Positions 1 through 64,000 of a DNA stretch of 64,000 nucleotides are shown here, piece after piece. The translations under genes and the position numbers were made by a program. How positions within the stretch are numbered: the stretch's first letter is position 1; the number at the start of each line of letters is the position of its first letter. Source of the stretch: Leptolyngbyaceae cyanobacterium (GTDB lineage Bacteria > Cyanobacteriota > Cyanobacteriia > Phormidesmidales > Phormidesmidaceae). Under the pieces are notes generated by a model, which did not search any database, had not been told where the DNA came from, and worked only from the letters and a program-made list of their open reading frames with translations. The stretch is taken from NCBI GenBank assembly GCA_965263355.1, contig CBDHHL010000048.1:160001-224000 (forward strand), read 5' to 3'.

Positions 1-9
1 AAACCGTCA

Positions 10-2493
10 TTGGGTGACCAAGTCGACCAATGTTATGAGCAGGGCCTTTACCAACAGGCACTGACTAAGTTAAAGCAAGCTCAGAAGCTCGATCAGGCCA
101 AGGATATTAGTCTGAGCGAGGCAGATATATTACTAGCTTGGGGGATCGATCAGGCGGAAAAAGCAGCCTATTCCATGGCCGAGAAAACACTACGGCAAGC
201 CATGGAATTAGGGGCATTTGGTCAGCAAGGGGAAGCCTATTATTGGTTGGCTAAATGCTTATTGGAAATGGAGCAGCCCCAAGCGGCACTGGAGTTAGTC
301 CAAACAGCTTTTAACACCAATCAACTCCACAAACAACAGGGAGGGTGCTATCTCAAACTGTTGGTAATCAATGACCAAATAGACACGGTCGCTACCTTGA
401 TCGAAACCAAGAAAAATCGATTCTATGCGGCCCATCTCCACTGGGCACGGGGAATACTCTCGCTCCATCAAGAATCTCCTAAAGATGCTCTTGCCCACTT
501 TAAAAAAATGGGGAATCGTACTACCTTGGGCGATTGGCCCACTGCCTGGACAGTGTATGCGAAACAGCAAGCAGGTCAGTGGGCAGATTCAAGTTTAGAG
601 CAAATATTGGGTCTTCAGAATTCATCCTTAAGGCATTCACCCTTCTCAACATTTAAACCAAAGCAAGCCAAACATCCGGCCATCCTGCGTCTGACTTTGA
701 CACAGCTAGCCCACACCTTTAGTCATGATTTTTCAGAGCATGTGCCCCTGGATGAACTGACCCCAGTTGAGGAAGAGGCTGCCATAGTGCTACAAACGCT
801 GCGCATGATCGACCAGGACGACGTTCATGATGCGGCCCATCTGTTTTTAGAGTTTTTCAAGGATATCTCAGATTCCTTTCCCCAATTTCAAGAGCTGCAT
901 GATCCGCTGATGACCTTGGCTGGGACAGCTGCTATGGGTACCCATGAACCCAACTATGCGGAAAAATTCTGGTCCCGTTTGGTGAAACCTACACTTCAGG
1001 ATCCTCAAATTGCCATTCATCTGCGTCAGGCCATGTTTGAAAATGGTTCTGACCATGCTGCCATCGGTGTCATTAAGCAATTAAGTCAATGGGTCGAAGC
1101 ACAAACCACTTGGACCGAATCGCAACGACAGGCTATCGTGGCTCACCTCCACTGCTGGACCTGTGATCACTTAATTAATCTCAAAAAACTTGGCAAAGCT
1201 GAACAAGTCGTTAAGTCAGCCATTAAACTGGCCCCTGAATCACCTTCAGTGGTGGGTCGCCAAGGGTTACTGGCCGCAAGACAGAAACGATATAAGCAAG
1301 CGATTCCCTTACTAACGCAGTCCTTAAAGGGCGGTTCTAGCGTTGTCAATATTTATGAGGAACTGGTTGATTGTCTTGAAAAAACCGGTGATAAGACTAC
1401 TCTCAAGCAGGTGCGTCGTCAATATGGTAAGTCCTTTGGCGATTTAGATACGGAACCGGATCTGCCTCGCTGGCAGGAGATTTTTACCTATCGTCTCTTC
1501 TTTATGCTGCAAGACGCTACTGGGAATGTAGAGCGCAATGATTTTCCTAGTCGTGCCATCAAGATTTTTGTCGACGCTGCAACTGATACACCCAATAAAG
1601 ATCAGCGGGTGACCTTTGACCAAACTAAAGCTGCCGACCAATGGGAAGCGCTACTTGCGCCCTTGAGTCCTGAGCAGCAGGTGCCCGTGCTCCAGGCCAT
1701 TGGTTTAGTAATGGCCATCTATGCCAAACGGAAAAAAGGTTTGGCTGCGTTGCAAACCCGTTACCAGACTCAGCTCATTAGCCTAATTGACGACCATCCC
1801 ACAGCTCAAATGGCAAACCTGGTATGTCTGACAGTCAAAGAAAAGAAGGCAGAGCGCCTGTCTGTGGCAATTAATACTTATCTTAAGTCAGTAGCTCAGC
1901 CTCACCAGGCCATTGCTCGGTTGCAACTCAACGTACGCTGGTTTGTAACCACATCTGTTTTGCTATCGTGGTTAGACCAAGCTTTGGCCAAAGATCCTCA
2001 AAATCCATTGTTGCTGTTGGCTAAGGCTACTGTCTACCCCTATGAGACGCCTGAGTACGAGACGCTTTTTGACCAGGGCTTTGAGTTGGCTCGACGCTTA
2101 CAGGATGCTGAAGCTCTGGATGCCTACCGCGATGAAGAATGGTTGCAGGGCCAGGCGATGACCCGTTCTGCTATGTCGAGTATGAGTCGCTCGGGGGGGC
2201 CTCCGTCCATGGGAGACATGGTGGAAATGATTCGCAAAATGGCCCAGGCTCAGTTTGGCGATGAGGTGCCGCCGGAGTTGATAGAGCAACTAGTTATGCA
2301 AATGATGGCGGCTGAATTAGGAGGTGCCATGCCACCGGGTGGCCCCTTTGGCGGTCCCCCTGATGGTTTTCCCCTGCCGCCTATATTTGTTGGAGGGTTT
2401 GAAGAGCCAGATGACTTTGGCGATGACTTTTTTGGGCCACCGCCGGGGGCGAAAAAATCGAAAAAGTCTAAACGGTCTCGACGCTCTCGGTAG
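10..2493 (+). CDS. Large TPR/alpha-solenoid protein with Met/Gly/Pro-rich, acidic then basic C-terminal tail; frame is open to the window edge so the true start may be upstream
   Basis: TPR-like helices (GEAYYWLAKCLLEMEQPQAALELV; KAEQVVKSAIKLAPES; WLDQALAKDPQNPLLLLAKA); first gene of the chaperone cluster. Confidence 0.8.
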   Translation: MGDQVDQCYEQGLYQQALTKLKQAQKLDQAKDISLSEADILLAWGIDQAEKAAYSMAEKTLRQAMELGAFGQQGEAYYWLAKCLLEMEQPQAALELVQTAFNTNQLHKQQGGCYLKLLVINDQIDTVATLIETKKNRFYAAHLHWARGILSLHQESPKDALAHFKKMGNRTTLGDWPTAWTVYAKQQAGQWADSSLEQILGLQNSSLRHSPFSTFKPKQAKHPAILRLTLTQLAHTFSHDFSEHVPLDELTPVEEEAAIVLQTLRMIDQDDVHDAAHLFLEFFKDISDSFPQFQELHDPLMTLAGTAAMGTHEPNYAEKFWSRLVKPTLQDPQIAIHLRQAMFENGSDHAAIGVIKQLSQWVEAQTTWTESQRQAIVAHLHCWTCDHLINLKKLGKAEQVVKSAIKLAPESPSVVGRQGLLAARQKRYKQAIPLLTQSLKGGSSVVNIYEELVDCLEKTGDKTTLKQVRRQYGKSFGDLDTEPDLPRWQEIFTYRLFFMLQDATGNVERNDFPSRAIKIFVDAATDTPNKDQRVTFDQTKAADQWEALLAPLSPEQQVPVLQAIGLVMAIYAKRKKGLAALQTRYQTQLISLIDDHPTAQMANLVCLTVKEKKAERLSVAINTYLKSVAQPHQAIARLQLNVRWFVTTSVLLSWLDQALAKDPQNPLLLLAKATVYPYETPEYETLFDQGFELARRLQDAEALDAYRDEEWLQGQAMTRSAMSSMSRSGGPPSMGDMVEMIRKMAQAQFGDEVPPELIEQLVMQMMAAELGGAMPPGGPFGGPPDGFPLPPIFVGGFEEPDDFGDDFFGPPPGAKKSKKSKRSRRSR

Positions 2494-2517
2494 GAGCATT
2501 ACATATAACGCCCCTAC
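2490..2517. repeat. GTAG-type REP-like palindrome overlapping the TPR gene stop codon
   Basis: gtaggagcattacatataacgcccctac; 12-bp arms with 2 mismatches. Confidence 0.7.
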
Positions 2518-2549
2518 GCCATCAAATTTTAATTATGAGCTAATAAATC

Positions 2550-2846
2550 ATGACCACGCCGTTTGAACAGTTAGGGATTGCTCCAGAGGCTAGTGCCAAA
2601 GAGATTAAACGGGCTTACCATGCCAAATTGAAAGAATTTCCGGCCCACACCCATCCCGAGGAGTTTAAGGCGATTCGAGCTGCCTACGATGCTGTCCGCC
2701 AGGGTAGTACCGTCACGGTAGAAGAGTTCTTTAAACGCAAGCCGTTAGAGGCTAGTTTTGACGATAAGATCCTGACTAGCCTTAGGGAGCAGGCCACTGC
2801 TAAGATCCAAGTTGACCTGAAAACCCTGACCCGTCTTACCTTTTAG
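2550..2846 (+). CDS. Small J-domain protein with non-canonical HPD loop
   Basis: PFEQLGIAPEASAKEIKRAY...FKAIRAAYD J-domain pattern; PAH at the HPD position, HPE four residues later. Confidence 0.85.
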   Translation: MTTPFEQLGIAPEASAKEIKRAYHAKLKEFPAHTHPEEFKAIRAAYDAVRQGSTVTVEEFFKRKPLEASFDDKILTSLREQATAKIQVDLKTLTRLTF

Positions 2847-2856
2847 CGATAACGTA

Positions 2857-3348
2857 ATGTCTCAGACTCCTCGCGATCGCATCGCCCAGCGTCGCCAACT
2901 GCAAAAGCAGCAATCCCAGATCTTTTTAGACTTGTTGCCAGTGCTGGATGATTTAGACCGTGCCTGTAACCATTGGCAACAGGCACAGCAGTCCCAAGAA
3001 ACACCTGTGGAGAAGAAAAGTTCGGTACCTTGGTGGCGTAAGATATTTAACTGGAACACGAGCCAGACTCTTGACCAATCCACCGAACTCAATGCCATGG
3101 TCAAGAGTGCCCATGACGGTGTGTCCCTCATTCGTCAGTCACTACTGGAGGTATTGGAGCGTCAGGCGGTCACCCCCATTGAAACCTTAGGTCAGCCATT
3201 TGACCCTAAACATATGAATGCCATGGGTCGAGAAGCGAGTCCTGATACGTCTCCTAATACGGTGATTAAAGAAATTCTCAAGGGATATCGCTGGCAAGAT
3301 CGGGTGTTAAGAGAGGCTCAGGTAATTGTTGCAGACAGGTCTAAGTGA
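2857..3348 (+). CDS. grpE: GrpE-family nucleotide exchange factor, N-terminally shortened
   Basis: LLPVLDDLDRA, GQPFDPKHMNA, KGYRWQDRVLREAQVIV motifs. Confidence 0.9.
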   Translation: MSQTPRDRIAQRRQLQKQQSQIFLDLLPVLDDLDRACNHWQQAQQSQETPVEKKSSVPWWRKIFNWNTSQTLDQSTELNAMVKSAHDGVSLIRQSLLEVLERQAVTPIETLGQPFDPKHMNAMGREASPDTSPNTVIKEILKGYRWQDRVLREAQVIVADRSK

Positions 3349-3379
3349 AATCTATCGAATGCCTAAATTCATCCCTACA

Positions 3380-3404
3380 GTAGGAGCATTGCATACAATG
3401 CCCC
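3380..3404. repeat. Degenerate GTAG-type REP-like palindrome
   Basis: gtaggagcattgcatacaatgcccc, similar to 2490-2517. Confidence 0.6.
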
Positions 3405-3449
3405 ATCCAACCAGATTTTTTTACCTTATAAAATCCCTATCTCTAGACT

Positions 3450-5021
3450 ATGGCCATTATCGGTATTGATCTCGGTACGACTAATTCTGTTGTTGCTGCC
3501 CTGGAAGGGGGGCAACCCTGGGTAATTCCGGATGATGATGATGAACTGCTGCTACCCTCCTGTGTGGGTTTAGACAATGGTGGCAAGCTATTGGTAGGAG
3601 ATTATGCCCTACGACAATATGCCTCTGCGCCAGAGCGTACCATCAAGTCCATTAAGCGTCAGATGGGAACAGACTATGAGGTCACACTGGGTGAGCAAGT
3701 ATATTCCCCCCAGGCAATTTCAGCCATGATTTTGCGCACCCTGAAGGAACAGGCAGAAACCGTCTTGGAAGAGCCAGTGACCCAAGCGGTGATTACGGTG
3801 CCTGCATACTTTACCGATGCCCAGCGGCAGGCAACCAAGGAAGCTGGAGAGATTGCGGGGCTAGAAGTATTACAAATCTTAAATGAGCCTACCGCTGCCG
3901 CCTTGGTTTTCGAAAACCGTAGTGAAGATGGGGAAACGGTTTTAGTATATGACCTTGGTGGAGGCACCTTTGATGTCTCAATTGTGGACATTACCGGAGA
4001 TGTAACAGAGGTATTGGCCAGCCATGGTAATAATCGCCTCGGTGGAGACGACTTTGACCGCCAGCTTCAGCGTCACTTAATCAATAAGTTTCAGCAGATC
4101 AACGGCGAGAGTTTACCTGACGACCCGGCGATTGAAGCACGACTATTACGGGCGGCAGAAACCGCCAAAATTGAGCTGAGTGAGCATGGATTTGTGGCAG
4201 TCAGGGAACCATTTTTGGTCAGCCAGGGGAGTACGGCCTTACACTTGGAAACCGAAATTGCCCGAGAAGATTTTGAGCATTTGATTACGCCCATGCTCAA
4301 GGAAACGTTGGAGGCGATTGATCGCGCCCTGAGTGATGCATCTATGGCAGCCAACGATCTCAATCGGGTTGTGTTGGTGGGGGGCTCCACCCGGATTCCA
4401 CTGGTACAACGGATGGTGCAAAACCATTTGTCAGGGGTACCTGTGAGTAGTTTTGAGCCAGACCTCTGTGTGGCGATGGGGGCAGCGGTGCAGGCGGGAG
4501 TTCTGTCTGGGGCTGAAATCGAGTCGATTTTGGTGGATGTTGTGCCCCATTCGTTGGGGATTGCGGTCATGATGGATGTGGGCATGGGCATGCCCATGCC
4601 TGGTATGTTTAGTACGATTATTCCGAGGAATACGGTGATTCCGACATCTCGCTCTGAGGTATATAAGACCTCTAGAAACAATCAGGAGAAAGTGGAGATA
4701 GAGGTTTATCAAGGGGAGAATGCTATTGCTAAGGAAAATGTCCCCTTGGGCTCTTTTATGGTTGAGGAGTTACCGCCTAAACCGGCGGGGGCAATCCAAG
4801 TGGAGGTGACGTTTGATTTTGATATTAATGGGATTTTGACGGTTACCGCGACGGAAAAGGGTGCGGGAAAGCAGGGGTCTCTGGTGGTGAATGATGCGGA
4901 TACAGGACGGTTGTCTAGCAATGAACTGCTCCAGGCGCAGGAGAGTCTGGAGCAGTTGTTTGACCTAAGTAAGAGTCCTTTGATGGATGTGTTGGCTAGC
5001 GCAGTTGAAGAAGAAGAATAG
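3450..5021 (+). CDS. Hsp70-family chaperone, short HscC-like paralog lacking most of the helical lid
   Basis: GIDLGTTNS, ITVPAYF, NEPTAA, DLGGGTFD, LVGGSTRIP, YQGE motifs; 523 aa, ends shortly after the SBD-beta domain. Confidence 0.95.
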   Translation: MAIIGIDLGTTNSVVAALEGGQPWVIPDDDDELLLPSCVGLDNGGKLLVGDYALRQYASAPERTIKSIKRQMGTDYEVTLGEQVYSPQAISAMILRTLKEQAETVLEEPVTQAVITVPAYFTDAQRQATKEAGEIAGLEVLQILNEPTAAALVFENRSEDGETVLVYDLGGGTFDVSIVDITGDVTEVLASHGNNRLGGDDFDRQLQRHLINKFQQINGESLPDDPAIEARLLRAAETAKIELSEHGFVAVREPFLVSQGSTALHLETEIAREDFEHLITPMLKETLEAIDRALSDASMAANDLNRVVLVGGSTRIPLVQRMVQNHLSGVPVSSFEPDLCVAMGAAVQAGVLSGAEIESILVDVVPHSLGIAVMMDVGMGMPMPGMFSTIIPRNTVIPTSRSEVYKTSRNNQEKVEIEVYQGENAIAKENVPLGSFMVEELPPKPAGAIQVEVTFDFDINGILTVTATEKGAGKQGSLVVNDADTGRLSSNELLQAQESLEQLFDLSKSPLMDVLASAVEEEE

Positions 5022-5068
5022 ATTTTGTTTGTCGGGGCTTTGCGTGTATCTCACATTGTATGTACCCT

Positions 5069-5108
5069 AACCGCGTCGGGGCGTTGCATGCAACGCCCCG
5101 ACGCGGTT
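5069..5108. repeat. Perfect 40-bp palindrome (REP-like), possible terminator of the chaperone operon
   Basis: aaccgcgtcggggcgttgca/tgcaacgccccgacgcggtt exact reverse complements. Confidence 0.85.
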
Positions 5109-5211
5109 GATTTTTGCCACCTCATCTACGGGAAAGAATACGGGCACAGTTGTATCCAGTCAATGGCCGAATATCACAAATGACGAGCATAGGCAGCATA
5201 CCGAGCACCCC

Positions 5212-5276
5212 GTAGGTTGGGTTGGCTTTTCGCCTAAATTTCCAGACGTTTGGCCACCTGTCCCATAAAACCCAAC
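5212..5276. repeat. Second REP-like family element (GTAGGTTGGGTT...AACCCAAC)
   Basis: GTAG start and gttgggtt/aacccaac inverted arms. Confidence 0.5.
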
Positions 5277-5362
5277 ATCCGACATATTGCACCAATAACC
5301 GATTTCCCGTTTAAAAAGACACCGTAAAATTAGACAAAATCGTCCTTATTTTGCCGTCTGCC

Positions 5363-5789
5363 ATGGCCGTTCCCGATATCTACACTTGCCGAGCGGTTTT
5401 TAGACACACTGACCGCTTCGTTTGAGTCTCCAGCCAAGCGCCCGGTGGTCTTTCATATTTGGGGCTTGGGCTTAGCCATTAAACCCGACCTACACGAAGC
5501 ACTCTATAACAAGGGCATTTCGTTGGCTAATCTGGGCCGATACGAGGACGCCATCAACGCCTATGACCAGGCCCTTGCCATCAAACCGGACTATCACAAC
5601 GCGCTCCATAACAAAGCCTGTGCCAACGCTCTTTCTAACAAGCCTGACGCATCTCTGACATTTCTCCAAAAAGCAATTGAGCTTGCCCCTGAAAAATATT
5701 GCGAACTCGCCAAAACCGACACCGACTTCAACAATCTTCGCAACAACCCACGTTTTCAGACCCTCATCACCAGCTCTGAATTAACCTGA
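5363..5789 (+). pseudogene. Remnant of a probable P-loop NTPase-TPR protein (frameshift plus internal deletion), leaving two C-terminal TPRs
   Basis: ATG at 5363 out of frame with ...AERFLDTL..RPVVFHIWGLG, which joins directly to LAIKPDLHEALYNKG TPR repeats and a typical cyanobacterial TPR C-cap (AKTDTDFNNLRNNPRF). Confidence 0.6.
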
Positions 5790-5798
5790 TCTGACTGT

Positions 5799-5975
5799 TT
5801 AAGACGCCTTAGCTGCCTTAACATCCTTATACTTCAAAAACTCGGCAAAATTAAGCACATCTTCCAGAATCTCTTCAGACAATTCATCCATCAGCATCAA
5901 TAATTCAGCCCTCACCCCTACTGTCTCACGTGCAGGTGTCACCAAATAAATCTGCTCAGAGCCAATCGTTTCCAC
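5799..5975 (-). CDS. Small DUF2281-like (putative antitoxin) protein, 58 aa
   Basis: Manual translation METIGSEQIYLVTPARETVGVRAELLMLMDELSEEILEDVLNFAEFLKYKDVKAAKAS; below the ORF-track cutoff. Confidence 0.55.
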   Translation of the reverse strand: METIGSEQIYLVTPARETVGVRAELLMLMDELSEEILEDVLNFAEFLKYKDVKAAKAS

Positions 5976-6172
5976 GCTTTGGCCAGAGGAAACTCTAAAT
6001 GATCAATTGCCATATGAATGCCAATTTATACACCCTTTCCTCAGTAGTTAACTGTTCTGGCTATATAAGATAGCGAACCTAACCCATTATGCTCCCGTCT
6101 CAAAATCTGTAACGTCTCGCCAACCCGTAATTACCAAGGCTAGATTACATCCATAACCCCTCAGGTATTCCT

Positions 6173-7555
6173 ATGCGTCACCTATCTACCTTTCTACTCA
6201 CCCTCCTGCTCCTCACCAACGGCTCCATCCATAAAACCCCGGCCCAGCCGCCAGAACCAGGCAACCCTGACAGCACAATTATTGAGACAGTCCCCTTACC
6301 AGAGATCGAAGCAGAAACCTTACCCGATAACGTCGCTCAGCGAATCCAAACCGACCTCGCCCAACGCCTCAGTCTAGCCACCAACACAACCATCACTATT
6401 GACAACATCACCATCGCCCGCCACAGCCGCGAAACCTGGTCCGACAGCTGCCTTGGTCTCAGCAGTCCCGCCGAATCATGCCTAGCCGCCCTCACCGAAG
6501 GCTGGCAAGTAGAAGCCATCTACCAAAGTCAACAGTTCTTCTACCGCACCGACCTCAGCGGTAACCACATCCGCCGCTCTACCCTCAGTCATAATCTCCC
6601 CCCCTCCCTCCAAACCAGAATTCTCCAAACCGCCCAGACCAAAGGCTTTGGCCCCAACCTATCCATTGCCGACGCCCAAACCAAACTATGGGGCGGCTGC
6701 TACGGATTACCCACTGAAGCAGACGTATGTGCGGCCATCGGCATCTATGGCTGGCAAGCCATTGTCACTGACGGTGACCATTACTGGATTTATCACACCG
6801 ACAATCTTGGTAACACCATTCTCCTCAACGAACTCGCCAGCAGCAACACCGCCATTCCCAGCTTTATTACCCCATCTGAGTTTGAGACACTTAAGCGCGA
6901 AACCACCTTTCAAAGCAGTGTCACAGGGGGCATCGCTAACTTAGACGATGTTTACAGCCTCCATCAGAATGGCGCACTATCAGTCCAGAGCCCAAGCGAT
7001 TATGGCAAGCCCCAAAGACTACGTCGCGCTACCATCAGCCCACCACAGCTAGACAACTTCTACAATCAGCTTACAGACAACAACTTTAATACCTTCAATG
7101 GTCTGCTCTACTTACCCAAATTAGACGCCGCAGCCTACCGTATTGTCAATCTCAGAGCGCAAAACGGTCATGTCGCCTTTGCCGACTTTATTTTCAGTGA
7201 TTTGCCACCCCAATTGCAGGCAATCACCCAAAGCTGGGAAACTCTCCAGGCTCAGACTGAAACAACGACCCTTATCTCTGCCAACAATCGTCCAACTGAG
7301 CTACCGGTAAACATTCAAAGCCAAATACTTTTTAATCTGGCCGTTTACCTACGGGTACCCGTTGAGCAGGTTAGCATTCAAAATTATAGCCAACAAACCT
7401 GGTCTGACGGCTGCCTGGGCCTTGGTGGTCCCACTGAGCTATGTCTGGCGGCCCTGACCGAAGGTTGGCACGTCGAAGCAGTCGATACCGAAACAAATCA
7501 AACCTATGGTTATCGAACTAACCTAAACGGCGCTCAGATTCGACGTGAGCCTTAA
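6173..7555 (+). CDS. Secreted hypothetical protein with repeated Cys-pair domains (TWSDxCLGL...C..ALTEGW...YRT)
   Basis: N-terminal signal peptide; two close and one degenerate copy of the domain. Confidence 0.75.
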   Translation: MRHLSTFLLTLLLLTNGSIHKTPAQPPEPGNPDSTIIETVPLPEIEAETLPDNVAQRIQTDLAQRLSLATNTTITIDNITIARHSRETWSDSCLGLSSPAESCLAALTEGWQVEAIYQSQQFFYRTDLSGNHIRRSTLSHNLPPSLQTRILQTAQTKGFGPNLSIADAQTKLWGGCYGLPTEADVCAAIGIYGWQAIVTDGDHYWIYHTDNLGNTILLNELASSNTAIPSFITPSEFETLKRETTFQSSVTGGIANLDDVYSLHQNGALSVQSPSDYGKPQRLRRATISPPQLDNFYNQLTDNNFNTFNGLLYLPKLDAAAYRIVNLRAQNGHVAFADFIFSDLPPQLQAITQSWETLQAQTETTTLISANNRPTELPVNIQSQILFNLAVYLRVPVEQVSIQNYSQQTWSDGCLGLGGPTELCLAALTEGWHVEAVDTETNQTYGYRTNLNGAQIRREP

Positions 7556-7577
7556 AAAACCTGTCTTGGTAAGGTTG

Positions 7578-8045
7578 CTAATTCTCTGAACGCTGTTCCA
7601 AAAATCTGGCAAAAGCCTTTAATTCGGCAGCCACCTGACTAAATATTTGTCGAACCTCGCCTACTAATTCACCAATTCTCTCAGACTCGAATTATTCAGA
7701 ATAAACATGGCGAACAATATGCCGAAATGCTCGATACTTGTCTAGGCCTTGCAAACTAGACACAGAAATAATGGCAGGACGTATCGAATTTACCTCCATT
7801 GCCATCTGCTGTAATAATTGCTGATGCCAGTTTTTGCCAGCTGGTTGTTCTCCATCAATATCGCGAGCGATTATTTCAAACAAACGCTCTACACCGTTGT
7901 AGGCACCTTGCAAATTTAAAGCTGCACTATCAACATACAGTTCATCATTGGTTTGCTCAAATCTTTGCCAAGCCATTACAGCACGTTCAATCGCAATGTT
8001 AATTGACTGAAATTCTTTGACAATGCGTTGGGCTAACCTACTCAA
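7578..8045 (-). pseudogene. HepT-like HEPN ribonuclease toxin interrupted by an in-frame TAA at 7692-7694
   Basis: YNGVERLF, WHQQLL, FRHIVRHVY (RxxxxH) motifs; frame continues FESERIGELV...AFARFLEQRSEN to TAG at 7578. Confidence 0.8.
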
Positions 8046-8412
8046 ACGTCAATACCCTCTTCGTTAATCGATTCTAAAATCCAAGCACGACAGGTATTGG
8101 GGTTCACCAAATCCACCTTAAATTCTTCGCTATAGTCCATTACAGCCAAAAAAGCATCATAATAATGTTCTTTTGGGATTCCCCAAACCGCCAAGTCAAT
8201 ATCTGAATCCAATGAGAAGTAATCGACCTTAATGGCCAAGCCAAAAACCTTGACTTGACTTGCTCCAAACCTATCTCTCAGAAGCTTTGTCAGTTCAGGG
8301 ATAAGTTCCCAAGCTTTTTCTCAACGCACTGCCACCTCAGCAGATGCTTGACTTTGGGCACTGTGTAACGCTTCCATTCCTCTGGTGTCAGCTCTAGTGC
8401 AGTTTTAGTCAT
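8042..8412 (-). pseudogene. MNT (minimal nucleotidyltransferase) antitoxin with frameshift and internal stop
   Basis: MTKTALELTPEEWKRY.. then frame change ASAEVAVR*EKAWELIPEL..RFGASQVKVFGLA..SDIDLAVWG..FKVDLV. Confidence 0.8.
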
Positions 8413-8536
8413 TAATGATTGATTGAGCTTAAAACCTGTTTTAGCCAATCTTAACTGACCTGATTCCACAACATCTAGAAAACCCATTCACCAGCAGTTG
8501 TATGATAGAGAAAAACTAGACGCTTCATCACACCCC

Positions 8537-9151
8537 ATGGATGTAATGGAATTTTTCCAGCACAGTGCTGGGCAATGGCAATCTCAACGAACCACTCATC
8601 ATCTCCCCTTTCGTCGAGCGGAGCTAGGTGGATCTGATATCACCGTCGAGGCCCTCGACAAGAACCACGAAAAAATTATTGCCATTTGCGAACTCCATAA
8701 AATTGACCCTGCACTGGCGGTGGGTGGGGCCTATGTGGCCTGGCATGGTGAAATGGCCTGGGACCGTGATGGGGAAGGTAACCATGAGGGCAGTACGATC
8801 TTTGCCCTAGTGCCCGATGAGGATAATGACCGGAAGGGTCGCCTATTACGCGAGCGGGGCTATGCAGAAATCGTTCCGGTAGTGGGGCGTTACGAAATGG
8901 ATGACGAAGACGGTCTGATTTTAGAAACTGATTATGAAACCATGAGCTCAATGGAGCGGTTCTGGTTTGTGACGCCAAACTTGCGGATGCGAAGCAGTAT
9001 TGTAAAGCGGTTTGGTGGATTTAATACGGCCTCTTTTTGTGCAGAAACTCGGGTGATGGATGGTCAGCCGCTAGAGTTGGCACCGATGGCAGATGATGCG
9101 GCGGTTGATGCGTTTGAGCAGACCTCGCAATTATCAGCAATGGGTTGGTAG
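8537..9151 (+). CDS. cpcS: Phycobiliprotein lyase, CpcS/CpeS family
   Basis: MEFFQHSAGQWQSQRTTHHLPFRRAE, LLRERGYAE, ERFWF, ASFCAE motifs. Confidence 0.9.
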   Translation: MDVMEFFQHSAGQWQSQRTTHHLPFRRAELGGSDITVEALDKNHEKIIAICELHKIDPALAVGGAYVAWHGEMAWDRDGEGNHEGSTIFALVPDEDNDRKGRLLRERGYAEIVPVVGRYEMDDEDGLILETDYETMSSMERFWFVTPNLRMRSSIVKRFGGFNTASFCAETRVMDGQPLELAPMADDAAVDAFEQTSQLSAMGW

Positions 9152-9237
9152 GCAATGGCATCGGTTATGTAGGGGTATCCCCCTGTGAGTAATTCTATCG
9201 CAGGCATTTTACGACATTGAATTCTGGCGACAGTTAC

Positions 9238-9267
9238 GGCAGGGGCTACCACAAGGACAGCCCTGCC
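9238..9267. terminator. Hairpin between convergent cpcS and aminopeptidase genes
   Basis: ggcaggggct...agccctgcc inverted arms. Confidence 0.45.
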
Positions 9268-9273
9268 TATGGT

Positions 9274-11892
9274 TTATTCCTTGGTCTTTTTCTCCGCATT
9301 AGCCTTAGCCTCTAAGGTTTCTAAGCGACTCTTCAAATCTCGATTTAGCTGTTTTAGCTCATTGAGATCCTTGCGTAGCTCATCCACTGCTTTATCGGCA
9401 CCGATGGCTCTATGGACCCTGCCCATGGCCTCTTCAGCACGGCGTTTGACTCGACCATCGGGACTTTGCTCGGCCAGGCCTTGCAATACTCGCAGTGCGC
9501 CAGGAACTTCCATTTGCCCTAGGGCGATGACAACAGCTACCTGGGTTAAGAAGAACTCTTCGCGGGCAATGGCTTCGAGGCGGTCTAGGATGCGATCGCA
9601 ATTCACCTTATTCTGCCCTGCCGCAATCTTACCCAATGCCCGAATTGCCGCCAGTCGCAGGGCTTGGGGCACACCAATCTCGGTATAGGGCAACAACAAA
9701 TCGAGGGCAGCTTCCGACGACTTAAAGACACTTAACCCTGAGATCGCCCCTGAACGCACCACTTCATTCCACCCACCCCGTTCTTCTAAAACCATTTCCA
9801 ACAGTTTAAGGGCCTTTTTCTCTTTGTTCTTACCATTATCTAAAGTACTAGAGCCCACGTTACCTAACGCTGCAGCGGCTGCACTTTCCACGTAGTAACT
9901 CTCATCACCCGCTTCAACAACAGATTTTAGCGCCTTGTAACTATCCATTGTTTTTACCCCTGCCAAGGCATTGACAACGGCTTTTCTGACTTTAGGATGT
10001 TTGTCGTCTAACCCTTTTAAGAGACCTAAAACCGCCTGATCTAACTGAATTGTAGCTAACGCTTCCCCGACTTCAGCCCGAACGGCCCAGAATGGATCCT
10101 CCACTAAAGCCTTACTAAGGGTTTCAACGGCTTCTAGACTGCCTTTTTTAGCAATGGCCTTAGCGGCATACAAGCGAGAAATCGGATCAGGATCATGCTT
10201 GAGCTGAGCCTGCAACTCTTTTAGTGGGTACTCCAGCTTTACGGTTTTGAGGGTGTGGTTGCCCACATCAAAACTGATAAAGTCCGGCTTTTTCTGTAAG
10301 GGAAAATAAAATGCTTGCTGTCGTTCGTGAATTCTAACAGAGACAGGTTGCACATCAACAACATCTCCTTCTATATAACTAAAGCCAATGGGAATCTTGA
10401 GATCAAACAGCCCTTCCTGCACCTGGGATTTACCATCGGCCACCTGGTTTTGGGTAACCATCAGCTTCGCCAAATGGCTATCACTATCCCAACTGTAGGT
10501 AACAGAATAATCAGGGTGCCCACCGCGATACACATATTGATCAAATAAGTAACGCAGATTTCTACCCGTAGCCTTATCAATGGCACGCAGCACATCAATG
10601 GTTTCAACCGTGCTGTGGGCATGGTCCGTGAGCAATGTTTGGAGAGTTTTAGTAAAAAGCTCATCACCAAGGGCCTGACGGATCATGTGATATACACAAG
10701 ACCCTTTTTCATAAATATGACAGTCGTACAGCTCAATCGGTTCACGATAAATGTGGGTAACCAACGGGCGACGATAGCGACTGGCATCTTCAGAAATATA
10801 AGCACGGGCATTGTTGAGATGGTAGTACATGGCCTCCTCCCAACCGTAGGCTTCTTCTAACCACAACACTTCCGAATAGGTGGCCATGCCTTCTTTTACC
10901 CAAGCATGGGACCAATGGTTAATCACAATCAGATCGCCAAACCACTGGTGAGCCAGCTCATGGGCAACTAGAGTCTCAGAACGGATGTTGTCGATAGCAG
11001 CACGCTTGTCTAGCAAACAACGATCGGTCAGGAGCGTGGTGGTAGTATTCTCCATACCGCCAAAGATAAAATCGGCAGGGCACACCTGGTCATAGTTAGA
11101 AAATGGATAATCGTAGCCAAACATCTGACTAAATCGCTCCATCATCTGGGGCGTTTTGCCCATGGTCAGTTCTATTTGGTCTTTACGTCCCTTGGCCACG
11201 TAGTACCGCACCGGGCGACCGCGCCACTCAGCTTCAATGCTGTCGTATTCGCCAATGGCCAGGGTCATGAGATAACTGGGGTGAACCTTATCTAACTTCC
11301 AGTGATAGATTTTGGCCGTGTCATCCTCTTTGGTAGACACTAACTCCCCATTGGACAGGGCAAAATATGTGTGTGGTACCCGTACCCGCACTTCAGATGT
11401 GGCCAACTGCCCTGGATAGTCAAAGCAGGGAAACCAAAAGCGGGAGTCTTCATCTTCGCCCTGGGTCCAGACTTGGTAAGGTTTATCAGGATAGTGCTCG
11501 TCAGGGGCAATAAAGTAAATCCCGCGCTGGGGCTCTTTGACCGCGTAGGCAATCACCAGGGTAATGGACTGTCCGGCGAAGGTAGGGTTACTGAGGTGAA
11601 CATGCAGCTTTTCACCGTCATAGTCAAAGGCCTGATGTTCATTGCCAATGGTAATTGAGTCAATAGTCAAACTGACGGCATCTAGGGCCAGACTGTTTAT
11701 GCCATTGCGCACCGGGTTAAGGCGAATGGCACAGGTACCTTTATAACTTTTTTTAGGAATCTCAAAATCAAGGTCTAGGGCGATGTGCTCAACTTGACCA
11801 GGACGGTCAGGATTATAATGAGGCGATGCACCCGGTAGCTCAAAAGACTTATAGCCGTTTTCATCGGCATTGAAATAGGCAGCGACGGACAT
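9274..11892 (-). CDS. pepN: M1-family aminopeptidase with C-terminal HEAT repeats and coiled coil
   Basis: GGMEN and HELAHQWFG...KEG zinc motifs; start placed at MSVAAY because the ORF-track extension runs into a repeat element. Confidence 0.9.
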   Translation of the reverse strand: MSVAAYFNADENGYKSFELPGASPHYNPDRPGQVEHIALDLDFEIPKKSYKGTCAIRLNPVRNGINSLALDAVSLTIDSITIGNEHQAFDYDGEKLHVHLSNPTFAGQSITLVIAYAVKEPQRGIYFIAPDEHYPDKPYQVWTQGEDEDSRFWFPCFDYPGQLATSEVRVRVPHTYFALSNGELVSTKEDDTAKIYHWKLDKVHPSYLMTLAIGEYDSIEAEWRGRPVRYYVAKGRKDQIELTMGKTPQMMERFSQMFGYDYPFSNYDQVCPADFIFGGMENTTTTLLTDRCLLDKRAAIDNIRSETLVAHELAHQWFGDLIVINHWSHAWVKEGMATYSEVLWLEEAYGWEEAMYYHLNNARAYISEDASRYRRPLVTHIYREPIELYDCHIYEKGSCVYHMIRQALGDELFTKTLQTLLTDHAHSTVETIDVLRAIDKATGRNLRYLFDQYVYRGGHPDYSVTYSWDSDSHLAKLMVTQNQVADGKSQVQEGLFDLKIPIGFSYIEGDVVDVQPVSVRIHERQQAFYFPLQKKPDFISFDVGNHTLKTVKLEYPLKELQAQLKHDPDPISRLYAAKAIAKKGSLEAVETLSKALVEDPFWAVRAEVGEALATIQLDQAVLGLLKGLDDKHPKVRKAVVNALAGVKTMDSYKALKSVVEAGDESYYVESAAAAALGNVGSSTLDNGKNKEKKALKLLEMVLEERGGWNEVVRSGAISGLSVFKSSEAALDLLLPYTEIGVPQALRLAAIRALGKIAAGQNKVNCDRILDRLEAIAREEFFLTQVAVVIALGQMEVPGALRVLQGLAEQSPDGRVKRRAEEAMGRVHRAIGADKAVDELRKDLNELKQLNRDLKSRLETLEAKANAEKKTKE

Positions 11893-11914
11893 AGGAAATT
11901 TATGGTAGATAAAG

Positions 11915-12042
11915 CCCTTGTCACCCATCCCCTTCTCCTTTAAGGAGGAGGGGAAAATCAATGGAGAACTTTTTTTAGCCCATGAAAATGAGCCAAGAAC
12001 ATCAAAGTCTCTCTCCCTAGAGAGAGGGATTTAGGGTGAGGG
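11915..12042. repeat. Cyanobacterial small dispersed repeat with two hairpins (CCCTCACCC-type)
   Basis: ccccttctcc-tttaa-ggaggagggg and ctctctc-ccta-gagagag hairpins ending in gggatttagggtgaggg. Confidence 0.6.
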
Positions 12043-12249
12043 ATAAGGGCGACGTATTTAGCAACTTAGGTTAACGTCTTCTCCATGATTGTGCCGCTAC
12101 GCTTTGCGATCTTTTGCGATACTTAACCGTTCCCTTTGCTTCCACATCTGCCCCCTTTGCTTTTTAGAGAGGAAACTTAAAGATTTTGGTTAGACGATGG
12201 CTCTAAGCTAATTACAAACACACATTCAATTGAGACTAGGCCCCGTTAC

Positions 12250-13194
12250 ATGAACGCGATCGCAACTCGCTCAATTACCCACTTAATTAATGGAGCCCTG
12301 GCCATTAAGCCATTGGCGAATTTTGCTAAAGACCGTGCCCGCACCATGATGATCAAACGGGCAGAGTCGATTGGGGTGTATTGGCTCGATGAAGTGGCCA
12401 AGCTCAGGTCCCGTGGTGGCAATGGAGGCTTAAACCCGATATGGGAAACGGAGCGGGCAGAGATTTGCGATCGCAACCTCACCTATCCCAACTATTACCT
12501 CACTAGCTTCCACGCTTACGAAGAAGGCAACCTTGGCTGGAAACCGGCCCTAGAAGAATCGGTAGCAGCCAAAGCTGTCCATGCTCGTCTTTGGCCCGAA
12601 GGCGATGCCCAAGGCGACTGGCGTCTACGTAAAAGCTATCTTGATGTCCTGCTTGATAAATTACCTAAAGCCCCCGAAACTATCGTGGACATGGGCTGCA
12701 GCACCGGGCTCAGCACCCGTGCATTACAACGGGCCTATCCCCAGGCAACCACTATCGGGGTAGATCTATCCGACTACTTCTTAACCGTGGCCCAATATAA
12801 AGCAAATGCAGCTACGGATGGCCTCGAAACGCCCCAATGGATCCATGCCGCTGCCGAGAATACTGGCTTTGCTGATCAGTCCGTAGATTTAGTCTCGGCA
12901 TCTTTATTATTCCATGAGCTACCTGTTTCCGCAGCCCTGGATGTCATCCACGAAGGATATCGAATCCTACGACCCGGTGGTTATTTCACCATCATGGACA
13001 TGAATCCCCAGTCGGAGGTATATAAGAAAATGCCTGCCTATATCCTCACCTTGCTCAAGAGCACAGAACCCTACCTCGATCAGTACTTTGCCCTGGATTT
13101 GCATCAGGCGTTGATGGATGCAGGCTTTGTTCAGGCGAGCCAGGCTATTAACACCTCCCGACATCGTGTAGTAGTTGCCAAGAAACCAGATTAG
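12250..13194 (+). CDS. Class I SAM-dependent methyltransferase
   Basis: IVDMGCSTG, GVDLS, LFHELP, ILRPGG motifs. Confidence 0.9.
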   Translation: MNAIATRSITHLINGALAIKPLANFAKDRARTMMIKRAESIGVYWLDEVAKLRSRGGNGGLNPIWETERAEICDRNLTYPNYYLTSFHAYEEGNLGWKPALEESVAAKAVHARLWPEGDAQGDWRLRKSYLDVLLDKLPKAPETIVDMGCSTGLSTRALQRAYPQATTIGVDLSDYFLTVAQYKANAATDGLETPQWIHAAAENTGFADQSVDLVSASLLFHELPVSAALDVIHEGYRILRPGGYFTIMDMNPQSEVYKKMPAYILTLLKSTEPYLDQYFALDLHQALMDAGFVQASQAINTSRHRVVVAKKPD

Positions 13195-13471
13195 CTACTG
13201 TACGAATGGTTAGGGAGTTTTAGTCTTCGTCCCTCGCTCCACTCCGTGAAATTAAGAACGTGTAACGTTCTGCTTACACACCTTTAAGAAATCCAGGAGT
13301 TACCTGGGGATCATTATTTTTATTCTTACAGTGGTTAACAAGGCCTGATAGCTGCCTAGCGGCAGCTACACGACAGCCGATCCCTATAGCCACATCTTTG
13401 GGCTGAAACTCGAAGGGTTTCAATACCGAATGATTTAGATGATGTGGCCCATGCTATAGAAACTGGCCTTC

Positions 13472-15061
13472 ATGTCTATGGACTTTGCAACATTTCCTTG
13501 GTTAAGCACCATCATTTTACTGCCAATTTTGGCAGCCTTGTTGGTCCCATTTATTCCCGATCAGGATGGCAAAACAGTTCGGTGGTATTCCCTCATTATT
13601 GGGCTGATTGATTTTGCTCTGATTGTCACAGCTTTCATCACTTGCTACGACCCGGCCAACTCTGGGATGCAGCTGGTGGAGAGCTACAGCTGGGTGCCAG
13701 CTCTCGACCTGAATTGGTCAGTCGGTGTAGATGGCCTCTCCATGCCACTAGTCTTACTGACTGGCTTTATTACCACACTGGCTATCTTAGCTTCATGGCC
13801 AGTCACCCTCAAGCCCAAGCTTTTTTACTTCTTGCTACTGTCCATGTATGGGGCGCAGATTGCAGTATTTGCTGTTCAGGATATGCTGCTGTTCTTCCTG
13901 GTATGGGAGCTGGAGCTGATCCCGGTATATCTGCTGTTATCGATTTGGGGTGGCAAGCGACGCCTGTATGCAGCCACTAAGTTTATTCTCTATACGGCAG
14001 GAGGCTCTCTATTTATTCTGGTAGCAGCCCTGGCGATGGCATTCTACGGTGACACCATCACCTTTGATATGCAGGCATTAATGGCTAAGGAGTTCCCTGT
14101 TCGGTTACAGCTATGGCTGTACACGGCCTTTTTGATTGCCTATGCGGTCAAGTTACCGATATTTCCACTGCACACCTGGCTACCCGATGCCCACGGTGAA
14201 GCAACGGCCCCCGTCCACATGCTGCTGGCAGGCATCCTGCTAAAAATGGGTGGGTATGCCCTGATTCGCATGAATGTAGAAATGTTGCCCGATGCCCATG
14301 CCATCGTGGCACCAGGGTTAATTCTCTTTGGGGTAATCAATATTATTTATGCGGCATTGACCTCCTTTGCCCAGCGGAACCTAAAACGTAAGATTGCCTA
14401 CTCATCCATTTCCCACATGGGATTTGTGATTATCGGTATCGCATCGTTTACTAACTTAGGGCTGAGTGGTGCGGTGCTCCAGATGGTCTCCCATGGATTG
14501 ATTGGGGCCAGTTTGTTTTTCTTGGTTGGCGCTACCTACGACCGCACCCATACCCTGATCCTGTCGGAAATGGGAGGTGTGGGCACCAAGATGCCAAAGA
14601 TCTTCTCCATGTTTACAGCTTGTTCCATGGCATCGCTGGCATTACCCGGCATGAGTGGTTTTGTGGCGGAACTGATGGTGTTTGTGGGCTTTGCCAATAG
14701 CGACGCTTACAGCTTCAACTTTAAGCTAGTGATGATCTTGCTAATGGCAGTGGGCGTAATTTTGACACCGATTTATCTGTTGTCAATGCTACGGGAAATC
14801 TTCTTTGGCCCTGAGAATAAGGAGCTGGTTGAGCATCAAGTTCTAATCGATGCTGAACCGCGTGAAGTGTTTATCATTGCTTGCTTGCTAGTCCCCATCA
14901 TTGGCTTTGGTCTCTATCCCAAATTACTGACCCAGGTCTATGATGCGAAGACTATACAGATAAGCGAGAGTTTGCGGACAGAACTGTTTGAGATCGCAAG
15001 TCACGAACCACCTTTACCCATCGGCACAATGCCCACCAAGGCACCGCCCATTGGGCAATAA
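13472..15061 (+). CDS. ndhD: NAD(P)H-quinone oxidoreductase subunit 4 (NdhD1 type)
   Basis: [45 protein letters not shown]. Confidence 0.95.
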
Positions 15062-15066
15062 ACATC

Positions 15067-15101
15067 CCGTCGGGGCATTGCGTGCAATGCTGCCCCGACG
15101 G
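15067..15101. repeat. REP-like palindrome related to 5069-5108
   Basis: ccgtcggggcattgcgtgcaatgctgccccgacgg. Confidence 0.75.
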
Positions 15102-15139
15102 AAAACTTTGCAAAAATCTTATCCTCTACTAATCATCAC

Positions 15140-15175
15140 CCCTGCCAGGATTACGCCCTGGCAGGGTCTTTTTTT
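15140..15175 (+). terminator. Intrinsic terminator after ndhD
   Basis: ccctgccagg/cctggcaggg 10-bp stem followed by a T run. Confidence 0.85.
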
Positions 15176-15342
15176 GGGCTTACCACATTAGCCATTTCTA
15201 CCCAGAAAGTTGCACTTTTAGGTCACACTACTCGCCGAAAACATGGGTGTTTTAAACAATTCAAATCACTAAATTAATGGTCAGACGTCAGATTTCTCCT
15301 ACTCTCTGCTGATGTCTGAACAACTATCAAGGTGCAATTATC

Positions 15343-16776
15343 ATGGCTAATTTTAATATCGGACAAATCACTGATGAAGGTTACAGCGTTAGTAACTTCT
15401 CTGTGACGCCTGGATTCCCCACTGATGTTTTTGAATTTGACGTTGTTGGCACTCATCAGCTCTCGATTTACCTGAACGACATCACTGTAGGGGATGATGC
15501 TGATATCTATTTATATGCTGACTCCAACAACAACGGTATTCTCGATGGCGGCGATACCTTAGTTGATTTCTCTACCAACGCCAACAATAACGATGATGTA
15601 ATCGACTACACTGCCACCACTGGCACGTACTTTGCCGAGGTAGAACGTTATGCCCCAGGTAGTATTGGCAGTGTGAACTATGATCTGGAAATCAGAACTA
15701 ACTACGATGTTGGTGATTTGACCGCCTCACCCATTAGCAAAAATAACTACAACGTATCAATCAGCGACCCCATTGATATCTTTGAGTTTACGGCCAACAA
15801 TAATCAACAGATTGCTCTTTACCTGCATGAAATCAGTGCAAACGATGATGCCGACCTCTATCTATACGCTGATTCCAACGATAACGGTATTCTCGATAGT
15901 GATGACCTCCTGGTTGACTCTTCCACCAATGCTGGCAACAACAATGATGTCATCGACTACACCTCCACTGGTGGCACCTACTTTGCTCAAGTAGAACGAT
16001 ACGGTGCAGGCAGCTTTGGCAGTGTCACCTATGACCTTGACCTCAGTGTCAACTATGACGTCGGTAACTTAACCGCCTCACCCATTAGCAAAAATAACTA
16101 CAACGTATCAGTCAGCGACCCCATTGATGTCTTTGAATTTAACCTCACAGCCGATAGCACCATTCACCTGAATCTCCATGGTATTAGTATTGGTGACGAT
16201 GCCGATCTAATGCTTTATGAAGACAATGGGAATGGCATCTTCGATAGTGGAGATCTCTTGGTAACCAGCTCCACAGCAGCAGGCAACAACGATGACATTA
16301 TTAACTACAGAGGTAGCGAAGGCACCTATTTTGCTCAGGTCAGCCGCTATGCAGCAGGCAGTATTGGGGATGTCTCCTATGACCTCGATTTATCAACGAC
16401 CAGTGGCGGTGCCAGTAACTTATTAGGTGCTGAGTTTGTTGTTGGTGATATTAATAGCCACACCCCTGATCAATTTGGTTTTGTAGGGGATACTGATACC
16501 ACTGATACCTATTCATTTTCCTTAGGCCTATTTGAGGGCGTTGATATTCAGCTCACAGGTCTCACCAGCGATGCAGACATCCGTCTTATCGAAGACTTCA
16601 ATAGCAACGGTATTGTGGATGCTGGTGAGGTTATAGATGAATCCTTTTTCGCAGGTTCCTCCAGTGAGAACATTACTCTAGAGTTTTCTGGTGACTACTT
16701 GTTGCAGGTGTATCAATATAGTGGAGACACTAATTACACCCTGGCATTTAATCACTACGAAACTCCTTATATCTAA
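15343..16776 (+). CDS. Acidic tandem PPC-like beta-sandwich repeat protein, probably Ca-binding
   Basis: Four repeats with DADxxL, DSNxNGILD, GTYFAxV..Y motifs; no peptidase domain or obvious signal peptide. Confidence 0.8.
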   Translation: MANFNIGQITDEGYSVSNFSVTPGFPTDVFEFDVVGTHQLSIYLNDITVGDDADIYLYADSNNNGILDGGDTLVDFSTNANNNDDVIDYTATTGTYFAEVERYAPGSIGSVNYDLEIRTNYDVGDLTASPISKNNYNVSISDPIDIFEFTANNNQQIALYLHEISANDDADLYLYADSNDNGILDSDDLLVDSSTNAGNNNDVIDYTSTGGTYFAQVERYGAGSFGSVTYDLDLSVNYDVGNLTASPISKNNYNVSVSDPIDVFEFNLTADSTIHLNLHGISIGDDADLMLYEDNGNGIFDSGDLLVTSSTAAGNNDDIINYRGSEGTYFAQVSRYAAGSIGDVSYDLDLSTTSGGASNLLGAEFVVGDINSHTPDQFGFVGDTDTTDTYSFSLGLFEGVDIQLTGLTSDADIRLIEDFNSNGIVDAGEVIDESFFAGSSSENITLEFSGDYLLQVYQYSGDTNYTLAFNHYETPYI

Positions 16777-16782
16777 ACCTTG

Positions 16783-16843
16783 TCCACGTCCAGAACGATG
16801 GTTTTTCCGTAGAAGAATCTACAAGCTTTAAGTTGGACGTGGA
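16783..16843. repeat. Small dispersed element with terminal inverted repeats (copy 1)
   Basis: tccacgtcca...tggacgtgga; second copy at 41802-41858. Confidence 0.75.
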
Positions 16844-17080
16844 TTAGGTAAAAAGTTTCTTTACTTTATAAGCAGATTTGCGAGCAAAGATTGAGTTCTG
16901 AATCATAATGTGTAGGCTAAATTCCTTAGAGTGCCATAACAAGCCTTCATAAGAATTATCTACATATAGTGATTGACTTCAATGCCTGTAGCTAATGACC
17001 ATTGGGCTTGTCTGTAATTACCCCTTGACAAGCTCAGTGGTTTTATTTATCTCTTAAACACTCCTACATTAAATTTTCCA

Positions 17081-18442
17081 TTGAATCTGAATCGCTTTGC
17101 CGGTGTCACTAACTTCTTTTCGGTGCAAGATTGGGCACTGGAAGCCAGGCTGCTGCGATGGTTAACTATGCTTTGGTTAACCATTGGTCTAGTAGTGCTT
17201 TTTTCGGCCTCCTATCCAGTCGCTGATGCAGAAATCGGTGATGGTGCCCGTTACTTTAAAGTGCAGATTCTATGGATCCTGGTTGGTTTGGTGATGTCTC
17301 GATGGATTGCCCGCCATCCCCTCAGGCTGATTATGCAGTTTTCTGGCCTGGGCTTATTGATGTGTTTAGGCCTAATTATCGCCACCCATATTCCTGGCTT
17401 AGGAGTAACCGTCAATGGTGCTACCCGTTGGCTACCCTTAGGGCCATTCCTAATTCAACCGTCTGAGCTGCTAAAACCGTTTTTAATTCTGCAGAGTGCT
17501 AGATTATTTGGCCGATGGCATCGGTTTCGCCCCGCCAATCGCTGGCTGTGGTTAGGGGTATTTGCCCTATGTTTAATCGCGATTTTAGTTCAGCCAAATT
17601 TAAGTACTACGGCTGTTTGTGGCATTACCGTTTGGTTAATTGCTTGGGCCTCAGGCTGCCCTTACAAACACCTCATACTGACGGCTGGGACTGGAGCCCT
17701 GGCAGCGGTATTGAGCGTTAGTATCAAAACCTATCAGCGTGAGCGGATTATTTCTTTTCTCGATCCATGGTCCCAAGCTAGTGATAACGGCTATCAACTT
17801 GTTCAGAGTCTATATGCCATTGGTTCTGGAGGTCTTTGGGGAACTGGATTTGGCATGGGGCAGCAAAAGCTGGGCTACTTACCTATTCAATACACTGATT
17901 TTATTTTTTCGGTCTACGCTGAGGAATTTGGCTTTATTGGGGCAGTCATGCTGCTGCTCTTTTTAGCTGTCTTTAGTACCGTTGCTCTACTGGTAGCGCT
18001 CAAAGCAAAGTCATCGGTAAATCGACTAATAGCAATTGGCTGTATGGTTCTACTGGTGGGTCAGTCACTGATTAATATCGGTGTAGCGACTGGGTCATTA
18101 CCGACCACTGGACTACCATTTCCCATGATGAGCTATGGCGGCAGCTCCATGATGTCTAGTCTGATCGTAGCAGGTCTGCTAATTCGAGTTGCTCGCGAAG
18201 CCCATGAGGCTGATATTCTGGCCATGACCGAGCAGCCTATTCGCCCTCGGCAATATCGCCCTGGCAGCCGTCGTCGTCGCTATGAACAACAGCCACAAGA
18301 AACAGCCATTCAGGCTCCTGCATCTAAAACCATTCTGAAAAAAGTTGTCCGATCTCGTCTCCGCATTCAGCCTGAAATTGAGTCAAAGTCAAAGCCAAGC
18401 CGCAAGTATGGGCGTAAAAGCAAACGAATACGAAGTATTTAA
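17081..18442 (+). CDS. ftsW: SEDS family protein FtsW
   Basis: NGATRW, IQPSELLK, GYQLVQSL, TDFIFSVYAEEFG, PTTGLPFP motifs; upstream of ccdA-ccsB. Confidence 0.88.
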   Translation: MNLNRFAGVTNFFSVQDWALEARLLRWLTMLWLTIGLVVLFSASYPVADAEIGDGARYFKVQILWILVGLVMSRWIARHPLRLIMQFSGLGLLMCLGLIIATHIPGLGVTVNGATRWLPLGPFLIQPSELLKPFLILQSARLFGRWHRFRPANRWLWLGVFALCLIAILVQPNLSTTAVCGITVWLIAWASGCPYKHLILTAGTGALAAVLSVSIKTYQRERIISFLDPWSQASDNGYQLVQSLYAIGSGGLWGTGFGMGQQKLGYLPIQYTDFIFSVYAEEFGFIGAVMLLLFLAVFSTVALLVALKAKSSVNRLIAIGCMVLLVGQSLINIGVATGSLPTTGLPFPMMSYGGSSMMSSLIVAGLLIRVAREAHEADILAMTEQPIRPRQYRPGSRRRRYEQQPQETAIQAPASKTILKKVVRSRLRIQPEIESKSKPSRKYGRKSKRIRSI

Positions 18443-18528
18443 TGTTTCGATACAACTACAATTAAGAAACGACTTAGTCCATTGGTAATACCCGATGGGT
18501 TGTGTTGGTTTGATCAGCCAATTTTTCT

Positions 18529-19269
18529 ATGTGGGAAACGCTTCAGCTCAGTCTTTATAACCTCAGTCAACTCGCCAATCAGTGGGTTGGCGCTCAGCTT
18601 GATCATCTCTCTATAGCCAGTGTTGTGATTATTGCGGCGGCAGGGCTGCTCACTAGCCTCACCCCATGTATGTTATCCATGCTGCCGATTACAGTGGGCT
18701 ATATGGGTAGCTATGACCTGGAAAATCGTTGGCAGGCAGTGGGCCAGTCTAGCTGGTTTGCCCTCGGTTTAGCGACCACATTGGCTGGTCTAGGGGTGGC
18801 CGCTAGCAGTCTGGGCTGGGTGTATGGCCAGGTGGGGGTAGGGTTACCAATTGTGGTGAGTGCGATCGCAATCATCATGGGGCTGAATCTGCTTGAAGCA
18901 CTGCCGCTACCGCCTTTACCCTCATACACCGGCATGGACTTTATGCAGAATAATATGCCGCGATCGCTAAAGTCCTATTTGCTAGGTTTGACCTTTGGTT
19001 TAGTGGCCTCCCCCTGCAGCACCCCGGTACTAGCCACACTGCTTGCCTGGGTTGGCCAAACAGGCGATCCGATTCTGGGTAGCTCTCTGTTACTGGCTTA
19101 CACCATCGGCTATGTCGCTCCGTTAGTGATCGCCGGTATTTTCACAGCTTCAATCAAAAAAATTCTTGCTATTCGCCAATGGTCTGGCTGGATTACTCCT
19201 GCCAGTGGTGTTTTGCTGATTGGCTTTGGCGTCTTTTCACTCGTGTCGCGATTTATGCCAGTCGCGTAA
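18529..19269 (+). CDS. ccdA: Cytochrome c biogenesis protein CcdA
   Basis: SLTPCMLSMLP and ASPCSTPVL Cys motifs. Confidence 0.93.
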   Translation: MWETLQLSLYNLSQLANQWVGAQLDHLSIASVVIIAAAGLLTSLTPCMLSMLPITVGYMGSYDLENRWQAVGQSSWFALGLATTLAGLGVAASSLGWVYGQVGVGLPIVVSAIAIIMGLNLLEALPLPPLPSYTGMDFMQNNMPRSLKSYLLGLTFGLVASPCSTPVLATLLAWVGQTGDPILGSSLLLAYTIGYVAPLVIAGIFTASIKKILAIRQWSGWITPASGVLLIGFGVFSLVSRFMPVA

Positions 19270-19314
19270 TTTACAGACGTTGCAGATAAAGTCTCTCTAT
19301 CAAACCTGTCTCCT

Positions 19315-20691
19315 ATGCCTGCTGCCCTAAAACGTTACTTTAAAAAAGAGCTTATTCCCCTTCTCGCCGACCTACGTCTGGCCATTATTCTGCTGCTAGT
19401 CATTGCCGTATTTAGCATTCTGGGCACTGTTATTGAGCAAGGGCAGAGCTTAACCTTTTATCAACAAAACTATCCCGAAGACCCTGCCCTATTTGGATTT
19501 CTCAGCTGGAAAGTACTGCTAATAGCAGGTCTAGACCACGTATACCGCACCTGGTGGTACCTTTCCCTGCTAATTCTCTTTGGCAGCAGCCTAACAGCTT
19601 GCACCTTTACCCGACAAATTACAGCCCTACGCTGGTTTTCACGCACCTGGAATTTTTACAGTCAGCCCCGTCAGTTTGAGAAAATGGCCCTCAGCACAGA
19701 ACTCAGCAAGGGCGACCTGAACCAACTTACCGAGTTGTTAACAGCTAAACGCTACAAAACCTTCCATAAAGACGGCACCATGCTTTACGCCCATAAGGGA
19801 TTAGCAGGTCGCATTGGTCCTATTTTGGTCCATGCTAGTATGCTAATCATCTTACTGGGGGCCATGTATGGAGCCATGACAGGGTTCTTTGCCCAGGAAA
19901 TGGTCCCCAGTGGCAACACGTTTACGGTGCAAAACATTTTTGATGCGGGTCCCTGGGCCAGTCCCCAGATTCCCAAAGATTGGTCAGTAAAAGTCAATCG
20001 CTTTTGGATCGACTACAGTCCTGAGGGAAGAGTAGAACAATTTTACTCTGACCTATCGGTGCTCAATGACCAGAGCGAAGAAGTAAAACGCAAAACAGTC
20101 TGGGTGAATCAGCCCTTACGCTATCGGAATGTCACTATGTACCAGGCTGACTGGTCCATTGCTGGGGTGCGGGTCAAAGTAAACAATAGCCCTATTCTGC
20201 AATTACCCATGGCTCCCATCGAAACTGAAGATGGGGGAAAGCTCTGGGGGACCTGGGTGCCCACTAAACCTGACATGAGTGCAGGGGTATCCCTAATCGC
20301 CCAAGATCTACAGGGGACATTGTTGGTCTACAGCACCAAAGGCCAGCTGATCTCCACCGTTCGGGAAGGCATGTCAGTGGATGTTAATGGTGTCACGTTA
20401 TCTGTAGTTGAAATTGTTGGCAGTACGGGCCTACAGATAAAATCCGATCCGGGGGTACCGATTGTTTATCTTGGGTTTGGATTACTCATGTCGGGAGTAA
20501 TCATGAGCTACATTTCCCATTCTCAGGTATGGGCTTTGCAAGCGGGTGATCAGCTTTACGTAGGCGGACGCACCAATCGTGCCCAGGTTGTATTTGAACG
20601 AGAACTCGTGGCAATCCTGGATAAGTTGGGCACTCAATCTGCTACTGAACTAACCAAAGATGAACCAACCAAAGATTTAGTGGTTTCTTAG
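19315..20691 (+). CDS. ccsB: Cytochrome c biogenesis protein CcsB/Ccs1 (ResB family)
   Basis: [41 protein letters not shown]. Confidence 0.93.
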
Positions 20692-20968
20692 AGAACATTT
20701 GCCACGTGGCAACTCTCAAACCCAGTCGTTAAACTCGCTGGCTTCAAATTTATCGTTCCGGACTATACCCAGGTCAACGTTAGCCAACTCTGGCAAGACA
20801 ATGTTCAGATAATTAACGCGTTAGGCCGTGTGAATTGGGATAACTCTGCAGCTGATTTGCAGTTTGAGCTATGTCAAACACGTGGTTATGTGGGTTGTCA
20901 GCCCCAAGGGTGGGTATCCATAGCAGGGGCCAAGCTTAATAGCGAAGATAGGAGAATACTCCACAACA

Positions 20969-21802
20969 TTAAGGTAGCCAAGGGTACTGACTAAAATCTG
21001 GCAAACGCTTTTCAAGAAAAGCCTGCTTTCCTTCAGCGCCTTCCTCTGTCAGGTAATACAGTAAGGTAGCATTGCCTGCTAACTCCTGCAAGCCTGCCTG
21101 CCCATCACAGTCCGCATTAAATGCAGCTTTGAGACAGCGTATGGCTGTCGGGCTTTTTTGAAGAACTTCCTGAGCCCATTGAATCCCCTCTGCTTCAAGC
21201 TGCTCAACTGGGACAACGTGATTGACTAGCCCCATATCTAATGCCTGTTTGGCATCGTACTGCCGACATAGAAACCAGATTTCTCGCGCTTTTTTCTGAC
21301 CCACAATGCGCGCCAAATAACTAGCCCCAAACCCGCCATCAAAACTCCCAACCTTGGGACCGGTCTGACCAAAAATAGCGTTATCCGCAGCAATCGTGAG
21401 GTCACAGATAAGATGCAGTACATGGCCACCGCCAATGGCATAACCGGCTACCAGAGCAATCACTACCTTGGGCATAGACCGAATCAACCGCTGCAAGTCC
21501 AACACATTTAAGCGCGGAATACCATCATCACCGACATAACCAGCCTTACCACGAACACTTTGATCGCCACCCGCACAAAACGCATATTTACCATCGATGT
21601 GAGGACCTGCTCCAGTAAGAAGTACCACCCCGATGGAAATATCTTCGCGGGCATCACAAAATGCCTCGTATAGCTCAAATACGGTTTTAGGACGAAAAGC
21701 GTTGCGTTTGTGGGGGCGATTGATGGTGATCTTTGCAATGCCATTGGCCTTGTGATAGAAGATGTCTTCGTAGGTTTTGACTGATTGCCAATCGACTTGC
21801 AT
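20969..21802 (-). CDS. menB: 1,4-dihydroxy-2-naphthoyl-CoA synthase
   Basis: [28 protein letters not shown] motifs. Confidence 0.96.
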
Positions 21803-21988
21803 AGAGTGTTTGCTGGTGAATGATCGCCCGATGGGCAGTGCTACCCTACCACTCGCCAATCACCATTCAACATTCATTACAAGGCTGTTACAAAACATTT
21901 GCGACCCAGTCAAAAGATTGACATCTACGGGAGAATAGTCGCTAGAGAAAATTAGTAGCTTCTATTTTTAGCCCCACTGTTTACATCC

Positions 21989-22579
21989 ATGGCGTATTAC
22001 TGGTTCAAATCGTTTCACATTTTTGGTGTTGTAGCCTGGTTTGCAGGTCTTTTCTATCTAGCCAGGTTGTTTATTTATCATGTCGAGGCGGACATGGAGA
22101 TGCAGCCTGCCCAGAACATTTTGAAAAAGCAGTACAGCATTATGGAAAAGCGGCTTTACAACATCATTACGACACCAGCAATGGTTTTAACTGTGGTGAT
22201 GGCAACTGGACTGCTTTACGTCATGCCAGACTATCTTCACCAAGGCTGGATGCATGCAAAACTCGGGTTTGTTGGTTTACTTTTGGTTTACCATTTCTAT
22301 TGCGGTCGCATGATCAAGCAGTTGGAGAATGGGGAATGCCAATGGAATAGTAAAACTCTACGACTTTTTAATGAAGGTCCCACACTGCTATTGGTAGTTA
22401 TTGTTATGCTGGTTATCTTCAAAGAGCAGTTTCCCACCAGTGCCACCACATGGTTAATTGTGGCCTTAACAATTTCGTTTCTGGCAACTATTCAGCTTTA
22501 CGCCCGCAAGCGGCGTCTAGACAAAGAGAAGGAAGTCGCTGAAGCTGCCGCTAATGCAGAACAAGCTCTGCCGTCCTAA
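21989..22579 (+). CDS. hemJ: Protoporphyrinogen oxidase HemJ
   Basis: WFKSFHI..WFAGLFYLARLFIYH, MEKRLYNII, RLFNEGPT. Confidence 0.93.
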   Translation: MAYYWFKSFHIFGVVAWFAGLFYLARLFIYHVEADMEMQPAQNILKKQYSIMEKRLYNIITTPAMVLTVVMATGLLYVMPDYLHQGWMHAKLGFVGLLLVYHFYCGRMIKQLENGECQWNSKTLRLFNEGPTLLLVVIVMLVIFKEQFPTSATTWLIVALTISFLATIQLYARKRRLDKEKEVAEAAANAEQALPS

Positions 22580-22672
22580 TACTAAATCCAAATTCAGTAC
22601 CACCGCTTGAAAAGTATTAATGCTGTAAGAGCAATCCACTGTAGTTGCCCTGCGACACAAGGAAACAAACCA

Positions 22673-23638
22673 CTAACCAACCGGGGCCGGGGCCACTTCC
22701 TTGCCAGACATTGTCTGTCCGAGCCCCGGTAAAAACTTTTTAGCCATAGCTGGACTTTCCTCAAGCAAGTAGTTCAAGAAGCTTTCAGCTACCACAGATA
22801 ACTGCTTACCAGCTAAATGCCCAACGTACCATTGGCGAGGAATGGGAAAACCTTCCACATCAAGAATGGCAAATTCACCGCTAGTGCCCTCGGAAATAAT
22901 GGTGTGCTGTGACAAGACTGATACACCTAGACCACCCGCAATTCCTTGTTTAATTGCTTCATTACTACCTAGTTCCAGACGAACTTTCACATCCACATTA
23001 TGGGCAGCAAACAACTTTTGCACCGCTTCGCGGGTACCTGAGCCTGGTTCACGCATTATAAAGGGTTCGTTGTTTAGCGCCTCAATCGGTATATTTTTTT
23101 TGCCAGCCAATGGATGATCGGTAGGTGCAATAACCACTAAGGGATTATCTAAAAAAGGATACGTTTTGAGATCAGGCTGACTAGGAAGTTGACTAAAGAT
23201 AAACAGATCATCCCGATTATTAAGCATCCGCTCTTGGATATTTTGATGGTTGGTTACCTTAAGCGAAATGTCGATACCGGGATAGCGTTTACAGAAAGGC
23301 CCCAACAGTCGAGGTACAAAATACTTGGCAGTAGTAATCACGGCTATACTCAACCGCCCTTGCTTCATACCCTTGAGATCCGCAATGGACATTTCAAACT
23401 GAGATAACCCTTGGAAAATTTCTTGACAGGTTTCTAAGAGCTTCTTACCCGCCTGAGTCAGGTATAAACGCTTACCAATTTGTTCAAACAGCGGTAGGCC
23501 TACCGCTTTTGTAAGCTGCTTGACTTGTATTGATACCGTTGGCTGGGTTAAATAGAGTTCTTCAGCTGCACGGGTAAAACTACCGTGACGCGCAGTGGCT
23601 TCAAATACCTTGAGCTGATGGAGCGTCGCATGAATCAC
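22673..23638 (-). CDS. ndhR: CbbR-type LysR regulator, NdhR(CcmR)/CmpR group
   Basis: ATLHQLKVFEATARHGSFTRAAEEL, ITTAKYFVPRLLG, REPGSGTR, LGSNEAIKQ; NdhR versus CmpR not certain. Confidence 0.75.
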   Translation of the reverse strand: MIHATLHQLKVFEATARHGSFTRAAEELYLTQPTVSIQVKQLTKAVGLPLFEQIGKRLYLTQAGKKLLETCQEIFQGLSQFEMSIADLKGMKQGRLSIAVITTAKYFVPRLLGPFCKRYPGIDISLKVTNHQNIQERMLNNRDDLFIFSQLPSQPDLKTYPFLDNPLVVIAPTDHPLAGKKNIPIEALNNEPFIMREPGSGTREAVQKLFAAHNVDVKVRLELGSNEAIKQGIAGGLGVSVLSQHTIISEGTSGEFAILDVEGFPIPRQWYVGHLAGKQLSVVAESFLNYLLEESPAMAKKFLPGLGQTMSGKEVAPAPVG

Positions 23639-23689
23639 GGCTTGAGTCCTCGTTGCAGCTAGCAGTAATCAATCGTAACGTATCTTTCA

Positions 23690-23705
23690 ATAGAGTTTAT
23701 TCTAT
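23690..23705. promoter_or_regulatory. ATAG-N8-CTAT NdhR/CcmR-type operator
   Basis: atag-agtttatt-ctat in the 97-bp divergent gap between the LysR gene and chrA. Confidence 0.7.
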
Positions 23706-23735
23706 CAAAGAAACCTATTTGAGTGGACTTTTTCT

Positions 23736-24911
23736 ATGAATACTCTGGTAAGTCGACTGCAGGAATTGACCGGATTGTTTTTAAGGTTGGGAGCTATAGG
23801 GTTTGGTGGTCCCCAAGCTCACATTGCCATGATTAATAATGAGGCAGTAGAGCAACGCCACTGGCTAGACACTGATGAATTTAGTGATGGTCTAGCAGTC
23901 TGTGAAATGCTGCCCGGTCCAGCATCAACTCAGATGGGGATTTACACAGGCTATGTTTATGCTGGTTGGCTAGGGGCCTTGGTGGCAGGTCTGGCATTTA
24001 TTACCCCTGCATTTTTGATTGTGGTGGCTCTCAGTTGGATATATTTTCAGTTTCAGCAGCTTCCCCAGTTAATGGCCCTATTTTTTGGGCTTTCCCCGGT
24101 AATGATCGCGATTATTTTGGGATTTTGCTACAAGTTAGGTCGCAAATCTATTCAGAATCGGATCGGGGTAGTTATTGCCGTTCTAGCTTTTTTAGCCAGT
24201 GTATTTAGCAAGCTCAACACACCGGTTTTATTCTTGCTAGCAGGGCTACTGGGGATGGGAATATACGGCCCCAGAGGTCTACGCCTCAATAGTTTTATGC
24301 CTTTTGGGGTATTGGCGATATTGTCACCGAGCTTTTGGGGCAATGAGCGCGTATCAGCCTACGGTTGGTCTTTATTTACCTTTTTTCTGAAAGTAGGCAC
24401 ATTTATATTTGGTGGTGGCTTAGTGATTATTCCACTGTTAGAGTTCGAGGTGGTTGAACGGCTGGGCTGGCTCTCTACCTCAGACTTTATCAATGGTGTG
24501 GCAATTGGGCAGCTGAGCCCAGGGCCAGTGGTTCTGACAGCAGCATTCGTTGGCTATAAGATGGCTGGCTTTTTTGGGGCTCTGATTTCAACTGTAGCTA
24601 TTTTCACACCTTCATTTCTATTTATTATGCTGGCAGCACCTTTGCTGGGTCGTCTACGGCGCAATGCTTGGACACAGGCATTTCTGAAGGGTATTAAACC
24701 GGCTGTGGTCGGGGCGATTATGGCGGCAGCGGTTCCCTTAGGACAAACGGCTTTTGGTAGGGAGACGTGGTCGTTATCCATATTGGCTGTGATCGTTGCG
24801 ATCGCAGCCCTAATTGCCATCCTACGTTTCAAAATTACCGCCTGGAAACTTATCCTGGGGGGAGCAGCCATTGGATTAGTCGGATATCCGCTACTAGGAG
24901 GAATGTCCTAA
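23736..24911 (+). CDS. chrA: Chromate transporter (CHR family, long-chain)
   Basis: Two GFGGP/FGGG and PGP repeats. Confidence 0.9.
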   Translation: MNTLVSRLQELTGLFLRLGAIGFGGPQAHIAMINNEAVEQRHWLDTDEFSDGLAVCEMLPGPASTQMGIYTGYVYAGWLGALVAGLAFITPAFLIVVALSWIYFQFQQLPQLMALFFGLSPVMIAIILGFCYKLGRKSIQNRIGVVIAVLAFLASVFSKLNTPVLFLLAGLLGMGIYGPRGLRLNSFMPFGVLAILSPSFWGNERVSAYGWSLFTFFLKVGTFIFGGGLVIIPLLEFEVVERLGWLSTSDFINGVAIGQLSPGPVVLTAAFVGYKMAGFFGALISTVAIFTPSFLFIMLAAPLLGRLRRNAWTQAFLKGIKPAVVGAIMAAAVPLGQTAFGRETWSLSILAVIVAIAALIAILRFKITAWKLILGGAAIGLVGYPLLGGMS

Positions 24912-24970
24912 AGTCTAGTTTTGAGTACTCAGTGTTTAATAATTCTCCTATCCCTACGCGTTCCCTTGCC

Positions 24971-26032
24971 ATGTATCTCCAGTCCCATGATCGCATCGCT
25001 ATTCTGCTCCACAATGGCATTACTGGCGATAAGGGTAAGACCGGCCTCGCCTTACTACGCTACAGCGAAAATCCCATCGCTGTTGTTATCGATGAAACCT
25101 GCCCAGGAAAATCACTGAAGAACCTCACAGGCATTGATCGCGACGTCCCGATTGTAGCCACCATGGCAGCCGCCCTAGACTATGAGCCAGATGTCTTGGC
25201 CATTGGTCTTGCTCCGTCTGGAGGCCGTTTGCCAGAGCCTTGGGTGGAGGATGTACGGGTTGCGATCGCTGCAGGCCTCAACATCATGAATGGCCTACAC
25301 ACCTACTTTAATCAGGATCCCAGTCTCATCGAGCAGATGGATCCCTGTCGGCATCCTGACCAATGGATTTGGGATATGCGACAAGAACCCCCTGGCCTCT
25401 CTGTTGGTTCTGGCAAAGCTCGCCATCTCCACAACTGTCGCCGGGTATTAACCGTTGGCACCGACATGGCCGTTGGTAAAATGTCTACCTGCATTGAGCT
25501 TAACCGAGCTACCCAGGCCAAAGGTTTACGATCTCAGCTCATTGCCACAGGCCAAACAGCCCTGATGCTAGGTGCTCCAGGCATAGCACTAGATGCCATA
25601 CGCGTGGACTTTGCCGCTGGAGCTGTTGAACAGACTGTCCTTACCTATGGTGATACAAATGACGTGGTTTATGTAGAAGGTCAGGGTTCTTTACTAAATC
25701 CAGCTTCGACTGCTACATTACCTCTACTGCGAGGGGCTCAACCCACACATCTGGTCCTGGTACACAAAATTAATTTGGAACGGATTCAGCACTTTCCAGA
25801 CTTTTATATTCCCCCCATTCAGAAGGTGCTCAACCTCTACGATACGGTGGCCAATGCAGGAGGAACTTTCACCTCACCTAAGATGTCAGGCATTGCACTA
25901 AATACATTTGGAGTGGATGAAGATAACGCTAGGGGTGCGATCTCAGATCTATCACGAGAAACCGGGCTCCCCTGTACAGACGTCGTCCGTTTTAGTCCAG
26001 CCCCAATTTTAGAAGCCATTTTAAGTACTTGA
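24971..26032 (+). CDS. DUF1611 family P-loop protein
   Basis: GKTGLALLRY, VGTDMAVGKM, ATGQT, VEGQGSL motifs. Confidence 0.85.
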   Translation: MYLQSHDRIAILLHNGITGDKGKTGLALLRYSENPIAVVIDETCPGKSLKNLTGIDRDVPIVATMAAALDYEPDVLAIGLAPSGGRLPEPWVEDVRVAIAAGLNIMNGLHTYFNQDPSLIEQMDPCRHPDQWIWDMRQEPPGLSVGSGKARHLHNCRRVLTVGTDMAVGKMSTCIELNRATQAKGLRSQLIATGQTALMLGAPGIALDAIRVDFAAGAVEQTVLTYGDTNDVVYVEGQGSLLNPASTATLPLLRGAQPTHLVLVHKINLERIQHFPDFYIPPIQKVLNLYDTVANAGGTFTSPKMSGIALNTFGVDEDNARGAISDLSRETGLPCTDVVRFSPAPILEAILST

Positions 26033-26083
26033 AACCGTCAAGTTTGACAAAAACTTAGAACTCGGAACTAAGCACTAAAAAAC

Positions 26084-26308
26084 CTACTTTTTCCGTAAAC
26101 GATAAGTAATTCGTCCCTTGGTCAAGTCATAAGGTGTCAGCTCAACTTTGACCCGATCCCCTGGCAAAATCTTGATATAGTTACGACGGATTTTACCAGA
26201 AATATGAGCTAAAACGTTAAACCCGTTATCTAAATCAACCCGAAACATTGCATTAGGAAGAGATTCGGTAACAGTCCCTTCCATCTCAATTAAATCTTGC
26301 TTAGACAA
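26084..26308 (-). CDS. infA: Translation initiation factor IF-1 (TTG start)
   Basis: [26 protein letters not shown]. Confidence 0.97.
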
Positions 26309-26468
26309 GTAGCTATTCCTCAATTCAACCAACCATTAAACATGAAGTGGGCAAACTCAAATAGTCCCTCCACTTCTAACGATATAAGCGTAACAAACGA
26401 TACCCAAATTGCTATGGAATAGTCTCGACAAGTACTCTAAAGGAGTAATACAGCTAAACAAGCAAATA

Positions 26469-27023
26469 TTATGCATGTAAGACCTGCTTTAATTCAGTCG
26501 CCACTGAATCCATTGGCTGATGACCATTAATGGATACCAACTGCTGGCGATTTCTAAAAAACTCAATTAAGGGTTCTGTCTGTTGACGATAGACCTCTAA
26601 ACGGTTACGAATGACCGATTCATTATCATCTTTGCGGCCACGTGCCAGTAATCTCGATACCAATACATCGTCTGGCACTTCGAGATTCAAAACACATTCA
26701 CAGGGCTGACTAATTTCTATCAATAACTTATCTAAAAAATTAGCTTGACTAACATTGCGAGGAAACCCATCTAAAATCCAACCCTTTGATGCATCTTCTT
26801 GATTCAAACGGTCACGAATTAGATCCAAAATCAAATCATCCGGCACCAATTCCCCAGCATCCATATAAGACGCTGCTTTTTGGCCCAGCTCAGTCTGAGC
26901 AGCAACAGCTGAGCGCAAAATATCTCCAGTAGAGATGTGAGGTACACTAAAATCTTTAGATAGAACAGCAGCCTGTGTCCCCTTACCAGCCCCAGGAGGG
27001 CCTAAAAAAATCACTCTTATCAC
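26469..27023 (-). CDS. adk: Adenylate kinase
   Basis: [20 protein letters not shown]. Confidence 0.97.
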
Positions 27024-28345
27024 TACTTTTTCACCATACCTTCGTAACGTTGAGAAATCACATAGGTCTGAATCTGCTTGGCCGTATCAATGGCCACACC
27101 AACAAGGATTAAAAGCGACGTAGCCCCTAATCCTTGAAACACGGTTACACGCAAACCGCTTTCTACCATACTTGGTACCACAGCAACAACGCCTAAGAAA
27201 ATTGCACCTAAGAACGTTAACCGGTTTAAAACTTTACCAATAAAGTTGCTTGTTGCCTTGCCAGGACGAATCCCTGGAATACTAGCACCCATTTTTTTGA
27301 GATTTCGCGACATATCTTCAGGATCTACCACCAGTGATGCATAAAAATAACTGAAGAACAAAATCATCACCAAATACATCAGGTTGTATGGAATGGAGCC
27401 TGGACTCAAAAAGCTAGTAACAAAATCTGATACACCTGGATTAGAGAAGGTTCTGGCAATGTAGGGAGCCGCCTGTAAAGGTAATACTAAGATGGCTGAC
27501 GCAAAAATAATCGGCATTACACCACCTTGATTAAGGCGCAAAGGCAAATAATTGCTCTTTTCTAAATACAGTTTACGCCCTACCTGGCGTCGTGCCGAAA
27601 CGATGGGAATTCGGCGCATGCCCTCTTGTACAAACACAATGCCAACCACCATGGCCAAGTACACAAGGCTGACAACGACAATCCCTGCAACCTCTTGGCG
27701 CGTAGAGTTAGGATTCTGAGCAACCGTCACCGCACTATTAAGCAAACGAGGTAATGATGAAACGATGTTGAGGAAAATTAACAGGGATGCCCCATTACCA
27801 ACACCACGCTCAGTGATTAATTCACCTACCCACATCACAAACATAGAACCCGCTGTCAGAGCAACAGCAGTTTCCATAATGAATGGAATACCAGGTTGGT
27901 TAGCAAAAGGACTGAGCAAAAAGCTCGCCAACAAAGTACTCTGCAAAACTGCCCAGCCCATTGCTACATAACGGGTAATTTGAGAAATCTTACGACGCCC
28001 AGCCTCCCCTTCATTTTTTTGCAAATCCTCTAACTGAGGAATCGCGGCTGTCAGCAACTGCATAATGATAGAAGCATTAATGTAAGGCAGAATGCCTAGA
28101 GCAAAAATACCCAGCAAGGATAAACCACCACCCACAAAAATATCTAGAAATCCCAGAAGACCTCCAGCATCAACTTGTTGTGAAAAAGCGACTCGATCAA
28201 TCCCTGGCACAGGAATATACATCCCAAACCGTACCAGTACTAATAACCCTAGAGTCACCAATAAACGTCCGCGCAGGCCCGCCGCTTGGGCCATCTGCAA
28301 AAACGTTTCTTGGGCGCTGGGTGTCTTTCCTCGACTGACAACCAT
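27023..28345 (-). CDS. secY: Preprotein translocase SecY
   Basis: [27 protein letters not shown]. Confidence 0.98.
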
Positions 28346-28442
28346 AATTTTTAGATTCTGTTTGAGATTCTAATTAAACGTGAGCTGTACCCAGACTAAA
28401 ACCAAGGCACAGCCCACTGGGATATAGATTTATTCTAAAGGC

Positions 28443-28889
28443 TTACGCCACGATTTCACAGGTACCGCCAGCAGCCTCAATCTTAGCCCTAGCACTGTGG
28501 GTAAATGCTGCTGCCTTAACCGTCAAAGCAACATTTAGCTCACCATTGCCCAGAATTTTTAGCGGGCCGTCATTGGCAGTGATGATACCAGCGGCCATTA
28601 AAGACTCCATTGTGACCTCGGTACCAGCAGATAGTTCAACCAAACGTGAAACATTTAGCACAGTGAATACCTTCTGATTCACAATGGGAAAATGCTTCAA
28701 CTTGGGAATCCGGCGATACAAAGGCAGTTGGCCACCTTCAAAGCCGGGACGGGTAGGACGTCCCGAGCGAGCTTTTTGACCGCGCATGCCAAACCCACAA
28801 GTAGCTCCTTGACCCGCCGCAATACCACGACCTACACGACGCCGACGTCGCTTTGATCCAGCTTTTGGCCCAACATCCTCTAGTCTCAT
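28443..28889 (-). CDS. rplO: 50S ribosomal protein L15
   Basis: [23 protein letters not shown]. Confidence 0.97.
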
Positions 28890-28924
28890 CGTTTTAAATC
28901 CCAACAAATGCAATTATTTCAGAC

Positions 28925-29449
28925 CTAAGCGTAAAGCTTCTCAAGAGGAATTCCACGCTCCTTAGCGACCTCAGAGAATGTGCGCAGAGAAGCCAATGCA
29001 GCAGCAGCAGCTCGAGCATTATTCAACTGGTTACCAGACCCAAGTTGCTTAGCCAAAACATTTCTCACCCCTGCCAATTCAAGCACAGTACGAACCGCCC
29101 CACCTGCAATTACACCGGTACCAGGAGCTGCCGGACGCATAAACACACGTGCGCCACCAGCTTCACCAGTGGCGGGATGAGGTAATGAATAAGCCTTATT
29201 TAAGGGCACGTCTACCAGTTTTTTCTTACCATCGGCCACACCTTTCTTAACAGCACCGATTACATCACTGGCTTTACCGACACCAACACCAACCTGACCT
29301 TTCTCATTACCAATCACCACAATGGCTCGAAAGCTTAGTTTTTTACCCCCTTTGACCACCTTAGTCACACGGCGGATTTGGACTACTCGCTCCTGCCACT
29401 CTGATTCTTTCTCTTTTCCCTTGTTACTCTTGCGACGTTCCTTTGCCAT
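28925..29449 (-). CDS. rpsE: 30S ribosomal protein S5
   Basis: [17 protein letters not shown]. Confidence 0.98.
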
Positions 29450-29479
29450 AATTAAAACCTTTAGCCTTTAGAAAAAGTT

Positions 29480-29839
29480 CTAGAAATCCAGACCAGCTTC
29501 ACGAGCAGCCTCTGCCAAAGCTGCTACACGACCGTGGTAAAGCTTACCACCACGATCAAAAACAACTTGTTTAACCCCCTGGGCCAAGGAACGCTCAGCG
29601 ATCAGCTTCCCAACTTTAGCTGAAGCATCCTTAGTAGAGCCACTGCCATCTCCTTTAATATCAACGTCCAGCGTTGAAGCTGACGCTAACGTATGATGCT
29701 TATAATCATCAATAATTTGCGCGTAAATATGATTGTTAGAACGATATACTGCTAATCGAGGCCGTTCAGCAGTTCCTTTAACTCGACGACGAATTCGCGC
29801 GTGACGACGACGAGTAGACTGTTTGCGCGTAGCTTTCAT
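29480..29839 (-). CDS. rplR: 50S ribosomal protein L18
   Basis: [15 protein letters not shown]. Confidence 0.98.
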
Positions 29840-29846
29840 AACTCAA

Positions 29847-30383
29847 TTACTTCCCTGATTTACCAGCTTTACGTCTGACCATCTCACCGAGATAGCGTAC
29901 TCCTTTACCTTTGTAGGGTTCAGGGGGTCGAGCATCACGAATCTTAGCGGCAATTGTACCAACCAATTCTTTGTCAATTCCGGACACGATTACATTGGTA
30001 TTACTTTCTACCTTAAACTCGATGCCTGCTGGCGGCTCAAATTCAACCGGATGGCTATAGCCCAGATTCATCGTTAACGTCTTGCCCTTCACAGCTGCAC
30101 GATAACCAACTCCCTTAATCTCAAGGCGTTTTTCAAATCCCTTGGAAACACCTTCTACCATGTTGGCAATTAAGGTACGTGAAAGACCATGACGAGCACG
30201 CGCCAAACGCGAATCATCTTGACGAGTCACCACAACTTGTTCACCCTCTTGGGCAATATTGACCTCTCCAGGTAAAACACGGGACAGCTCACCCTTGGGA
30301 CCTTTAACAGCTACTGATTGAGCATCAATAGATACGGTTACACCTGAAGGTACAGGTACCGGCTTTTTACCAATCCGAGACAT
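29847..30383 (-). CDS. rplF: 50S ribosomal protein L6
   Basis: [16 protein letters not shown]. Confidence 0.98.
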
Positions 30384-30450
30384 TTTTAATCCTTCCCTAA
30401 TCGCCAGCAATGGCCATGCAAATAAACTCTAAGACAAGCAATGTGAAACA

Positions 30451-30852
30451 CTACCAGACATAACAGAGGACTTCCCCACCCACACCCTTATGGCGTGCAT
30501 CCCTATCAGTCATAATGCCACTTGAGGTAGAGACAATGGCAACACCAATCCCTCCCAAAACTCGAGGTAGATCCTTACAGCTTGAATAAACTCGTAAGCC
30601 TGGCTTACTGACACGGGTTAGATTACGAATAATGGGCTGCTGCATTTTACCCTTGTACCTCAGGCTCACAGTAATCATACGTGCCACACCTTCAGTTGAT
30701 TCCGAGGTATCGCCAATAAATCCCTCTTCTTGAAGGACCTTGGCAATATTACGGGTAACTTTGGTAGATGGAATTTGGACAGTCCTATGCCGCGCAAGAT
30801 TTGCATTTCGAATGCGCGTCAGCATGTCTGAAATCGTATCGTTAGACGCCAT
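30451..30852 (-). CDS. rpsH: 30S ribosomal protein S8
   Basis: [17 protein letters not shown]. Confidence 0.98.
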
Positions 30853-30873
30853 ATTTCTCTCTCATATAAACCA

Positions 30874-31419
30874 TTAGTTATCCCGGAACGGCATTCCCAA
30901 CTCTTTGAGGAGGGCACGTCCTTCTTCATCGGTCTTGGCAGTGGTAACAATCGTGATATCCATGCCTCGCACCTGATCAACGCTGTCGTAACTAACCTCA
31001 GGAAAAATCAACTGCTCACGCAGTCCCAGAGTATAGTTTCCTCGACCATCAAAACTCTTAGGACTTACACCCCGAAAGTCACGAATACGGGGCAGAACCA
31101 AATTAATTAATCGATTTAAGAATGCATACATGCGTTCTGAACGCAGGGTCACCATGACTCCTACTGGCATACCTTGACGAATTTTAAATCCAGCAATTGC
31201 TTTCTTAGCTCGTGTAATTACTGGCCGCTGACCAGTAATTACGCCTACCTCAGTAACTGACGCTTCTAACGCTTTGGCATTCTGTGAGGCTTCTCCTAAA
31301 CCACGATTAACGGTCACCTTTAATACTTTAGGTACCTGATGTACATTTCTATACTCAAATTGCTCCATCAGCTTAGGAACAACTTTCGTATTGTAAAAAT
31401 CTTTGAGCTGTTCAACCAT
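30874..31419 (-). CDS. rplE: 50S ribosomal protein L5
   Basis: [15 protein letters not shown]. Confidence 0.98.
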
Positions 31420-31463
31420 TCTCTCGTTCCTTTCCCTGGGCTTGGTCAGGGACAAATAATAAG

Positions 31464-31805
31464 CTAATCAATAATTTCGCCTGTCTTTTTCAAGATGCGA
31501 ACCTTGCGACCATCTTCAGTAAAGGTATGACCAACTCGACTGGCAACCTTTTCTTTTTTGGAATAAATCATCACATTAGAACTGTGAACTGGAAACTCGG
31601 ATGTCACGAGCTGCCCCGATTCACCTTCTTGGCGAGGTTTTACGTGTTTAGTTCGAATATTGACACCTTCAACAATGACCTGACTTTTCTTAGGTAAGAC
31701 TGCGGTCACTTCACCTACTTTGCCTTTATCCTTGCCGGTGATAACCTGCACAGTGTCGCCTTTCTTGATGTGCATCTTATGACGCACAGGTTGCTTGCTA
31801 GCCAC
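31464..31805 (-). CDS. rplX: 50S ribosomal protein L24
   Basis: [16 protein letters not shown]. Confidence 0.98.
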
Positions 31806-32170
31806 TACAGTACCTCCGGTGCTAGTGAAACAATTTTAGTAAAGTTGCGATCGCGTAGCTCACGAGCAACCGGCCCAAAAACACGAGTCCCTTTCGGGTT
31901 GTTATCGTTATTAATCAGCACAGCAGCATTATCGTCAAATCGAATACTCATGCCACTGCTACGCCGCAGATTCTTTCTAGTACGAACCACCACTGCCCGA
32001 ACAACATCAGACTTTTTCACACCCATATTCGGTAGTGCGTCTTTAACAACAGCGATAATCACATCGCCCACACTGGCATAGCGACGATTCCCCCCCAGAA
32101 CACGAATGCACATTAACTTACGTGCACCGCTGTTATCTGCCACATTCAGATATGTTTCCTGCTGAATCAT
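31805..32170 (-). CDS. rplN: 50S ribosomal protein L14
   Basis: VADNSGA, FDDNAAV. Confidence 0.98.
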
Positions 32171-32182
32171 TAATTGGCTCCC

Positions 32183-32434
32183 CTATACTCTTTCAGAACG
32201 GCCTAAAATATTGGCAACGACCCAGCACTTAGTTCGACTTAGGGGGCGACTTTCGCGGATACGCACAATATCCCCAGCCTTACACTCATTAGAGTCATCA
32301 TGGGCCTTGTACTTCTTAGTACGAACAACAATTTTCTGATACTTAGGATGGGGGACACGATTTTCAACAGCCACTACAACTGTCTTATCCATTTTGTTGC
32401 TAACCACTCGTCCTGTTAGTTCTCTAGCTGCCAT
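32183..32434 (-). CDS. rpsQ: 30S ribosomal protein S17
   Basis: [18 protein letters not shown]. Confidence 0.97.
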
Positions 32435-32450
32435 AGCTGTTTAACTCCTA

Positions 32451-32696
32451 CTACTCGCTACTTACTACCGCATCATCTTCACTGACTACACCAGCACTCA
32501 GTTGACGCTCGCGCTCTATAGTCATTAGCTGAGCTAATTTACGGCGAGCATGCTTAAACTGATGAAAACCCGTCTCCATCTGCCGGGTAGCCTGCTGAAA
32601 ACGCAAATCAAACAACGCACGCTTAACATTAGCGATTTCAGCAGATAATTCATCATCACTAAGTTTTCTTAACTCTTTAGCTTTAGAAAGCGCCAT
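32451..32696 (-). CDS. rpmC: 50S ribosomal protein L29
   Basis: LFDLRFQQAT; operon position. Confidence 0.95.
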   Translation of the reverse strand: MALSKAKELRKLSDDELSAEIANVKRALFDLRFQQATRQMETGFHQFKHARRKLAQLMTIERERQLSAGVVSEDDAVVSSE

Positions 32697-32699
32697 GAC

Positions 32700-33119
32700 T
32701 TAACCCTCCAATCCTTCACGGGCAATGAACTTAGTTTTGAATGGCAACTTGAAGGAGGCTAAACGCATGGCTTCACGAGCAATTTCCTCAGGCACACCGG
32801 TAATTTCAAAAATGATTCGACCGGGCTTTATCACAGCGACCCAAAACTCTGGATTACCCTTACCAGAACCCATACGGGTCTCTGCCGGACGCATAGTCAC
32901 AGGCTTATCTGGAAAAACACGAATCCAAATCTTTCCGCCACGCTTTACATAACGGGTCATCGCACGACGAGCAGCCTCAATTTGACGCGACGTCATCCAA
33001 GAGCACTCAGTCGCCTGGAGAGCATATTCACCAAAATTGATTTTGCTACCACGATGGGCCATACCGCGCATACGACCGCGATGCTGCTTACGAAATTTTG
33101 TTCTTCTAGGACTCAGCAT
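32700..33119 (-). CDS. rplP: 50S ribosomal protein L16
   Basis: [15 protein letters not shown]. Confidence 0.98.
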
Positions 33120-33154
33120 GATGCTTAAACGGCTAAACAGCTAAAGAGAGAAAA

Positions 33155-33886
33155 TTAGGAATCGTTCGACCGATCCTCAAACTGCTGACGACGACGTGGC
33201 TGACGACGTCGCGGCTGATTGTTAGCGGGTTGAGGAACCTCCTCTTGCCCAGGAATAATTTCACCCTTAAAGACCCAGATCTTAATCCCCAAAATTCCAT
33301 AGGTAGTCTGGGCGGTTTTATAGGCATAGTCAATATTGGCACGCAGCGTATGCAAAGGTACACGCCCCTCACGAGTCCACTCAGTACGAGCAATCTCAGC
33401 TCCATTTAAACGACCACTTACCTGAATCTTAATCCCCTCAACCCCAGCTCGTTGAGCTCGCTGAATTGTCTGCCGCACAACTCGACGAAACGACACACGT
33501 CTCTCCAACTGCTGCACAATATACTCAGCAATTAGAGCCGCTTCAGCATCAACACGGGCTACCTCAATAACATTGATACGAATCTGGCGAGTGTTATCCT
33601 TTAACTGCTTCTGCAAGCCAGCCCGTAAAGATTCAATGCCTGTACCACCACGCCCAACCACAACACCTGGACGCGCCGTGTGTAACTCTAAATCAATTTG
33701 ATCAGCTTTACGAGCAATTTTGATGTCAGAAATACCAGCATTATTGAGATTCTTCTCAATATACTGACGAATAACATGATCTTCTTGCAGCTGACCAGGA
33801 TACTGCCTTGAATCAGCATACCAACAGGAAGCATGTTCCTTAGTAATGCCAAGTCGAAAGCCAATTGGGTTAATTTTCTGTCCCAC
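33155..33886 (-). CDS. rpsC: 30S ribosomal protein S3
   Basis: [22 protein letters not shown]. Confidence 0.98.
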
Positions 33887-33927
33887 AAATCTTTCCCTTA
33901 TAAAGAGCTAACAGCAAAAAACTAGGT

Positions 33928-34290
33928 CTAGCTCGAAGAGCCAGGAGCAACCGCAATGGTGATATGACAAGTCGGCTTTCGAATTTGGTAAGCACGACCT
34001 TGAGCCCGAGGACGATACCGCTTCAAAACAGGTCCCTGATCGGCAAATGCCTCACTGACATAAAGATCAACAGGATCCATCCCATTGTTATGCTCAGCAT
34101 TGGCTACAGCAGAACGAAGCACTTTCAAAATAGGCTCACAGGCCCTGTAGGGCATAAACTCAAGAATAATAAGCGCCTCTCTGTAGGAAAGACCTCTAAT
34201 TTGATCAAGCACTCGCCGGACCTTATGGGGAGACATACGTATATAGCGAGCAACAGACTTGACTTGATTACTACTATCGATTTCAACCAT
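33928..34290 (-). CDS. rplV: 50S ribosomal protein L22
   Basis: [17 protein letters not shown]. Confidence 0.98.
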
Positions 34291-34301
34291 GGCTAATCTC
34301 C

Positions 34302-34580
34302 CTAGCGTCGCGCTTTCTTATCACTCTTGACATGCCCACGAAACGTTCGTGTGGGAGCAAATTCGCCTAATTTATGCCCCACCATCTGCTCATTAACATA
34401 CACGGGCACATGTTGGCGACCATTATGAACAGCGATGGTGTGGCCAATCATCTGAGGAATGATGGTGGAGGCACGAGACCAAGTTTTAATAACCTGCTTA
34501 TCTCCTTTTACGTTGAGCCTTTCAATCTTTTTGAGCAAATGATCTGCCACAAAAGGACCTTTCTTGAGAGAGCGAGCCAT
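34302..34580 (-). CDS. rpsS: 30S ribosomal protein S19
   Basis: [16 protein letters not shown]. Confidence 0.98.
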
Positions 34581-34661
34581 AGTTTCGCCAGCCTAAAAAA
34601 CAATCGGTTAATAACAAAAGAACTGATAACTTGACACATCCAAACCGCTGGATAATGACAC

Positions 34662-35525
34662 CTATGAGTCACGACCACCACGACCACGCTTGGAAGAGCG
34701 ACGACGACGACGGACGATCAGCGACGTACTTGCCTTCTTCTTATCCCGAGTCTTATAGCCAAGCGCTGGCTTACCCCAAGGAGTCACAGGACCACTGCGA
34801 CCAATAGGCGCACGGCCTTCACCACCACCATGAGGGTGATCTACTGGGTTCATAACACTACCACGCACCTCTGGACGCCGACCCAACCAACGCTTTCGTC
34901 CAGCTTTACCGAGGGTGACGTTGCGAGCTTCCACATTGCCAACCTGACCAATTGTTGCATAACACTCACGACGTACCATACGAACCTCACTTGAGGGCAG
35001 CTTGAGCGTTACATATCCCCCTTCTTTCGCCATTACTTGGGCAGAACCACCCGCTGCACGAACAATTTGACCACCACGTCCAGGATAGAGTTCTACATTA
35101 TGTACAGACGTACCAAGGGGCATCTTGTGCAGCGGCAACGCATTTCCTACTTCAAGGGGAGCATCAAGCCCAGCAATAATAGTAGAACCCACTACCAATC
35201 CAGATGGATGCAGGATATAGCGCCTCTCACCGTCCTCATACTGAACCAGCGAGATTCGAGCATTTCTATTGGGATCGTATTCAACCGAAAGGACTTCAGC
35301 GGTAATATCCCGCTTGTCTCGCTTAAAGTCAATCACACGATATAGGCGCTTGTGACCGCCACCACGATGACGACAAGTAATGACACCCCGATTATTTCTT
35401 CCCTTAGCACGATGAATAGAGCGCGTTAGCTTCTTTTCCGGCTTAGTCCGAGTGATCTCTGAAAAGTCAGAGACACTGCGCTCACGAGTACCTGGAGTTA
35501 GAGGCCGATAAGTACGAATTCCCAT
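34662..35525 (-). CDS. rplB: 50S ribosomal protein L2
   Basis: [13 protein letters not shown]. Confidence 0.98.
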
Positions 35526-35562
35526 GATTTATATGCAAACTAATTAAGTGCTAAAGCCGATA

Positions 35563-35868
35563 CTAAACATCTGGGAAGAGGGGAATAGTATCACCCTCGG
35601 CAAGTGTGACAATAGCTCGTTTGTAAGTAGGTTTGTAACCAATGAAACGACCTAGTCGCTTTTTTTTACGGGGCGGATTCATGGTACTAATACCAATCAC
35701 CTTTACATCAAACAACACCTCAACTGCCGCTTTAATTTCAGTCTTGGTTGCTTTGGGAGCAACCTCAAAGGTGTACTGATTATTTTCCAGATTTAAGGTT
35801 GCTTTTTCAGTAATCAGAGGCTTTCGAATAATATCTGGAAGGTTTCGGGAGTCAATCGCTTTAGGCAC
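35563..35868 (-). CDS. rplW: 50S ribosomal protein L23
   Basis: PLITEKA, KRAIVTL. Confidence 0.97.
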
Positions 35869-36493
35869 CGTACACCTCCTGAACTTTATCTAGCGCAGTC
35901 GCAGTCACTACCAACCGATCAGCCAAAACAATATCGTAAGCATTTAGGTTGGTGACTAAAATAAGCTTGATATTAGCTACATTTCGAACAGAACGGTAAA
36001 CAGTCTCATTTTTCTCAGCCGTAACCATCAGCACTTTTTGATCAGACTCAATTCCCCAACGCTCCATAGCAGAGAGAACCTCTTTTGTCTTAGGCATTGA
36101 AAGCTGGTCAGCAAATTCCTGAACAACAACCATGTCATCTACTCGACTCTGAAATGCCGTACGCAGAGCTAAACGACGCTCCTTACGGTTCATCTTGATC
36201 TCAAAATCACGGGGTTTAGGACCAAAAATAACACCACCACCACGCCACAGCGGAGAACGATTGGAACCAGCACGAGCACGACCAGTTCCCTTTTGACGCC
36301 AAGGCTTACGACCTCCGCCACGCACCTCAGAACGGGTCTTGGAAGACAACGTCCCCTGACGAGAGTTATGCATCTGGCGCAAAATCGCACGATGCACAAT
36401 ATGGGCAGCATTTTCCTCACTAGCCACCTTTAAATCAAGGATTGCAGTACCAATATCAGAGCCCTGCCAATTTTTTACTATGCAATCAACCAT
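35861..36493 (-). CDS. rplD: 50S ribosomal protein L4
   Basis: [14 protein letters not shown]. Confidence 0.98.
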
Positions 36494-36510
36494 GATGAGC
36501 TTTTAGCCCC

Positions 36511-37149
36511 CTATTTTTTGCCAACAATATTTGCAGGGGCAATGTTCAACAATGCGCCTGGTTTACCAGGAACAGCACCCTTTACTAATAAAACATTACG
36601 CTCACCATCAACTTTGACCACGGACAGTTTACGCACAGTGACTTGAACGTTACCTAACTGACCAGCCATTTTTTTACCAGGGTAGACCCGACCAGGGGTT
36701 GTACCAGGACCAATCGAACCTGGTAAACGATGGTTTTTGGAACCATGGGTCATGGGACCACGCCTAAAGTTATGACGCTTTTGGTTACCCGCAAATCCTT
36801 TACCAATACTTTTACCGGAAACATCTACCAACTGCCCAACTTCAAATATATCGGCAGCCAGAGTCTGTCCCAGTTCATAAGCTGAGCTGTCATCAACGCG
36901 ATACTCACGCAAATGACGTAGGTTAGGCGCTCCTGACTTTTTGAGATGACCTAACTCAGGCTTACTCAACGCCTTTTCCGCCACTTCCTGATAGCCAACC
37001 TGCACAGCGCAGTAGCCATCGGTCTGTTGCGTTTTAACCTGAGTAACAACGCAGGGACCAGCTTGAATGACAGTTACAGGCACAGCATTACCAGTGTCAT
37101 CAAACACCTGAGTCATTCCCAGCTTCGTCCCGAGAATACCGACAGACAC
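36511..37149 (-). CDS. rplC: 50S ribosomal protein L3 (GTG start)
   Basis: [30 protein letters not shown]. Confidence 0.98.
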
Positions 37150-37630
37150 AATCAATCTCCCTAAACACTCGCGCCAGCCTACAACGATTTGCAGCCAGCA
37201 TTTTAGGCCCCTTGCTTTTTCACAGCGGGAGCAATTGCCTAGAAAAGTAAACAAACACCTCAAGGCATTCAAACCTCTCTAGAAATCCAACCGTATTTGA
37301 TTGAATACTTTGATCACTGACTAAGACACATAAAAACTCATCAGCGCGACAAGTACATTGAAACAGTGCCCTGTGAGCCTTAAAACGGCTGCCCTAGACT
37401 TAAGCAGATATACCACTTAGTATCTAACTTGGCAGCGACTTCTAATAGTACAGAAAAATGACGTACATGTCCATCATTTTTTGAGATTATTTTGAAATAT
37501 TTTAGTAGTGGTGCCTAAGCTTTCTTTGAACAGACTAGTCGTGGTTTTGTTTTGTGAAAGCTACGGTCAATCGCTTTAGTATGTAAGTGGTAAGTAGTAA
37601 ATAAACCTCACAGGCACTGTTTGCAAAGCT

Positions 37631-38104
37631 ATGGGATTACTTGTATTAGGCAATAAATTCGTACGAGATTTGGAAAGCAATGGTGCACTAGCCGTACGGG
37701 TACCGCTGGAAGGTGGTTTTGAAGGGCGCTATCAGCGACGGATGCGAGCAGCCGGTTATGAAAGTTTGCATATGACAGCCCGTGGTCTGGGAGATTTATC
37801 GGCTTATTTGGAAGATGTCCATGGTATCCGGCCACCTCACTTAGGCAAGAAAAGCATGGGTCAAGCGGCTGTCGGCGATCGCTATTTTGTCCCGTCGGTG
37901 CTGGGATATCGGCTAGAGCATATGGCTAAAGGTACGAAAGGCATTATGCTCTGGTTGATTGAAGGCCACATTTTATCAAGTCAAGAATTGGCATTTTTAG
38001 CTGCCCTGTGTTCATTAGACTCTCGTATCAAGGTAGTTGTTGAACTAGGGGGTGACCGCTCATTTAAATGGTTTCCACTCAGAGACGCTGTTCAGTCCGC
38101 ATAG
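37631..38104 (+). CDS. ndhN: NDH-1 subunit N
   Basis: PLEGGFEGRYQRR, HGIRPPHLGK. Confidence 0.95.
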   Translation: MGLLVLGNKFVRDLESNGALAVRVPLEGGFEGRYQRRMRAAGYESLHMTARGLGDLSAYLEDVHGIRPPHLGKKSMGQAAVGDRYFVPSVLGYRLEHMAKGTKGIMLWLIEGHILSSQELAFLAALCSLDSRIKVVVELGGDRSFKWFPLRDAVQSA

Positions 38105-38191
38105 ATAGCCTTTTCGAACTAGGCCTAGCAAAATAAGAACATTTGTTCTAAGTTAATTGTAGAGTAATTTGCTAAGCGATAGCATAAATGG

Positions 38192-39343
38192 GTGACTATT
38201 CCCCTAAATCCGCTAGAGGCCCTAGAGCATGGCCAATGGTTCAAGCTTATTTGTGGTGCTAGCTACCAAGATGTCTCAAAAGTTCGTAATTTGTCCCTGG
38301 TGTATAGCCTAGCAGGGGCAGATTGTATTGATGTAGCAGCTGATCTAGCTGTGGTCCAAGCGGCTGTAAAGGGCATTACTGCATCACAATCCATCGCACC
38401 CGCTATCGGCATCAATCGTCCATGGTTGATGACCAGTTTCAACGATGGACAAGATCCTCATTTCCGGAAAGCTTGGTTTGACATACAGAAATGTCCCATC
38501 GATTGTACTCGTCCCTGCGAACGGGTATGTCCAGCCGATGCCATCTTGGCATTACCAGCAGCAGTAATAAGTAGTAAACGGGCAGGAGGTTTGGGAGTCA
38601 TTGCTGAACGCTGTTATGGTTGTGGCCGCTGTTTGCCCGTATGTCCCTATGATTTGTTGGAAGAGAAAGCGTTCACTGTCGCTGCCAGGGAAGTTATACC
38701 AACCCTCTTGCCATATATTGATGCCATTGAAATCCACACTCAAATGGGTCGAGAGGATAAGTTCAAAAACCTTTGGCAACAACTGTCTCCTTATATTTCC
38801 CAGCTCAAACTGGTGGCCATTAGCTGTGCCGATAGTGAGCCTAAAAGTAACGCCATTATTAACTATCTAGCTCAGCTATATGAGCGAATGGACCCAAAAC
38901 CAAATCATCTGCTATGGCAAACAGACGGTCGTCCGATGAGTGGGGATATTGGTAAGGGGACTACACTTGCAACAATTCGGCTGGCAGAAAAAGTCTTAAA
39001 CGCCCGTTTACCTGGTTATGTTCAACTGGCAGGCGGAACAAATGACTATACGGTGGCTAAGTTGCGAGCACTAAATCTGCTCAAGTCTTTCGATAGCACC
39101 GCTAGGGACAAACACTCCAAGGACCATGGCATTCATGGCATTGCCTACGGCAGCTATGCGCGACGCTTGATCAATCCAGGGGATACTCATCTCGAAAACC
39201 GGCCTATACAGTTGTGGCAACAAGTTCATTTAGCCCGTGAATTAGTTAGCCAGATTAAGACAGACTACTTACCTGATATTTCACAATTCTTAAACCAGCC
39301 TAGTTGCTCATCCCGAGCCATAGAAGCGATTATACCTCCATAG
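38192..39343 (+). CDS. ldpA: Circadian input Fe-S protein LdpA
   Basis: WFKLICGAS, DPHFRKA, two CxxCxxC..CP clusters, DGRPMSGDIG. Confidence 0.92.
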   Translation: MTIPLNPLEALEHGQWFKLICGASYQDVSKVRNLSLVYSLAGADCIDVAADLAVVQAAVKGITASQSIAPAIGINRPWLMTSFNDGQDPHFRKAWFDIQKCPIDCTRPCERVCPADAILALPAAVISSKRAGGLGVIAERCYGCGRCLPVCPYDLLEEKAFTVAAREVIPTLLPYIDAIEIHTQMGREDKFKNLWQQLSPYISQLKLVAISCADSEPKSNAIINYLAQLYERMDPKPNHLLWQTDGRPMSGDIGKGTTLATIRLAEKVLNARLPGYVQLAGGTNDYTVAKLRALNLLKSFDSTARDKHSKDHGIHGIAYGSYARRLINPGDTHLENRPIQLWQQVHLARELVSQIKTDYLPDISQFLNQPSCSSRAIEAIIPP

Positions 39344-39440
39344 ACGTCCAAGACAATCATCATCCCGATGTCACTATGACTGCGGCTGGCTGCCAAAAAC
39401 CGCACTTTGCACCTATCAATAAATTTTCTGTCTCATTTCT

Positions 39441-41228
39441 ATGGCTCGTTCAGACGAATACAAATCTACGCCTGAATCGACTGTTGCACGACCTAGCAGC
39501 AACTCTCCCATTTATGACGATTTAGAGCAGCTGCTCAGCATCCTACCTGCTGAGCTACGTCACCCCCTCAGCAACCACCCCAAACGCCCCCAGTTGATTG
39601 AGGTCATCCTTGACTTGGGTAGACGGCCTGAAGCTAGGTTTCCGGGACAGGCGGAGTTTCTTGCCGAGCAAATTATATCTAAACGGGATTTGGAGTACTG
39701 CATTGAGCGAGTTGGTACGTTTGGTGGTGACAATCGTGCTGGCATTGAAAAAACCCTACACCGCATTAGCGCCATGCGTAATCGAGCTGGCACAATCATT
39801 GGCCTAACTTGCCGGGTGGGGCGAGCTATATTTGGCACCGTAGAAATGATTCGCGACCTAGTGGAAGCAGGTCAATCAATTTTATTGCTGGGTCGGCCAG
39901 GGGTGGGAAAAACAACCGCCCTACGAGAAATAGCTCGTGTACTGGCCGATGACCTGAGTAAACGGGTGGTGATTATCGATACCTCCAACGAAATTGCTGG
40001 CGATGGAGATATTCCTCACCCTGCTATCGGTCGGGCCCGTCGTATGCAAGTTGCTTGTCCAGAACAGCAGCATCAGGTGATGATCGAGGCAGTGGAAAAC
40101 CACACCCCTGAAGTCATCATCATTGATGAAATCGGTACTGAATTAGAGGCCCTGGCAGCTAGAACCATTGCTGAAAGAGGAGTACAACTAGTAGGCACAG
40201 CCCATGGTAATCAGTTAGAAAATCTGATTAAAAACCCCACACTAGCGGACCTAATTGGTGGCATTCAAACAGTTACCTTAGGAGATGATGAAGCCCGTCG
40301 CCGTGGTAGTCAAAAAAGTGTATTGGAACGCAAGGCACCACCAACCTTCGATGTAGCCATCGAGATGCTAGAGCGACAAAGATGGGTCGTACATGAGGAT
40401 GTAGCCACTACAGTTGATAATCTACTACGTGGGCGAGTGCCCGAAACCCAAGTTCGGACGGTGGGAGATAGTGGCCAAGTCATGATTACCCACGAATTAC
40501 CGGATGTTGTCAGTCAACGACGTAGCACCCGGCGAACACAGCGTGGGTGGCGTGAGGCTGGCCAAATGGAACCTGTTGTTGCCCACCAGTCTCGTAGCTT
40601 TACACCAACACCACCAACACCATTACCTATACCTACTGCTACTGATGATTTTCAAACTCTGCTAGAGCATCAACTAGATGCAGCCAGTTTAGAATTGTCC
40701 ACACCTGTGGGACCCAATGGAGAAGAAATGGTGCCAGTTTATCCTTATGGCATTAGTCGTGAGCAACTGCACCATGTAATTGACACCCTTAAGTTACCGG
40801 TATCCATCACAAAGGAACTGGGGGTAGCTCAAGCGGTTTTGGCGTTACGATCCCATGTGCGCAATCACTCTAAACTTAAAACCTTGGCAAAATCCCGCCA
40901 ACTTCCTATTTACACAGTCAAATCGAATACCATTCCACAAATCACCAGAGCCCTGCAGCGATTGCTAGATATTGATCCCAGAGACCAATCCGAGGCCATT
41001 GATTTATCACTTTTCACTCATCAAGGCGACGATGACGAACTCGAAGCCCTGGAAGAAGCAAGGCTAGCCGTAGAGCAAATTGTGATTCCCAAAGGACAGC
41101 CTGTCGAATTATTGCCACGCTCTGCCAAAATCCGAAAAATGCAACATGAACTCGCCGAACATTATCGACTCAAGTCCTTGAGTTTTGGTGATGAGCCTAA
41201 TCGTCGATTACGTATTTTTCCGGCCTAG
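39441..41228 (+). CDS. Ycf45/SpoIIIAA-like AAA ATPase with C-terminal R3H domain
   Basis: GRPGVGKTT, IIIDEIG, IRKMQHELAEHY. Confidence 0.9.
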   Translation: MARSDEYKSTPESTVARPSSNSPIYDDLEQLLSILPAELRHPLSNHPKRPQLIEVILDLGRRPEARFPGQAEFLAEQIISKRDLEYCIERVGTFGGDNRAGIEKTLHRISAMRNRAGTIIGLTCRVGRAIFGTVEMIRDLVEAGQSILLLGRPGVGKTTALREIARVLADDLSKRVVIIDTSNEIAGDGDIPHPAIGRARRMQVACPEQQHQVMIEAVENHTPEVIIIDEIGTELEALAARTIAERGVQLVGTAHGNQLENLIKNPTLADLIGGIQTVTLGDDEARRRGSQKSVLERKAPPTFDVAIEMLERQRWVVHEDVATTVDNLLRGRVPETQVRTVGDSGQVMITHELPDVVSQRRSTRRTQRGWREAGQMEPVVAHQSRSFTPTPPTPLPIPTATDDFQTLLEHQLDAASLELSTPVGPNGEEMVPVYPYGISREQLHHVIDTLKLPVSITKELGVAQAVLALRSHVRNHSKLKTLAKSRQLPIYTVKSNTIPQITRALQRLLDIDPRDQSEAIDLSLFTHQGDDDELEALEEARLAVEQIVIPKGQPVELLPRSAKIRKMQHELAEHYRLKSLSFGDEPNRRLRIFPA

Positions 41229-41300
41229 TATAAGATAATCACCACAGGTCCATTGCTCAGGCACACCACATTAGAGCCATCTGTAATTTGGAATAAGTTT

Positions 41301-41711
41301 ATGAAACGTATTTTGTCTCGTTTGCTCGCCTTCACCCTAGTGGCAGTCCTAGGACTCACTGGCTGCGGTGGTGATGGCATGGGAGCCGATGGCCTCAGCG
41401 GCAATTACCGCCAAGACACTATGGCAGTCGTAGAAACGCTAAGGGCTGCCATCGAACTACCCGCAGATGCCTCCAATCTAAACGAAGTCCGGGCTCAAGC
41501 TAGGCAACAGATTAATGCTTTCTCAGCCCGCTATCGTCGAACAGCAGCAGCAGCCAACCTAAGTTCCTTTGCAACTATGCAAACAGCGCTAAATGCATTG
41601 GCGGGGCACTACAGCTCCTATCCAAATCGCCCCATTCCCGAAAAGCTTAGAAAGCGACTTGAGCAAGAATTTAAGCAAGTTGAAGCTGCCCTGCGCAGAG
41701 AAGCTGCATAA
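41301..41711 (+). CDS. psb27: Photosystem II assembly lipoprotein Psb27
   Basis: Lipobox LTGC; SFATMQTALNALAGHY. Confidence 0.95.
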   Translation: MKRILSRLLAFTLVAVLGLTGCGGDGMGADGLSGNYRQDTMAVVETLRAAIELPADASNLNEVRAQARQQINAFSARYRRTAAAANLSSFATMQTALNALAGHYSSYPNRPIPEKLRKRLEQEFKQVEAALRREAA

Positions 41712-41750
41712 AGGTTAAACCGGCATCATTTCATTAATAAGTCACTGACA

Positions 41751-41791
41751 ACAAGTCTCGCTATGTTTGACAGCGGGACTTGCTGCTTTTT
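41751..41791 (+). terminator. Probable terminator after psb27
   Basis: caagtctcgct...agcgggacttg stem followed by a T-rich tract. Confidence 0.55.
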
Positions 41792-41801
41792 AAGGCTTAG
41801 C

Positions 41802-41858
41802 CACATCTAAAGCAGTCGATTTTCCGTGGAAGAATCTACAGGTTTTAACTTGGACGTG
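41802..41858. repeat. Small dispersed element (copy 2 of 16785-16841)
   Basis: 45/57 identical to copy 1 by manual ungapped alignment. Confidence 0.75.
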
Positions 41859-41935
41859 ATTTACAGAGGAAACCTGCCATAAACAAAGTAACAAGCTGAA
41901 CAAATTTGCATTAACTTATTTGAAACAAAACTTAA

Positions 41936-41965
41936 TTGACCAGCCATTAAGTTATTTGCTATAAT
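41936..41965 (+). promoter_or_regulatory. Sigma70-type promoter for the rpmJ-rpsM operon
   Basis: TTGACC-18 bp-TATAAT with extended -10 TG. Confidence 0.7.
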
Positions 41966-42002
41966 GACACTTCTGTAGGCAATTTTTTATTACATTTTCA
42001 AC

Positions 42003-42116
42003 ATGAAAGTACGGGCATCCGTTAAGAAGATGTGTGACAAGTGCCGGGTGATCCGTCGGCGCGGTCGAGTTATGGTTATTTGTTCTAATCCTAAGCATAA
42101 GCAACGCCAGGGTTAG
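42003..42116 (+). CDS. rpmJ: 50S ribosomal protein L36 (not in ORF track)
   Basis: [37 protein letters not shown]. Confidence 0.98.
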
Positions 42117-42221
42117 TCACTGTAGCAAGTTTAACGATTATTTCACATTCGATTTAGCGGTTGCCCACTGACTTGTCAGTGCTGACATGACCGCACTGCA
42201 GCAAACTAGGGAGAAAGCACG

Positions 42222-42602
42222 GTGGCACGTATTGCAGGCGTTGACCTACCAAGGGAGAAGCGCATTGAAATTGGTTTAACTTACATTTATGGTATCGGTC
42301 TGAGCCGATCAAAAGAGATTTTGGCAAAGACTGGGGTCAATGCCGACATTCGCGTTAAGGATTTAGCTGATAGCGATGTCGCCAAACTTCGTGAAGTCGT
42401 TGAAAACGACTATCAGATCGAAGGAGATCTGAGGCGTTGGGAGAGTATGAACATTAAGCGACTGATGGATATTGGTTGCTACCGAGGGCGTCGACATCGA
42501 ACGGGACTACCTGTACGTGGCCAGCGCACTCGCACTAATGCTCGTACTCGTCGAGGTAAGCGTTTGGCCATTGCGGGCAAGAAAAAGCCTGGGAAAAAGT
42601 AG
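42222..42602 (+). CDS. rpsM: 30S ribosomal protein S13
   Basis: [19 protein letters not shown]. Confidence 0.98.
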
Positions 42603-42785
42603 GTAAGTCCTGGCAAGTAGGTTCTGGCAGAGTAATCTGCAGGTGATTTTTAGCATGAGATTGCCAATAGGACATGCACGATAAAACGGGGAAAGTATTT
42701 TGACAAGGCAATGCATCGGCATACTGAACGCTGATTGATTGATAGAGATTTTGTGAAGAGTTAACGTTTTCGGAATACACGAACT

Positions 42786-43178
42786 ATGGCAAAAGGCGTC
42801 AAGCGCTCGGGTGGACGCAAACCAAGAAAGAATGTCCCTAATGGTGTTGTCTACATCCAATCAACATTCAACAACACCATCGTGACGATTACAGATACTA
42901 AGGGTGATGCTATTTCCTGGGCATCAGCTGGTTCTAGCGGCTTTAAAGGGGCAAAGAAGGGAACTCCTTTTGCGGCCCAGACTGCAGCCGACAGTGCAGC
43001 TCGTCGAGCGATGGATCAGGGAATGCGTCAAGTTGAAGTAATGGTTAGTGGCCCTGGTGCTGGTCGTGAAACTGCCATTCGTGCTCTGCAAGGGGCTGGG
43101 TTGGAAATCACCTTAATTCGAGATGTGACACCTATCCCCCACAATGGTTGCCGCCCACCAAAGCGTCGCCGTGTTTAA
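42786..43178 (+). CDS. rpsK: 30S ribosomal protein S11
   Basis: [20 protein letters not shown]. Confidence 0.98.
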
Positions 43179-43243
43179 TCATTTGCTACCTATCAGCTAA
43201 ACGATCAGCCAACAGGCATAGCTATTGAAGGGAGGTCACTGTA

Positions 43244-44191
43244 GTGGGACAGTTTCAAGTTGAATGCGTAGAATCAATTGTTGACGACGATCAGAGCCAA
43301 TTTAGTCGGTTTGTTATCGAACCCCTTGAAAGAAGTCAAGGTATTAGTGTAGGCAACGCCTTAAGACGAGTACTACTCTCTAACCTAGAGGGTGCAGCCA
43401 TTACTGCTGTACGAATAGCAGGTGCTAATCACGAGTTCGCCACCATTCCAGGCGTTCGTGAGGACGTTCTAGATATTATTCTTAATTTAAAAGAGGTCGT
43501 TCTTAAGACTTACACCAATCAGCCCCAGATCGGCCGTTTAGCGGTACAGGGGCCAGCATCGGTAACAGCCGCACACTTTGAACTGCCAGCTGAGGTAGAA
43601 CTTATTAACCCCGACCATTACATTGCATCCGTCGCCCAAGGCCATACTCTTGAGATGGAATTCCGGGTAGAAAATGGTCGGGGTTACCGTTCTGTTAGCA
43701 ACAATCGAGATGAGGCAACTGCCCTGGATTTCATGCAGATTGATGCAATCTTCATGCCCGTGCGCAAGGTCAATTACTCAGTCGAAGAAACTATTGTAGG
43801 GGCTGACCAACCAAAAGATCGGTTACTGATGGAAGTGAGTACTAACGGTAGTCTCACACCACAGCAAGCAATGAGTCAGGCAGCCGATATCTTAGTAGAT
43901 TTGTTTAGTCCCCTTAAAGATGTCACCCTCGAACCTAAGCGTGATGAAGACGTCAAAGAGGAAGACACCACCTATCAAATTCCAATTGAAGAGTTACAGT
44001 TATCTGTACGTGCTTACAATTGTTTGAAACGGGCACAGATAAACTCTGTTTCTGACTTGCTAGATTACAGTCAAGAGGATCTTTTGGAGATCAAGAACTT
44101 CGGGCAGAAGTCGGCTGAAGAGGTGATTGATTCGTTACAGCATCGGCTGGGTATCACCCTGCCAATCGAGAAACCGGTTAAGTCATCTTAG
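43244..44191 (+). CDS. rpoA: RNA polymerase alpha subunit
   Basis: GNALRRVLL, LSVRAYNCLKR. Confidence 0.98.
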   Translation: MGQFQVECVESIVDDDQSQFSRFVIEPLERSQGISVGNALRRVLLSNLEGAAITAVRIAGANHEFATIPGVREDVLDIILNLKEVVLKTYTNQPQIGRLAVQGPASVTAAHFELPAEVELINPDHYIASVAQGHTLEMEFRVENGRGYRSVSNNRDEATALDFMQIDAIFMPVRKVNYSVEETIVGADQPKDRLLMEVSTNGSLTPQQAMSQAADILVDLFSPLKDVTLEPKRDEDVKEEDTTYQIPIEELQLSVRAYNCLKRAQINSVSDLLDYSQEDLLEIKNFGQKSAEEVIDSLQHRLGITLPIEKPVKSS

Positions 44192-44286
44192 TCCCTTAGT
44201 TTTGAGCCTTGATTTAATTGAGGCCATCTATCCGAAGCCTCTGGTTTCGGTTTTTTCTTGTTTATAGCATTAATAGAGGAGGTTTC

Positions 44287-44637
44287 ATGCGCCATCGAAG
44301 TCGTACACCCCATTTAAGTAAACCAGCTGATCAGCGACGTGCTTTGTTGAGATCGCTCACCACCGAGCTGATTCGTCACGGTCGAATCAAAACCACCCTG
44401 ACCCGAGCCAAAGCTGTTCGTTCCGAAGCCGAACGCATGATCACTCTGGCTAAAGAGGGCTCCCTGGCTGCTCGTCGTCGAGCCATGGGGTACATGTACG
44501 ACAAAGATCTTGTACATGCCTTATTTGAGCAAGCCCCCTCTCGCTATGCCGAACGCCAAGGTGGCTACACTCGAATTGTGCGCACGGTCAGCCGCCGAGG
44601 TGATAACTCAACTATGGCCATTATTGAGCTCACCTAG
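44287..44637 (+). CDS. rplQ: 50S ribosomal protein L17
   Basis: MRHR, GGYTRI, RRGD. Confidence 0.98.
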
Positions 44638-44648
44638 AGTCTTGATCG

Positions 44649-45527
44649 ATGGCCAATCGTAAGCCTGCTCAACAGATTGAGGCTATCCCTGAAGCCAACA
44701 AAGGGACTCAACGGGTAGCCATTGTTATTCAATATCAGGGAACCAATTTTTACGGATGGCAACGTCAGCCGGAGAAGCGTACAGTTCAATCAGAGATTGA
44801 AACCGCCATTGAGTCATTGTTGGGCTATCGCGTTACCATCCATGGCGCAGGACGTACTGATACAGGAGTACATGCAGCTGCTCAAGTGGCCCACTTCGAT
44901 GCCCCTAAGGTGATCCCAGCGTATCGCTGGGCATCTATCCTTAACCATCGATTATGTGAGGAGATTGTGATTCGTGCTGCAGCCCAGGTTCCCGATGACT
45001 GGCACGCCCAATATTCGGCCGAATGGCGACGGTATCGATACACTATCTACACCGATACTTATCCAAATCTCTTTGTTCGTCCCTATGCATGGCATTTTTA
45101 CCATGAACCTTTGAATGCTGAACTAATGCAGTCGGCATTAGCCCCTATGTTGGGTTATCATGAGCTAGCTGCGTTTCATCGTGCGGGTTCCAGTCGTGCC
45201 CATTCGTGGGTTGAGTTGCAAGCGGCTGATTGTTCCCGTTGTGGTTCGTTTGTTCAGGTTGAGCTGCAGGCTGCTGGTTTTCTCTATGGCATGGTGCGCC
45301 TGATAATGGGTTTGCTAGTAAGTGTGGGTCGTCGTCGCCTAACTCCTGATGCTTTTACTGAACTTTGGCAGTCAGGCCGCCGTGACTTGGTTAAGCATGC
45401 TGCACCAGCTCGAGGCCTTTGCCTATTGCGGGTAGGTTATCAACATTTCCCATTTGCACCGGATGTTTGGTTTGATACTCAACCACAGTTAATGCTGCAT
45501 TCCACTACGAAGCATTTGGCTGTTTAG
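44649..45527 (+). CDS. truA: tRNA pseudouridine(38-40) synthase
   Basis: GWQRQ, AGRTDTGVHA, FLYGMVR. Confidence 0.96.
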   Translation: MANRKPAQQIEAIPEANKGTQRVAIVIQYQGTNFYGWQRQPEKRTVQSEIETAIESLLGYRVTIHGAGRTDTGVHAAAQVAHFDAPKVIPAYRWASILNHRLCEEIVIRAAAQVPDDWHAQYSAEWRRYRYTIYTDTYPNLFVRPYAWHFYHEPLNAELMQSALAPMLGYHELAAFHRAGSSRAHSWVELQAADCSRCGSFVQVELQAAGFLYGMVRLIMGLLVSVGRRRLTPDAFTELWQSGRRDLVKHAAPARGLCLLRVGYQHFPFAPDVWFDTQPQLMLHSTTKHLAV

Positions 45528-45631
45528 ATTGCTGTAGTCAATCTTTGAGATCCTACTCAACACTCTTACAATATAGGCCGAATATCAAAAATGGCCACAT
45601 TTAATCCAGTTCGTTATATCAGTGCCTAAGC

Positions 45632-46063
45632 ATGTTTAAGACCTATATTCCCCCTGTCCAAGAAATAGATAAGAAGTGGTACGTTGTCGATGCCGCTGAC
45701 AAACGCCTTGGTCGTCTAGCGACAGAAGTTGCCAGTATCCTACGAGGCAAGAATAAGCCCACATTTACTCCAAATATGGATACTGGCGACTTTGTGATTG
45801 TGATTAACGCCGAAAAAGTTCATGTCACTGGTAGAAAGCGTGAACAAAAACTCTATCGTCGTCACTCTGGGCGTCCCGGTGGCATGAAGGTAGAAACCTT
45901 TGACCAGCTGCAGAATCGTATTCCCGAACGGATTATTGAGAAAGCTGTTAGGGGCATGCTACCCAAAAATGCTCTTGGTCGTAAGCTGTTTACCAATTTG
46001 AAAGTTTATGCAGGGCCTGAGCATCCCCATGAAGCTCAGCAACCTGAGGTCATCAACCTTTAA
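45632..46063 (+). CDS. rplM: 50S ribosomal protein L13
   Basis: [14 protein letters not shown]. Confidence 0.98.
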
Positions 46064-46109
46064 CTTAGTTTGAACTAGCAATATTTTATTTACAGGAGAG
46101 CATAGTTCC

Positions 46110-46520
46110 ATGTCAGAAGGACAATCTGATCAAGTTGTTTACTGGGGTACCGGTCGTCGTAAAGCAGCTGTAGCTCGTGTACGTCTGGTGCCTGGAGAGG
46201 GCAAACTCACCGTCAATGGCAAACCTGGTACCGACCATCTTCAAAATAATGCAGCTTATTTATCAGCCACTAAAGCGCCGCTGGAAACCCTTGGTCTGGA
46301 AGCTGATTACGATATCTTGGTCAATGTTCGCGGTGGCGGACTGACGGGTCAAGCCGATGCCATTAAGCTTGGCGTTGCTCGTGCTTTGTGTGAACTAGAT
46401 CCTGCTAATCGTGGACCTTTAAAAATTGAAGGTTATCTCACCCGCGATCCCCGTTGCAAGGAACGAAAGAAGTACGGTTTGAAGAAAGCCCGTAAGGCTT
46501 CTCAGTTCTCCAAACGTTAA
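46110..46520 (+). CDS. rpsI: 30S ribosomal protein S9
   Basis: GTGRRK, ERKKYG, QFSKR. Confidence 0.98.
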
Positions 46521-46572
46521 TTTATTTAGGTTTTGTTTATCCCTCAAACTATCTCACTATCGGAATAGAACC

Positions 46573-46815
46573 ATGCCAAAAGCAGATATTCATCCCGAGT
46601 GGTACCCTGAAGCTAAGGTCTACTGCGACGGTAAATTAATCATGACCGTAGGCTCCACTAAGCCTGAACTGCATGTGGATGTATGGTCTGGAAACCATCC
46701 TTTCTACACAGGCACTCAGAAAATCATTGACACTGAAGGGCGTGTAGAGCGTTTCTTACGTAAATACGGCATGGCCGACGATAAGAATAAGCAGGCTGAC
46801 AGCGCTGAAGGCTAG
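46573..46815 (+). CDS. rpmE: 50S ribosomal protein L31
   Basis: IHPEWY, HPFYTG, GRVERF. Confidence 0.98.
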   Translation: MPKADIHPEWYPEAKVYCDGKLIMTVGSTKPELHVDVWSGNHPFYTGTQKIIDTEGRVERFLRKYGMADDKNKQADSAEG

Positions 46816-46836
46816 CTGCTAATAGCATCATCTTGA

Positions 46837-46870
46837 ATCCGGGGGATTAGTCTGTCCTTCGGATGTTTTG
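46837..46870 (+). terminator. Possible terminator hairpin after rpmE
   Basis: atccggggga...tccttcggat stem (G-U pairs) then gttttg. Confidence 0.45.
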
Positions 46871-46924
46871 TATATGTTGACATTCTTTGTAGCCCTAACC
46901 CGCTGACATTATTGAGCAAATTCC

Positions 46925-48028
46925 ATGGCTGAGCAATATCTTCTCGATAAACTAAGGTCGGTTGATCAAACCTTTGAAGAACTCACCCGCCGCCTTGCGG
47001 ATCCGGATGTAGCCAAGGATCCAGATGAGTTTCAAAAAATTGCCAAGGCACGGGCATCTTTGGAGGAAACCATTAACACCTACAACGATTGGCAGAAGGC
47101 TAAGTCAGACTATGAAGGTGCTCAGGAAGTGCTTAAAGAGGCTGCGGGAGATGAAGAGCTGCGGGAAATGGCTGCTATGGAAGTCAAAGAACTCCAGGAG
47201 AGCATTACCACTTTGGAAACACGCCTCAAAATATTGTTGCTGCCACGCGATCCTAACGACGACAAAAACATTATGTTGGAAATCCGGGCCGGGGCCGGTG
47301 GCGATGAGGCTGGGATCTGGGCTGGGGATTTGCTACGAATGTATTCACGCTATTCAGAAGGACAGGGTTGGAAAGTGCAGACCATCAGCCAGTCTGTCGC
47401 TGATATGGGGGGCTGTAAGGAAGCCATTTTAGAAATTACTGGAGACCAGGTTTATAGCAAACTCAAGTTCGAAGCAGGTGTACACCGTGTTCAAAGGGTA
47501 CCAGCCACTGAAACCAGTGGTCGTGTCCACACATCTACAGCAACTGTAGCCGTGATGCCAGAAGTGGACGATGTGGAAGTCAAAATTGATCCTAAGGAAA
47601 TTGAACTGACTACAGCTCGTTCAGGGGGTGCAGGAGGTCAGAACGTAAACAAGGTGGAAACAGCTGTAGATTTATTCCACAAACCGACCGGTATTCGAAT
47701 TTTTTGTACGGAAGAGCGATCTCAGCTACAAAACCGAGAAAGGGCCATGCAAATTTTACGGGCCAAACTTTACGAAATAATGCTCCAAGAGCAGCAGGCA
47801 GAAGTCACAGATATGCGCCGCTCTCAAGTTGGTACAGGCTCTCGCTCTGAAAAAATTCGAACTTACAATTACAAAGACAATCGCGTCACCGATCATCGTC
47901 TAGGACAAAATTTTAGCTTAGCACCAGCCTTAGAGGGAGACATTGAAATTATGGTGCAATCCTGCATTACCCAAGACCAACAAGCTAAATTAGAACAGCT
48001 AGCCGCTGAAACTGAAACCCCCGCTTAA
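46925..48028 (+). CDS. prfA: Peptide chain release factor 1
   Basis: PAT specificity motif and GGQ. Confidence 0.97.
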
Positions 48029-48087
48029 ACAACACAGTGGGGTATTTGTTCACGGAGTTTGACAAGCTGTCTACTTCTTCCGTATCT

Positions 48088-49383
48088 ATGGCTAAATTTT
48101 TGCACATTGCTGATGTGCATCTAGGGTTTGATCGCTACAACAGCAAGGTTCGTACCACAGATTTTTTCCATACCCTGTGGGATGTATTTGATCGTTACGC
48201 CATCCAGATAAATGTGGACTTTGTTGTGATTGCCGGTGATTTATTTGAACACCGAATGATCCAACCCGCTATTTTGAATCAAGCTCAGCTTTGTCTGCAA
48301 CAGTTACAAGCTGCCAAGATTCCAGTTATCGCCATTGAAGGAAACCACGATAATTGTCCCTATGGAACAAAAACTAGCTGGCTACGCTATCTATCGGACT
48401 GGGGATTACTCAAACTGCTAGAACCCAGCCCAGGAGAAACCCTCTATACCCCTTGGGATGAAGCCACAAAACGGGGGAGCTACATTGATCTTGACTGTGA
48501 TGTCAGAATCTTAGGATCTAGCTGGTACGGTGCGGCTGCCCCTAAGGCCATCGAGCAAATTGCTAAGGCAATGACAGAGCAACTGCCTGTAGGCCCTAGC
48601 TCAACTGTTTTACTCTTCCACCATGGTTTAGAAGGGCAAATTGCTCGCTATTCTGGAGCCCTCCGTTATAACGATTTACTTCCCCTCAAAGCAGCTGGTG
48701 TAGACTACCTCGGCTTGGGACATATCCATAAACATTACACAATCGATAATTGGGTCTTTAATCCTGGCTCCTTAGAAGCTAACAACATAGAAGAAGGCAC
48801 CTTTGAGCGGGGGGCATTGCTAGTTGACCTCAACCATGGGCAGGTGGAAGCTAAGCTAAAAACTGATTATCGCCAACGCCCTATCACCAGGCTTTCATTA
48901 AAACTACGAGGCCAAGAAGCCTTAGAGGATATTGAAGGGTTGGCCCTTAAAACACTTAATCGGGCAATTGAGCAAAAACAAATAAACTCTAAACAGCAAC
49001 CCATTGTTGAGCTACGGATTGAGGGTCATGTGGGATTTGAACGCCTAGAGCTAGACACACGTAAGCTACAAACAGTATTGCAAGACCATTGCAACGCATT
49101 AATTTTTCTACTCAAATATGAAGTCGATAATGTTGCCTATGGAACTCCCCTAGCGGATGATGCTGACCGTCATCAAATCGAACGAGAGATTTTTACTGAC
49201 CTCTTATCCGCTAATAATATCTATAAAAAACGCGCTCAAAACTTGGCAGCAGGCCTAATTGAACTCAAGGAACGTCACTTGATTGGTGAACATGAAGAGA
49301 CTCTCTATATTTTGGTAGAACAGCTATTAAATTCTGCCCCTGTGCCAATGTCTACTCAGGCGTCTTCTGACCATTCAAGCTAA
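48088..49383 (+). CDS. sbcD: SbcD/Mre11-family DNA repair nuclease
   Basis: ADVHLG, AGDLF, GNHD, GHIH, NPGS metallophosphoesterase motifs. Confidence 0.88.
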   Translation: MAKFLHIADVHLGFDRYNSKVRTTDFFHTLWDVFDRYAIQINVDFVVIAGDLFEHRMIQPAILNQAQLCLQQLQAAKIPVIAIEGNHDNCPYGTKTSWLRYLSDWGLLKLLEPSPGETLYTPWDEATKRGSYIDLDCDVRILGSSWYGAAAPKAIEQIAKAMTEQLPVGPSSTVLLFHHGLEGQIARYSGALRYNDLLPLKAAGVDYLGLGHIHKHYTIDNWVFNPGSLEANNIEEGTFERGALLVDLNHGQVEAKLKTDYRQRPITRLSLKLRGQEALEDIEGLALKTLNRAIEQKQINSKQQPIVELRIEGHVGFERLELDTRKLQTVLQDHCNALIFLLKYEVDNVAYGTPLADDADRHQIEREIFTDLLSANNIYKKRAQNLAAGLIELKERHLIGEHEETLYILVEQLLNSAPVPMSTQASSDHSS

Positions 49384-49440
49384 GATTGCGGCAAAATTGT
49401 GTGCCCTGCACTGCCGTCAATGACATCAGAGGATATCTGC

Positions 49441-51906
49441 ATGGGTTTGGATAGATCACCAGAACAGTTGATTAAAGCTGGACTAGCTGCATTGAAGCAA
49501 AAAGACTATGAGCGTGCGATCGCAACGTTTCAAGCGCTCACCCAAGTCGATAAGGTAAGTGCAAATTATCGACTTAAGGCTCAAATGGGACTTATCCGTA
49601 CCTATGAAGCCCAAGGCGCTAATGCCCAGGCCCAGGAACTATGTCAGCCTCTGCTTAAAAGCCATAGTCAGGCCATCCGTCAGTGGGCCTATGATAAATT
49701 ACAACAGCTCATCTCTAATAGCGGCAGCTCTGGACAGCATCCCATCATCCCTGATAATACGGCTGAAGCAGTCAGTGGTTTTGTCCCTGAAACAAGTGGT
49801 TTTGTCCCTTTCAATATTAATGAATCAGGCATCGAACCCATTAACTCACCTGGTAACTCAAATAGTTCAATAGCTCCTCAATCTATAGAGAACTCTAGTG
49901 ACGACCCATCCACCAGCAATCAACCCTCTCTATTTCATTACCAAACCCTCAACAATAGAAAAAATTTAGAGATAGCAGAGGTTAGGGACTTAAACTCTCT
50001 TGAAAATAACAACCACCACCCAACCGCAGCCCATCATCAAGGCCCAAATTCCTCGGAACCAACAACGCTCCTGCCATCAGAAAATTCAGACCAGATTACG
50101 CCTGCCCCACAACTAAACACTCTAATCAAACGATCCCATCGTTTAATACCCGCAACCTCAACACCTGGACCTGAGACTTGGCCCCAAGGTGAACGGCTCA
50201 GCACCTTGAAATCTTTAGGTCGAGTAGGTAAGGGTAGGCTTTGGTTTGCTCAACTAACAACAATTCCCATCTGCTTCTTTGTAATCCGTTGGCTAGCAAA
50301 AATCACCCTGACCTTTATTGGCAATTATCTGAATTTTTTAAGGGATTTCTCACCAATTCATATTCGGGTTAGTTACTTTTTCTGGGAACCTCAGTACTGG
50401 ACAGTCTTAATTAGCCTAGGAGTACTGACGATTACTTCTCCATGGCTATGGTCATGGCTTCTACAGCCCACGAACCAAATTAATCGTTCGCAATTACAAA
50501 TTTACAGTCCAGAAGCAGCACAACTTTTACACCGTCTTTGTGCAAAACGGCACTGGCAGTTCCCAAAAATTCAGCTGATCGCCGACGAATTACCACTAAT
50601 TTTTTCTTATGGGTGGCGACCTCGCTATGGCCAACTTGTCCTTAGCCAAGGGTTGCTTGACCAACTAGACCCCGACGAGCTGGCCGCCATCATCATGTAC
50701 GAGATCAGTCACTGGTCAACCTTAGACTGGATATTTTTCTCTAGCCATGGGCTAATCTTACAGGTCTGCCATCGTGCCTATTGGTTCCTAGCTCGGTGGG
50801 GAAAGGATCGACCTATAATTCTCCAGCTTGGGGCCGGAACGTTGGCTACTTTGAGCTATGGAATTTTCTGGCTATTGAGCAAGGTGGGCTGCAGCCTAGC
50901 ACGGACTCGGACTCCTTATCGAGATCGCATTGCCACCGAACTAACTGGTAATCCTAATGGACTCATACGCGCTTTAGCCAAACTTTCAGCTGCCATGGCC
51001 AACGCTATTGAGCAGCAAGGGTATACACCAGCCTTATTAGAAAGCTTGGATGCGATGCTACCGGTAGGTCCACAACGAGCAGGAGCATCAGCCAAGTACT
51101 ATGCCTGGGGAGCCTTTAACCCATTACGCCATTGGCTATCGGTCAACCAAGCCCATCCACCGTTAGGCGACCGGCTCTATATCCTGAATGCCTATGGCCG
51201 ATATTGGCGGCTTAAACCCAGTCTTAACTTTGCCCATTTAAGTCTGAGAAATAGCTCACAACCATTATCCACCAATGACTGGCAGAATTTACTCTTACAG
51301 GGGGGTGTCTGGTCCGGATTAATTCTCGGCTTGGGTCTTGGCATGGGTATGTGGTTGATTGGTGCGATCGCAACAAGCCTAAAGTTTCCCCTTCTTGCTT
51401 GGCTGTATCAAGATCGCAGCATTCTCATTGGCATCCCTCTGATTTGTGCAGCTACCAGCCAACTACTACGAATCAATTCGTTCTTCCCAGAAATCACCGA
51501 TATCCCCACCACCAGCCCAACACAATTTTCAGTCTGGCAAACTGACCATACCTTGCTCCCCCTTAGTTATCGCCCTTTAAAAATTAATGGCACTCTCACA
51601 GGCCGCCCTGCTCTAGCTAATTGGTTGGGACAGGAATGGCGACTGCAGACCGACCAAGGCAACATCAAACTACACCACGCTGCTTTCTTTGGACCTCTGA
51701 GCAATATAAGAGGCCTGACACCATTGCTGCATAAACCACTCCAGGTAACTGGCTGGCTGCGAGGAGGACATTATCTCTGGATTGACATCGAATATCTCCA
51801 AGACAGCCAAGGCCATACAAAACTTTCCCACCACCCAATCTGGTCAGTCATTACCAGCATCCTTCCCCTGGGATATGGCCTGTGGCTCATCTTAAGAGGA
51901 GGATAG
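49441..51906 (+). CDS. Membrane M48/HtpX-like peptidase homolog with N-terminal TPR; metal ligands degenerate
   Basis: LSQGLLDQLDPDELAA..YEISH, TGNPNGLIRAL, HPPLGDRL. Confidence 0.8.
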   Translation: MGLDRSPEQLIKAGLAALKQKDYERAIATFQALTQVDKVSANYRLKAQMGLIRTYEAQGANAQAQELCQPLLKSHSQAIRQWAYDKLQQLISNSGSSGQHPIIPDNTAEAVSGFVPETSGFVPFNINESGIEPINSPGNSNSSIAPQSIENSSDDPSTSNQPSLFHYQTLNNRKNLEIAEVRDLNSLENNNHHPTAAHHQGPNSSEPTTLLPSENSDQITPAPQLNTLIKRSHRLIPATSTPGPETWPQGERLSTLKSLGRVGKGRLWFAQLTTIPICFFVIRWLAKITLTFIGNYLNFLRDFSPIHIRVSYFFWEPQYWTVLISLGVLTITSPWLWSWLLQPTNQINRSQLQIYSPEAAQLLHRLCAKRHWQFPKIQLIADELPLIFSYGWRPRYGQLVLSQGLLDQLDPDELAAIIMYEISHWSTLDWIFFSSHGLILQVCHRAYWFLARWGKDRPIILQLGAGTLATLSYGIFWLLSKVGCSLARTRTPYRDRIATELTGNPNGLIRALAKLSAAMANAIEQQGYTPALLESLDAMLPVGPQRAGASAKYYAWGAFNPLRHWLSVNQAHPPLGDRLYILNAYGRYWRLKPSLNFAHLSLRNSSQPLSTNDWQNLLLQGGVWSGLILGLGLGMGMWLIGAIATSLKFPLLAWLYQDRSILIGIPLICAATSQLLRINSFFPEITDIPTTSPTQFSVWQTDHTLLPLSYRPLKINGTLTGRPALANWLGQEWRLQTDQGNIKLHHAAFFGPLSNIRGLTPLLHKPLQVTGWLRGGHYLWIDIEYLQDSQGHTKLSHHPIWSVITSILPLGYGLWLILRGG

Positions 51907-52396
51907 CAATTGCCTGCCTGCATCAGTTAAAGTTAGACCTAAATAACCTGGAATTTATTTTTCTACAGTTCCTTAAGTCAATTGCTTGACTCTATGTTAT
52001 CTTTAGGCAGCTTCACTAAAAAAACCATTAGAATAGCTTGGCTTGGCATCAGACAGCATGATACTTTGAATGTGTAGGTATACGGCCTGTTTTCTCATTT
52101 CATACAATGAGAGGTCTCTGGTAGAGGTAGTGATGAGTAGTCATTTTGATTGACTGTTACCAGAGTTAGAGGTGATTTTTGCAAGCCACCCAGGTGGGTT
52201 TTTAAAAACTCGTTAACATGGTTGCTCGCTTACAATGGCCAGTGGTTTTTGCTGCGGTTCGTCACTTGTCAAATCATCTAAAGCCATAGTTCCAAGTTTT
52301 CTTTTAGAAGTTTTCAACCTCTAGTAAGGTTAGTTGGCTAAGTTTTGTTGACCTATCCGCCGCAATTGTTTCTTAGATCTGTTTAAGAGGTATCCC

Positions 52397-52849
52397 ATGT
52401 CAGTGCGCTTATATATTGGCAATCTTCCCCGTGAGCTAGAACGCGAGGAATTTGAAGCTGTTTTTGCAGAAGATGTTGATAACATCGTTTCAGTCAAATT
52501 AATTGCTGATCGCAAAACTGGTAAGTGTCGGGGTTTTGGTTTTGTCACTGTCAAAACTGATGAAATTGCCGATACTCTTGTGAGTAAGTACAACGGCCAA
52601 ACGCTTCAAGATACTACTCTTAAAGTTGAGAAAGCTATGCCACGTACTAAGGAAGCTGAGAGTAGTAATAGCAGTGGCAATGCCAATAGTGGTCGCAAGG
52701 GCAACGGCAAGAGAAATAACGGCAGTGGTGCACGTAAGCCTGCTACTTATTCTTCACCAGCCCCTGAAAGCACTCAGCCGGATCCTCGCTGGGCATCGGA
52801 CTTAGCTAAACTTAAGGAAATGCTTGCAGCACAAACAACGGCTTCCTAG
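52397..52849 (+). CDS. RRM RNA-binding protein, Rbp3-like class
   Basis: LYIGNL (RNP2), RGFGFV (RNP1), C-terminal QPDPRWA. Confidence 0.9.
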   Translation: MSVRLYIGNLPRELEREEFEAVFAEDVDNIVSVKLIADRKTGKCRGFGFVTVKTDEIADTLVSKYNGQTLQDTTLKVEKAMPRTKEAESSNSSGNANSGRKGNGKRNNGSGARKPATYSSPAPESTQPDPRWASDLAKLKEMLAAQTTAS

Positions 52850-52897
52850 AAGTTCCCTAGGCAAATACTCTTTTTTTGAATCAACTACATACTCAGT

Positions 52898-52930
52898 GAA
52901 GGGGCCAAAATAAATTTGAGCCCCTTCTTT
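52898..52930. terminator. Hairpin between convergent rbp and crtB
   Basis: gaaggggc...gccccttc followed by ttt. Confidence 0.6.
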
Positions 52931-52952
52931 AACAGCTCTAAATAACCAGATA

Positions 52953-53879
52953 CTAAAGTACGCGAGCACGCAATAATGCTGGTGGTAAACATAGTAGCTT
53001 GCGCACTGTCGGCACAAACGCTCGCCGATTAAAGACGTCGTACTGATTCTCAGCAATGACATCTAAAATCTTACGATAGAGCATTAATGCTGACCAAACA
53101 GGCCAACGAGCGTCTGGGCTGAGAACACCTATACCACTCTCAGCCTGACGATAAAATTTTAACGCCCGCTGAATCTGAAACCGCATTAACGACCGCCAAC
53201 GCTCATCAATTACTCCATTTATCAAATCTGTCTCGCTATACTTAAATAGCTCAAGGTCCTCAAGGGGCAAATAAATACGACCACGACGAGCATCTTCGCC
53301 CACATCACGCAAAATATTTGTGAGCTGATTAGCAATACCAAGCGCAATCGCTTCCTCCGTTGGACAAGGTAATGCCTTAGCCCATGGGGCACTATTATAC
53401 TCAGGATCCAAACCCATCACAACTGTGGACATTAAACCAACAGTTCCCGCCACCCGATAGCAGTAGAGCTTCAAATCATCAAAGGTCTCATATCGAGAGC
53501 ATTGCAAGTCCATCCGCTGACCAGCAATCATGTCACGAAACGGTTGAATATCCAGTTCGAAATGCTCTAGAGCATCGACCATCGCCACATCGTAATCATC
53601 TTGAGGATTACCTGCAAAAACAGATTCTAGCTGTTCTTCCCAATCATCAAGGGTTGCTTCAGTTGTAAATTCTGCAGAAGGTCCATCCACCAACTCATCT
53701 GTACGCCTACACCATACATAAATAGCCCAGATAGCACGACGCTTGGCTTCAGACATCAGCATCGTACCCAAATAAAATGTTTTGGAATATTTAGCAGTGA
53801 TCTGTCGACAGCACTCATAAGACTCATCAATCGACGCCAAAGAAACAGGTGAGACAGTGGTGATGGATTGCAACAGCAT
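52953..53879 (-). CDS. crtB: Phytoene synthase
   Basis: KTFYLGT, CRRTDELVD, YCYRVAGTVG, NQLTNILRDVGED. Confidence 0.97.
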   Translation of the reverse strand: MLLQSITTVSPVSLASIDESYECCRQITAKYSKTFYLGTMLMSEAKRRAIWAIYVWCRRTDELVDGPSAEFTTEATLDDWEEQLESVFAGNPQDDYDVAMVDALEHFELDIQPFRDMIAGQRMDLQCSRYETFDDLKLYCYRVAGTVGLMSTVVMGLDPEYNSAPWAKALPCPTEEAIALGIANQLTNILRDVGEDARRGRIYLPLEDLELFKYSETDLINGVIDERWRSLMRFQIQRALKFYRQAESGIGVLSPDARWPVWSALMLYRKILDVIAENQYDVFNRRAFVPTVRKLLCLPPALLRARVL

Positions 53880-54087
53880 GGGGTTCTTATTCAACGAAAA
53901 GCATCATGGGCTAGTGGCGGAGTTGAAAAGCAATGGCTAATTTGCTATCACAATATGACAAATCAAATGCACCTTACAAACAATAGGTGCTACCAGCACT
54001 TCAGAGCAACGATTGCTCACACACTCTATTTATTTCATCCATTATAATTTTTAGGCGTTACATTCTGATACAGAAACGAAACATTTA

Positions 54088-54133
54088 CCCATAAAGGTTT
54101 CAATCAATAGCCCTTGATTGAAACCTTTATGGG
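54088..54133. repeat. Perfect 20-bp inverted repeat with 6-nt spacer in the crtB/glyA divergent region
   Basis: cccataaaggtttcaatcaa-tagccc-ttgattgaaacctttatggg. Confidence 0.85.
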
Positions 54134-54286
54134 CATACCCAATAGATGATAGATAGTCAGCTTCTATGGCAGCACGTTACTATAGGCTGTTGGTAAATCA
54201 TAGGCAATCAACAATCTTCTTACCTAGCAGCCAGGCCTTTGCTTAATAAGTCAGCTAGGTTTACTCAACTTACAACATCCATCCTC

Positions 54287-55567
54287 ATGACCACTAATTT
54301 CGACTGTTTGAGACAGACCGACCCAGACATTACTGTCATCATTGAGCATGAACGTCAGCGGCAACAAGATCATCTAGAGCTGATCGCCAGTGAGAACTTT
54401 ACATCCCCTGCTGTGATGGCAGCCCAGGGTTCTGTGCTGACTAATAAGTATGCCGAAGGTCTGCCTAGCAAGCGCTACTACGGCGGCTGCGAATTTGTTG
54501 ATCAGGCTGAGGCTCTTGCCATTGAAAGAATTAAGCAGCTATTTGGTGCTGCCCATGCTAATGTTCAACCCCACTCTGGAGCCCAGGCTAACTTTGCCGT
54601 CTTTTTAGCCTTGCTACAACCTGGCGACACAATCATGGGCATGGATTTATCCCATGGTGGTCACCTCACCCACGGCTCTCCGGTCAATGTTTCGGGTAAA
54701 TGGTTTAATGTCGTTCAGTACGGCGTTAATAAAGAAACTGAGCAACTAGATTATGATGCTATCCGTGAAATTGCGTTGGCACATCGCCCTAAGCTAATTG
54801 TTTGCGGTTACTCTGCTTATCCTCGGACTATTCACTTTGACAAGTTTCGGGCAATCGCCAACGAAATTGACGCTTATCTAATGGCCGACATTGCTCACAT
54901 TGCAGGGTTAGTAGCGACAGGCCATCACCCTAATCCCATTCCCCACTGCCATGTGGTTACCACCACTACCCATAAGACATTGAGAGGGCCTCGGGGTGGT
55001 TTAATCATGACAAGCGATCCGGATTTGGGTAAAAAGTTTGACAAAGCCGTCTTTCCTGGGAGCCAGGGGGGCCCTTTAGAGCATGTCATCGCTGCTAAAG
55101 CCGTTGCCTTTGGAGAAGCCTTGCAACCTGAGTTTAAAACCTACTCGTCCCAGGTCATTACCAATGCCCAGGCTCTGGCAGCTCAGCTTCAGACAAGGGG
55201 CTTTAAAGTAGTGTCAAACGGAACTGATAATCATTTGGTATTGGTTGACTTACGCTCCATTAGTATGACTGGTAAACAGGCTGACGCTTTAGTGAGCATG
55301 GTCAACATCACCGCCAATAAAAATACCGTGCCCTTTGATCCTGAATCTCCTTTTGTAACCAGTGGTCTGCGTCTGGGTTCACCAGCAATGACAACACGAG
55401 GGCTGGCAATTGACGAATTTAAAGAAATTGCCAACATTATTGCTGACCGACTGTTGTCACCTGAGGATAGTAATATTGAGGCCGACTGTCGAAATCGCGT
55501 TGCAGTTCTCTGCAAGCATTTTCCGCTTTATCCTCACCTGCATCCAACAGCAGCCGCACTAGCTTAG
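54287..55567 (+). CDS. glyA: Serine hydroxymethyltransferase
   Basis: [22 protein letters not shown]. Confidence 0.98.
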
Positions 55568-55585
55568 GCAACCAATTTTTATTCA

Positions 55586-55608
55586 AGCTAGCCAAGTTTG
55601 GCTAGCTT
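55586..55608 (+). terminator. Hairpin after glyA
   Basis: aagctagccaa-g-tttggctagctt. Confidence 0.5.
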
Positions 55609-55849
55609 AGGGATATTTTTCTAAGCTAACCCGGTAAGTCAGGTCTTCATGACTTGAAAAATCGCTTCAAATGCCACTGTACATAGCAAGATTCTATAAA
55701 AATTTAACAATAGCAGTCTTAACCTTATATTCACAGCTTGAAAGATTCAAAAAACCTGCTAGTGTGACGGTGACTATTGTGTGTGCCGTCGGTCTTCGAT
55801 CTTGAGTTCATAAAATAGCTTGCGTTGTCTTCTCCATCCTCTGACACCC

Positions 55850-56911
55850 ATGCCTTTTCAGATATATCCCCTACTGGCTTTTACACTGTCAGCCGCTGTG
55901 GTACTCGTGTCCACACCTATTATCAAAAAAATTGGGTTACATAGTGGTCGAGTTGATATGCCTGGAGGACGTAAAGTCCATAAAGTCCCTATGGTGAGAC
56001 TGGGAGGCGTATCTATTTTTTTAGGCACAGTAGTTGCTTTATTGGTTGTTTGGAATACTGGCGGCTTTGTTGATGCGCAGGGGCAACAACTGGTTAATGA
56101 GCCAGAAGCAGAAATATGGGGAGTAACCTTAGGGGGCTTAGCTTTTTTCTTAATTGGCCTGTTGGACGATCTCTTTGGTCTCTCCGCCATTAGTCGACTT
56201 TTGATGCAGGCTGTTGTCGCTGCGATCACTTGGCATGTAGGTGTGGACATTGCCTTTGTATCGATTCCAGGCATAGGAATTGTACAGTTGGCTGCCTGGG
56301 TGAGCTTACCCATCACAGTAGTATGGCTGGTGGGTATGGCGAATGCAATTAATTGGATTGATGGTTTAGATGGTTTGGCAGCAGGAGTTTCGGGAATTGC
56401 TGCCATTGTGATGATGCTAGTTGCTTTATTTATGCAGCAACCTGCTGCTGCAATTATCGCAGCAGCTTTAGCGGGGGGAGCGCTAAGCTTTCTGAAATAT
56501 AATTTCAATCCAGCTCAAATATTTATGGGAGATGGTGGAGCTTACTACATGGGCTTTACCCTGGGAGGTGTTGGCGTCATTGGCTTAGTCAAGGGTGTAA
56601 CCACAGCGGCTGTATTTTTACCTTACTTATTGATATTAGCTGTCCCTATTTTGGACATGTCGGCAGTTATTTTCGCTCGTCTACGTCGTGGTTTATCACC
56701 ATTTGTAGCTGACAGACGCCATTTACACCATCGTTTATTGAATGCTGGTCTCTCCCATCGTTTTACAGTTTTATTTATATATACTCTAACGTTGTGGGTT
56801 GGTAGCTTAGCGTTAGCTTTTTCAGGCATGCCTAGCGGCATAGTCTATGCCCTTGGGTCAACGGCTTTGTTAAGCTACACCAGCTGGCGCGCAAAACGTC
56901 ATGCTAGATAA
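55850..56911 (+). CDS. WecA/MraY-family polyprenyl-phosphate sugar-1-phosphate transferase
   Basis: GLLDD, NWIDGLDGL, FMGDGG, HLHHRL. Confidence 0.92.
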   Translation: MPFQIYPLLAFTLSAAVVLVSTPIIKKIGLHSGRVDMPGGRKVHKVPMVRLGGVSIFLGTVVALLVVWNTGGFVDAQGQQLVNEPEAEIWGVTLGGLAFFLIGLLDDLFGLSAISRLLMQAVVAAITWHVGVDIAFVSIPGIGIVQLAAWVSLPITVVWLVGMANAINWIDGLDGLAAGVSGIAAIVMMLVALFMQQPAAAIIAAALAGGALSFLKYNFNPAQIFMGDGGAYYMGFTLGGVGVIGLVKGVTTAAVFLPYLLILAVPILDMSAVIFARLRRGLSPFVADRRHLHHRLLNAGLSHRFTVLFIYTLTLWVGSLALAFSGMPSGIVYALGSTALLSYTSWRAKRHAR

Positions 56912-56919
56912 TAGGCGAG

Positions 56920-58464
56920 TCAATAGGGATATTTGTAAGGTGTGATTAACTTTCCAACGTCATATAAGTAGAAGGTTTCTGTGACTCCTCCTGCTCGCTG
57001 AGTTACTACGCTCTCTAATAAATCAAATCGTTCAAAGTAGGGGGTGTAAGTTGCTCGAATCGCATTTTGGTCATAGTCGGCAATAGTCATAAATAACCCT
57101 GAATATCCCACCCAATCAGCTGGTTTAAACCAAACGGCATGTCCGCGTGGATCTTGGGTAAAGGCCATAACTGAGGCTGGGGTAATCGGGCTAATAGCCA
57201 TATCCACATAGCCACTGAGCCAAAACTCATTTGTAATTAGAAAATCAGTGGCAGCGATCGCATCTCTCACTTTCCCCTGTTGTAAACGCTGCCGCAGTTG
57301 CATAACATCAATCATGCTGGTGGTTGGATCAGTCTCTGGAGCAAGCATTTCCACTACGCCACCAGGACGCTGCAGGGTTCCCAACACAACATGTCCAAGG
57401 GTAAAGATTAACAATACTGCCATGCCTAAGGCAGTCCCTATTAGCCATCGTCTGACAACTTGAGGCGACCAGTCAGTGATTGCCGCTGCCAGTAATAAAC
57501 TTAGACTCCATAAGCCTGGTGCAGGCCAAGCTGGATAAATATGGGTGATTCCGCCAAGACAGGTAAACCCAATGGCGATGGGCAGCCCTAAACAGAGTAC
57601 AAAGCGCTTTTTCACATCATCTAGCTGCCAAAGACTACGACCGCTGACCCACCATAGGGGGAAACCTAGGGTAGGAAATAGATAGGCTACACCCACCAAC
57701 CAAACGCCGAGCATATTGAGCGGATTAAACATCGACCCACGGGTACTGCCATCAAATCGGGTAGATAGGTGAAAGCTAAAGGACAACCATTCATGCTGGA
57801 CATTCCAATACACCAAAGGGAGCAATACACCACAAAACAGAATCATTGCTACTCCCGTCCATGGGGAGAATAGCGCCCGTCGATGCTGAGGACTGGTGAT
57901 ACAAAACCCCAATAAACTCAGCCCTAAAGCAAACCCGTGATATTTGCTGAGACAGGCTAGACCTAACAGTAAGCCAATCAGAGCAATTTTGGCAGTGGGC
58001 CGATAGGGCTTTCCCATGGGAAAAAATTCCAGCACAGCCACATACATCGCCATGGACCACCAAAACATCAAGGCATTATCTGGAGCCGCTAAGAGACCAA
58101 AACTGAAGATAAATAGGGGACATAAGGAGGAGATCGCAACCGCCCACATACCAACGGCTGGATTAAACAACCATCGACCACTGAGATAGAGGAATCCTGT
58201 ACTAATGCTATACAGGCCTAATGCCCCCAATCGTATTGTTAACGGGGAAATGTAATTTGTCAGCCAGGGACCAATGGCCGTGGTCAAGGCCACCATCAAA
58301 GGATGATCAAAGTAGCTCCAATCCCAATGCTGGGTGTACAAAAAATAGTAAGCTTCATCAAATCCTGGTGGCAGCAGCCAGGCAATCAGGATTCGCAAAG
58401 CCCAAGAGCCGATTAAAATCCCAATTAACCAGCTTGGCCATCGCATTATTTTTCTAGTGGCCAT
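56920..58464 (-). CDS. GT-C (ArnT/PMT-like, family 39/83) membrane glycosyltransferase
   Basis: DEAYY, YFDHP, GLACLSKY motifs; multiple TM segments. Confidence 0.88.
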   Translation of the reverse strand: MATRKIMRWPSWLIGILIGSWALRILIAWLLPPGFDEAYYFLYTQHWDWSYFDHPLMVALTTAIGPWLTNYISPLTIRLGALGLYSISTGFLYLSGRWLFNPAVGMWAVAISSLCPLFIFSFGLLAAPDNALMFWWSMAMYVAVLEFFPMGKPYRPTAKIALIGLLLGLACLSKYHGFALGLSLLGFCITSPQHRRALFSPWTGVAMILFCGVLLPLVYWNVQHEWLSFSFHLSTRFDGSTRGSMFNPLNMLGVWLVGVAYLFPTLGFPLWWVSGRSLWQLDDVKKRFVLCLGLPIAIGFTCLGGITHIYPAWPAPGLWSLSLLLAAAITDWSPQVVRRWLIGTALGMAVLLIFTLGHVVLGTLQRPGGVVEMLAPETDPTTSMIDVMQLRQRLQQGKVRDAIAATDFLITNEFWLSGYVDMAISPITPASVMAFTQDPRGHAVWFKPADWVGYSGLFMTIADYDQNAIRATYTPYFERFDLLESVVTQRAGGVTETFYLYDVGKLITPYKYPY

Positions 58465-58589
58465 AGTTTCCTCAATACATACCCAACCATTGCAAGTATC
58501 AGATCAAATCAACCAGAAATGCTTTACCATCAAGCAACACAGGGCATTTTTTACATTTTTTGTTTGACAAACTATCCTGTCCAACCATC

Positions 58590-59855
58590 ATGACCGGCAG
58601 TGCAGAAATCATATGCGTAGGTACCGAACTGCTTTTGGGTGACATTGTCAATGGCAACGCTCAATATCTGGCACAGCAGCTAGCTCAGCTAGGTATTGCC
58701 CACTATTACCAAACTGTAGTGGGGGATAATCCCCTACGCTTAACACGGGCCATCGCCATTGCCTGTGAAAGAGCCCACTTAATTATTTTTACTGGTGGCC
58801 TAGGCCCCACATCTGACGACATTACGACAGCCACTATCGCCGATTTTTTTGGAGTCCCTCTGGTTGAGAATGTAGAGATTTTAGCTGATATTACTGCTAA
58901 ATTTGCTCAACGCCAGCGCCCTATGAGTAACAACAATCGCAAACAGGCACTCATACCTGCTGGAGCCAATATATTACCTAATCCCCAAGGCACAGCCCCT
59001 GGCATTCTCTGGCAACCTCGTCCAGGTCTGCACGTGATCACCTTCCCAGGGGTGCCGAGTGAACTCCACACCATGTGGCAAAAGACAGCCATTCCTTATC
59101 TGCAAACCCAGGGATGGAGCAACGGTATTATCCATAGCCGCACTCTGAAATTTTGGGGTACAAGTGAATCAGGACTCGCAACAAAGGTTGATGACTTTCT
59201 CAAACTAGACAATCCTACGGTAGCTCCTTACGCTAGCGATGGGGTGATCAAACTACGTATTTCAGCTCAAGCAAGCAACGTAGTAGAGGCCGAGCAGCTG
59301 ATTTCTCCCGTTGTTACACAAATCAAGGCCATCAGCGGCATTGATTGCTTTGGAGAAAATGAGGATACCCTGGGCAATGCCGTTGGTCGCCTATTATTAG
59401 CCCAAAAAGCCACCTTAGCTGTAGCTGAATCCTGTACAGGTGGAGGTTTGGGGGCTATGATCACAGCTGTCCCAGGAAGTTCTGCATATTTTATGGGAGG
59501 GATTATTTCCTATGACAATGCAGCCAAAGAACGGCTCCTCGGTGTATCTGCCCAAACCCTAGAAAAATATGGAGCTGTGAGTGCCGCAGTCGCAGAACAA
59601 ATGGCTATGGGCGTCCGCAGACAACTGGCAACCGATTGGGGGATAAGCATCACAGGAATTGCTGGTCCGGATGGCGGCAGCCCTCAAAAACCCGTAGGCT
59701 TAGTGTTCATTGGTGTAGCTAACCCGACCGATACATGGCATATCGAATGTCGTTTTGGCCATCGTAAAAGTCGTGAATGGATCCGCTTAATGAGCCGTAA
59801 TACCGCATTAGACATCCTACGTAGGACGCTCTTGGGCATCTCAAAAAGCGTGTAA
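58590..59855 (+). CDS. cinA: Competence/damage-inducible protein A (MocF plus PncC domains)
   Basis: GTELLLG, GGLGPTSDD, AESCTGG, SITGIAGP. Confidence 0.95.
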   Translation: MTGSAEIICVGTELLLGDIVNGNAQYLAQQLAQLGIAHYYQTVVGDNPLRLTRAIAIACERAHLIIFTGGLGPTSDDITTATIADFFGVPLVENVEILADITAKFAQRQRPMSNNNRKQALIPAGANILPNPQGTAPGILWQPRPGLHVITFPGVPSELHTMWQKTAIPYLQTQGWSNGIIHSRTLKFWGTSESGLATKVDDFLKLDNPTVAPYASDGVIKLRISAQASNVVEAEQLISPVVTQIKAISGIDCFGENEDTLGNAVGRLLLAQKATLAVAESCTGGGLGAMITAVPGSSAYFMGGIISYDNAAKERLLGVSAQTLEKYGAVSAAVAEQMAMGVRRQLATDWGISITGIAGPDGGSPQKPVGLVFIGVANPTDTWHIECRFGHRKSREWIRLMSRNTALDILRRTLLGISKSV

Positions 59856-60026
59856 ATACCGATTGAGGGATCACCCAACCTTGATCATTTCTGTCAATTC
59901 GTTATCATAGTGAATACTTCCACAGATAAGTTCACTGAAGTTCACTTCAAGTTGATTTGCTATTTGTGGAATCTATAATGGTTCTACAAAGAGTTGCATT
60001 AGATGAGATTAGGAGCAACCTGGCTC

Positions 60027-60155
60027 ATGGACATTGGTAAAATTCTGGAAAAGCTGAAAAACTGGGTAAATAGAGTACTCGACTCTTTGCTTGGCCCCGC
60101 AGCGCAGCCGGAGCCAGAAGCAATTCCTATCCCAGTTAATGAGCGCCGTCGTTAA
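60027..60155 (+). CDS. 42-aa small protein (not in ORF track)
   Basis: MDIGKILEKLKNWVNRVLDSLLGPAAQPEPEAIPIPVNERRR; AGGAG upstream and TATAAT near 59974. Confidence 0.7.
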   Translation: MDIGKILEKLKNWVNRVLDSLLGPAAQPEPEAIPIPVNERRR

Positions 60156-60272
60156 GTTTTGACATAACTGAGTATTGATTTAGGCGTTCACATGTGTCTG
60201 TGTATAGGCATAATTCAACACTTCAGTTGTTAGACTTTGATACTATTCAATATGTAGTTTCTGAACAACCTG

Positions 60273-60710
60273 TTGGATAGTATTTTGGTGATTCACGGTC
60301 CCAACTTAAATATGTTGGGAAAACGTGAACCTGAGGTTTATGGCAATAATACTCTCGCAGACATTAATGGAGCTTTGGAAGTTCTGTCCAAGGATTTGCG
60401 AGTTACTGTCAGTTTTTATCAGTCAAATCATGAAGGTGCACTGGTAGATGCTGTTCAAGCTTCTGTTGATAAGCATCAAGGAATCTTAATCAATCCTGGG
60501 GCTTACACCCACACGAGTGTGGCACTTCGTGATGCAGTTGCAGCTGTAGCCATTCCTACTGTTGAGGTTCATCTCAGTAATATTCACAAGCGCGAAGCAT
60601 TTCGGCACCACTCGTATATTGCCGCCGTTGCCATTGGTCAGATTTGTGGCTTTGGTATAGAAAGTTATTACCTTGGGTTAAGGGCTTTAGTGAATTATTT
60701 ACAGCTTTAA
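60273..60710 (+). CDS. aroQ: Type II 3-dehydroquinate dehydratase
   Basis: [32 protein letters not shown]. Confidence 0.97.
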
Positions 60711-60727
60711 TTCGCAAATCAATATTA

Positions 60728-62038
60728 TTAAGTATCAAGTACATTAGACTTGGGTTTGGGGTGATTTGACACTGAGCCATTTGGGCAAGGCGAGCTATAG
60801 TTCCCGTGATTGTCGGTTTCAGATGATTGGCTTTGCATTTGAGTCTTTAACTTTTCTAGCTGTTCAGCCATAATTTTGGCCATTGTTCCTGGTTCCCGCT
60901 GTTGTACCCATACCATACTTGCCGAGAGGAGTAGTTCTTTGAGATAGGCATAGGAAAAGTGATCAGATTCTATTGCGATTTCATAGATTTCTTTCTCCGA
61001 CAACTGCATAGCTGAGTTAAGCTTTTGATTCCACAGCTGTAGGTAAGCAACCCGATCTGTCGTTCCAGGGGCCTCGAAATGATATTTGCGGTCAAATCGG
61101 CTGGGTCGTTCCAAAATTGCAATGTCTAATCGCTCCGGATGATTAGTAGATGCAATCATCAGCACCCCATCATTCAGGGCAAATCCATCCAGCTCATTGA
61201 GAAAAAATGAACGATTTTCATCATCCACCAGTGCATCCAGGTCCTCGATCACCACAATGCACGGAGCTGCCTCCCGCACACGATTAAAGGCAAGACGCAT
61301 ATTATCGGTGTCACTATTCTGCCTGGTCTTAAAACTTTTGATATATAGACATGGGTGCCCTAAAGAATTCACTAGGGCCTTTACCATATGGGTTTTACCA
61401 TTACCCGGTGGCCCAATAAACAGCAAGCCACGCTTCCAAGGCACGTTATACTCTGCATACATCGGCTGGGATTCAAAAAACCGCTGGGCATCTTCATAAA
61501 TATCTTCCTTAAGCGTGCCAGCTAACACCAAATTTTCTAACGTGGCACTTTTAATCGACGCATATAGGTCACGATTTTTTTGCCAAAAACCCCCTTCAAA
61601 GACTAGAACTTCTTCCCGCACCTGGGAATTCCATCTACAAACGGCAGCAAAAAAGTCATCGGCCACAGTCTGGGTATCGGCCAAAATCCAATAGTATCGA
61701 CAATCATCAAAATAGCCCTGGGGCCAGGAAAGTTGTAAAACCATCAAGGTATGATTTTGCCAATGCACCTCAAAACAAAAATTCTTTTGCTCGTAGCGCA
61801 GCTTTTGTTTTTTAGCATCCCATAGCGTCATCACATGATTATGTACCAAGGCTTCACGGGTACTGGCCACATAACCTGGAGGCAAATCAACTGTACTAAT
61901 TAGCTGGGTTTTGCATAGGCCTTCTTCGGCATATTTCCGCAGATCAAAATAGTAACTATCCCCCTCTAAAATGACTTTCCCAGGAAAACTCTCGGCCAAA
62001 AACTGACTGACATAGTAGGGAATTGACGCAGGGGACAT
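60728..62038 (-). CDS. AAA+ ATPase
   Basis: WKRGLLFIGPPGNGKT, IEDLD, RPSRFD. Confidence 0.88.
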   Translation of the reverse strand: MSPASIPYYVSQFLAESFPGKVILEGDSYYFDLRKYAEEGLCKTQLISTVDLPPGYVASTREALVHNHVMTLWDAKKQKLRYEQKNFCFEVHWQNHTLMVLQLSWPQGYFDDCRYYWILADTQTVADDFFAAVCRWNSQVREEVLVFEGGFWQKNRDLYASIKSATLENLVLAGTLKEDIYEDAQRFFESQPMYAEYNVPWKRGLLFIGPPGNGKTHMVKALVNSLGHPCLYIKSFKTRQNSDTDNMRLAFNRVREAAPCIVVIEDLDALVDDENRSFFLNELDGFALNDGVLMIASTNHPERLDIAILERPSRFDRKYHFEAPGTTDRVAYLQLWNQKLNSAMQLSEKEIYEIAIESDHFSYAYLKELLLSASMVWVQQREPGTMAKIMAEQLEKLKTQMQSQSSETDNHGNYSSPCPNGSVSNHPKPKSNVLDT

Positions 62039-62298
62039 CCTCAGCGCTTCTAAAATCAGATAGGTGAGATTAACTGAACGCGAACCCGATGAATAAAGCA
62101 TACTGAGGCGTGTGTTAATGCTTGAGGAGATTGATTACCCATAGACTATACTTTGCACTGCTTTTCCGCGACCTATGGGAAAACAGGATCATTAGTCCAC
62201 GTTCTGAACTTTAGGGTTTTTATAGCGGGAACTCAAGGTTTCACCGTGGATATGGTTAGCATGTGCTACGTTAACCACAACACTGTCGAGGGGTCGCT

Positions 62299-62844
62299 AT
62301 GGGTGATTTACAAGGTAATCCATTTATTGGCAATCCCTTTATGCAAAAGGGCAAAAAGACACCGCCTGTCAAGCGTGACCCCGAACCGCATCACCATCGC
62401 AAGGAGCCTAACGATCTCCCATTCGCTCCACCGTTACAATTCACTGACTCGCCCGCTGAATCAGCTAAAACATCTGCCAAGTCAGCTAAGCCCGTAAAAT
62501 CAACTGCCAAATCAACTACCAAATCAACCGCAGCAAAATCTCGCCCCAGTTCCAAACGTAAACGTACGAGTCAGCCTACCAATGCTATACCTGCCTCCAC
62601 AGGCTACTCAGTCAACGGCTATAAGGTGCAGGTGCTCGCTAAAATTCCCATGCCATCCAATACCAATATGCCCAGCCGTGACTATTTGTGGTTTGCGGTT
62701 TACCCAATCATTCCTCGGGTTGGGGACTGCATTTTTCACGATGGCCGTTACTTTCAGGTGGATGCTGTTTTTCTATATGAAAATGCAAATGCTAGCTGGT
62801 GTGCCGATTTAGAGGTTTCTTACTATACCAGGCGACCTCATTAA
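62299..62844 (+). CDS. Hypothetical protein: Lys/Ser/Ala low-complexity N-half and small C-terminal globular domain
   Basis: SAKTSAKSAKPVKSTAKSTTK repeats; IPRVGDCIF domain. Confidence 0.65.
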   Translation: MGDLQGNPFIGNPFMQKGKKTPPVKRDPEPHHHRKEPNDLPFAPPLQFTDSPAESAKTSAKSAKPVKSTAKSTTKSTAAKSRPSSKRKRTSQPTNAIPASTGYSVNGYKVQVLAKIPMPSNTNMPSRDYLWFAVYPIIPRVGDCIFHDGRYFQVDAVFLYENANASWCADLEVSYYTRRPH

Positions 62845-62855
62845 TCAAAGAATAG

Positions 62856-63509
62856 TTAAGGGATAAATGCTCGGACAATCGAATGGTTCACAAACGAGCC
62901 ATGAATTTGAGTAATCAGATCCTCAGCATCGGTGTCTTGGGCATACTGACTAGACAGGACCACGGTTTGCTCATTACCATAGCCCACAAAGGTGATTAAG
63001 GCCCGCTGCCCCGCTGCCGGTTCATACCAAATACGAAACCCTGATTGTCCATCAATGGCTACTAGGGAATAACGTTGGACAGCGACAGCTTCTGCCACAA
63101 TTTGATCTAGCCGTTGAGGTACAGCAGTCTGCGGATCTTCCCGGAGGATTACAATATCGGTGCGAATAGGCATATTAACGCCATCGGCAATATTACTGAC
63201 AATTGCCAAACCATTATCTCCTTGGGGGGCTATCTTCCATCCCCTGGGATAATCCACACTAAACTGAGCAGACTCATAGCGAGCAAATTCACTCGTTTCA
63301 TCAGACGACTCAGATTGCGATTGCTTAACGTTAAGAGCGCTAATAGCAAATTCACTTGGCCGCTCTGAAACGAACACTTCAGCGGAAATCCCACTCGAAG
63401 TTATCCCTAGGACGCTCCCTAAAGCGCCCATGCCTAGTAAAAATTGCCCTAAGGCCTGCTTAGTATCGAAATTCAAGTGTTTAGCGGTTTTGTACATTCC
63501 TTGCACCAT
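62856..63509 (-). CDS. Exported PsbP/Mog1-fold-like protein (start uncertain)
   Basis: Hydrophobic leader and FSVDYPRGW motif. Confidence 0.6.
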   Translation of the reverse strand: MVQGMYKTAKHLNFDTKQALGQFLLGMGALGSVLGITSSGISAEVFVSERPSEFAISALNVKQSQSESSDETSEFARYESAQFSVDYPRGWKIAPQGDNGLAIVSNIADGVNMPIRTDIVILREDPQTAVPQRLDQIVAEAVAVQRYSLVAIDGQSGFRIWYEPAAGQRALITFVGYGNEQTVVLSSQYAQDTDAEDLITQIHGSFVNHSIVRAFIP

Positions 63510-63562
63510 AGCTCTCAAGGCCTTAGTCGTCGAACGCATTCATCAAAATCGAGCAGGTTTCC

Positions 63563-64000
63563 ATGAAAATTCATAGCATTTTCTCAACCATAACCCCAGT
63601 GGCACTGGGGATCATATTCATGGCCCCCAGTGCCGCAGCATTTCCAGCCTACAAACCTCAACCGCGTGGTATTCCTAGTGTACGTGTCTCTGGTGGGACA
63701 CGTTCACCGGGGGGAATGGCCTGTATCAGTGATCCACAGGCCCCGCAGCTCACTTCTATATTTCCAGATGACGATTTAGGATATACCACTGACCGTTATC
63801 CAGCATTCCAGTGGTACATGCCGAACAATAATGCTAGCCATGTGGAATTTCATCTGTATGAAGTAGTGAACGAGGATGAGGGGATATATGAACCCATTTA
63901 TCAAACAATCTTTGTGCCTAACCCAACTGCTGGTATTGCCACATTACAGCTATCGCAAACGACAGGCTTGGCTCCCCTCAATACAAATAATTACTACTAC
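63563..64000 (+). CDS. DUF928-like secreted protein, truncated by the window end
   Basis: Manual translation MKIHSIF..signal..RGIPSVRVSGGTR..C..YPAFQWYMP..VEFHL; open to 64000. Confidence 0.75.
   Translation, partial: MKIHSIFSTITPVALGIIFMAPSAAAFPAYKPQPRGIPSVRVSGGTRSPGGMACISDPQAPQLTSIFPDDDLGYTTDRYPAFQWYMPNNNASHVEFHLYEVVNEDEGIYEPIYQTIFVPNPTAGIATLQLSQTTGLAPLNTNNYYY

Follow-up and report, generated by a model that had tools for sequence, protein, structure and literature searches.

A four-gene cyanobacterial operon with its own Hsp70, GrpE, HPD-less mini J-protein and TPR scaffold: a candidate private chaperone machine

A four-gene operon at the left end of a 64,000-nucleotide stretch of Leptolyngbyaceae cyanobacterium DNA (the window) probably encodes a private, fast-cycling machine for remodelling or releasing a client, in which a specialised Hsp70 would work with a dedicated GrpE and with a mini J-protein that lacks HPD and is predicted to clip by its tail to a TPR scaffold. 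The argument for a private machine is that the four genes are kept together and bring their own Hsp70, GrpE and J-protein. Such a machine would be insulated from the host DnaJ and GrpE. We found no earlier description of the cassette in the literature. The features of the locus are:

1..2493, + strand: gene for the TPR scaffold (847 aa when complete), with its first 17 codons left of the window
250..1146, + strand: predicted J-tail-binding groove, TPR residues 101-399 (complex model and interface conservation)
2550..2846, + strand: mini J-protein, 98 aa (Pfam DnaJ match; FPAH at 2637-2648; tail, residues 48-98, at 2691-2843)
2857..3348, + strand: short GrpE, 163 aa (Pfam GrpE; Trp-rich stretch at 3031-3054)
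3450..5021, + strand: specialised Hsp70, 523 aa (residues, model, Foldseek; Gln142 codon at 3873-3875)
5068..5109, + strand: 19-pair palindrome followed by a T-run, likely terminator (hairpin scan)
5367..5789 (about), + strand: internally deleted P-loop NTPase-TPR gene, a strain-specific insertion outside the module (homology)
7578..8412, - strand: decayed MNT/HepT toxin-antitoxin pair, outside the module (Pfam; MNT carries a frameshift and HepT a premature stop)

The coordinates of the open reading frames (10..2493 for the first, the next three as listed, all on the + strand) agree with the original prediction of four co-oriented genes separated by 56, 10 and 101 bp. That prediction was right about the size of the TPR protein, put at more than 800 residues, but not about its start at position 10. 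The frame is open from base 1 of the window and the database protein has 847 residues, so the TTG at position 10 is residue 21 and the gene begins left of the window. The 19-pair hairpin and T-run likely end the four-gene unit as a terminator. Terminator-like hairpins are no commoner in the region than in shuffled sequences (3 versus a mean of 3.2), and degenerate relatives of the 5068-5109 element recur in two spacers, at 2490-2514 and 3380-3404. No sigma-70 promoter was found on the + strand between 2400 and 5500.

The operon is kept together in many filamentous cyanobacteria. The order TPR-J-GrpE-Hsp70 is found in 63 of 83 loci, 42 of them with a following zinc-ribbon/TPR gene and 21 without, and 7 further loci are interrupted by the end of a contig. 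In genomes with a split operon, an Hsp70 of the clade is encoded elsewhere (10/10 genomes tested). Among 122 genomes of one family, the J-protein occurs in 26 and the Hsp70 in 27, all 26 J carriers share the Hsp70, and the rest have neither. The conserved order and the co-inheritance of J-protein and Hsp70 support the dedicated four-gene module that had been proposed. Its presence is patchy (26/122, 39/201 and 11/401 genomes at E<1e-29). With about one genome in five carrying it in two families, the machine has an accessory role; carrier hosts keep their ordinary DnaKs and GrpE as well. Anabaena azotica and Calothrix PCC 7716 are among the carriers in culture. Neither of two viral-contig scans returned relatives of the cassette.

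In 41 of 62 loci the Hsp70 has lid helices, the GrpE is long and a fifth, zinc-ribbon/TPR gene is present. The absence of the lid and the truncation of GrpE, predicted as traits of the system, thus hold for a derived subclade that includes the window, and lid loss is ruled out as a hallmark of the system. Sequence comparison indicates that the lid-less, short-GrpE form is a derived reduction of the five-gene form; a single query did not detect the zinc-ribbon/TPR gene in three close genomes. All four genes gave dN/dS values of 0.04-0.16 against 5 relatives (about 0.05 for Hsp70), which are rough because dS is near saturation. In the window's lineage, the operon is a long-resident chromosomal unit with host-like GC under purifying selection.

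The mini J-protein has the profile and fold of a J-domain without its HPD motif. It scores just below the Pfam DnaJ cut-off (25.3 versus 27.8 bits, E 1.7e-5) and matches solved J-domains at E 0.003; its loop is short, of the DjlB/DjlC type. As predicted, HPD is lacking: FPAH sits where YHPD belongs, with all three HPD residues replaced. FPAH was read in 83/83 loci, a count biased by the inclusion of FPAH in the search patterns, and a J-protein found by profile in locus L136 reads FRCH instead. The segment from helix II through the loop to helix III (residues 14-47) shows the highest conservation in the protein (0.90 versus 0.65 for the tail) and lies outside the predicted TPR interface. According to PMC8215388, replacements in HPD abolished Hsp70 stimulation in every system tested. 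A 2026 review (PMC13254874) holds that only HPE is tolerated as a substitute and calls it enigmatic whether HPD-replaced J-domains are accidents or selected.

The TPR protein is an all-helical solenoid of Pfam TPR repeats without an enzyme domain (AlphaFold pLDDT 82.5). Foldseek and the ESM Atlas returned only generic TPR solenoids (TM at most 0.23) and generic TPR clusters, respectively. The N-terminus is basic, and a Met-rich helical hairpin at about 754-790 leads into a disordered tail (784-847) with a Gly/Pro/acidic part and then a basic part. In 82 homologues the tail is acidic in 79 and basic in 78, and its last residue is aromatic in 60. An STI1/Hip-like identity of the Met-rich end was set aside, as Pfam gave no support for it in this protein (for the alignment, among the 25 of 53 family rows listed).

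A model of the TPR-J complex predicts that the C-terminal tail of the J-protein (48-98) docks in the TPR groove (101-399). It scored 0.80 in three runs, the best of 3 controls reaching 0.00; contacts agreed by at least 95% and the partner pLDDT was 83. A score of 0.80, which is the model's own confidence, was reached by 116/157 solved pairs and 2/215 mismatched pairs in a calibration that came from other alignments. Conservation is higher in the 67 TPR interface columns than elsewhere in residues 95-399 (0.65 versus 0.53, p=7e-4). With the tail in the groove, TPR protein and J-protein would together make a split J-protein, an arrangement that is new in this analysis; in related cassettes the J-domain is fused to TPR repeats. 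The TPR protein had been proposed as client, sensor or adaptor, and a model in which it holds the J-protein by the tail favours an adaptor or scaffold.

The short GrpE matches Pfam GrpE at E 1e-30 over model positions 56-164 of 165 and has the four-helix bundle and beta-domain. In the alignment it begins near E. coli residue 65-69; the N-terminal tail and roughly half of the long helix, if not more, are therefore missing. A 47-residue loop, where E. coli has 12 residues, carries a Trp-rich amphipathic stretch that had gone unnoticed in the earlier reading of this DNA. The hydrophobic moment of this insert is at least 0.5 in 72/76 sequences, a value reached by 417/7500 shuffles, and 74/76 contain Trp; it is absent from all four host-type GrpEs read.

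The Hsp70 matches Pfam HSP70 over positions 1-510 of 599 (E 2e-151) and has an actin-like NBD with the catalytic residues, a linker and an SBD-beta. It falls below the NCBIfam cut-offs for DnaK (548 versus 648 and 547 versus 823 bits) and for HscA. The AlphaFold model contains the NBD, SBD-beta, one helix (490-508) and a low-confidence helix (511-520) and lacks the lid bundle; Foldseek identified a DnaK-like fold (TM up to 0.85). A strain-specific lid truncation or pseudogene is ruled out by purifying selection and by 12 close homologues (85-91% identity) that keep the 522-523-aa form. In a quick IQ-TREE phylogeny of 37 chosen rows, with long branches flagged, SH-aLRT support was 100 for the cyanobacterial clade, 99 for this clade plus same-order cassettes from other loci, 99 for DnaK plus HscA, 100 for an HscC group that excludes the window Hsp70, and 99 for the separating branch. 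A second tree, from which 11 named rows and those shorter than 460 aa were left out, gave a similar result. Both trees make the Hsp70 a lineage separate from DnaK, HscA and HscC, in line with its predicted distinctness from housekeeping DnaK, with which it did not group; membership of the HscC family is ruled out.

In DnaK numbering, the catalytic and allosteric residues D8, T11, K70, E171, D194, T199, D201, P143 and R151 are kept in all 61 clade Hsp70s, and so are Q378, L391, P419, E217 and D477. The position of R167, the residue that grips the aspartate of HPD, is Gln in 59/61 (Gln142 in the window protein). It is Arg in 16/16 host DnaK-type proteins, in DnaK, HscA and HscC, and in 24/24 related cassettes whose J-protein keeps an acidic third residue. 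The exceptions are the L025 and L062 Hsp70s, which have Arg167 alongside an FPAH J-protein. R167Q is one evolutionary event rather than many. Changes are seen on both sides of the putative J-Hsp70 contact. The R467 latch is lost throughout (Ala in 61/61). Both cleft salt bridges (K55-E267 and R56-E264) are lost as well, K55 being replaced in all clade Hsp70s (Leu in 57/61) and E264 by Arg in 49/61; this should speed GrpE-independent ADP release, which is at odds with the conserved GrpE. A lobe-I deletion (DnaK 76-101) leaves 3 of 26 residues, and 8-9 residues are inserted in L1,2; the former is found in many DnaKs too, as PMC8215388 reports. The GrpE-signature loop has 14 residues as in DnaK, versus 8 in HscC.

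In the mechanism that we favour, the TPR protein and mini J-protein would assemble into a split class-C J-protein that leaves the face of the J-domain unobstructed, as the complex model predicts, while the remaining solenoid or the tails of the TPR protein would choose the client. The FPAH J-domain would trigger ATP hydrolysis only in its cognate Hsp70, where Gln replaced R167 alongside the change of the HPD aspartate to His. Since the whole clade has lost the latch, and the window's subclade the lid as well, the client would be held briefly. The tail of E. coli GrpE helps evict substrate; here, judging by one tree, it would have been lost first. The amphipathic Trp-rich insert of GrpE may bring the cycle to a membrane. 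The task of the machine would be the remodelling or release of a single, specific client, as opposed to general protein folding. A bolder proposal, possible but rather doubtful, is that the cassette represents a fourth bacterial Hsp70 lineage, with FPAH/Gln167 for HPD/Arg167 and the J-protein as a plug-in on an 850-residue solenoid, acting as a lid-less, GrpE-tail-less, membrane-tethered disassembler of one complex.

The anti-phage or conflict role of the original prediction is compatible with the favoured mechanism: the machine would sense or dismantle a phage protein, or mature STAND/NTPase-TPR or caspase-type immune proteins. The surroundings hint weakly at it. Besides its patchy presence, the cassette occurs on 5 cyanobacterial plasmids, and cargo of the toxin-antitoxin and NTPase-TPR kinds inserts next to or within the operon. 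Immediately downstream, NTPase-TPR-type genes are present in the window and in L007, L010 and L012. The decayed downstream genes reported earlier are indeed there, and the NTPase-TPR stub matches, at its start, the N-terminus of a P-loop/TPR protein of 878 aa from L010 (E 1e-7). In 21 loci, nearly all from Nostocales, insertions right after grpE carry 63 ORFs that include 5 PIN, 5 Uma2, 4 caspase, PrlF/YhaV, SocA, HicB, Phd and AAA_21. Moreover, GAP1-N2 conflict systems, mostly of actinobacteria and firmicutes, combine Hsp70, GrpE and a DnaJ-/TPR-bearing protein in one neighbourhood (Kaur et al. 2020, PMC7159879). Those systems, however, need GTPase, GAP1 and FNIII-repeat genes, none of which is a recurring neighbour in the 83 loci, where neither a GTPase nor a GAP1 gene was seen (no dedicated GAP1 profile being used). 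No core gene encodes an effector domain or matches a PADLOC system model, the sole match being a partial one of Hsp70 to PDC-M61B. PADLOC matches in 8/111 upstream neighbours, a count without a background control, are mostly to generic kinase, methylase, Uma2 and helicase domains, and downstream neighbours are mostly metabolic. Given also the stable chromosomal surroundings, host-like GC and purifying selection in the window's lineage, we consider a conflict role unlikely.

Another reading takes the J-protein for a type IV or pseudo-J that tethers or restrains the Hsp70 without stimulating it, the Hsp70 being an ATP-dependent latch on the TPR tail. As in Pam16 and DnaJB13, a J fold has its HPD replaced non-conservatively, at all three residues, and the literature on HPD mutants (PMC13254874; PMC8215388) points the same way. 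So do the lost cleft salt bridges and the basic, aromatic-ended TPR tail, the kind of peptide that HscC prefers (positive charge, PMC8215388). This reading nevertheless seems improbable. The best-conserved J segment lies outside the predicted TPR interface, Q378, L391, P419, E217 and D477 are invariant in the clade, and the J-protein, unlike type IV proteins, comes with a dedicated Hsp70 that has likewise changed at the residue contacting HPD. We give hardly any credence to an extra general stress chaperone set supplying the DnaK network of the host, or to the remains of such a set in decay. The Hsp70 shares 47-50% identity with host DnaKs across the matched part, and the window copy has no lid, GrpE N-terminus or fifth gene; but it belongs to its own clade, its short form is maintained in close homologues at a dN/dS of about 0.05, and R167Q and lid loss would impair DnaJ cooperation and general holding (PMC8215388).

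Among known systems, E. coli HscC with DjlB/DjlC (gene cluster ybeQ-ybeR-djlB-ybeT-ybeU-djlC-hscC), proposed as the nearest analogue, stands as an analogue, while the tree excludes it as the family. Both have a specialised Hsp70, its own J partner and helical-repeat neighbours, and they share the lobe-I deletion, L1,2 insertion, lost cleft salt bridges and short J loop (alignments here; PMC8215388). The cassette Hsp70, however, forms a separate clade and has Gln167, a GrpE loop of full length and a GrpE encoded alongside it, the last two of which HscC lacks; its lid is absent in the window's subclade, its J partner is a soluble 98-aa FPAH protein instead of the tail-anchored HPE proteins DjlB/DjlC, and an 847-aa TPR scaffold is present. 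DnaK-DnaJ-GrpE comprises the same three component types, and the cassette Hsp70 shares its intact ATPase and allosteric residues and DnaK-like fold. In contrast, the cassette is patchy, scores below DnaK cut-offs in a clade of its own, resides beside intact host DnaKs and lacks HPD, DnaJ client domains, lid and GrpE tail. HscA-HscB is alike in concept, as a dedicated pair with a weak lid latch, lost salt bridges and a narrow client (in part after PMC8215388), yet HscA groups with DnaK, lacks the GrpE loop, keeps R167 and pairs with an HPD J-protein. The cassette loci contain no isc genes.

The operon thus presents a selected, co-inherited HPD-less J-protein together with its own Hsp70, changed where the HPD aspartate binds. 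As the two are inherited together, the HPD question can be put to the test using four soluble proteins and a pair of point swaps, and the cassette would allow a test of whether HPD is dispensable for driving an Hsp70. It further provides a naturally lid-less Hsp70 whose lidded orthologues are 65-70% identical, and may supply an orthogonal Hsp70/J pair for engineering.

The cassette comprises four ORFs on the + strand, whose spacing of 56, 10 and 101 bp matches the original prediction:

1..2493, +, TPR scaffold protein (847 aa)
2550..2846, +, mini J-protein (J; 98 aa)
2857..3348, +, GrpE
3450..5021, +, Hsp70

The TPR ORF is present, but it does not start as described: base 1 already lies in its open frame, and the database match is 847 residues long, which places the start 51 bases left of the window. 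The relatives are cyanobacterial, with the closest named proteins in Leptothoe and Leptolyngbya strains (73-91% identity). Pfam recognized TPR, DnaJ (sub-threshold), GrpE without the first 55 model positions and Hsp70 without the last 89. Three related palindromic repeats (2490-2514, 3380-3404 and 5075-5102) occupy two spacers and the operon end, and their pattern has no further match elsewhere in the window. By translation, 26469-37272 and 42222-48028 hold an ordinary ribosomal protein, secY, adk, rpoA and prfA cluster.

The Hsp70 had been proposed to differ from housekeeping DnaK, and it does. It scores below the DnaK and HscA cut-offs, and in a tree its cyanobacterial clade (support 100) grouped at 99 with cassettes of the same order from other loci and stood apart from DnaK plus HscA, three Gram-positive DnaKs included (99), and from HscC (100); a second tree agreed on this placement. 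The separate clade and the sub-cut-off score rule out DnaK. HscC, whose indels the clade shares while its GrpE loop has DnaK length, is ruled out by its separate group. Anabaena azotica and Calothrix PCC 7716 (loci L107, L108 and L129) also have a divergent Hsp70-like protein of 730 aa that lacks the conserved linker, and genome G004 carries an extra GrpE about 4 kb from such a gene.

Residues were compared in 61 members, using E. coli DnaK numbering. Catalytic and allosteric residues are retained, K55 and E264 are altered, R467 is Ala in all 61, and R167 is Gln in 59 (Gln142 in the window). Arg stands at 167 in 16/16 host DnaK-type proteins, in HscA, in HscC and in 24/24 related cassettes with an acidic third J-motif residue; two clade members pair Arg167 with a J-protein bearing FPAH, the motif at the YHPD place. 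Three positions of the J motif, F30, P31 and H33, are invariant across 61 homologues. In E. coli, a change of R167 can suppress a change of D35. The available text of PMC8215388 states that D35 of HPD bonds R167 and Q378 of DnaK, and that the K55-E267 and R56-E264 bridges slow ADP release.

The cassette J has the same loop length as DjlB/DjlC. Searching 1.84 billion representatives by profile revealed a wider J family, either free-standing or fused to longer proteins, whose motifs are of the x-P-P-[ED] type. A metagenome scan with J-domains of this type yielded 66 loci, some being same-order cassettes and others carrying J fused to TPR repeats. As these fusions suggested a split J-TPR protein, we modelled TPR(18-795) with J. 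The complex scored 0.80 in three runs (best of three controls, 0.00), a mark reached by 116/157 solved pairs and 2/215 mismatched pairs; contacts agreed to at least 95% and partner pLDDT was 83. J residues 48-98 are predicted to occupy a groove formed by TPR residues 101-399, with residues 5-47, FPAH included, outside the listed interface. Interface columns show higher conservation than the columns around them, in the same alignments that the model used. The model thus suggests that J and the TPR protein may together form a split J-TPR protein. All of the TPR solenoid is helical, the tail is disordered, and no enzyme domain was found in the protein. Among loci L001-L084, many TPR C-termini finish with a basic run and a short hydrophobic motif (e.g., GFQELF or FRDL); Leptothoe-type scaffolds, including that of the window, have the basic run alone.

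The window GrpE starts near E. coli residue 65-69, and its loop has 47 residues versus 12 in E. coli. The loop has a median length of 57 residues across 76 system GrpEs, 72 of which reach a hydrophobic moment of at least 0.5 (5.6% of shuffles reach a loop's own value) and 74 of which contain Trp; four host-type GrpEs have a 17-residue loop and no Trp. The loop resembles membrane-targeting helices such as that of MinD and may bind membranes.

Scanning GTDB with the J alignment gave 155 relatives, of which 80 were kept; three plasmid loci brought the set to 83. Gene order was TPR-J-GrpE-Hsp70-ZnR/TPR (zinc-ribbon/TPR fifth gene) in 42, TPR-J-GrpE-Hsp70 in 21, TPR-J-GrpE in 13 (two cut by contig edges), TPR-J in six and J-GrpE-Hsp70 in one (all seven so cut). 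The clade Hsp70 was present elsewhere in 10/10 genomes searched whole (nine of the 13 TPR-J-GrpE loci and one further genome). In the family of genome G001, 26 of 122 genomes carry J and 27 the Hsp70, all 26 J carriers included; J occurs in 39/201 genomes of the G004 family and in 11/401 of a phylum sample (E<1e-29, only 12 candidates scored per genome). Carriers retain ordinary DnaK-type genes and GrpE. The conserved order and this co-occurrence bear out the proposal of a dedicated module, which is real, selected and patchily distributed. The cassette also resides on five cyanobacterial plasmids, three of them in Acaryochloris sp. 'Moss Beach' (locus L003; plasmid matches H52, H54 and H55), where the TPR and Hsp70 genes of the pMB01 copy are split. 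The cassette is also carried by L067 (genome G405), a MAG titled Rhizobium sp. Q54 that groups with the cyanobacterial phylum.

The lid-less Hsp70 and short GrpE of the original prediction hold for the window (its Hsp70 model ends past a single lid helix and another of low confidence) but not for the system. Of 62 loci that have GrpE and whose first Hsp70 ORF is complete, 41 combine a long GrpE with lid helices and the fifth gene, whose product has two CxxC motifs in 42/42 cases. Thirteen have short GrpE and neither lid nor fifth gene (12 truly, since L003 has a frameshifted Hsp70), three have short GrpE with the lid but without the fifth gene, one has a broken GrpE and four leave no room to judge. 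No lid-less Hsp70 was found among long-GrpE loci in this set. Because lid-less Hsp70s nest within one subclade (support 83), and long GrpE and the fifth gene also occur in some outgroup cassettes, the window represents the most reduced state, reached once, so that lid-less loci are not independent repeats. Loss of the GrpE tail and then of the lid would be a coherent order, given that the E. coli tail helps evict substrate (available text of PMC12915176).

A link to defence, also raised originally, is weakly supported. Insertions after grpE in 21 loci hold many TA, Uma2 and caspase genes, and in 3/8 close loci the operon is followed by NTPase-TPR-type genes, both counted without a matched background. 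However, the upstream neighbourhood is common to 7/8 close loci (the eighth lacks upstream DNA), operon dN/dS is 0.04-0.16 and GC is host-like. In neighbour sets de-duplicated by cluster (190 of 232), PADLOC matched 8/111 upstream neighbours, and the 79 downstream ones are mostly metabolic. In the closest locus, L008, hsp70 directly precedes cpeS and pepN, which identifies 5.1-8.4 kb of the window as a strain-specific insertion; its decayed NTPase-TPR and MNT/HepT genes agree with the variable island foreseen there. It includes a 460-aa protein (6173-7555) whose start resembles a signal peptide and in which a segment containing Cys is internally repeated; the protein has no match in Pfam, NCBIfam or PADLOC.

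The grpE-hsp70 junction is a hot spot of insertion or breakage, nearly always in Nostocales, with both halves retained (L017, L019, L023, L029, L032-L036, L038, L040, L044, L046-L048, L057, L060, L063-L065 and L082); inserts of up to 5.6 kb hold TA modules, Uma2 nucleases and caspase genes with a small upstream partner. Leptothoe-type loci (L006, L007, L010, L011 and L012) have genes for PspA/IM30 (L010:2826-3503) and DciA a few genes upstream. Chloroplast Hsp70 acts on VIPP1, which is related to PspA/IM30; the proximity probably reflects residence.

Other variants were noted among related cassettes; the last one listed is a second, distant type in the cyanobacterial phylum, in which a J(xSPE)-TPR fusion comes after Hsp70:

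L172:6334-7989, L183:5100-6707, L203:2259-3875, TPR-Lon protease domain gene between hsp70 and J-TPR fusion
L184:5038-6384, L189:1037-2401, J-TPR fusions ending in SEC-C motif
L138 (genome G363; GrpE upstream), L144 (G229), L147 (G103), distant type

The TPR-Lon gene hints at targeted proteolysis in the branch that carries it.

No description of the cassette was found in the literature covered, which included the available text of PMC8215388, PMC7159879, PMC10410713, PMC11019930, PMC13254874, bioRxiv 10.64898/2026.05.06.723283 and PMC12915176; supplements of PMC7159879 and PMC10410713 could list members. PMC10410713 reports that non-HPD J-domains were dropped from its final set. We lean toward the view that J-TPR, Hsp70 and GrpE act together as a private machine serving a specific client.

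Follow-up and report, generated by a model that had tools for sequence, protein, structure and literature searches.

In the DnaJ-DnaK interface described in passages of PMC8215388, H33 of the J protein binds the backbone of L391, P34 touches P419 and D35 binds R167 and Q378, and the loss of either His33 or Asp35 abolishes stimulation in all of the systems reviewed there. Passages of PMC7289447 describe R167 of DnaK as a latch on D393 and D481, propose that D35 of DnaJ pulls R167 off these residues, and report that changes at R167 raise the basal ATPase activity and blunt the stimulation by the J protein. The initial annotation of the present locus, made from its letters alone, had named D35 and R167 as direct partners and R167H as a suppressor of D35N, in agreement with the passages of PMC8215388 and PMC7289447, respectively. 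In passages of PMC13012618, D35N rescues R167A, and simulated signal paths bypass D35-R167. D35 and R167 are called invariant in the literature; a 2026 review gives HPE as the sole tolerated variant and calls the meaning of other departures from HPD enigmatic (passages of PMC13254874), and the final set of a large J-protein census excludes sequences without the full HPD (passages of PMC10410713).

Among the described systems, E. coli HscC with DjlB and DjlC resembles the pair studied here in that a specialised Hsp70 has private J partners (passages of PMC8215388). The likeness extends to the short loop of the J domain, which can be aligned gap-free, to deletions in lobe I of the NBD and in the D211 loop, to an insertion in loop L1,2 and to a short C-terminus; in the tree, HscC branches next to this family, although on long branches. 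In the same passages, HscC keeps R167 and is without the GrpE signature, whereas the Hsp70 of this locus has Gln at 167 and keeps the 290-295 loop. DjlB and DjlC carry HPE, are 475-483 aa long and are described as tail-anchored, whereas the J protein here is 98 aa long and carries PAH. The present operon also contains GrpE and TPR genes, and its Hsp70 keeps the GrpE signature loop, whereas HscC is described as using no GrpE. With a GrpE and without HPE, the system is not a member of the HscC/DjlB-DjlC group.

The catalytic residues and the predicted docking site are the same as in DnaK-DnaJ-GrpE, but the J protein is without the client-binding domains of DnaJ, and the Hsp70 falls below the DnaK equivalog cut-offs. 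In the engineered pair of DnaK R167H/A and DnaJ D35N, the D35-R167 ion pair is likewise lost on both sides; the pair described here differs in that it is natural, is fixed in approximately 100 sampled loci and is also without His33 and Pro34. Type IV (pseudo) J proteins such as Pam16 and DnaJB13 combine, as does the J protein of this locus, a J fold with a non-conservative replacement of HPD (passages of PMC13254874), and by this sequence definition the latter is a type IV J protein. Unlike in those cases, genes for a private Hsp70 and GrpE lie beside that of the J protein, and a matching change is present in the Hsp70; the same passages name no bacterial type IV case of this kind. In AtcJ-AtcC of Shewanella, a short J protein likewise has a C-terminal tail that binds an operon partner, but the J domain of AtcJ is functional and serves the general DnaK, and there is no private Hsp70. 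The operon is not described in the passages of PMC10410713, PMC11019930 and PMC13580251. A literature search, mostly of papers outside subscription, returned nothing on a TPR–J–GrpE–Hsp70 operon, nor on an R167Q pair that occurs in nature. Operons of this kind may be described by Barriot et al. 2020.

The operon and its gene products

The operon lies at the start of the window, which is the whole stretch of 64,000 nucleotides that was analysed, and comprises genes for a TPR protein, a J protein, GrpE and an Hsp70, in this order and all on the plus strand. The large TPR/helical-repeat protein (positions 1-2493) is an ORF of at least 830 aa with Pfam TPR matches, and its frame is open at the window start. 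The mini J protein (2550-2846, 98 aa) consists of a short-loop J domain and two C-terminal helices, the dedicated GrpE (2857-3348, 163 aa) scores 107 bits against Pfam GrpE and falls under each NCBIfam GrpE equivalog cut-off shown, and the specialised Hsp70 (3450-5021, 523 aa) has a short lid. A homologue of the TPR protein is present in 128 of the 132 cyanobacterial J loci; the protein is likely a client adaptor or a client, and from the gene order alone we infer a link between it and the tail of the J protein. Judged by its sequences, the chaperone set is likely to be privately wired. A search for a second J gene in the window returned one match, the mini J protein itself, and no conserved HP[DE] that might serve as a hidden HPD is found in 54 aligned rows of the TPR protein (best column, 16/54). 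PADLOC gives a single match, to the Hsp70 fold only, and promoter and terminator counts in the window are at chance level. A 25-nt intergenic repeat occurs in three copies (2490-2514, 3380-3404 and 5075-5099), the third of which lies within a perfect 20-bp hairpin 3' of the Hsp70 gene. A short TPR fragment is present downstream at 5445-5789 on the same strand as the operon, and a small TPR gene likewise lies 3' of the Hsp70 gene in another locus (L001).

The mini J protein scores 25.3 bits (E 1.7e-5) against Pfam DnaJ, below the cut-off of 27.8. Its predicted structure (pLDDT 79) contains helices at residues 4-8, 16-29, 36-60, 72-84 and 90-97, and the top matches in a fold search with this model are J domains, each with E > 0.001. 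Profile, model and fold matches, the last with weak E-values, agree on the helical fold of a J domain. At the helix II-III loop, the protein reads PAH instead of HPD or HPE: the codons at 2640-2648 encode Pro-Ala-His at residues 31-33, as had been noticed in the initial annotation, and counting from AY sets PAH on H33-P34-D35 of DnaJ. The segment FPAHTHPEEF aligns without gaps to DjlB/DjlC (HPETDPQGF) and to PPE-type relatives (FPPETHPEEF); in pairwise alignments with long-loop J domains, the register wavers by one residue. On the gap-free alignments, the assignment of PAH to the HPD register is firm. A contig from a second sample, whose run may be the window's own source, shows no difference at the PAH or Gln142 site, and neither is an assembly error. 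In the 75 nearest J proteins, which were retrieved by a word-based, motif-biased search, PAH is read in 72, PGH in one and PPH in one, and one is unparsed. None of the 117 cyanobacterial J cores has His at position 33 or an acid at position 35, and the columns that are conserved in the sister clade but altered in cyanobacteria are 34, 35 and 36. The docking face is retained in these cores, with K22, Y25, F47 and R51 invariant and K48 present in 116/117.

Gln had also been placed at the position of Arg167, and the alignment to E. coli DnaK (NC_000913.3) bears this out: CAA at 3873-3875 encodes Gln142, which corresponds to R167. The Hsp70 keeps the catalytic residues D8, K70, E171 and T199 and the allosteric residues P143, R151 and D393, in addition to L391 and P419, and the docking face (E206/D, E217, L391, P419 and D477 in DnaK numbering) is conserved. 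The interdomain linker (4521-4538) aligns with that of DnaK; L391 and D393 are kept, and L390/L392 are replaced by I/V across the family. In place of the R167 and DVLLLD linker of the DnaK equivalog, the protein has Q142 and ESILVD, and its scores are below the DnaK equivalog cut-offs (548 vs 648 for PRK00290 and 546.7 vs 822.55 for TIGR02350). From these features, it looks like a working, specialised enzyme.

All 120 of the nearest Hsp70s have Gln at 167. A comparison of columns in 16 canonical DnaKs, 77 sister Hsp70s and 100 cyanobacterial Hsp70s gives Q at this position in 98/100 cyanobacterial members, R/K in 77/77 sister members and R in 16/16 canonical DnaKs. There are 117 columns with at least 90% identity within the canonical DnaKs as well as within the sister clade, and only 4 of them are changed in cyanobacteria, namely R167Q, A258T/I/V, P293A and I501V. 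Host-type DnaKs were taken from five relatives of the window's organism; ordinary DnaKs are also present in these genomes, and R167 is found in 14/14 of those read.

The Hsp70 of the window stops early in the lid (4900-5021). The 96 complete cyanobacterial members fall into 30 of 481-544 aa and 66 of 570-608 aa, which indicates a subgroup without most of the lid. A nine-residue Met/Gly-rich insertion (approximately 4570-4600) extends the L1,2 loop of the substrate pocket, as in HscC, and may set client specificity. Two divergent Hsp70s (L286 and L314) carry the family motif with Ala at 167 and NEPS, and no J gene is in range of either.

A model of the complex of Hsp70 residues 1-510, ATP, Mg and the J protein scores 0.73, and the best of three controls scores 0.00; the pass mark is reached by 116/157 solved pairs and 2/215 mismatched pairs, counts that apply roughly here. 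Because a similar DnaK–J complex (5NRO) has already been solved, the pass may reflect no more than resemblance to it. At least 36% of the contacts recur between model runs, and the partner pLDDT is at least 64. The modelled interface is formed by residues 142, 182-185, 351-362, 396-400 and 458-459 of the Hsp70, which include linker residues 358 and 360-362, and by residues 20-43 of the J protein. PAH faces the linker and the P419 site, and A32 is placed on P398 and L361 of the Hsp70, as P34 is on P419 in DnaK. The interface names Hsp70 142 and J 31-33, and the 142-33 pair is absent from the 25 best-resolved contacts. The docking site in the model is thus the canonical Hsp70 site; the model is silent on stimulation and specificity.

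Residues 35 and 167 in the family

Among the best 150 J profile relatives, the triad is read in 144 (one parse is spurious, and six are unparsed), as PPE in 74, PPD in 19, SPE in 12, PAH in 5 and other motifs in the rest, with His first in none and an acid last in 130. The non-acid motifs PNQ, PPQ and PPH also occur among J relatives. In the wider family, His33 is thus replaced by Pro, Ser or Thr while R167 stays. In one operon with the same gene order (G027), the J protein reads PPD; the 120 closest matches to the Hsp70 of this operon, whose named sources are Gammaproteobacteria, Desulfobulbaceae and Magnetococcales, have R at 167 in 112 cases and K in 4, and 4 are unreadable. A class search around this operon gave no further family J in 47 genomes.

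The motif HGNNxLGGDDFD is common to cyanobacterial and sister Hsp70s and served to sample metagenome loci without regard to the motif in the J protein; at least 120 were found, 80 with flanks. These 80 loci contain PPD with R (26), PPE with R (12), TPE with R (1), PPE with K (1), PAH with Q (3), a degenerate J with R (1), ordinary HPD operons with R (8), a J only (1), neither (6), or an Hsp70 site without a J in range (21; R 17, Q 3 and A 1). In this blind sample, residue 167 is basic in 40/40 PP[DE]/TPE pairs and Q in 3/3 PAH pairs. As read from the sequences, the loss of His33 is family-wide and older than R167Q. Covariation of the whole HPD with R167 was considered and rejected, as the wider family without His33 is still basic at 167. 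At one locus (L416, G414:C44), the gene of an HscC-like Hsp70 with R167 precedes that of a J protein of 485 aa that reads SPE, which indicates that the HscC branch, too, includes J domains without this His.

The loss of acid-35 together with R167Q is, by the same sequence comparison, a cyanobacterial step. In the best 80 of 155 genome loci, drawn with patterns that favour PAH, every J protein reads PAH, and the 59 Hsp70s in range have Q in 57 cases and R in 2 (L024 and L061), so that PAH is paired with Arg167 in these two. After identical Hsp70s and those shorter than 400 aa were dropped, 128 non-redundant pairs were obtained, four of them linked by genome and not by adjacency. The 34 sister pairs, a set without the Hsp70s of SAR324-type lineages, whose J proteins are the nearest acid-bearing kin of the cyanobacterial ones, have the residue 35-167 states D-R (21), E-R (12) and E-K (1), and the 94 cyanobacterial pairs have H-Q (88), A-Q (3), Q-Q (1) and H-R (2). 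The paired alignment of J proteins and Hsp70s proposed in the initial annotation gives a linkage, with a non-acid and Gln in 92/94 cyanobacterial pairs versus an acid and a basic residue in 34/34 sister pairs (the HscC-like L416 among them), but this linkage reflects one concordant event only.

Four genomes (G410, G443, G470 and G495) have J proteins that read PPQ or PPA and resemble P0084 and P0086, clusters with Prochlorothrix names, and their family Hsp70 lies elsewhere and has Q167. In these split operons, TPR-J is found at G410:C4, G443:C315, G470:C349 and G495:C29, and GrpE is alongside the distant Hsp70 in three. At a further locus (L364), the J protein reads RCH and the Hsp70 has Q167. 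Since three different residues (H, Q and A) are found at position 35 alongside Q167, and PAH occurs with Arg in L024/L061, a strict His-Gln lock-and-key is unlikely.

In trees built with column 167 excluded (FastTree, 198 rows; IQ-TREE quick, 54 rows), the cyanobacterial Hsp70s form one clade, with a support of 100 in IQ-TREE, and the non-acid J proteins form one clade versus their nearest acid-bearing, SAR324-type kin (100/99, 38 rows). On the trees, acid-35 changes once and residue 167 twice. Of the two independent pairs that result, one is concordant and the other discordant; these are too few for a test, and the covariation lacks statistical support. The Hsp70s of L024/L061 nest inside the cyanobacterial clade, and a placement outside is not rejected (AU p 0.30), so that reversion and retention of Arg167 are indistinguishable in these two. 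The earlier statement that both sides of the interface changed together thus holds for acid-35 and Q167, which arose on the same branch, and not for His33, which was lost while R167 stayed. More independent events were sought via six non-acid J relatives (P0118, P0142, P0167, P0196, P0219 and P0216), and none was gained; a search for two of these on plasmids gave no match, and a search of viral contigs found nothing.

With 0.40 changes per column, the stem of the cyanobacteria is a long branch on which unrelated changes also fall, and Q and R are one nucleotide step apart (CAG/CGG). That a column named beforehand falls among the 4/117 changed columns has a chance of approximately 3% by simple proportion. 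The case for pairing, as a matter of sequence, is one of the specificity of the changed columns and not of event counts.

Interpretation of the joint change

We lean towards the reading that the J protein still docks on and triggers the Hsp70 of the window and that the ion pair has been given up jointly by both sides. In the DnaK reference state, Arg167 would keep both linker and substrate domain latched and would be pulled away by Asp35 of the J protein; Gln167 with Asn481 would leave this latch weak, so that no acid would be required on the J protein. The latter would only have to dock by its conserved face and exert pressure on the linker, as in the laboratory suppressor pair of R167H/A and D35N, and the TPR protein would likely be an adaptor or client tied to the J tail. 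The route would have two steps, in which His33 was lost first across several phyla and the ion pair then in cyanobacteria. Under this mechanism, a host HPD-type J protein is predicted to stimulate the window Hsp70 poorly, and the PAH J protein to give no stimulation of the host DnaK1-3. That the locus encodes a naturally evolved Hsp70/J pair which is insulated, has full activity and fires without His33 and without the Asp35-Arg167 ion pair, is proposed tentatively.

The mini J protein may instead be a type IV pseudo-J that serves as a docking tether or as a brake and holds the Hsp70 at the TPR protein without triggering hydrolysis. Gln167 would then allow the client or the TPR protein to fire the Hsp70 in the absence of a J signal, and position 35 would be conserved for another contact. 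The absence of both His33 and the acid is consistent with such a role, as are the effects of Arg167 changes on basal and J-stimulated ATPase activity in the passages of PMC7289447, the position of the J gene beside the TPR gene even where GrpE-Hsp70 is elsewhere (the four split operons), and the tolerance of Arg167 by PAH in L024 and L061. However, the sister pairs keep acid-35 and basic-167 in 34/34 cases without His33, which suggests that a His-less J protein is active there, and the retention of the ATPase core and a private GrpE implies a regulated cycle; we regard a tether or brake as fairly unlikely. The long stem, the single nucleotide step between Q and R, and a single event with a discordant second one would also be expected if the two substitutions were unrelated passengers on one long branch, in a pair that works or cross-talks without compensation. 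This is unlikely in view of the approximately 3% proportion for the named column, the clustering of the J changes in the loop facing residue 167, and the direct partnership of 35 and 167 in the solved complex.

The initial annotation had offered the alternative that the HPE downstream of PAH (2652-2660) is a functional motif in a shifted register; in short-loop J domains, this site is the xPxxF turn. The window does contain HPE, and the register moves by a residue in one of the pairwise alignments, but the motif is exact in only 24 of the 117 cyanobacterial J cores, where the turn otherwise reads HPQ (33), YPE (30), HPK (7) or others, with Tyr for His in 42 and Q, K or another residue for Glu in 62. 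DjlB/C carry DPQ at this site beside their true HPE, and PAH, not HPE, faces the linker and the P419 site in the model. As a functional motif, the downstream HPE is scarcely credible and was rejected.

If the reading of a fully active, insulated pair is true, the "invariant" HPD-R167 chemistry would be a lock removable on both sides, not a catalytic trigger, and the operon would constitute an orthogonal chaperone module that may supply an Hsp70 without cross-talk to host chaperones. The window pair would be a natural test of an Hsp70 switch whose charged pair is thought essential. Cultured cyanobacteria and their relatives provide a graded natural series (HPD/R, PP[DE]/R, PAH/Q, PAH/R, and PPQ or PPA/Q), which would allow the roles of His33 and the D35-R167 pair to be separated.

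A second known DnaJ-DnaK contact, between J residue 48 and Hsp70 residue 477, also shifts pairwise by pair counts, with K-D in 88 cyanobacterial pairs and E-S (13), E-R (6) and R-D (2) in sister pairs. The charges are apparently swapped (E-R) in one sister subgroup (L231, L236, L238, L251, L281 and L284) and apparently restored (R-D) in another (L260 and L298). J profile matches at 1e-14 are found in 47 of the 401 sampled genomes of the class, and copies of the module are present on Nostoc and Acaryochloris plasmids, which indicates that the module is accessory. L002 and other Acaryochloris plasmids (H52-H56) carry several copies, in which some of the Hsp70 genes are unannotated or fragmented.
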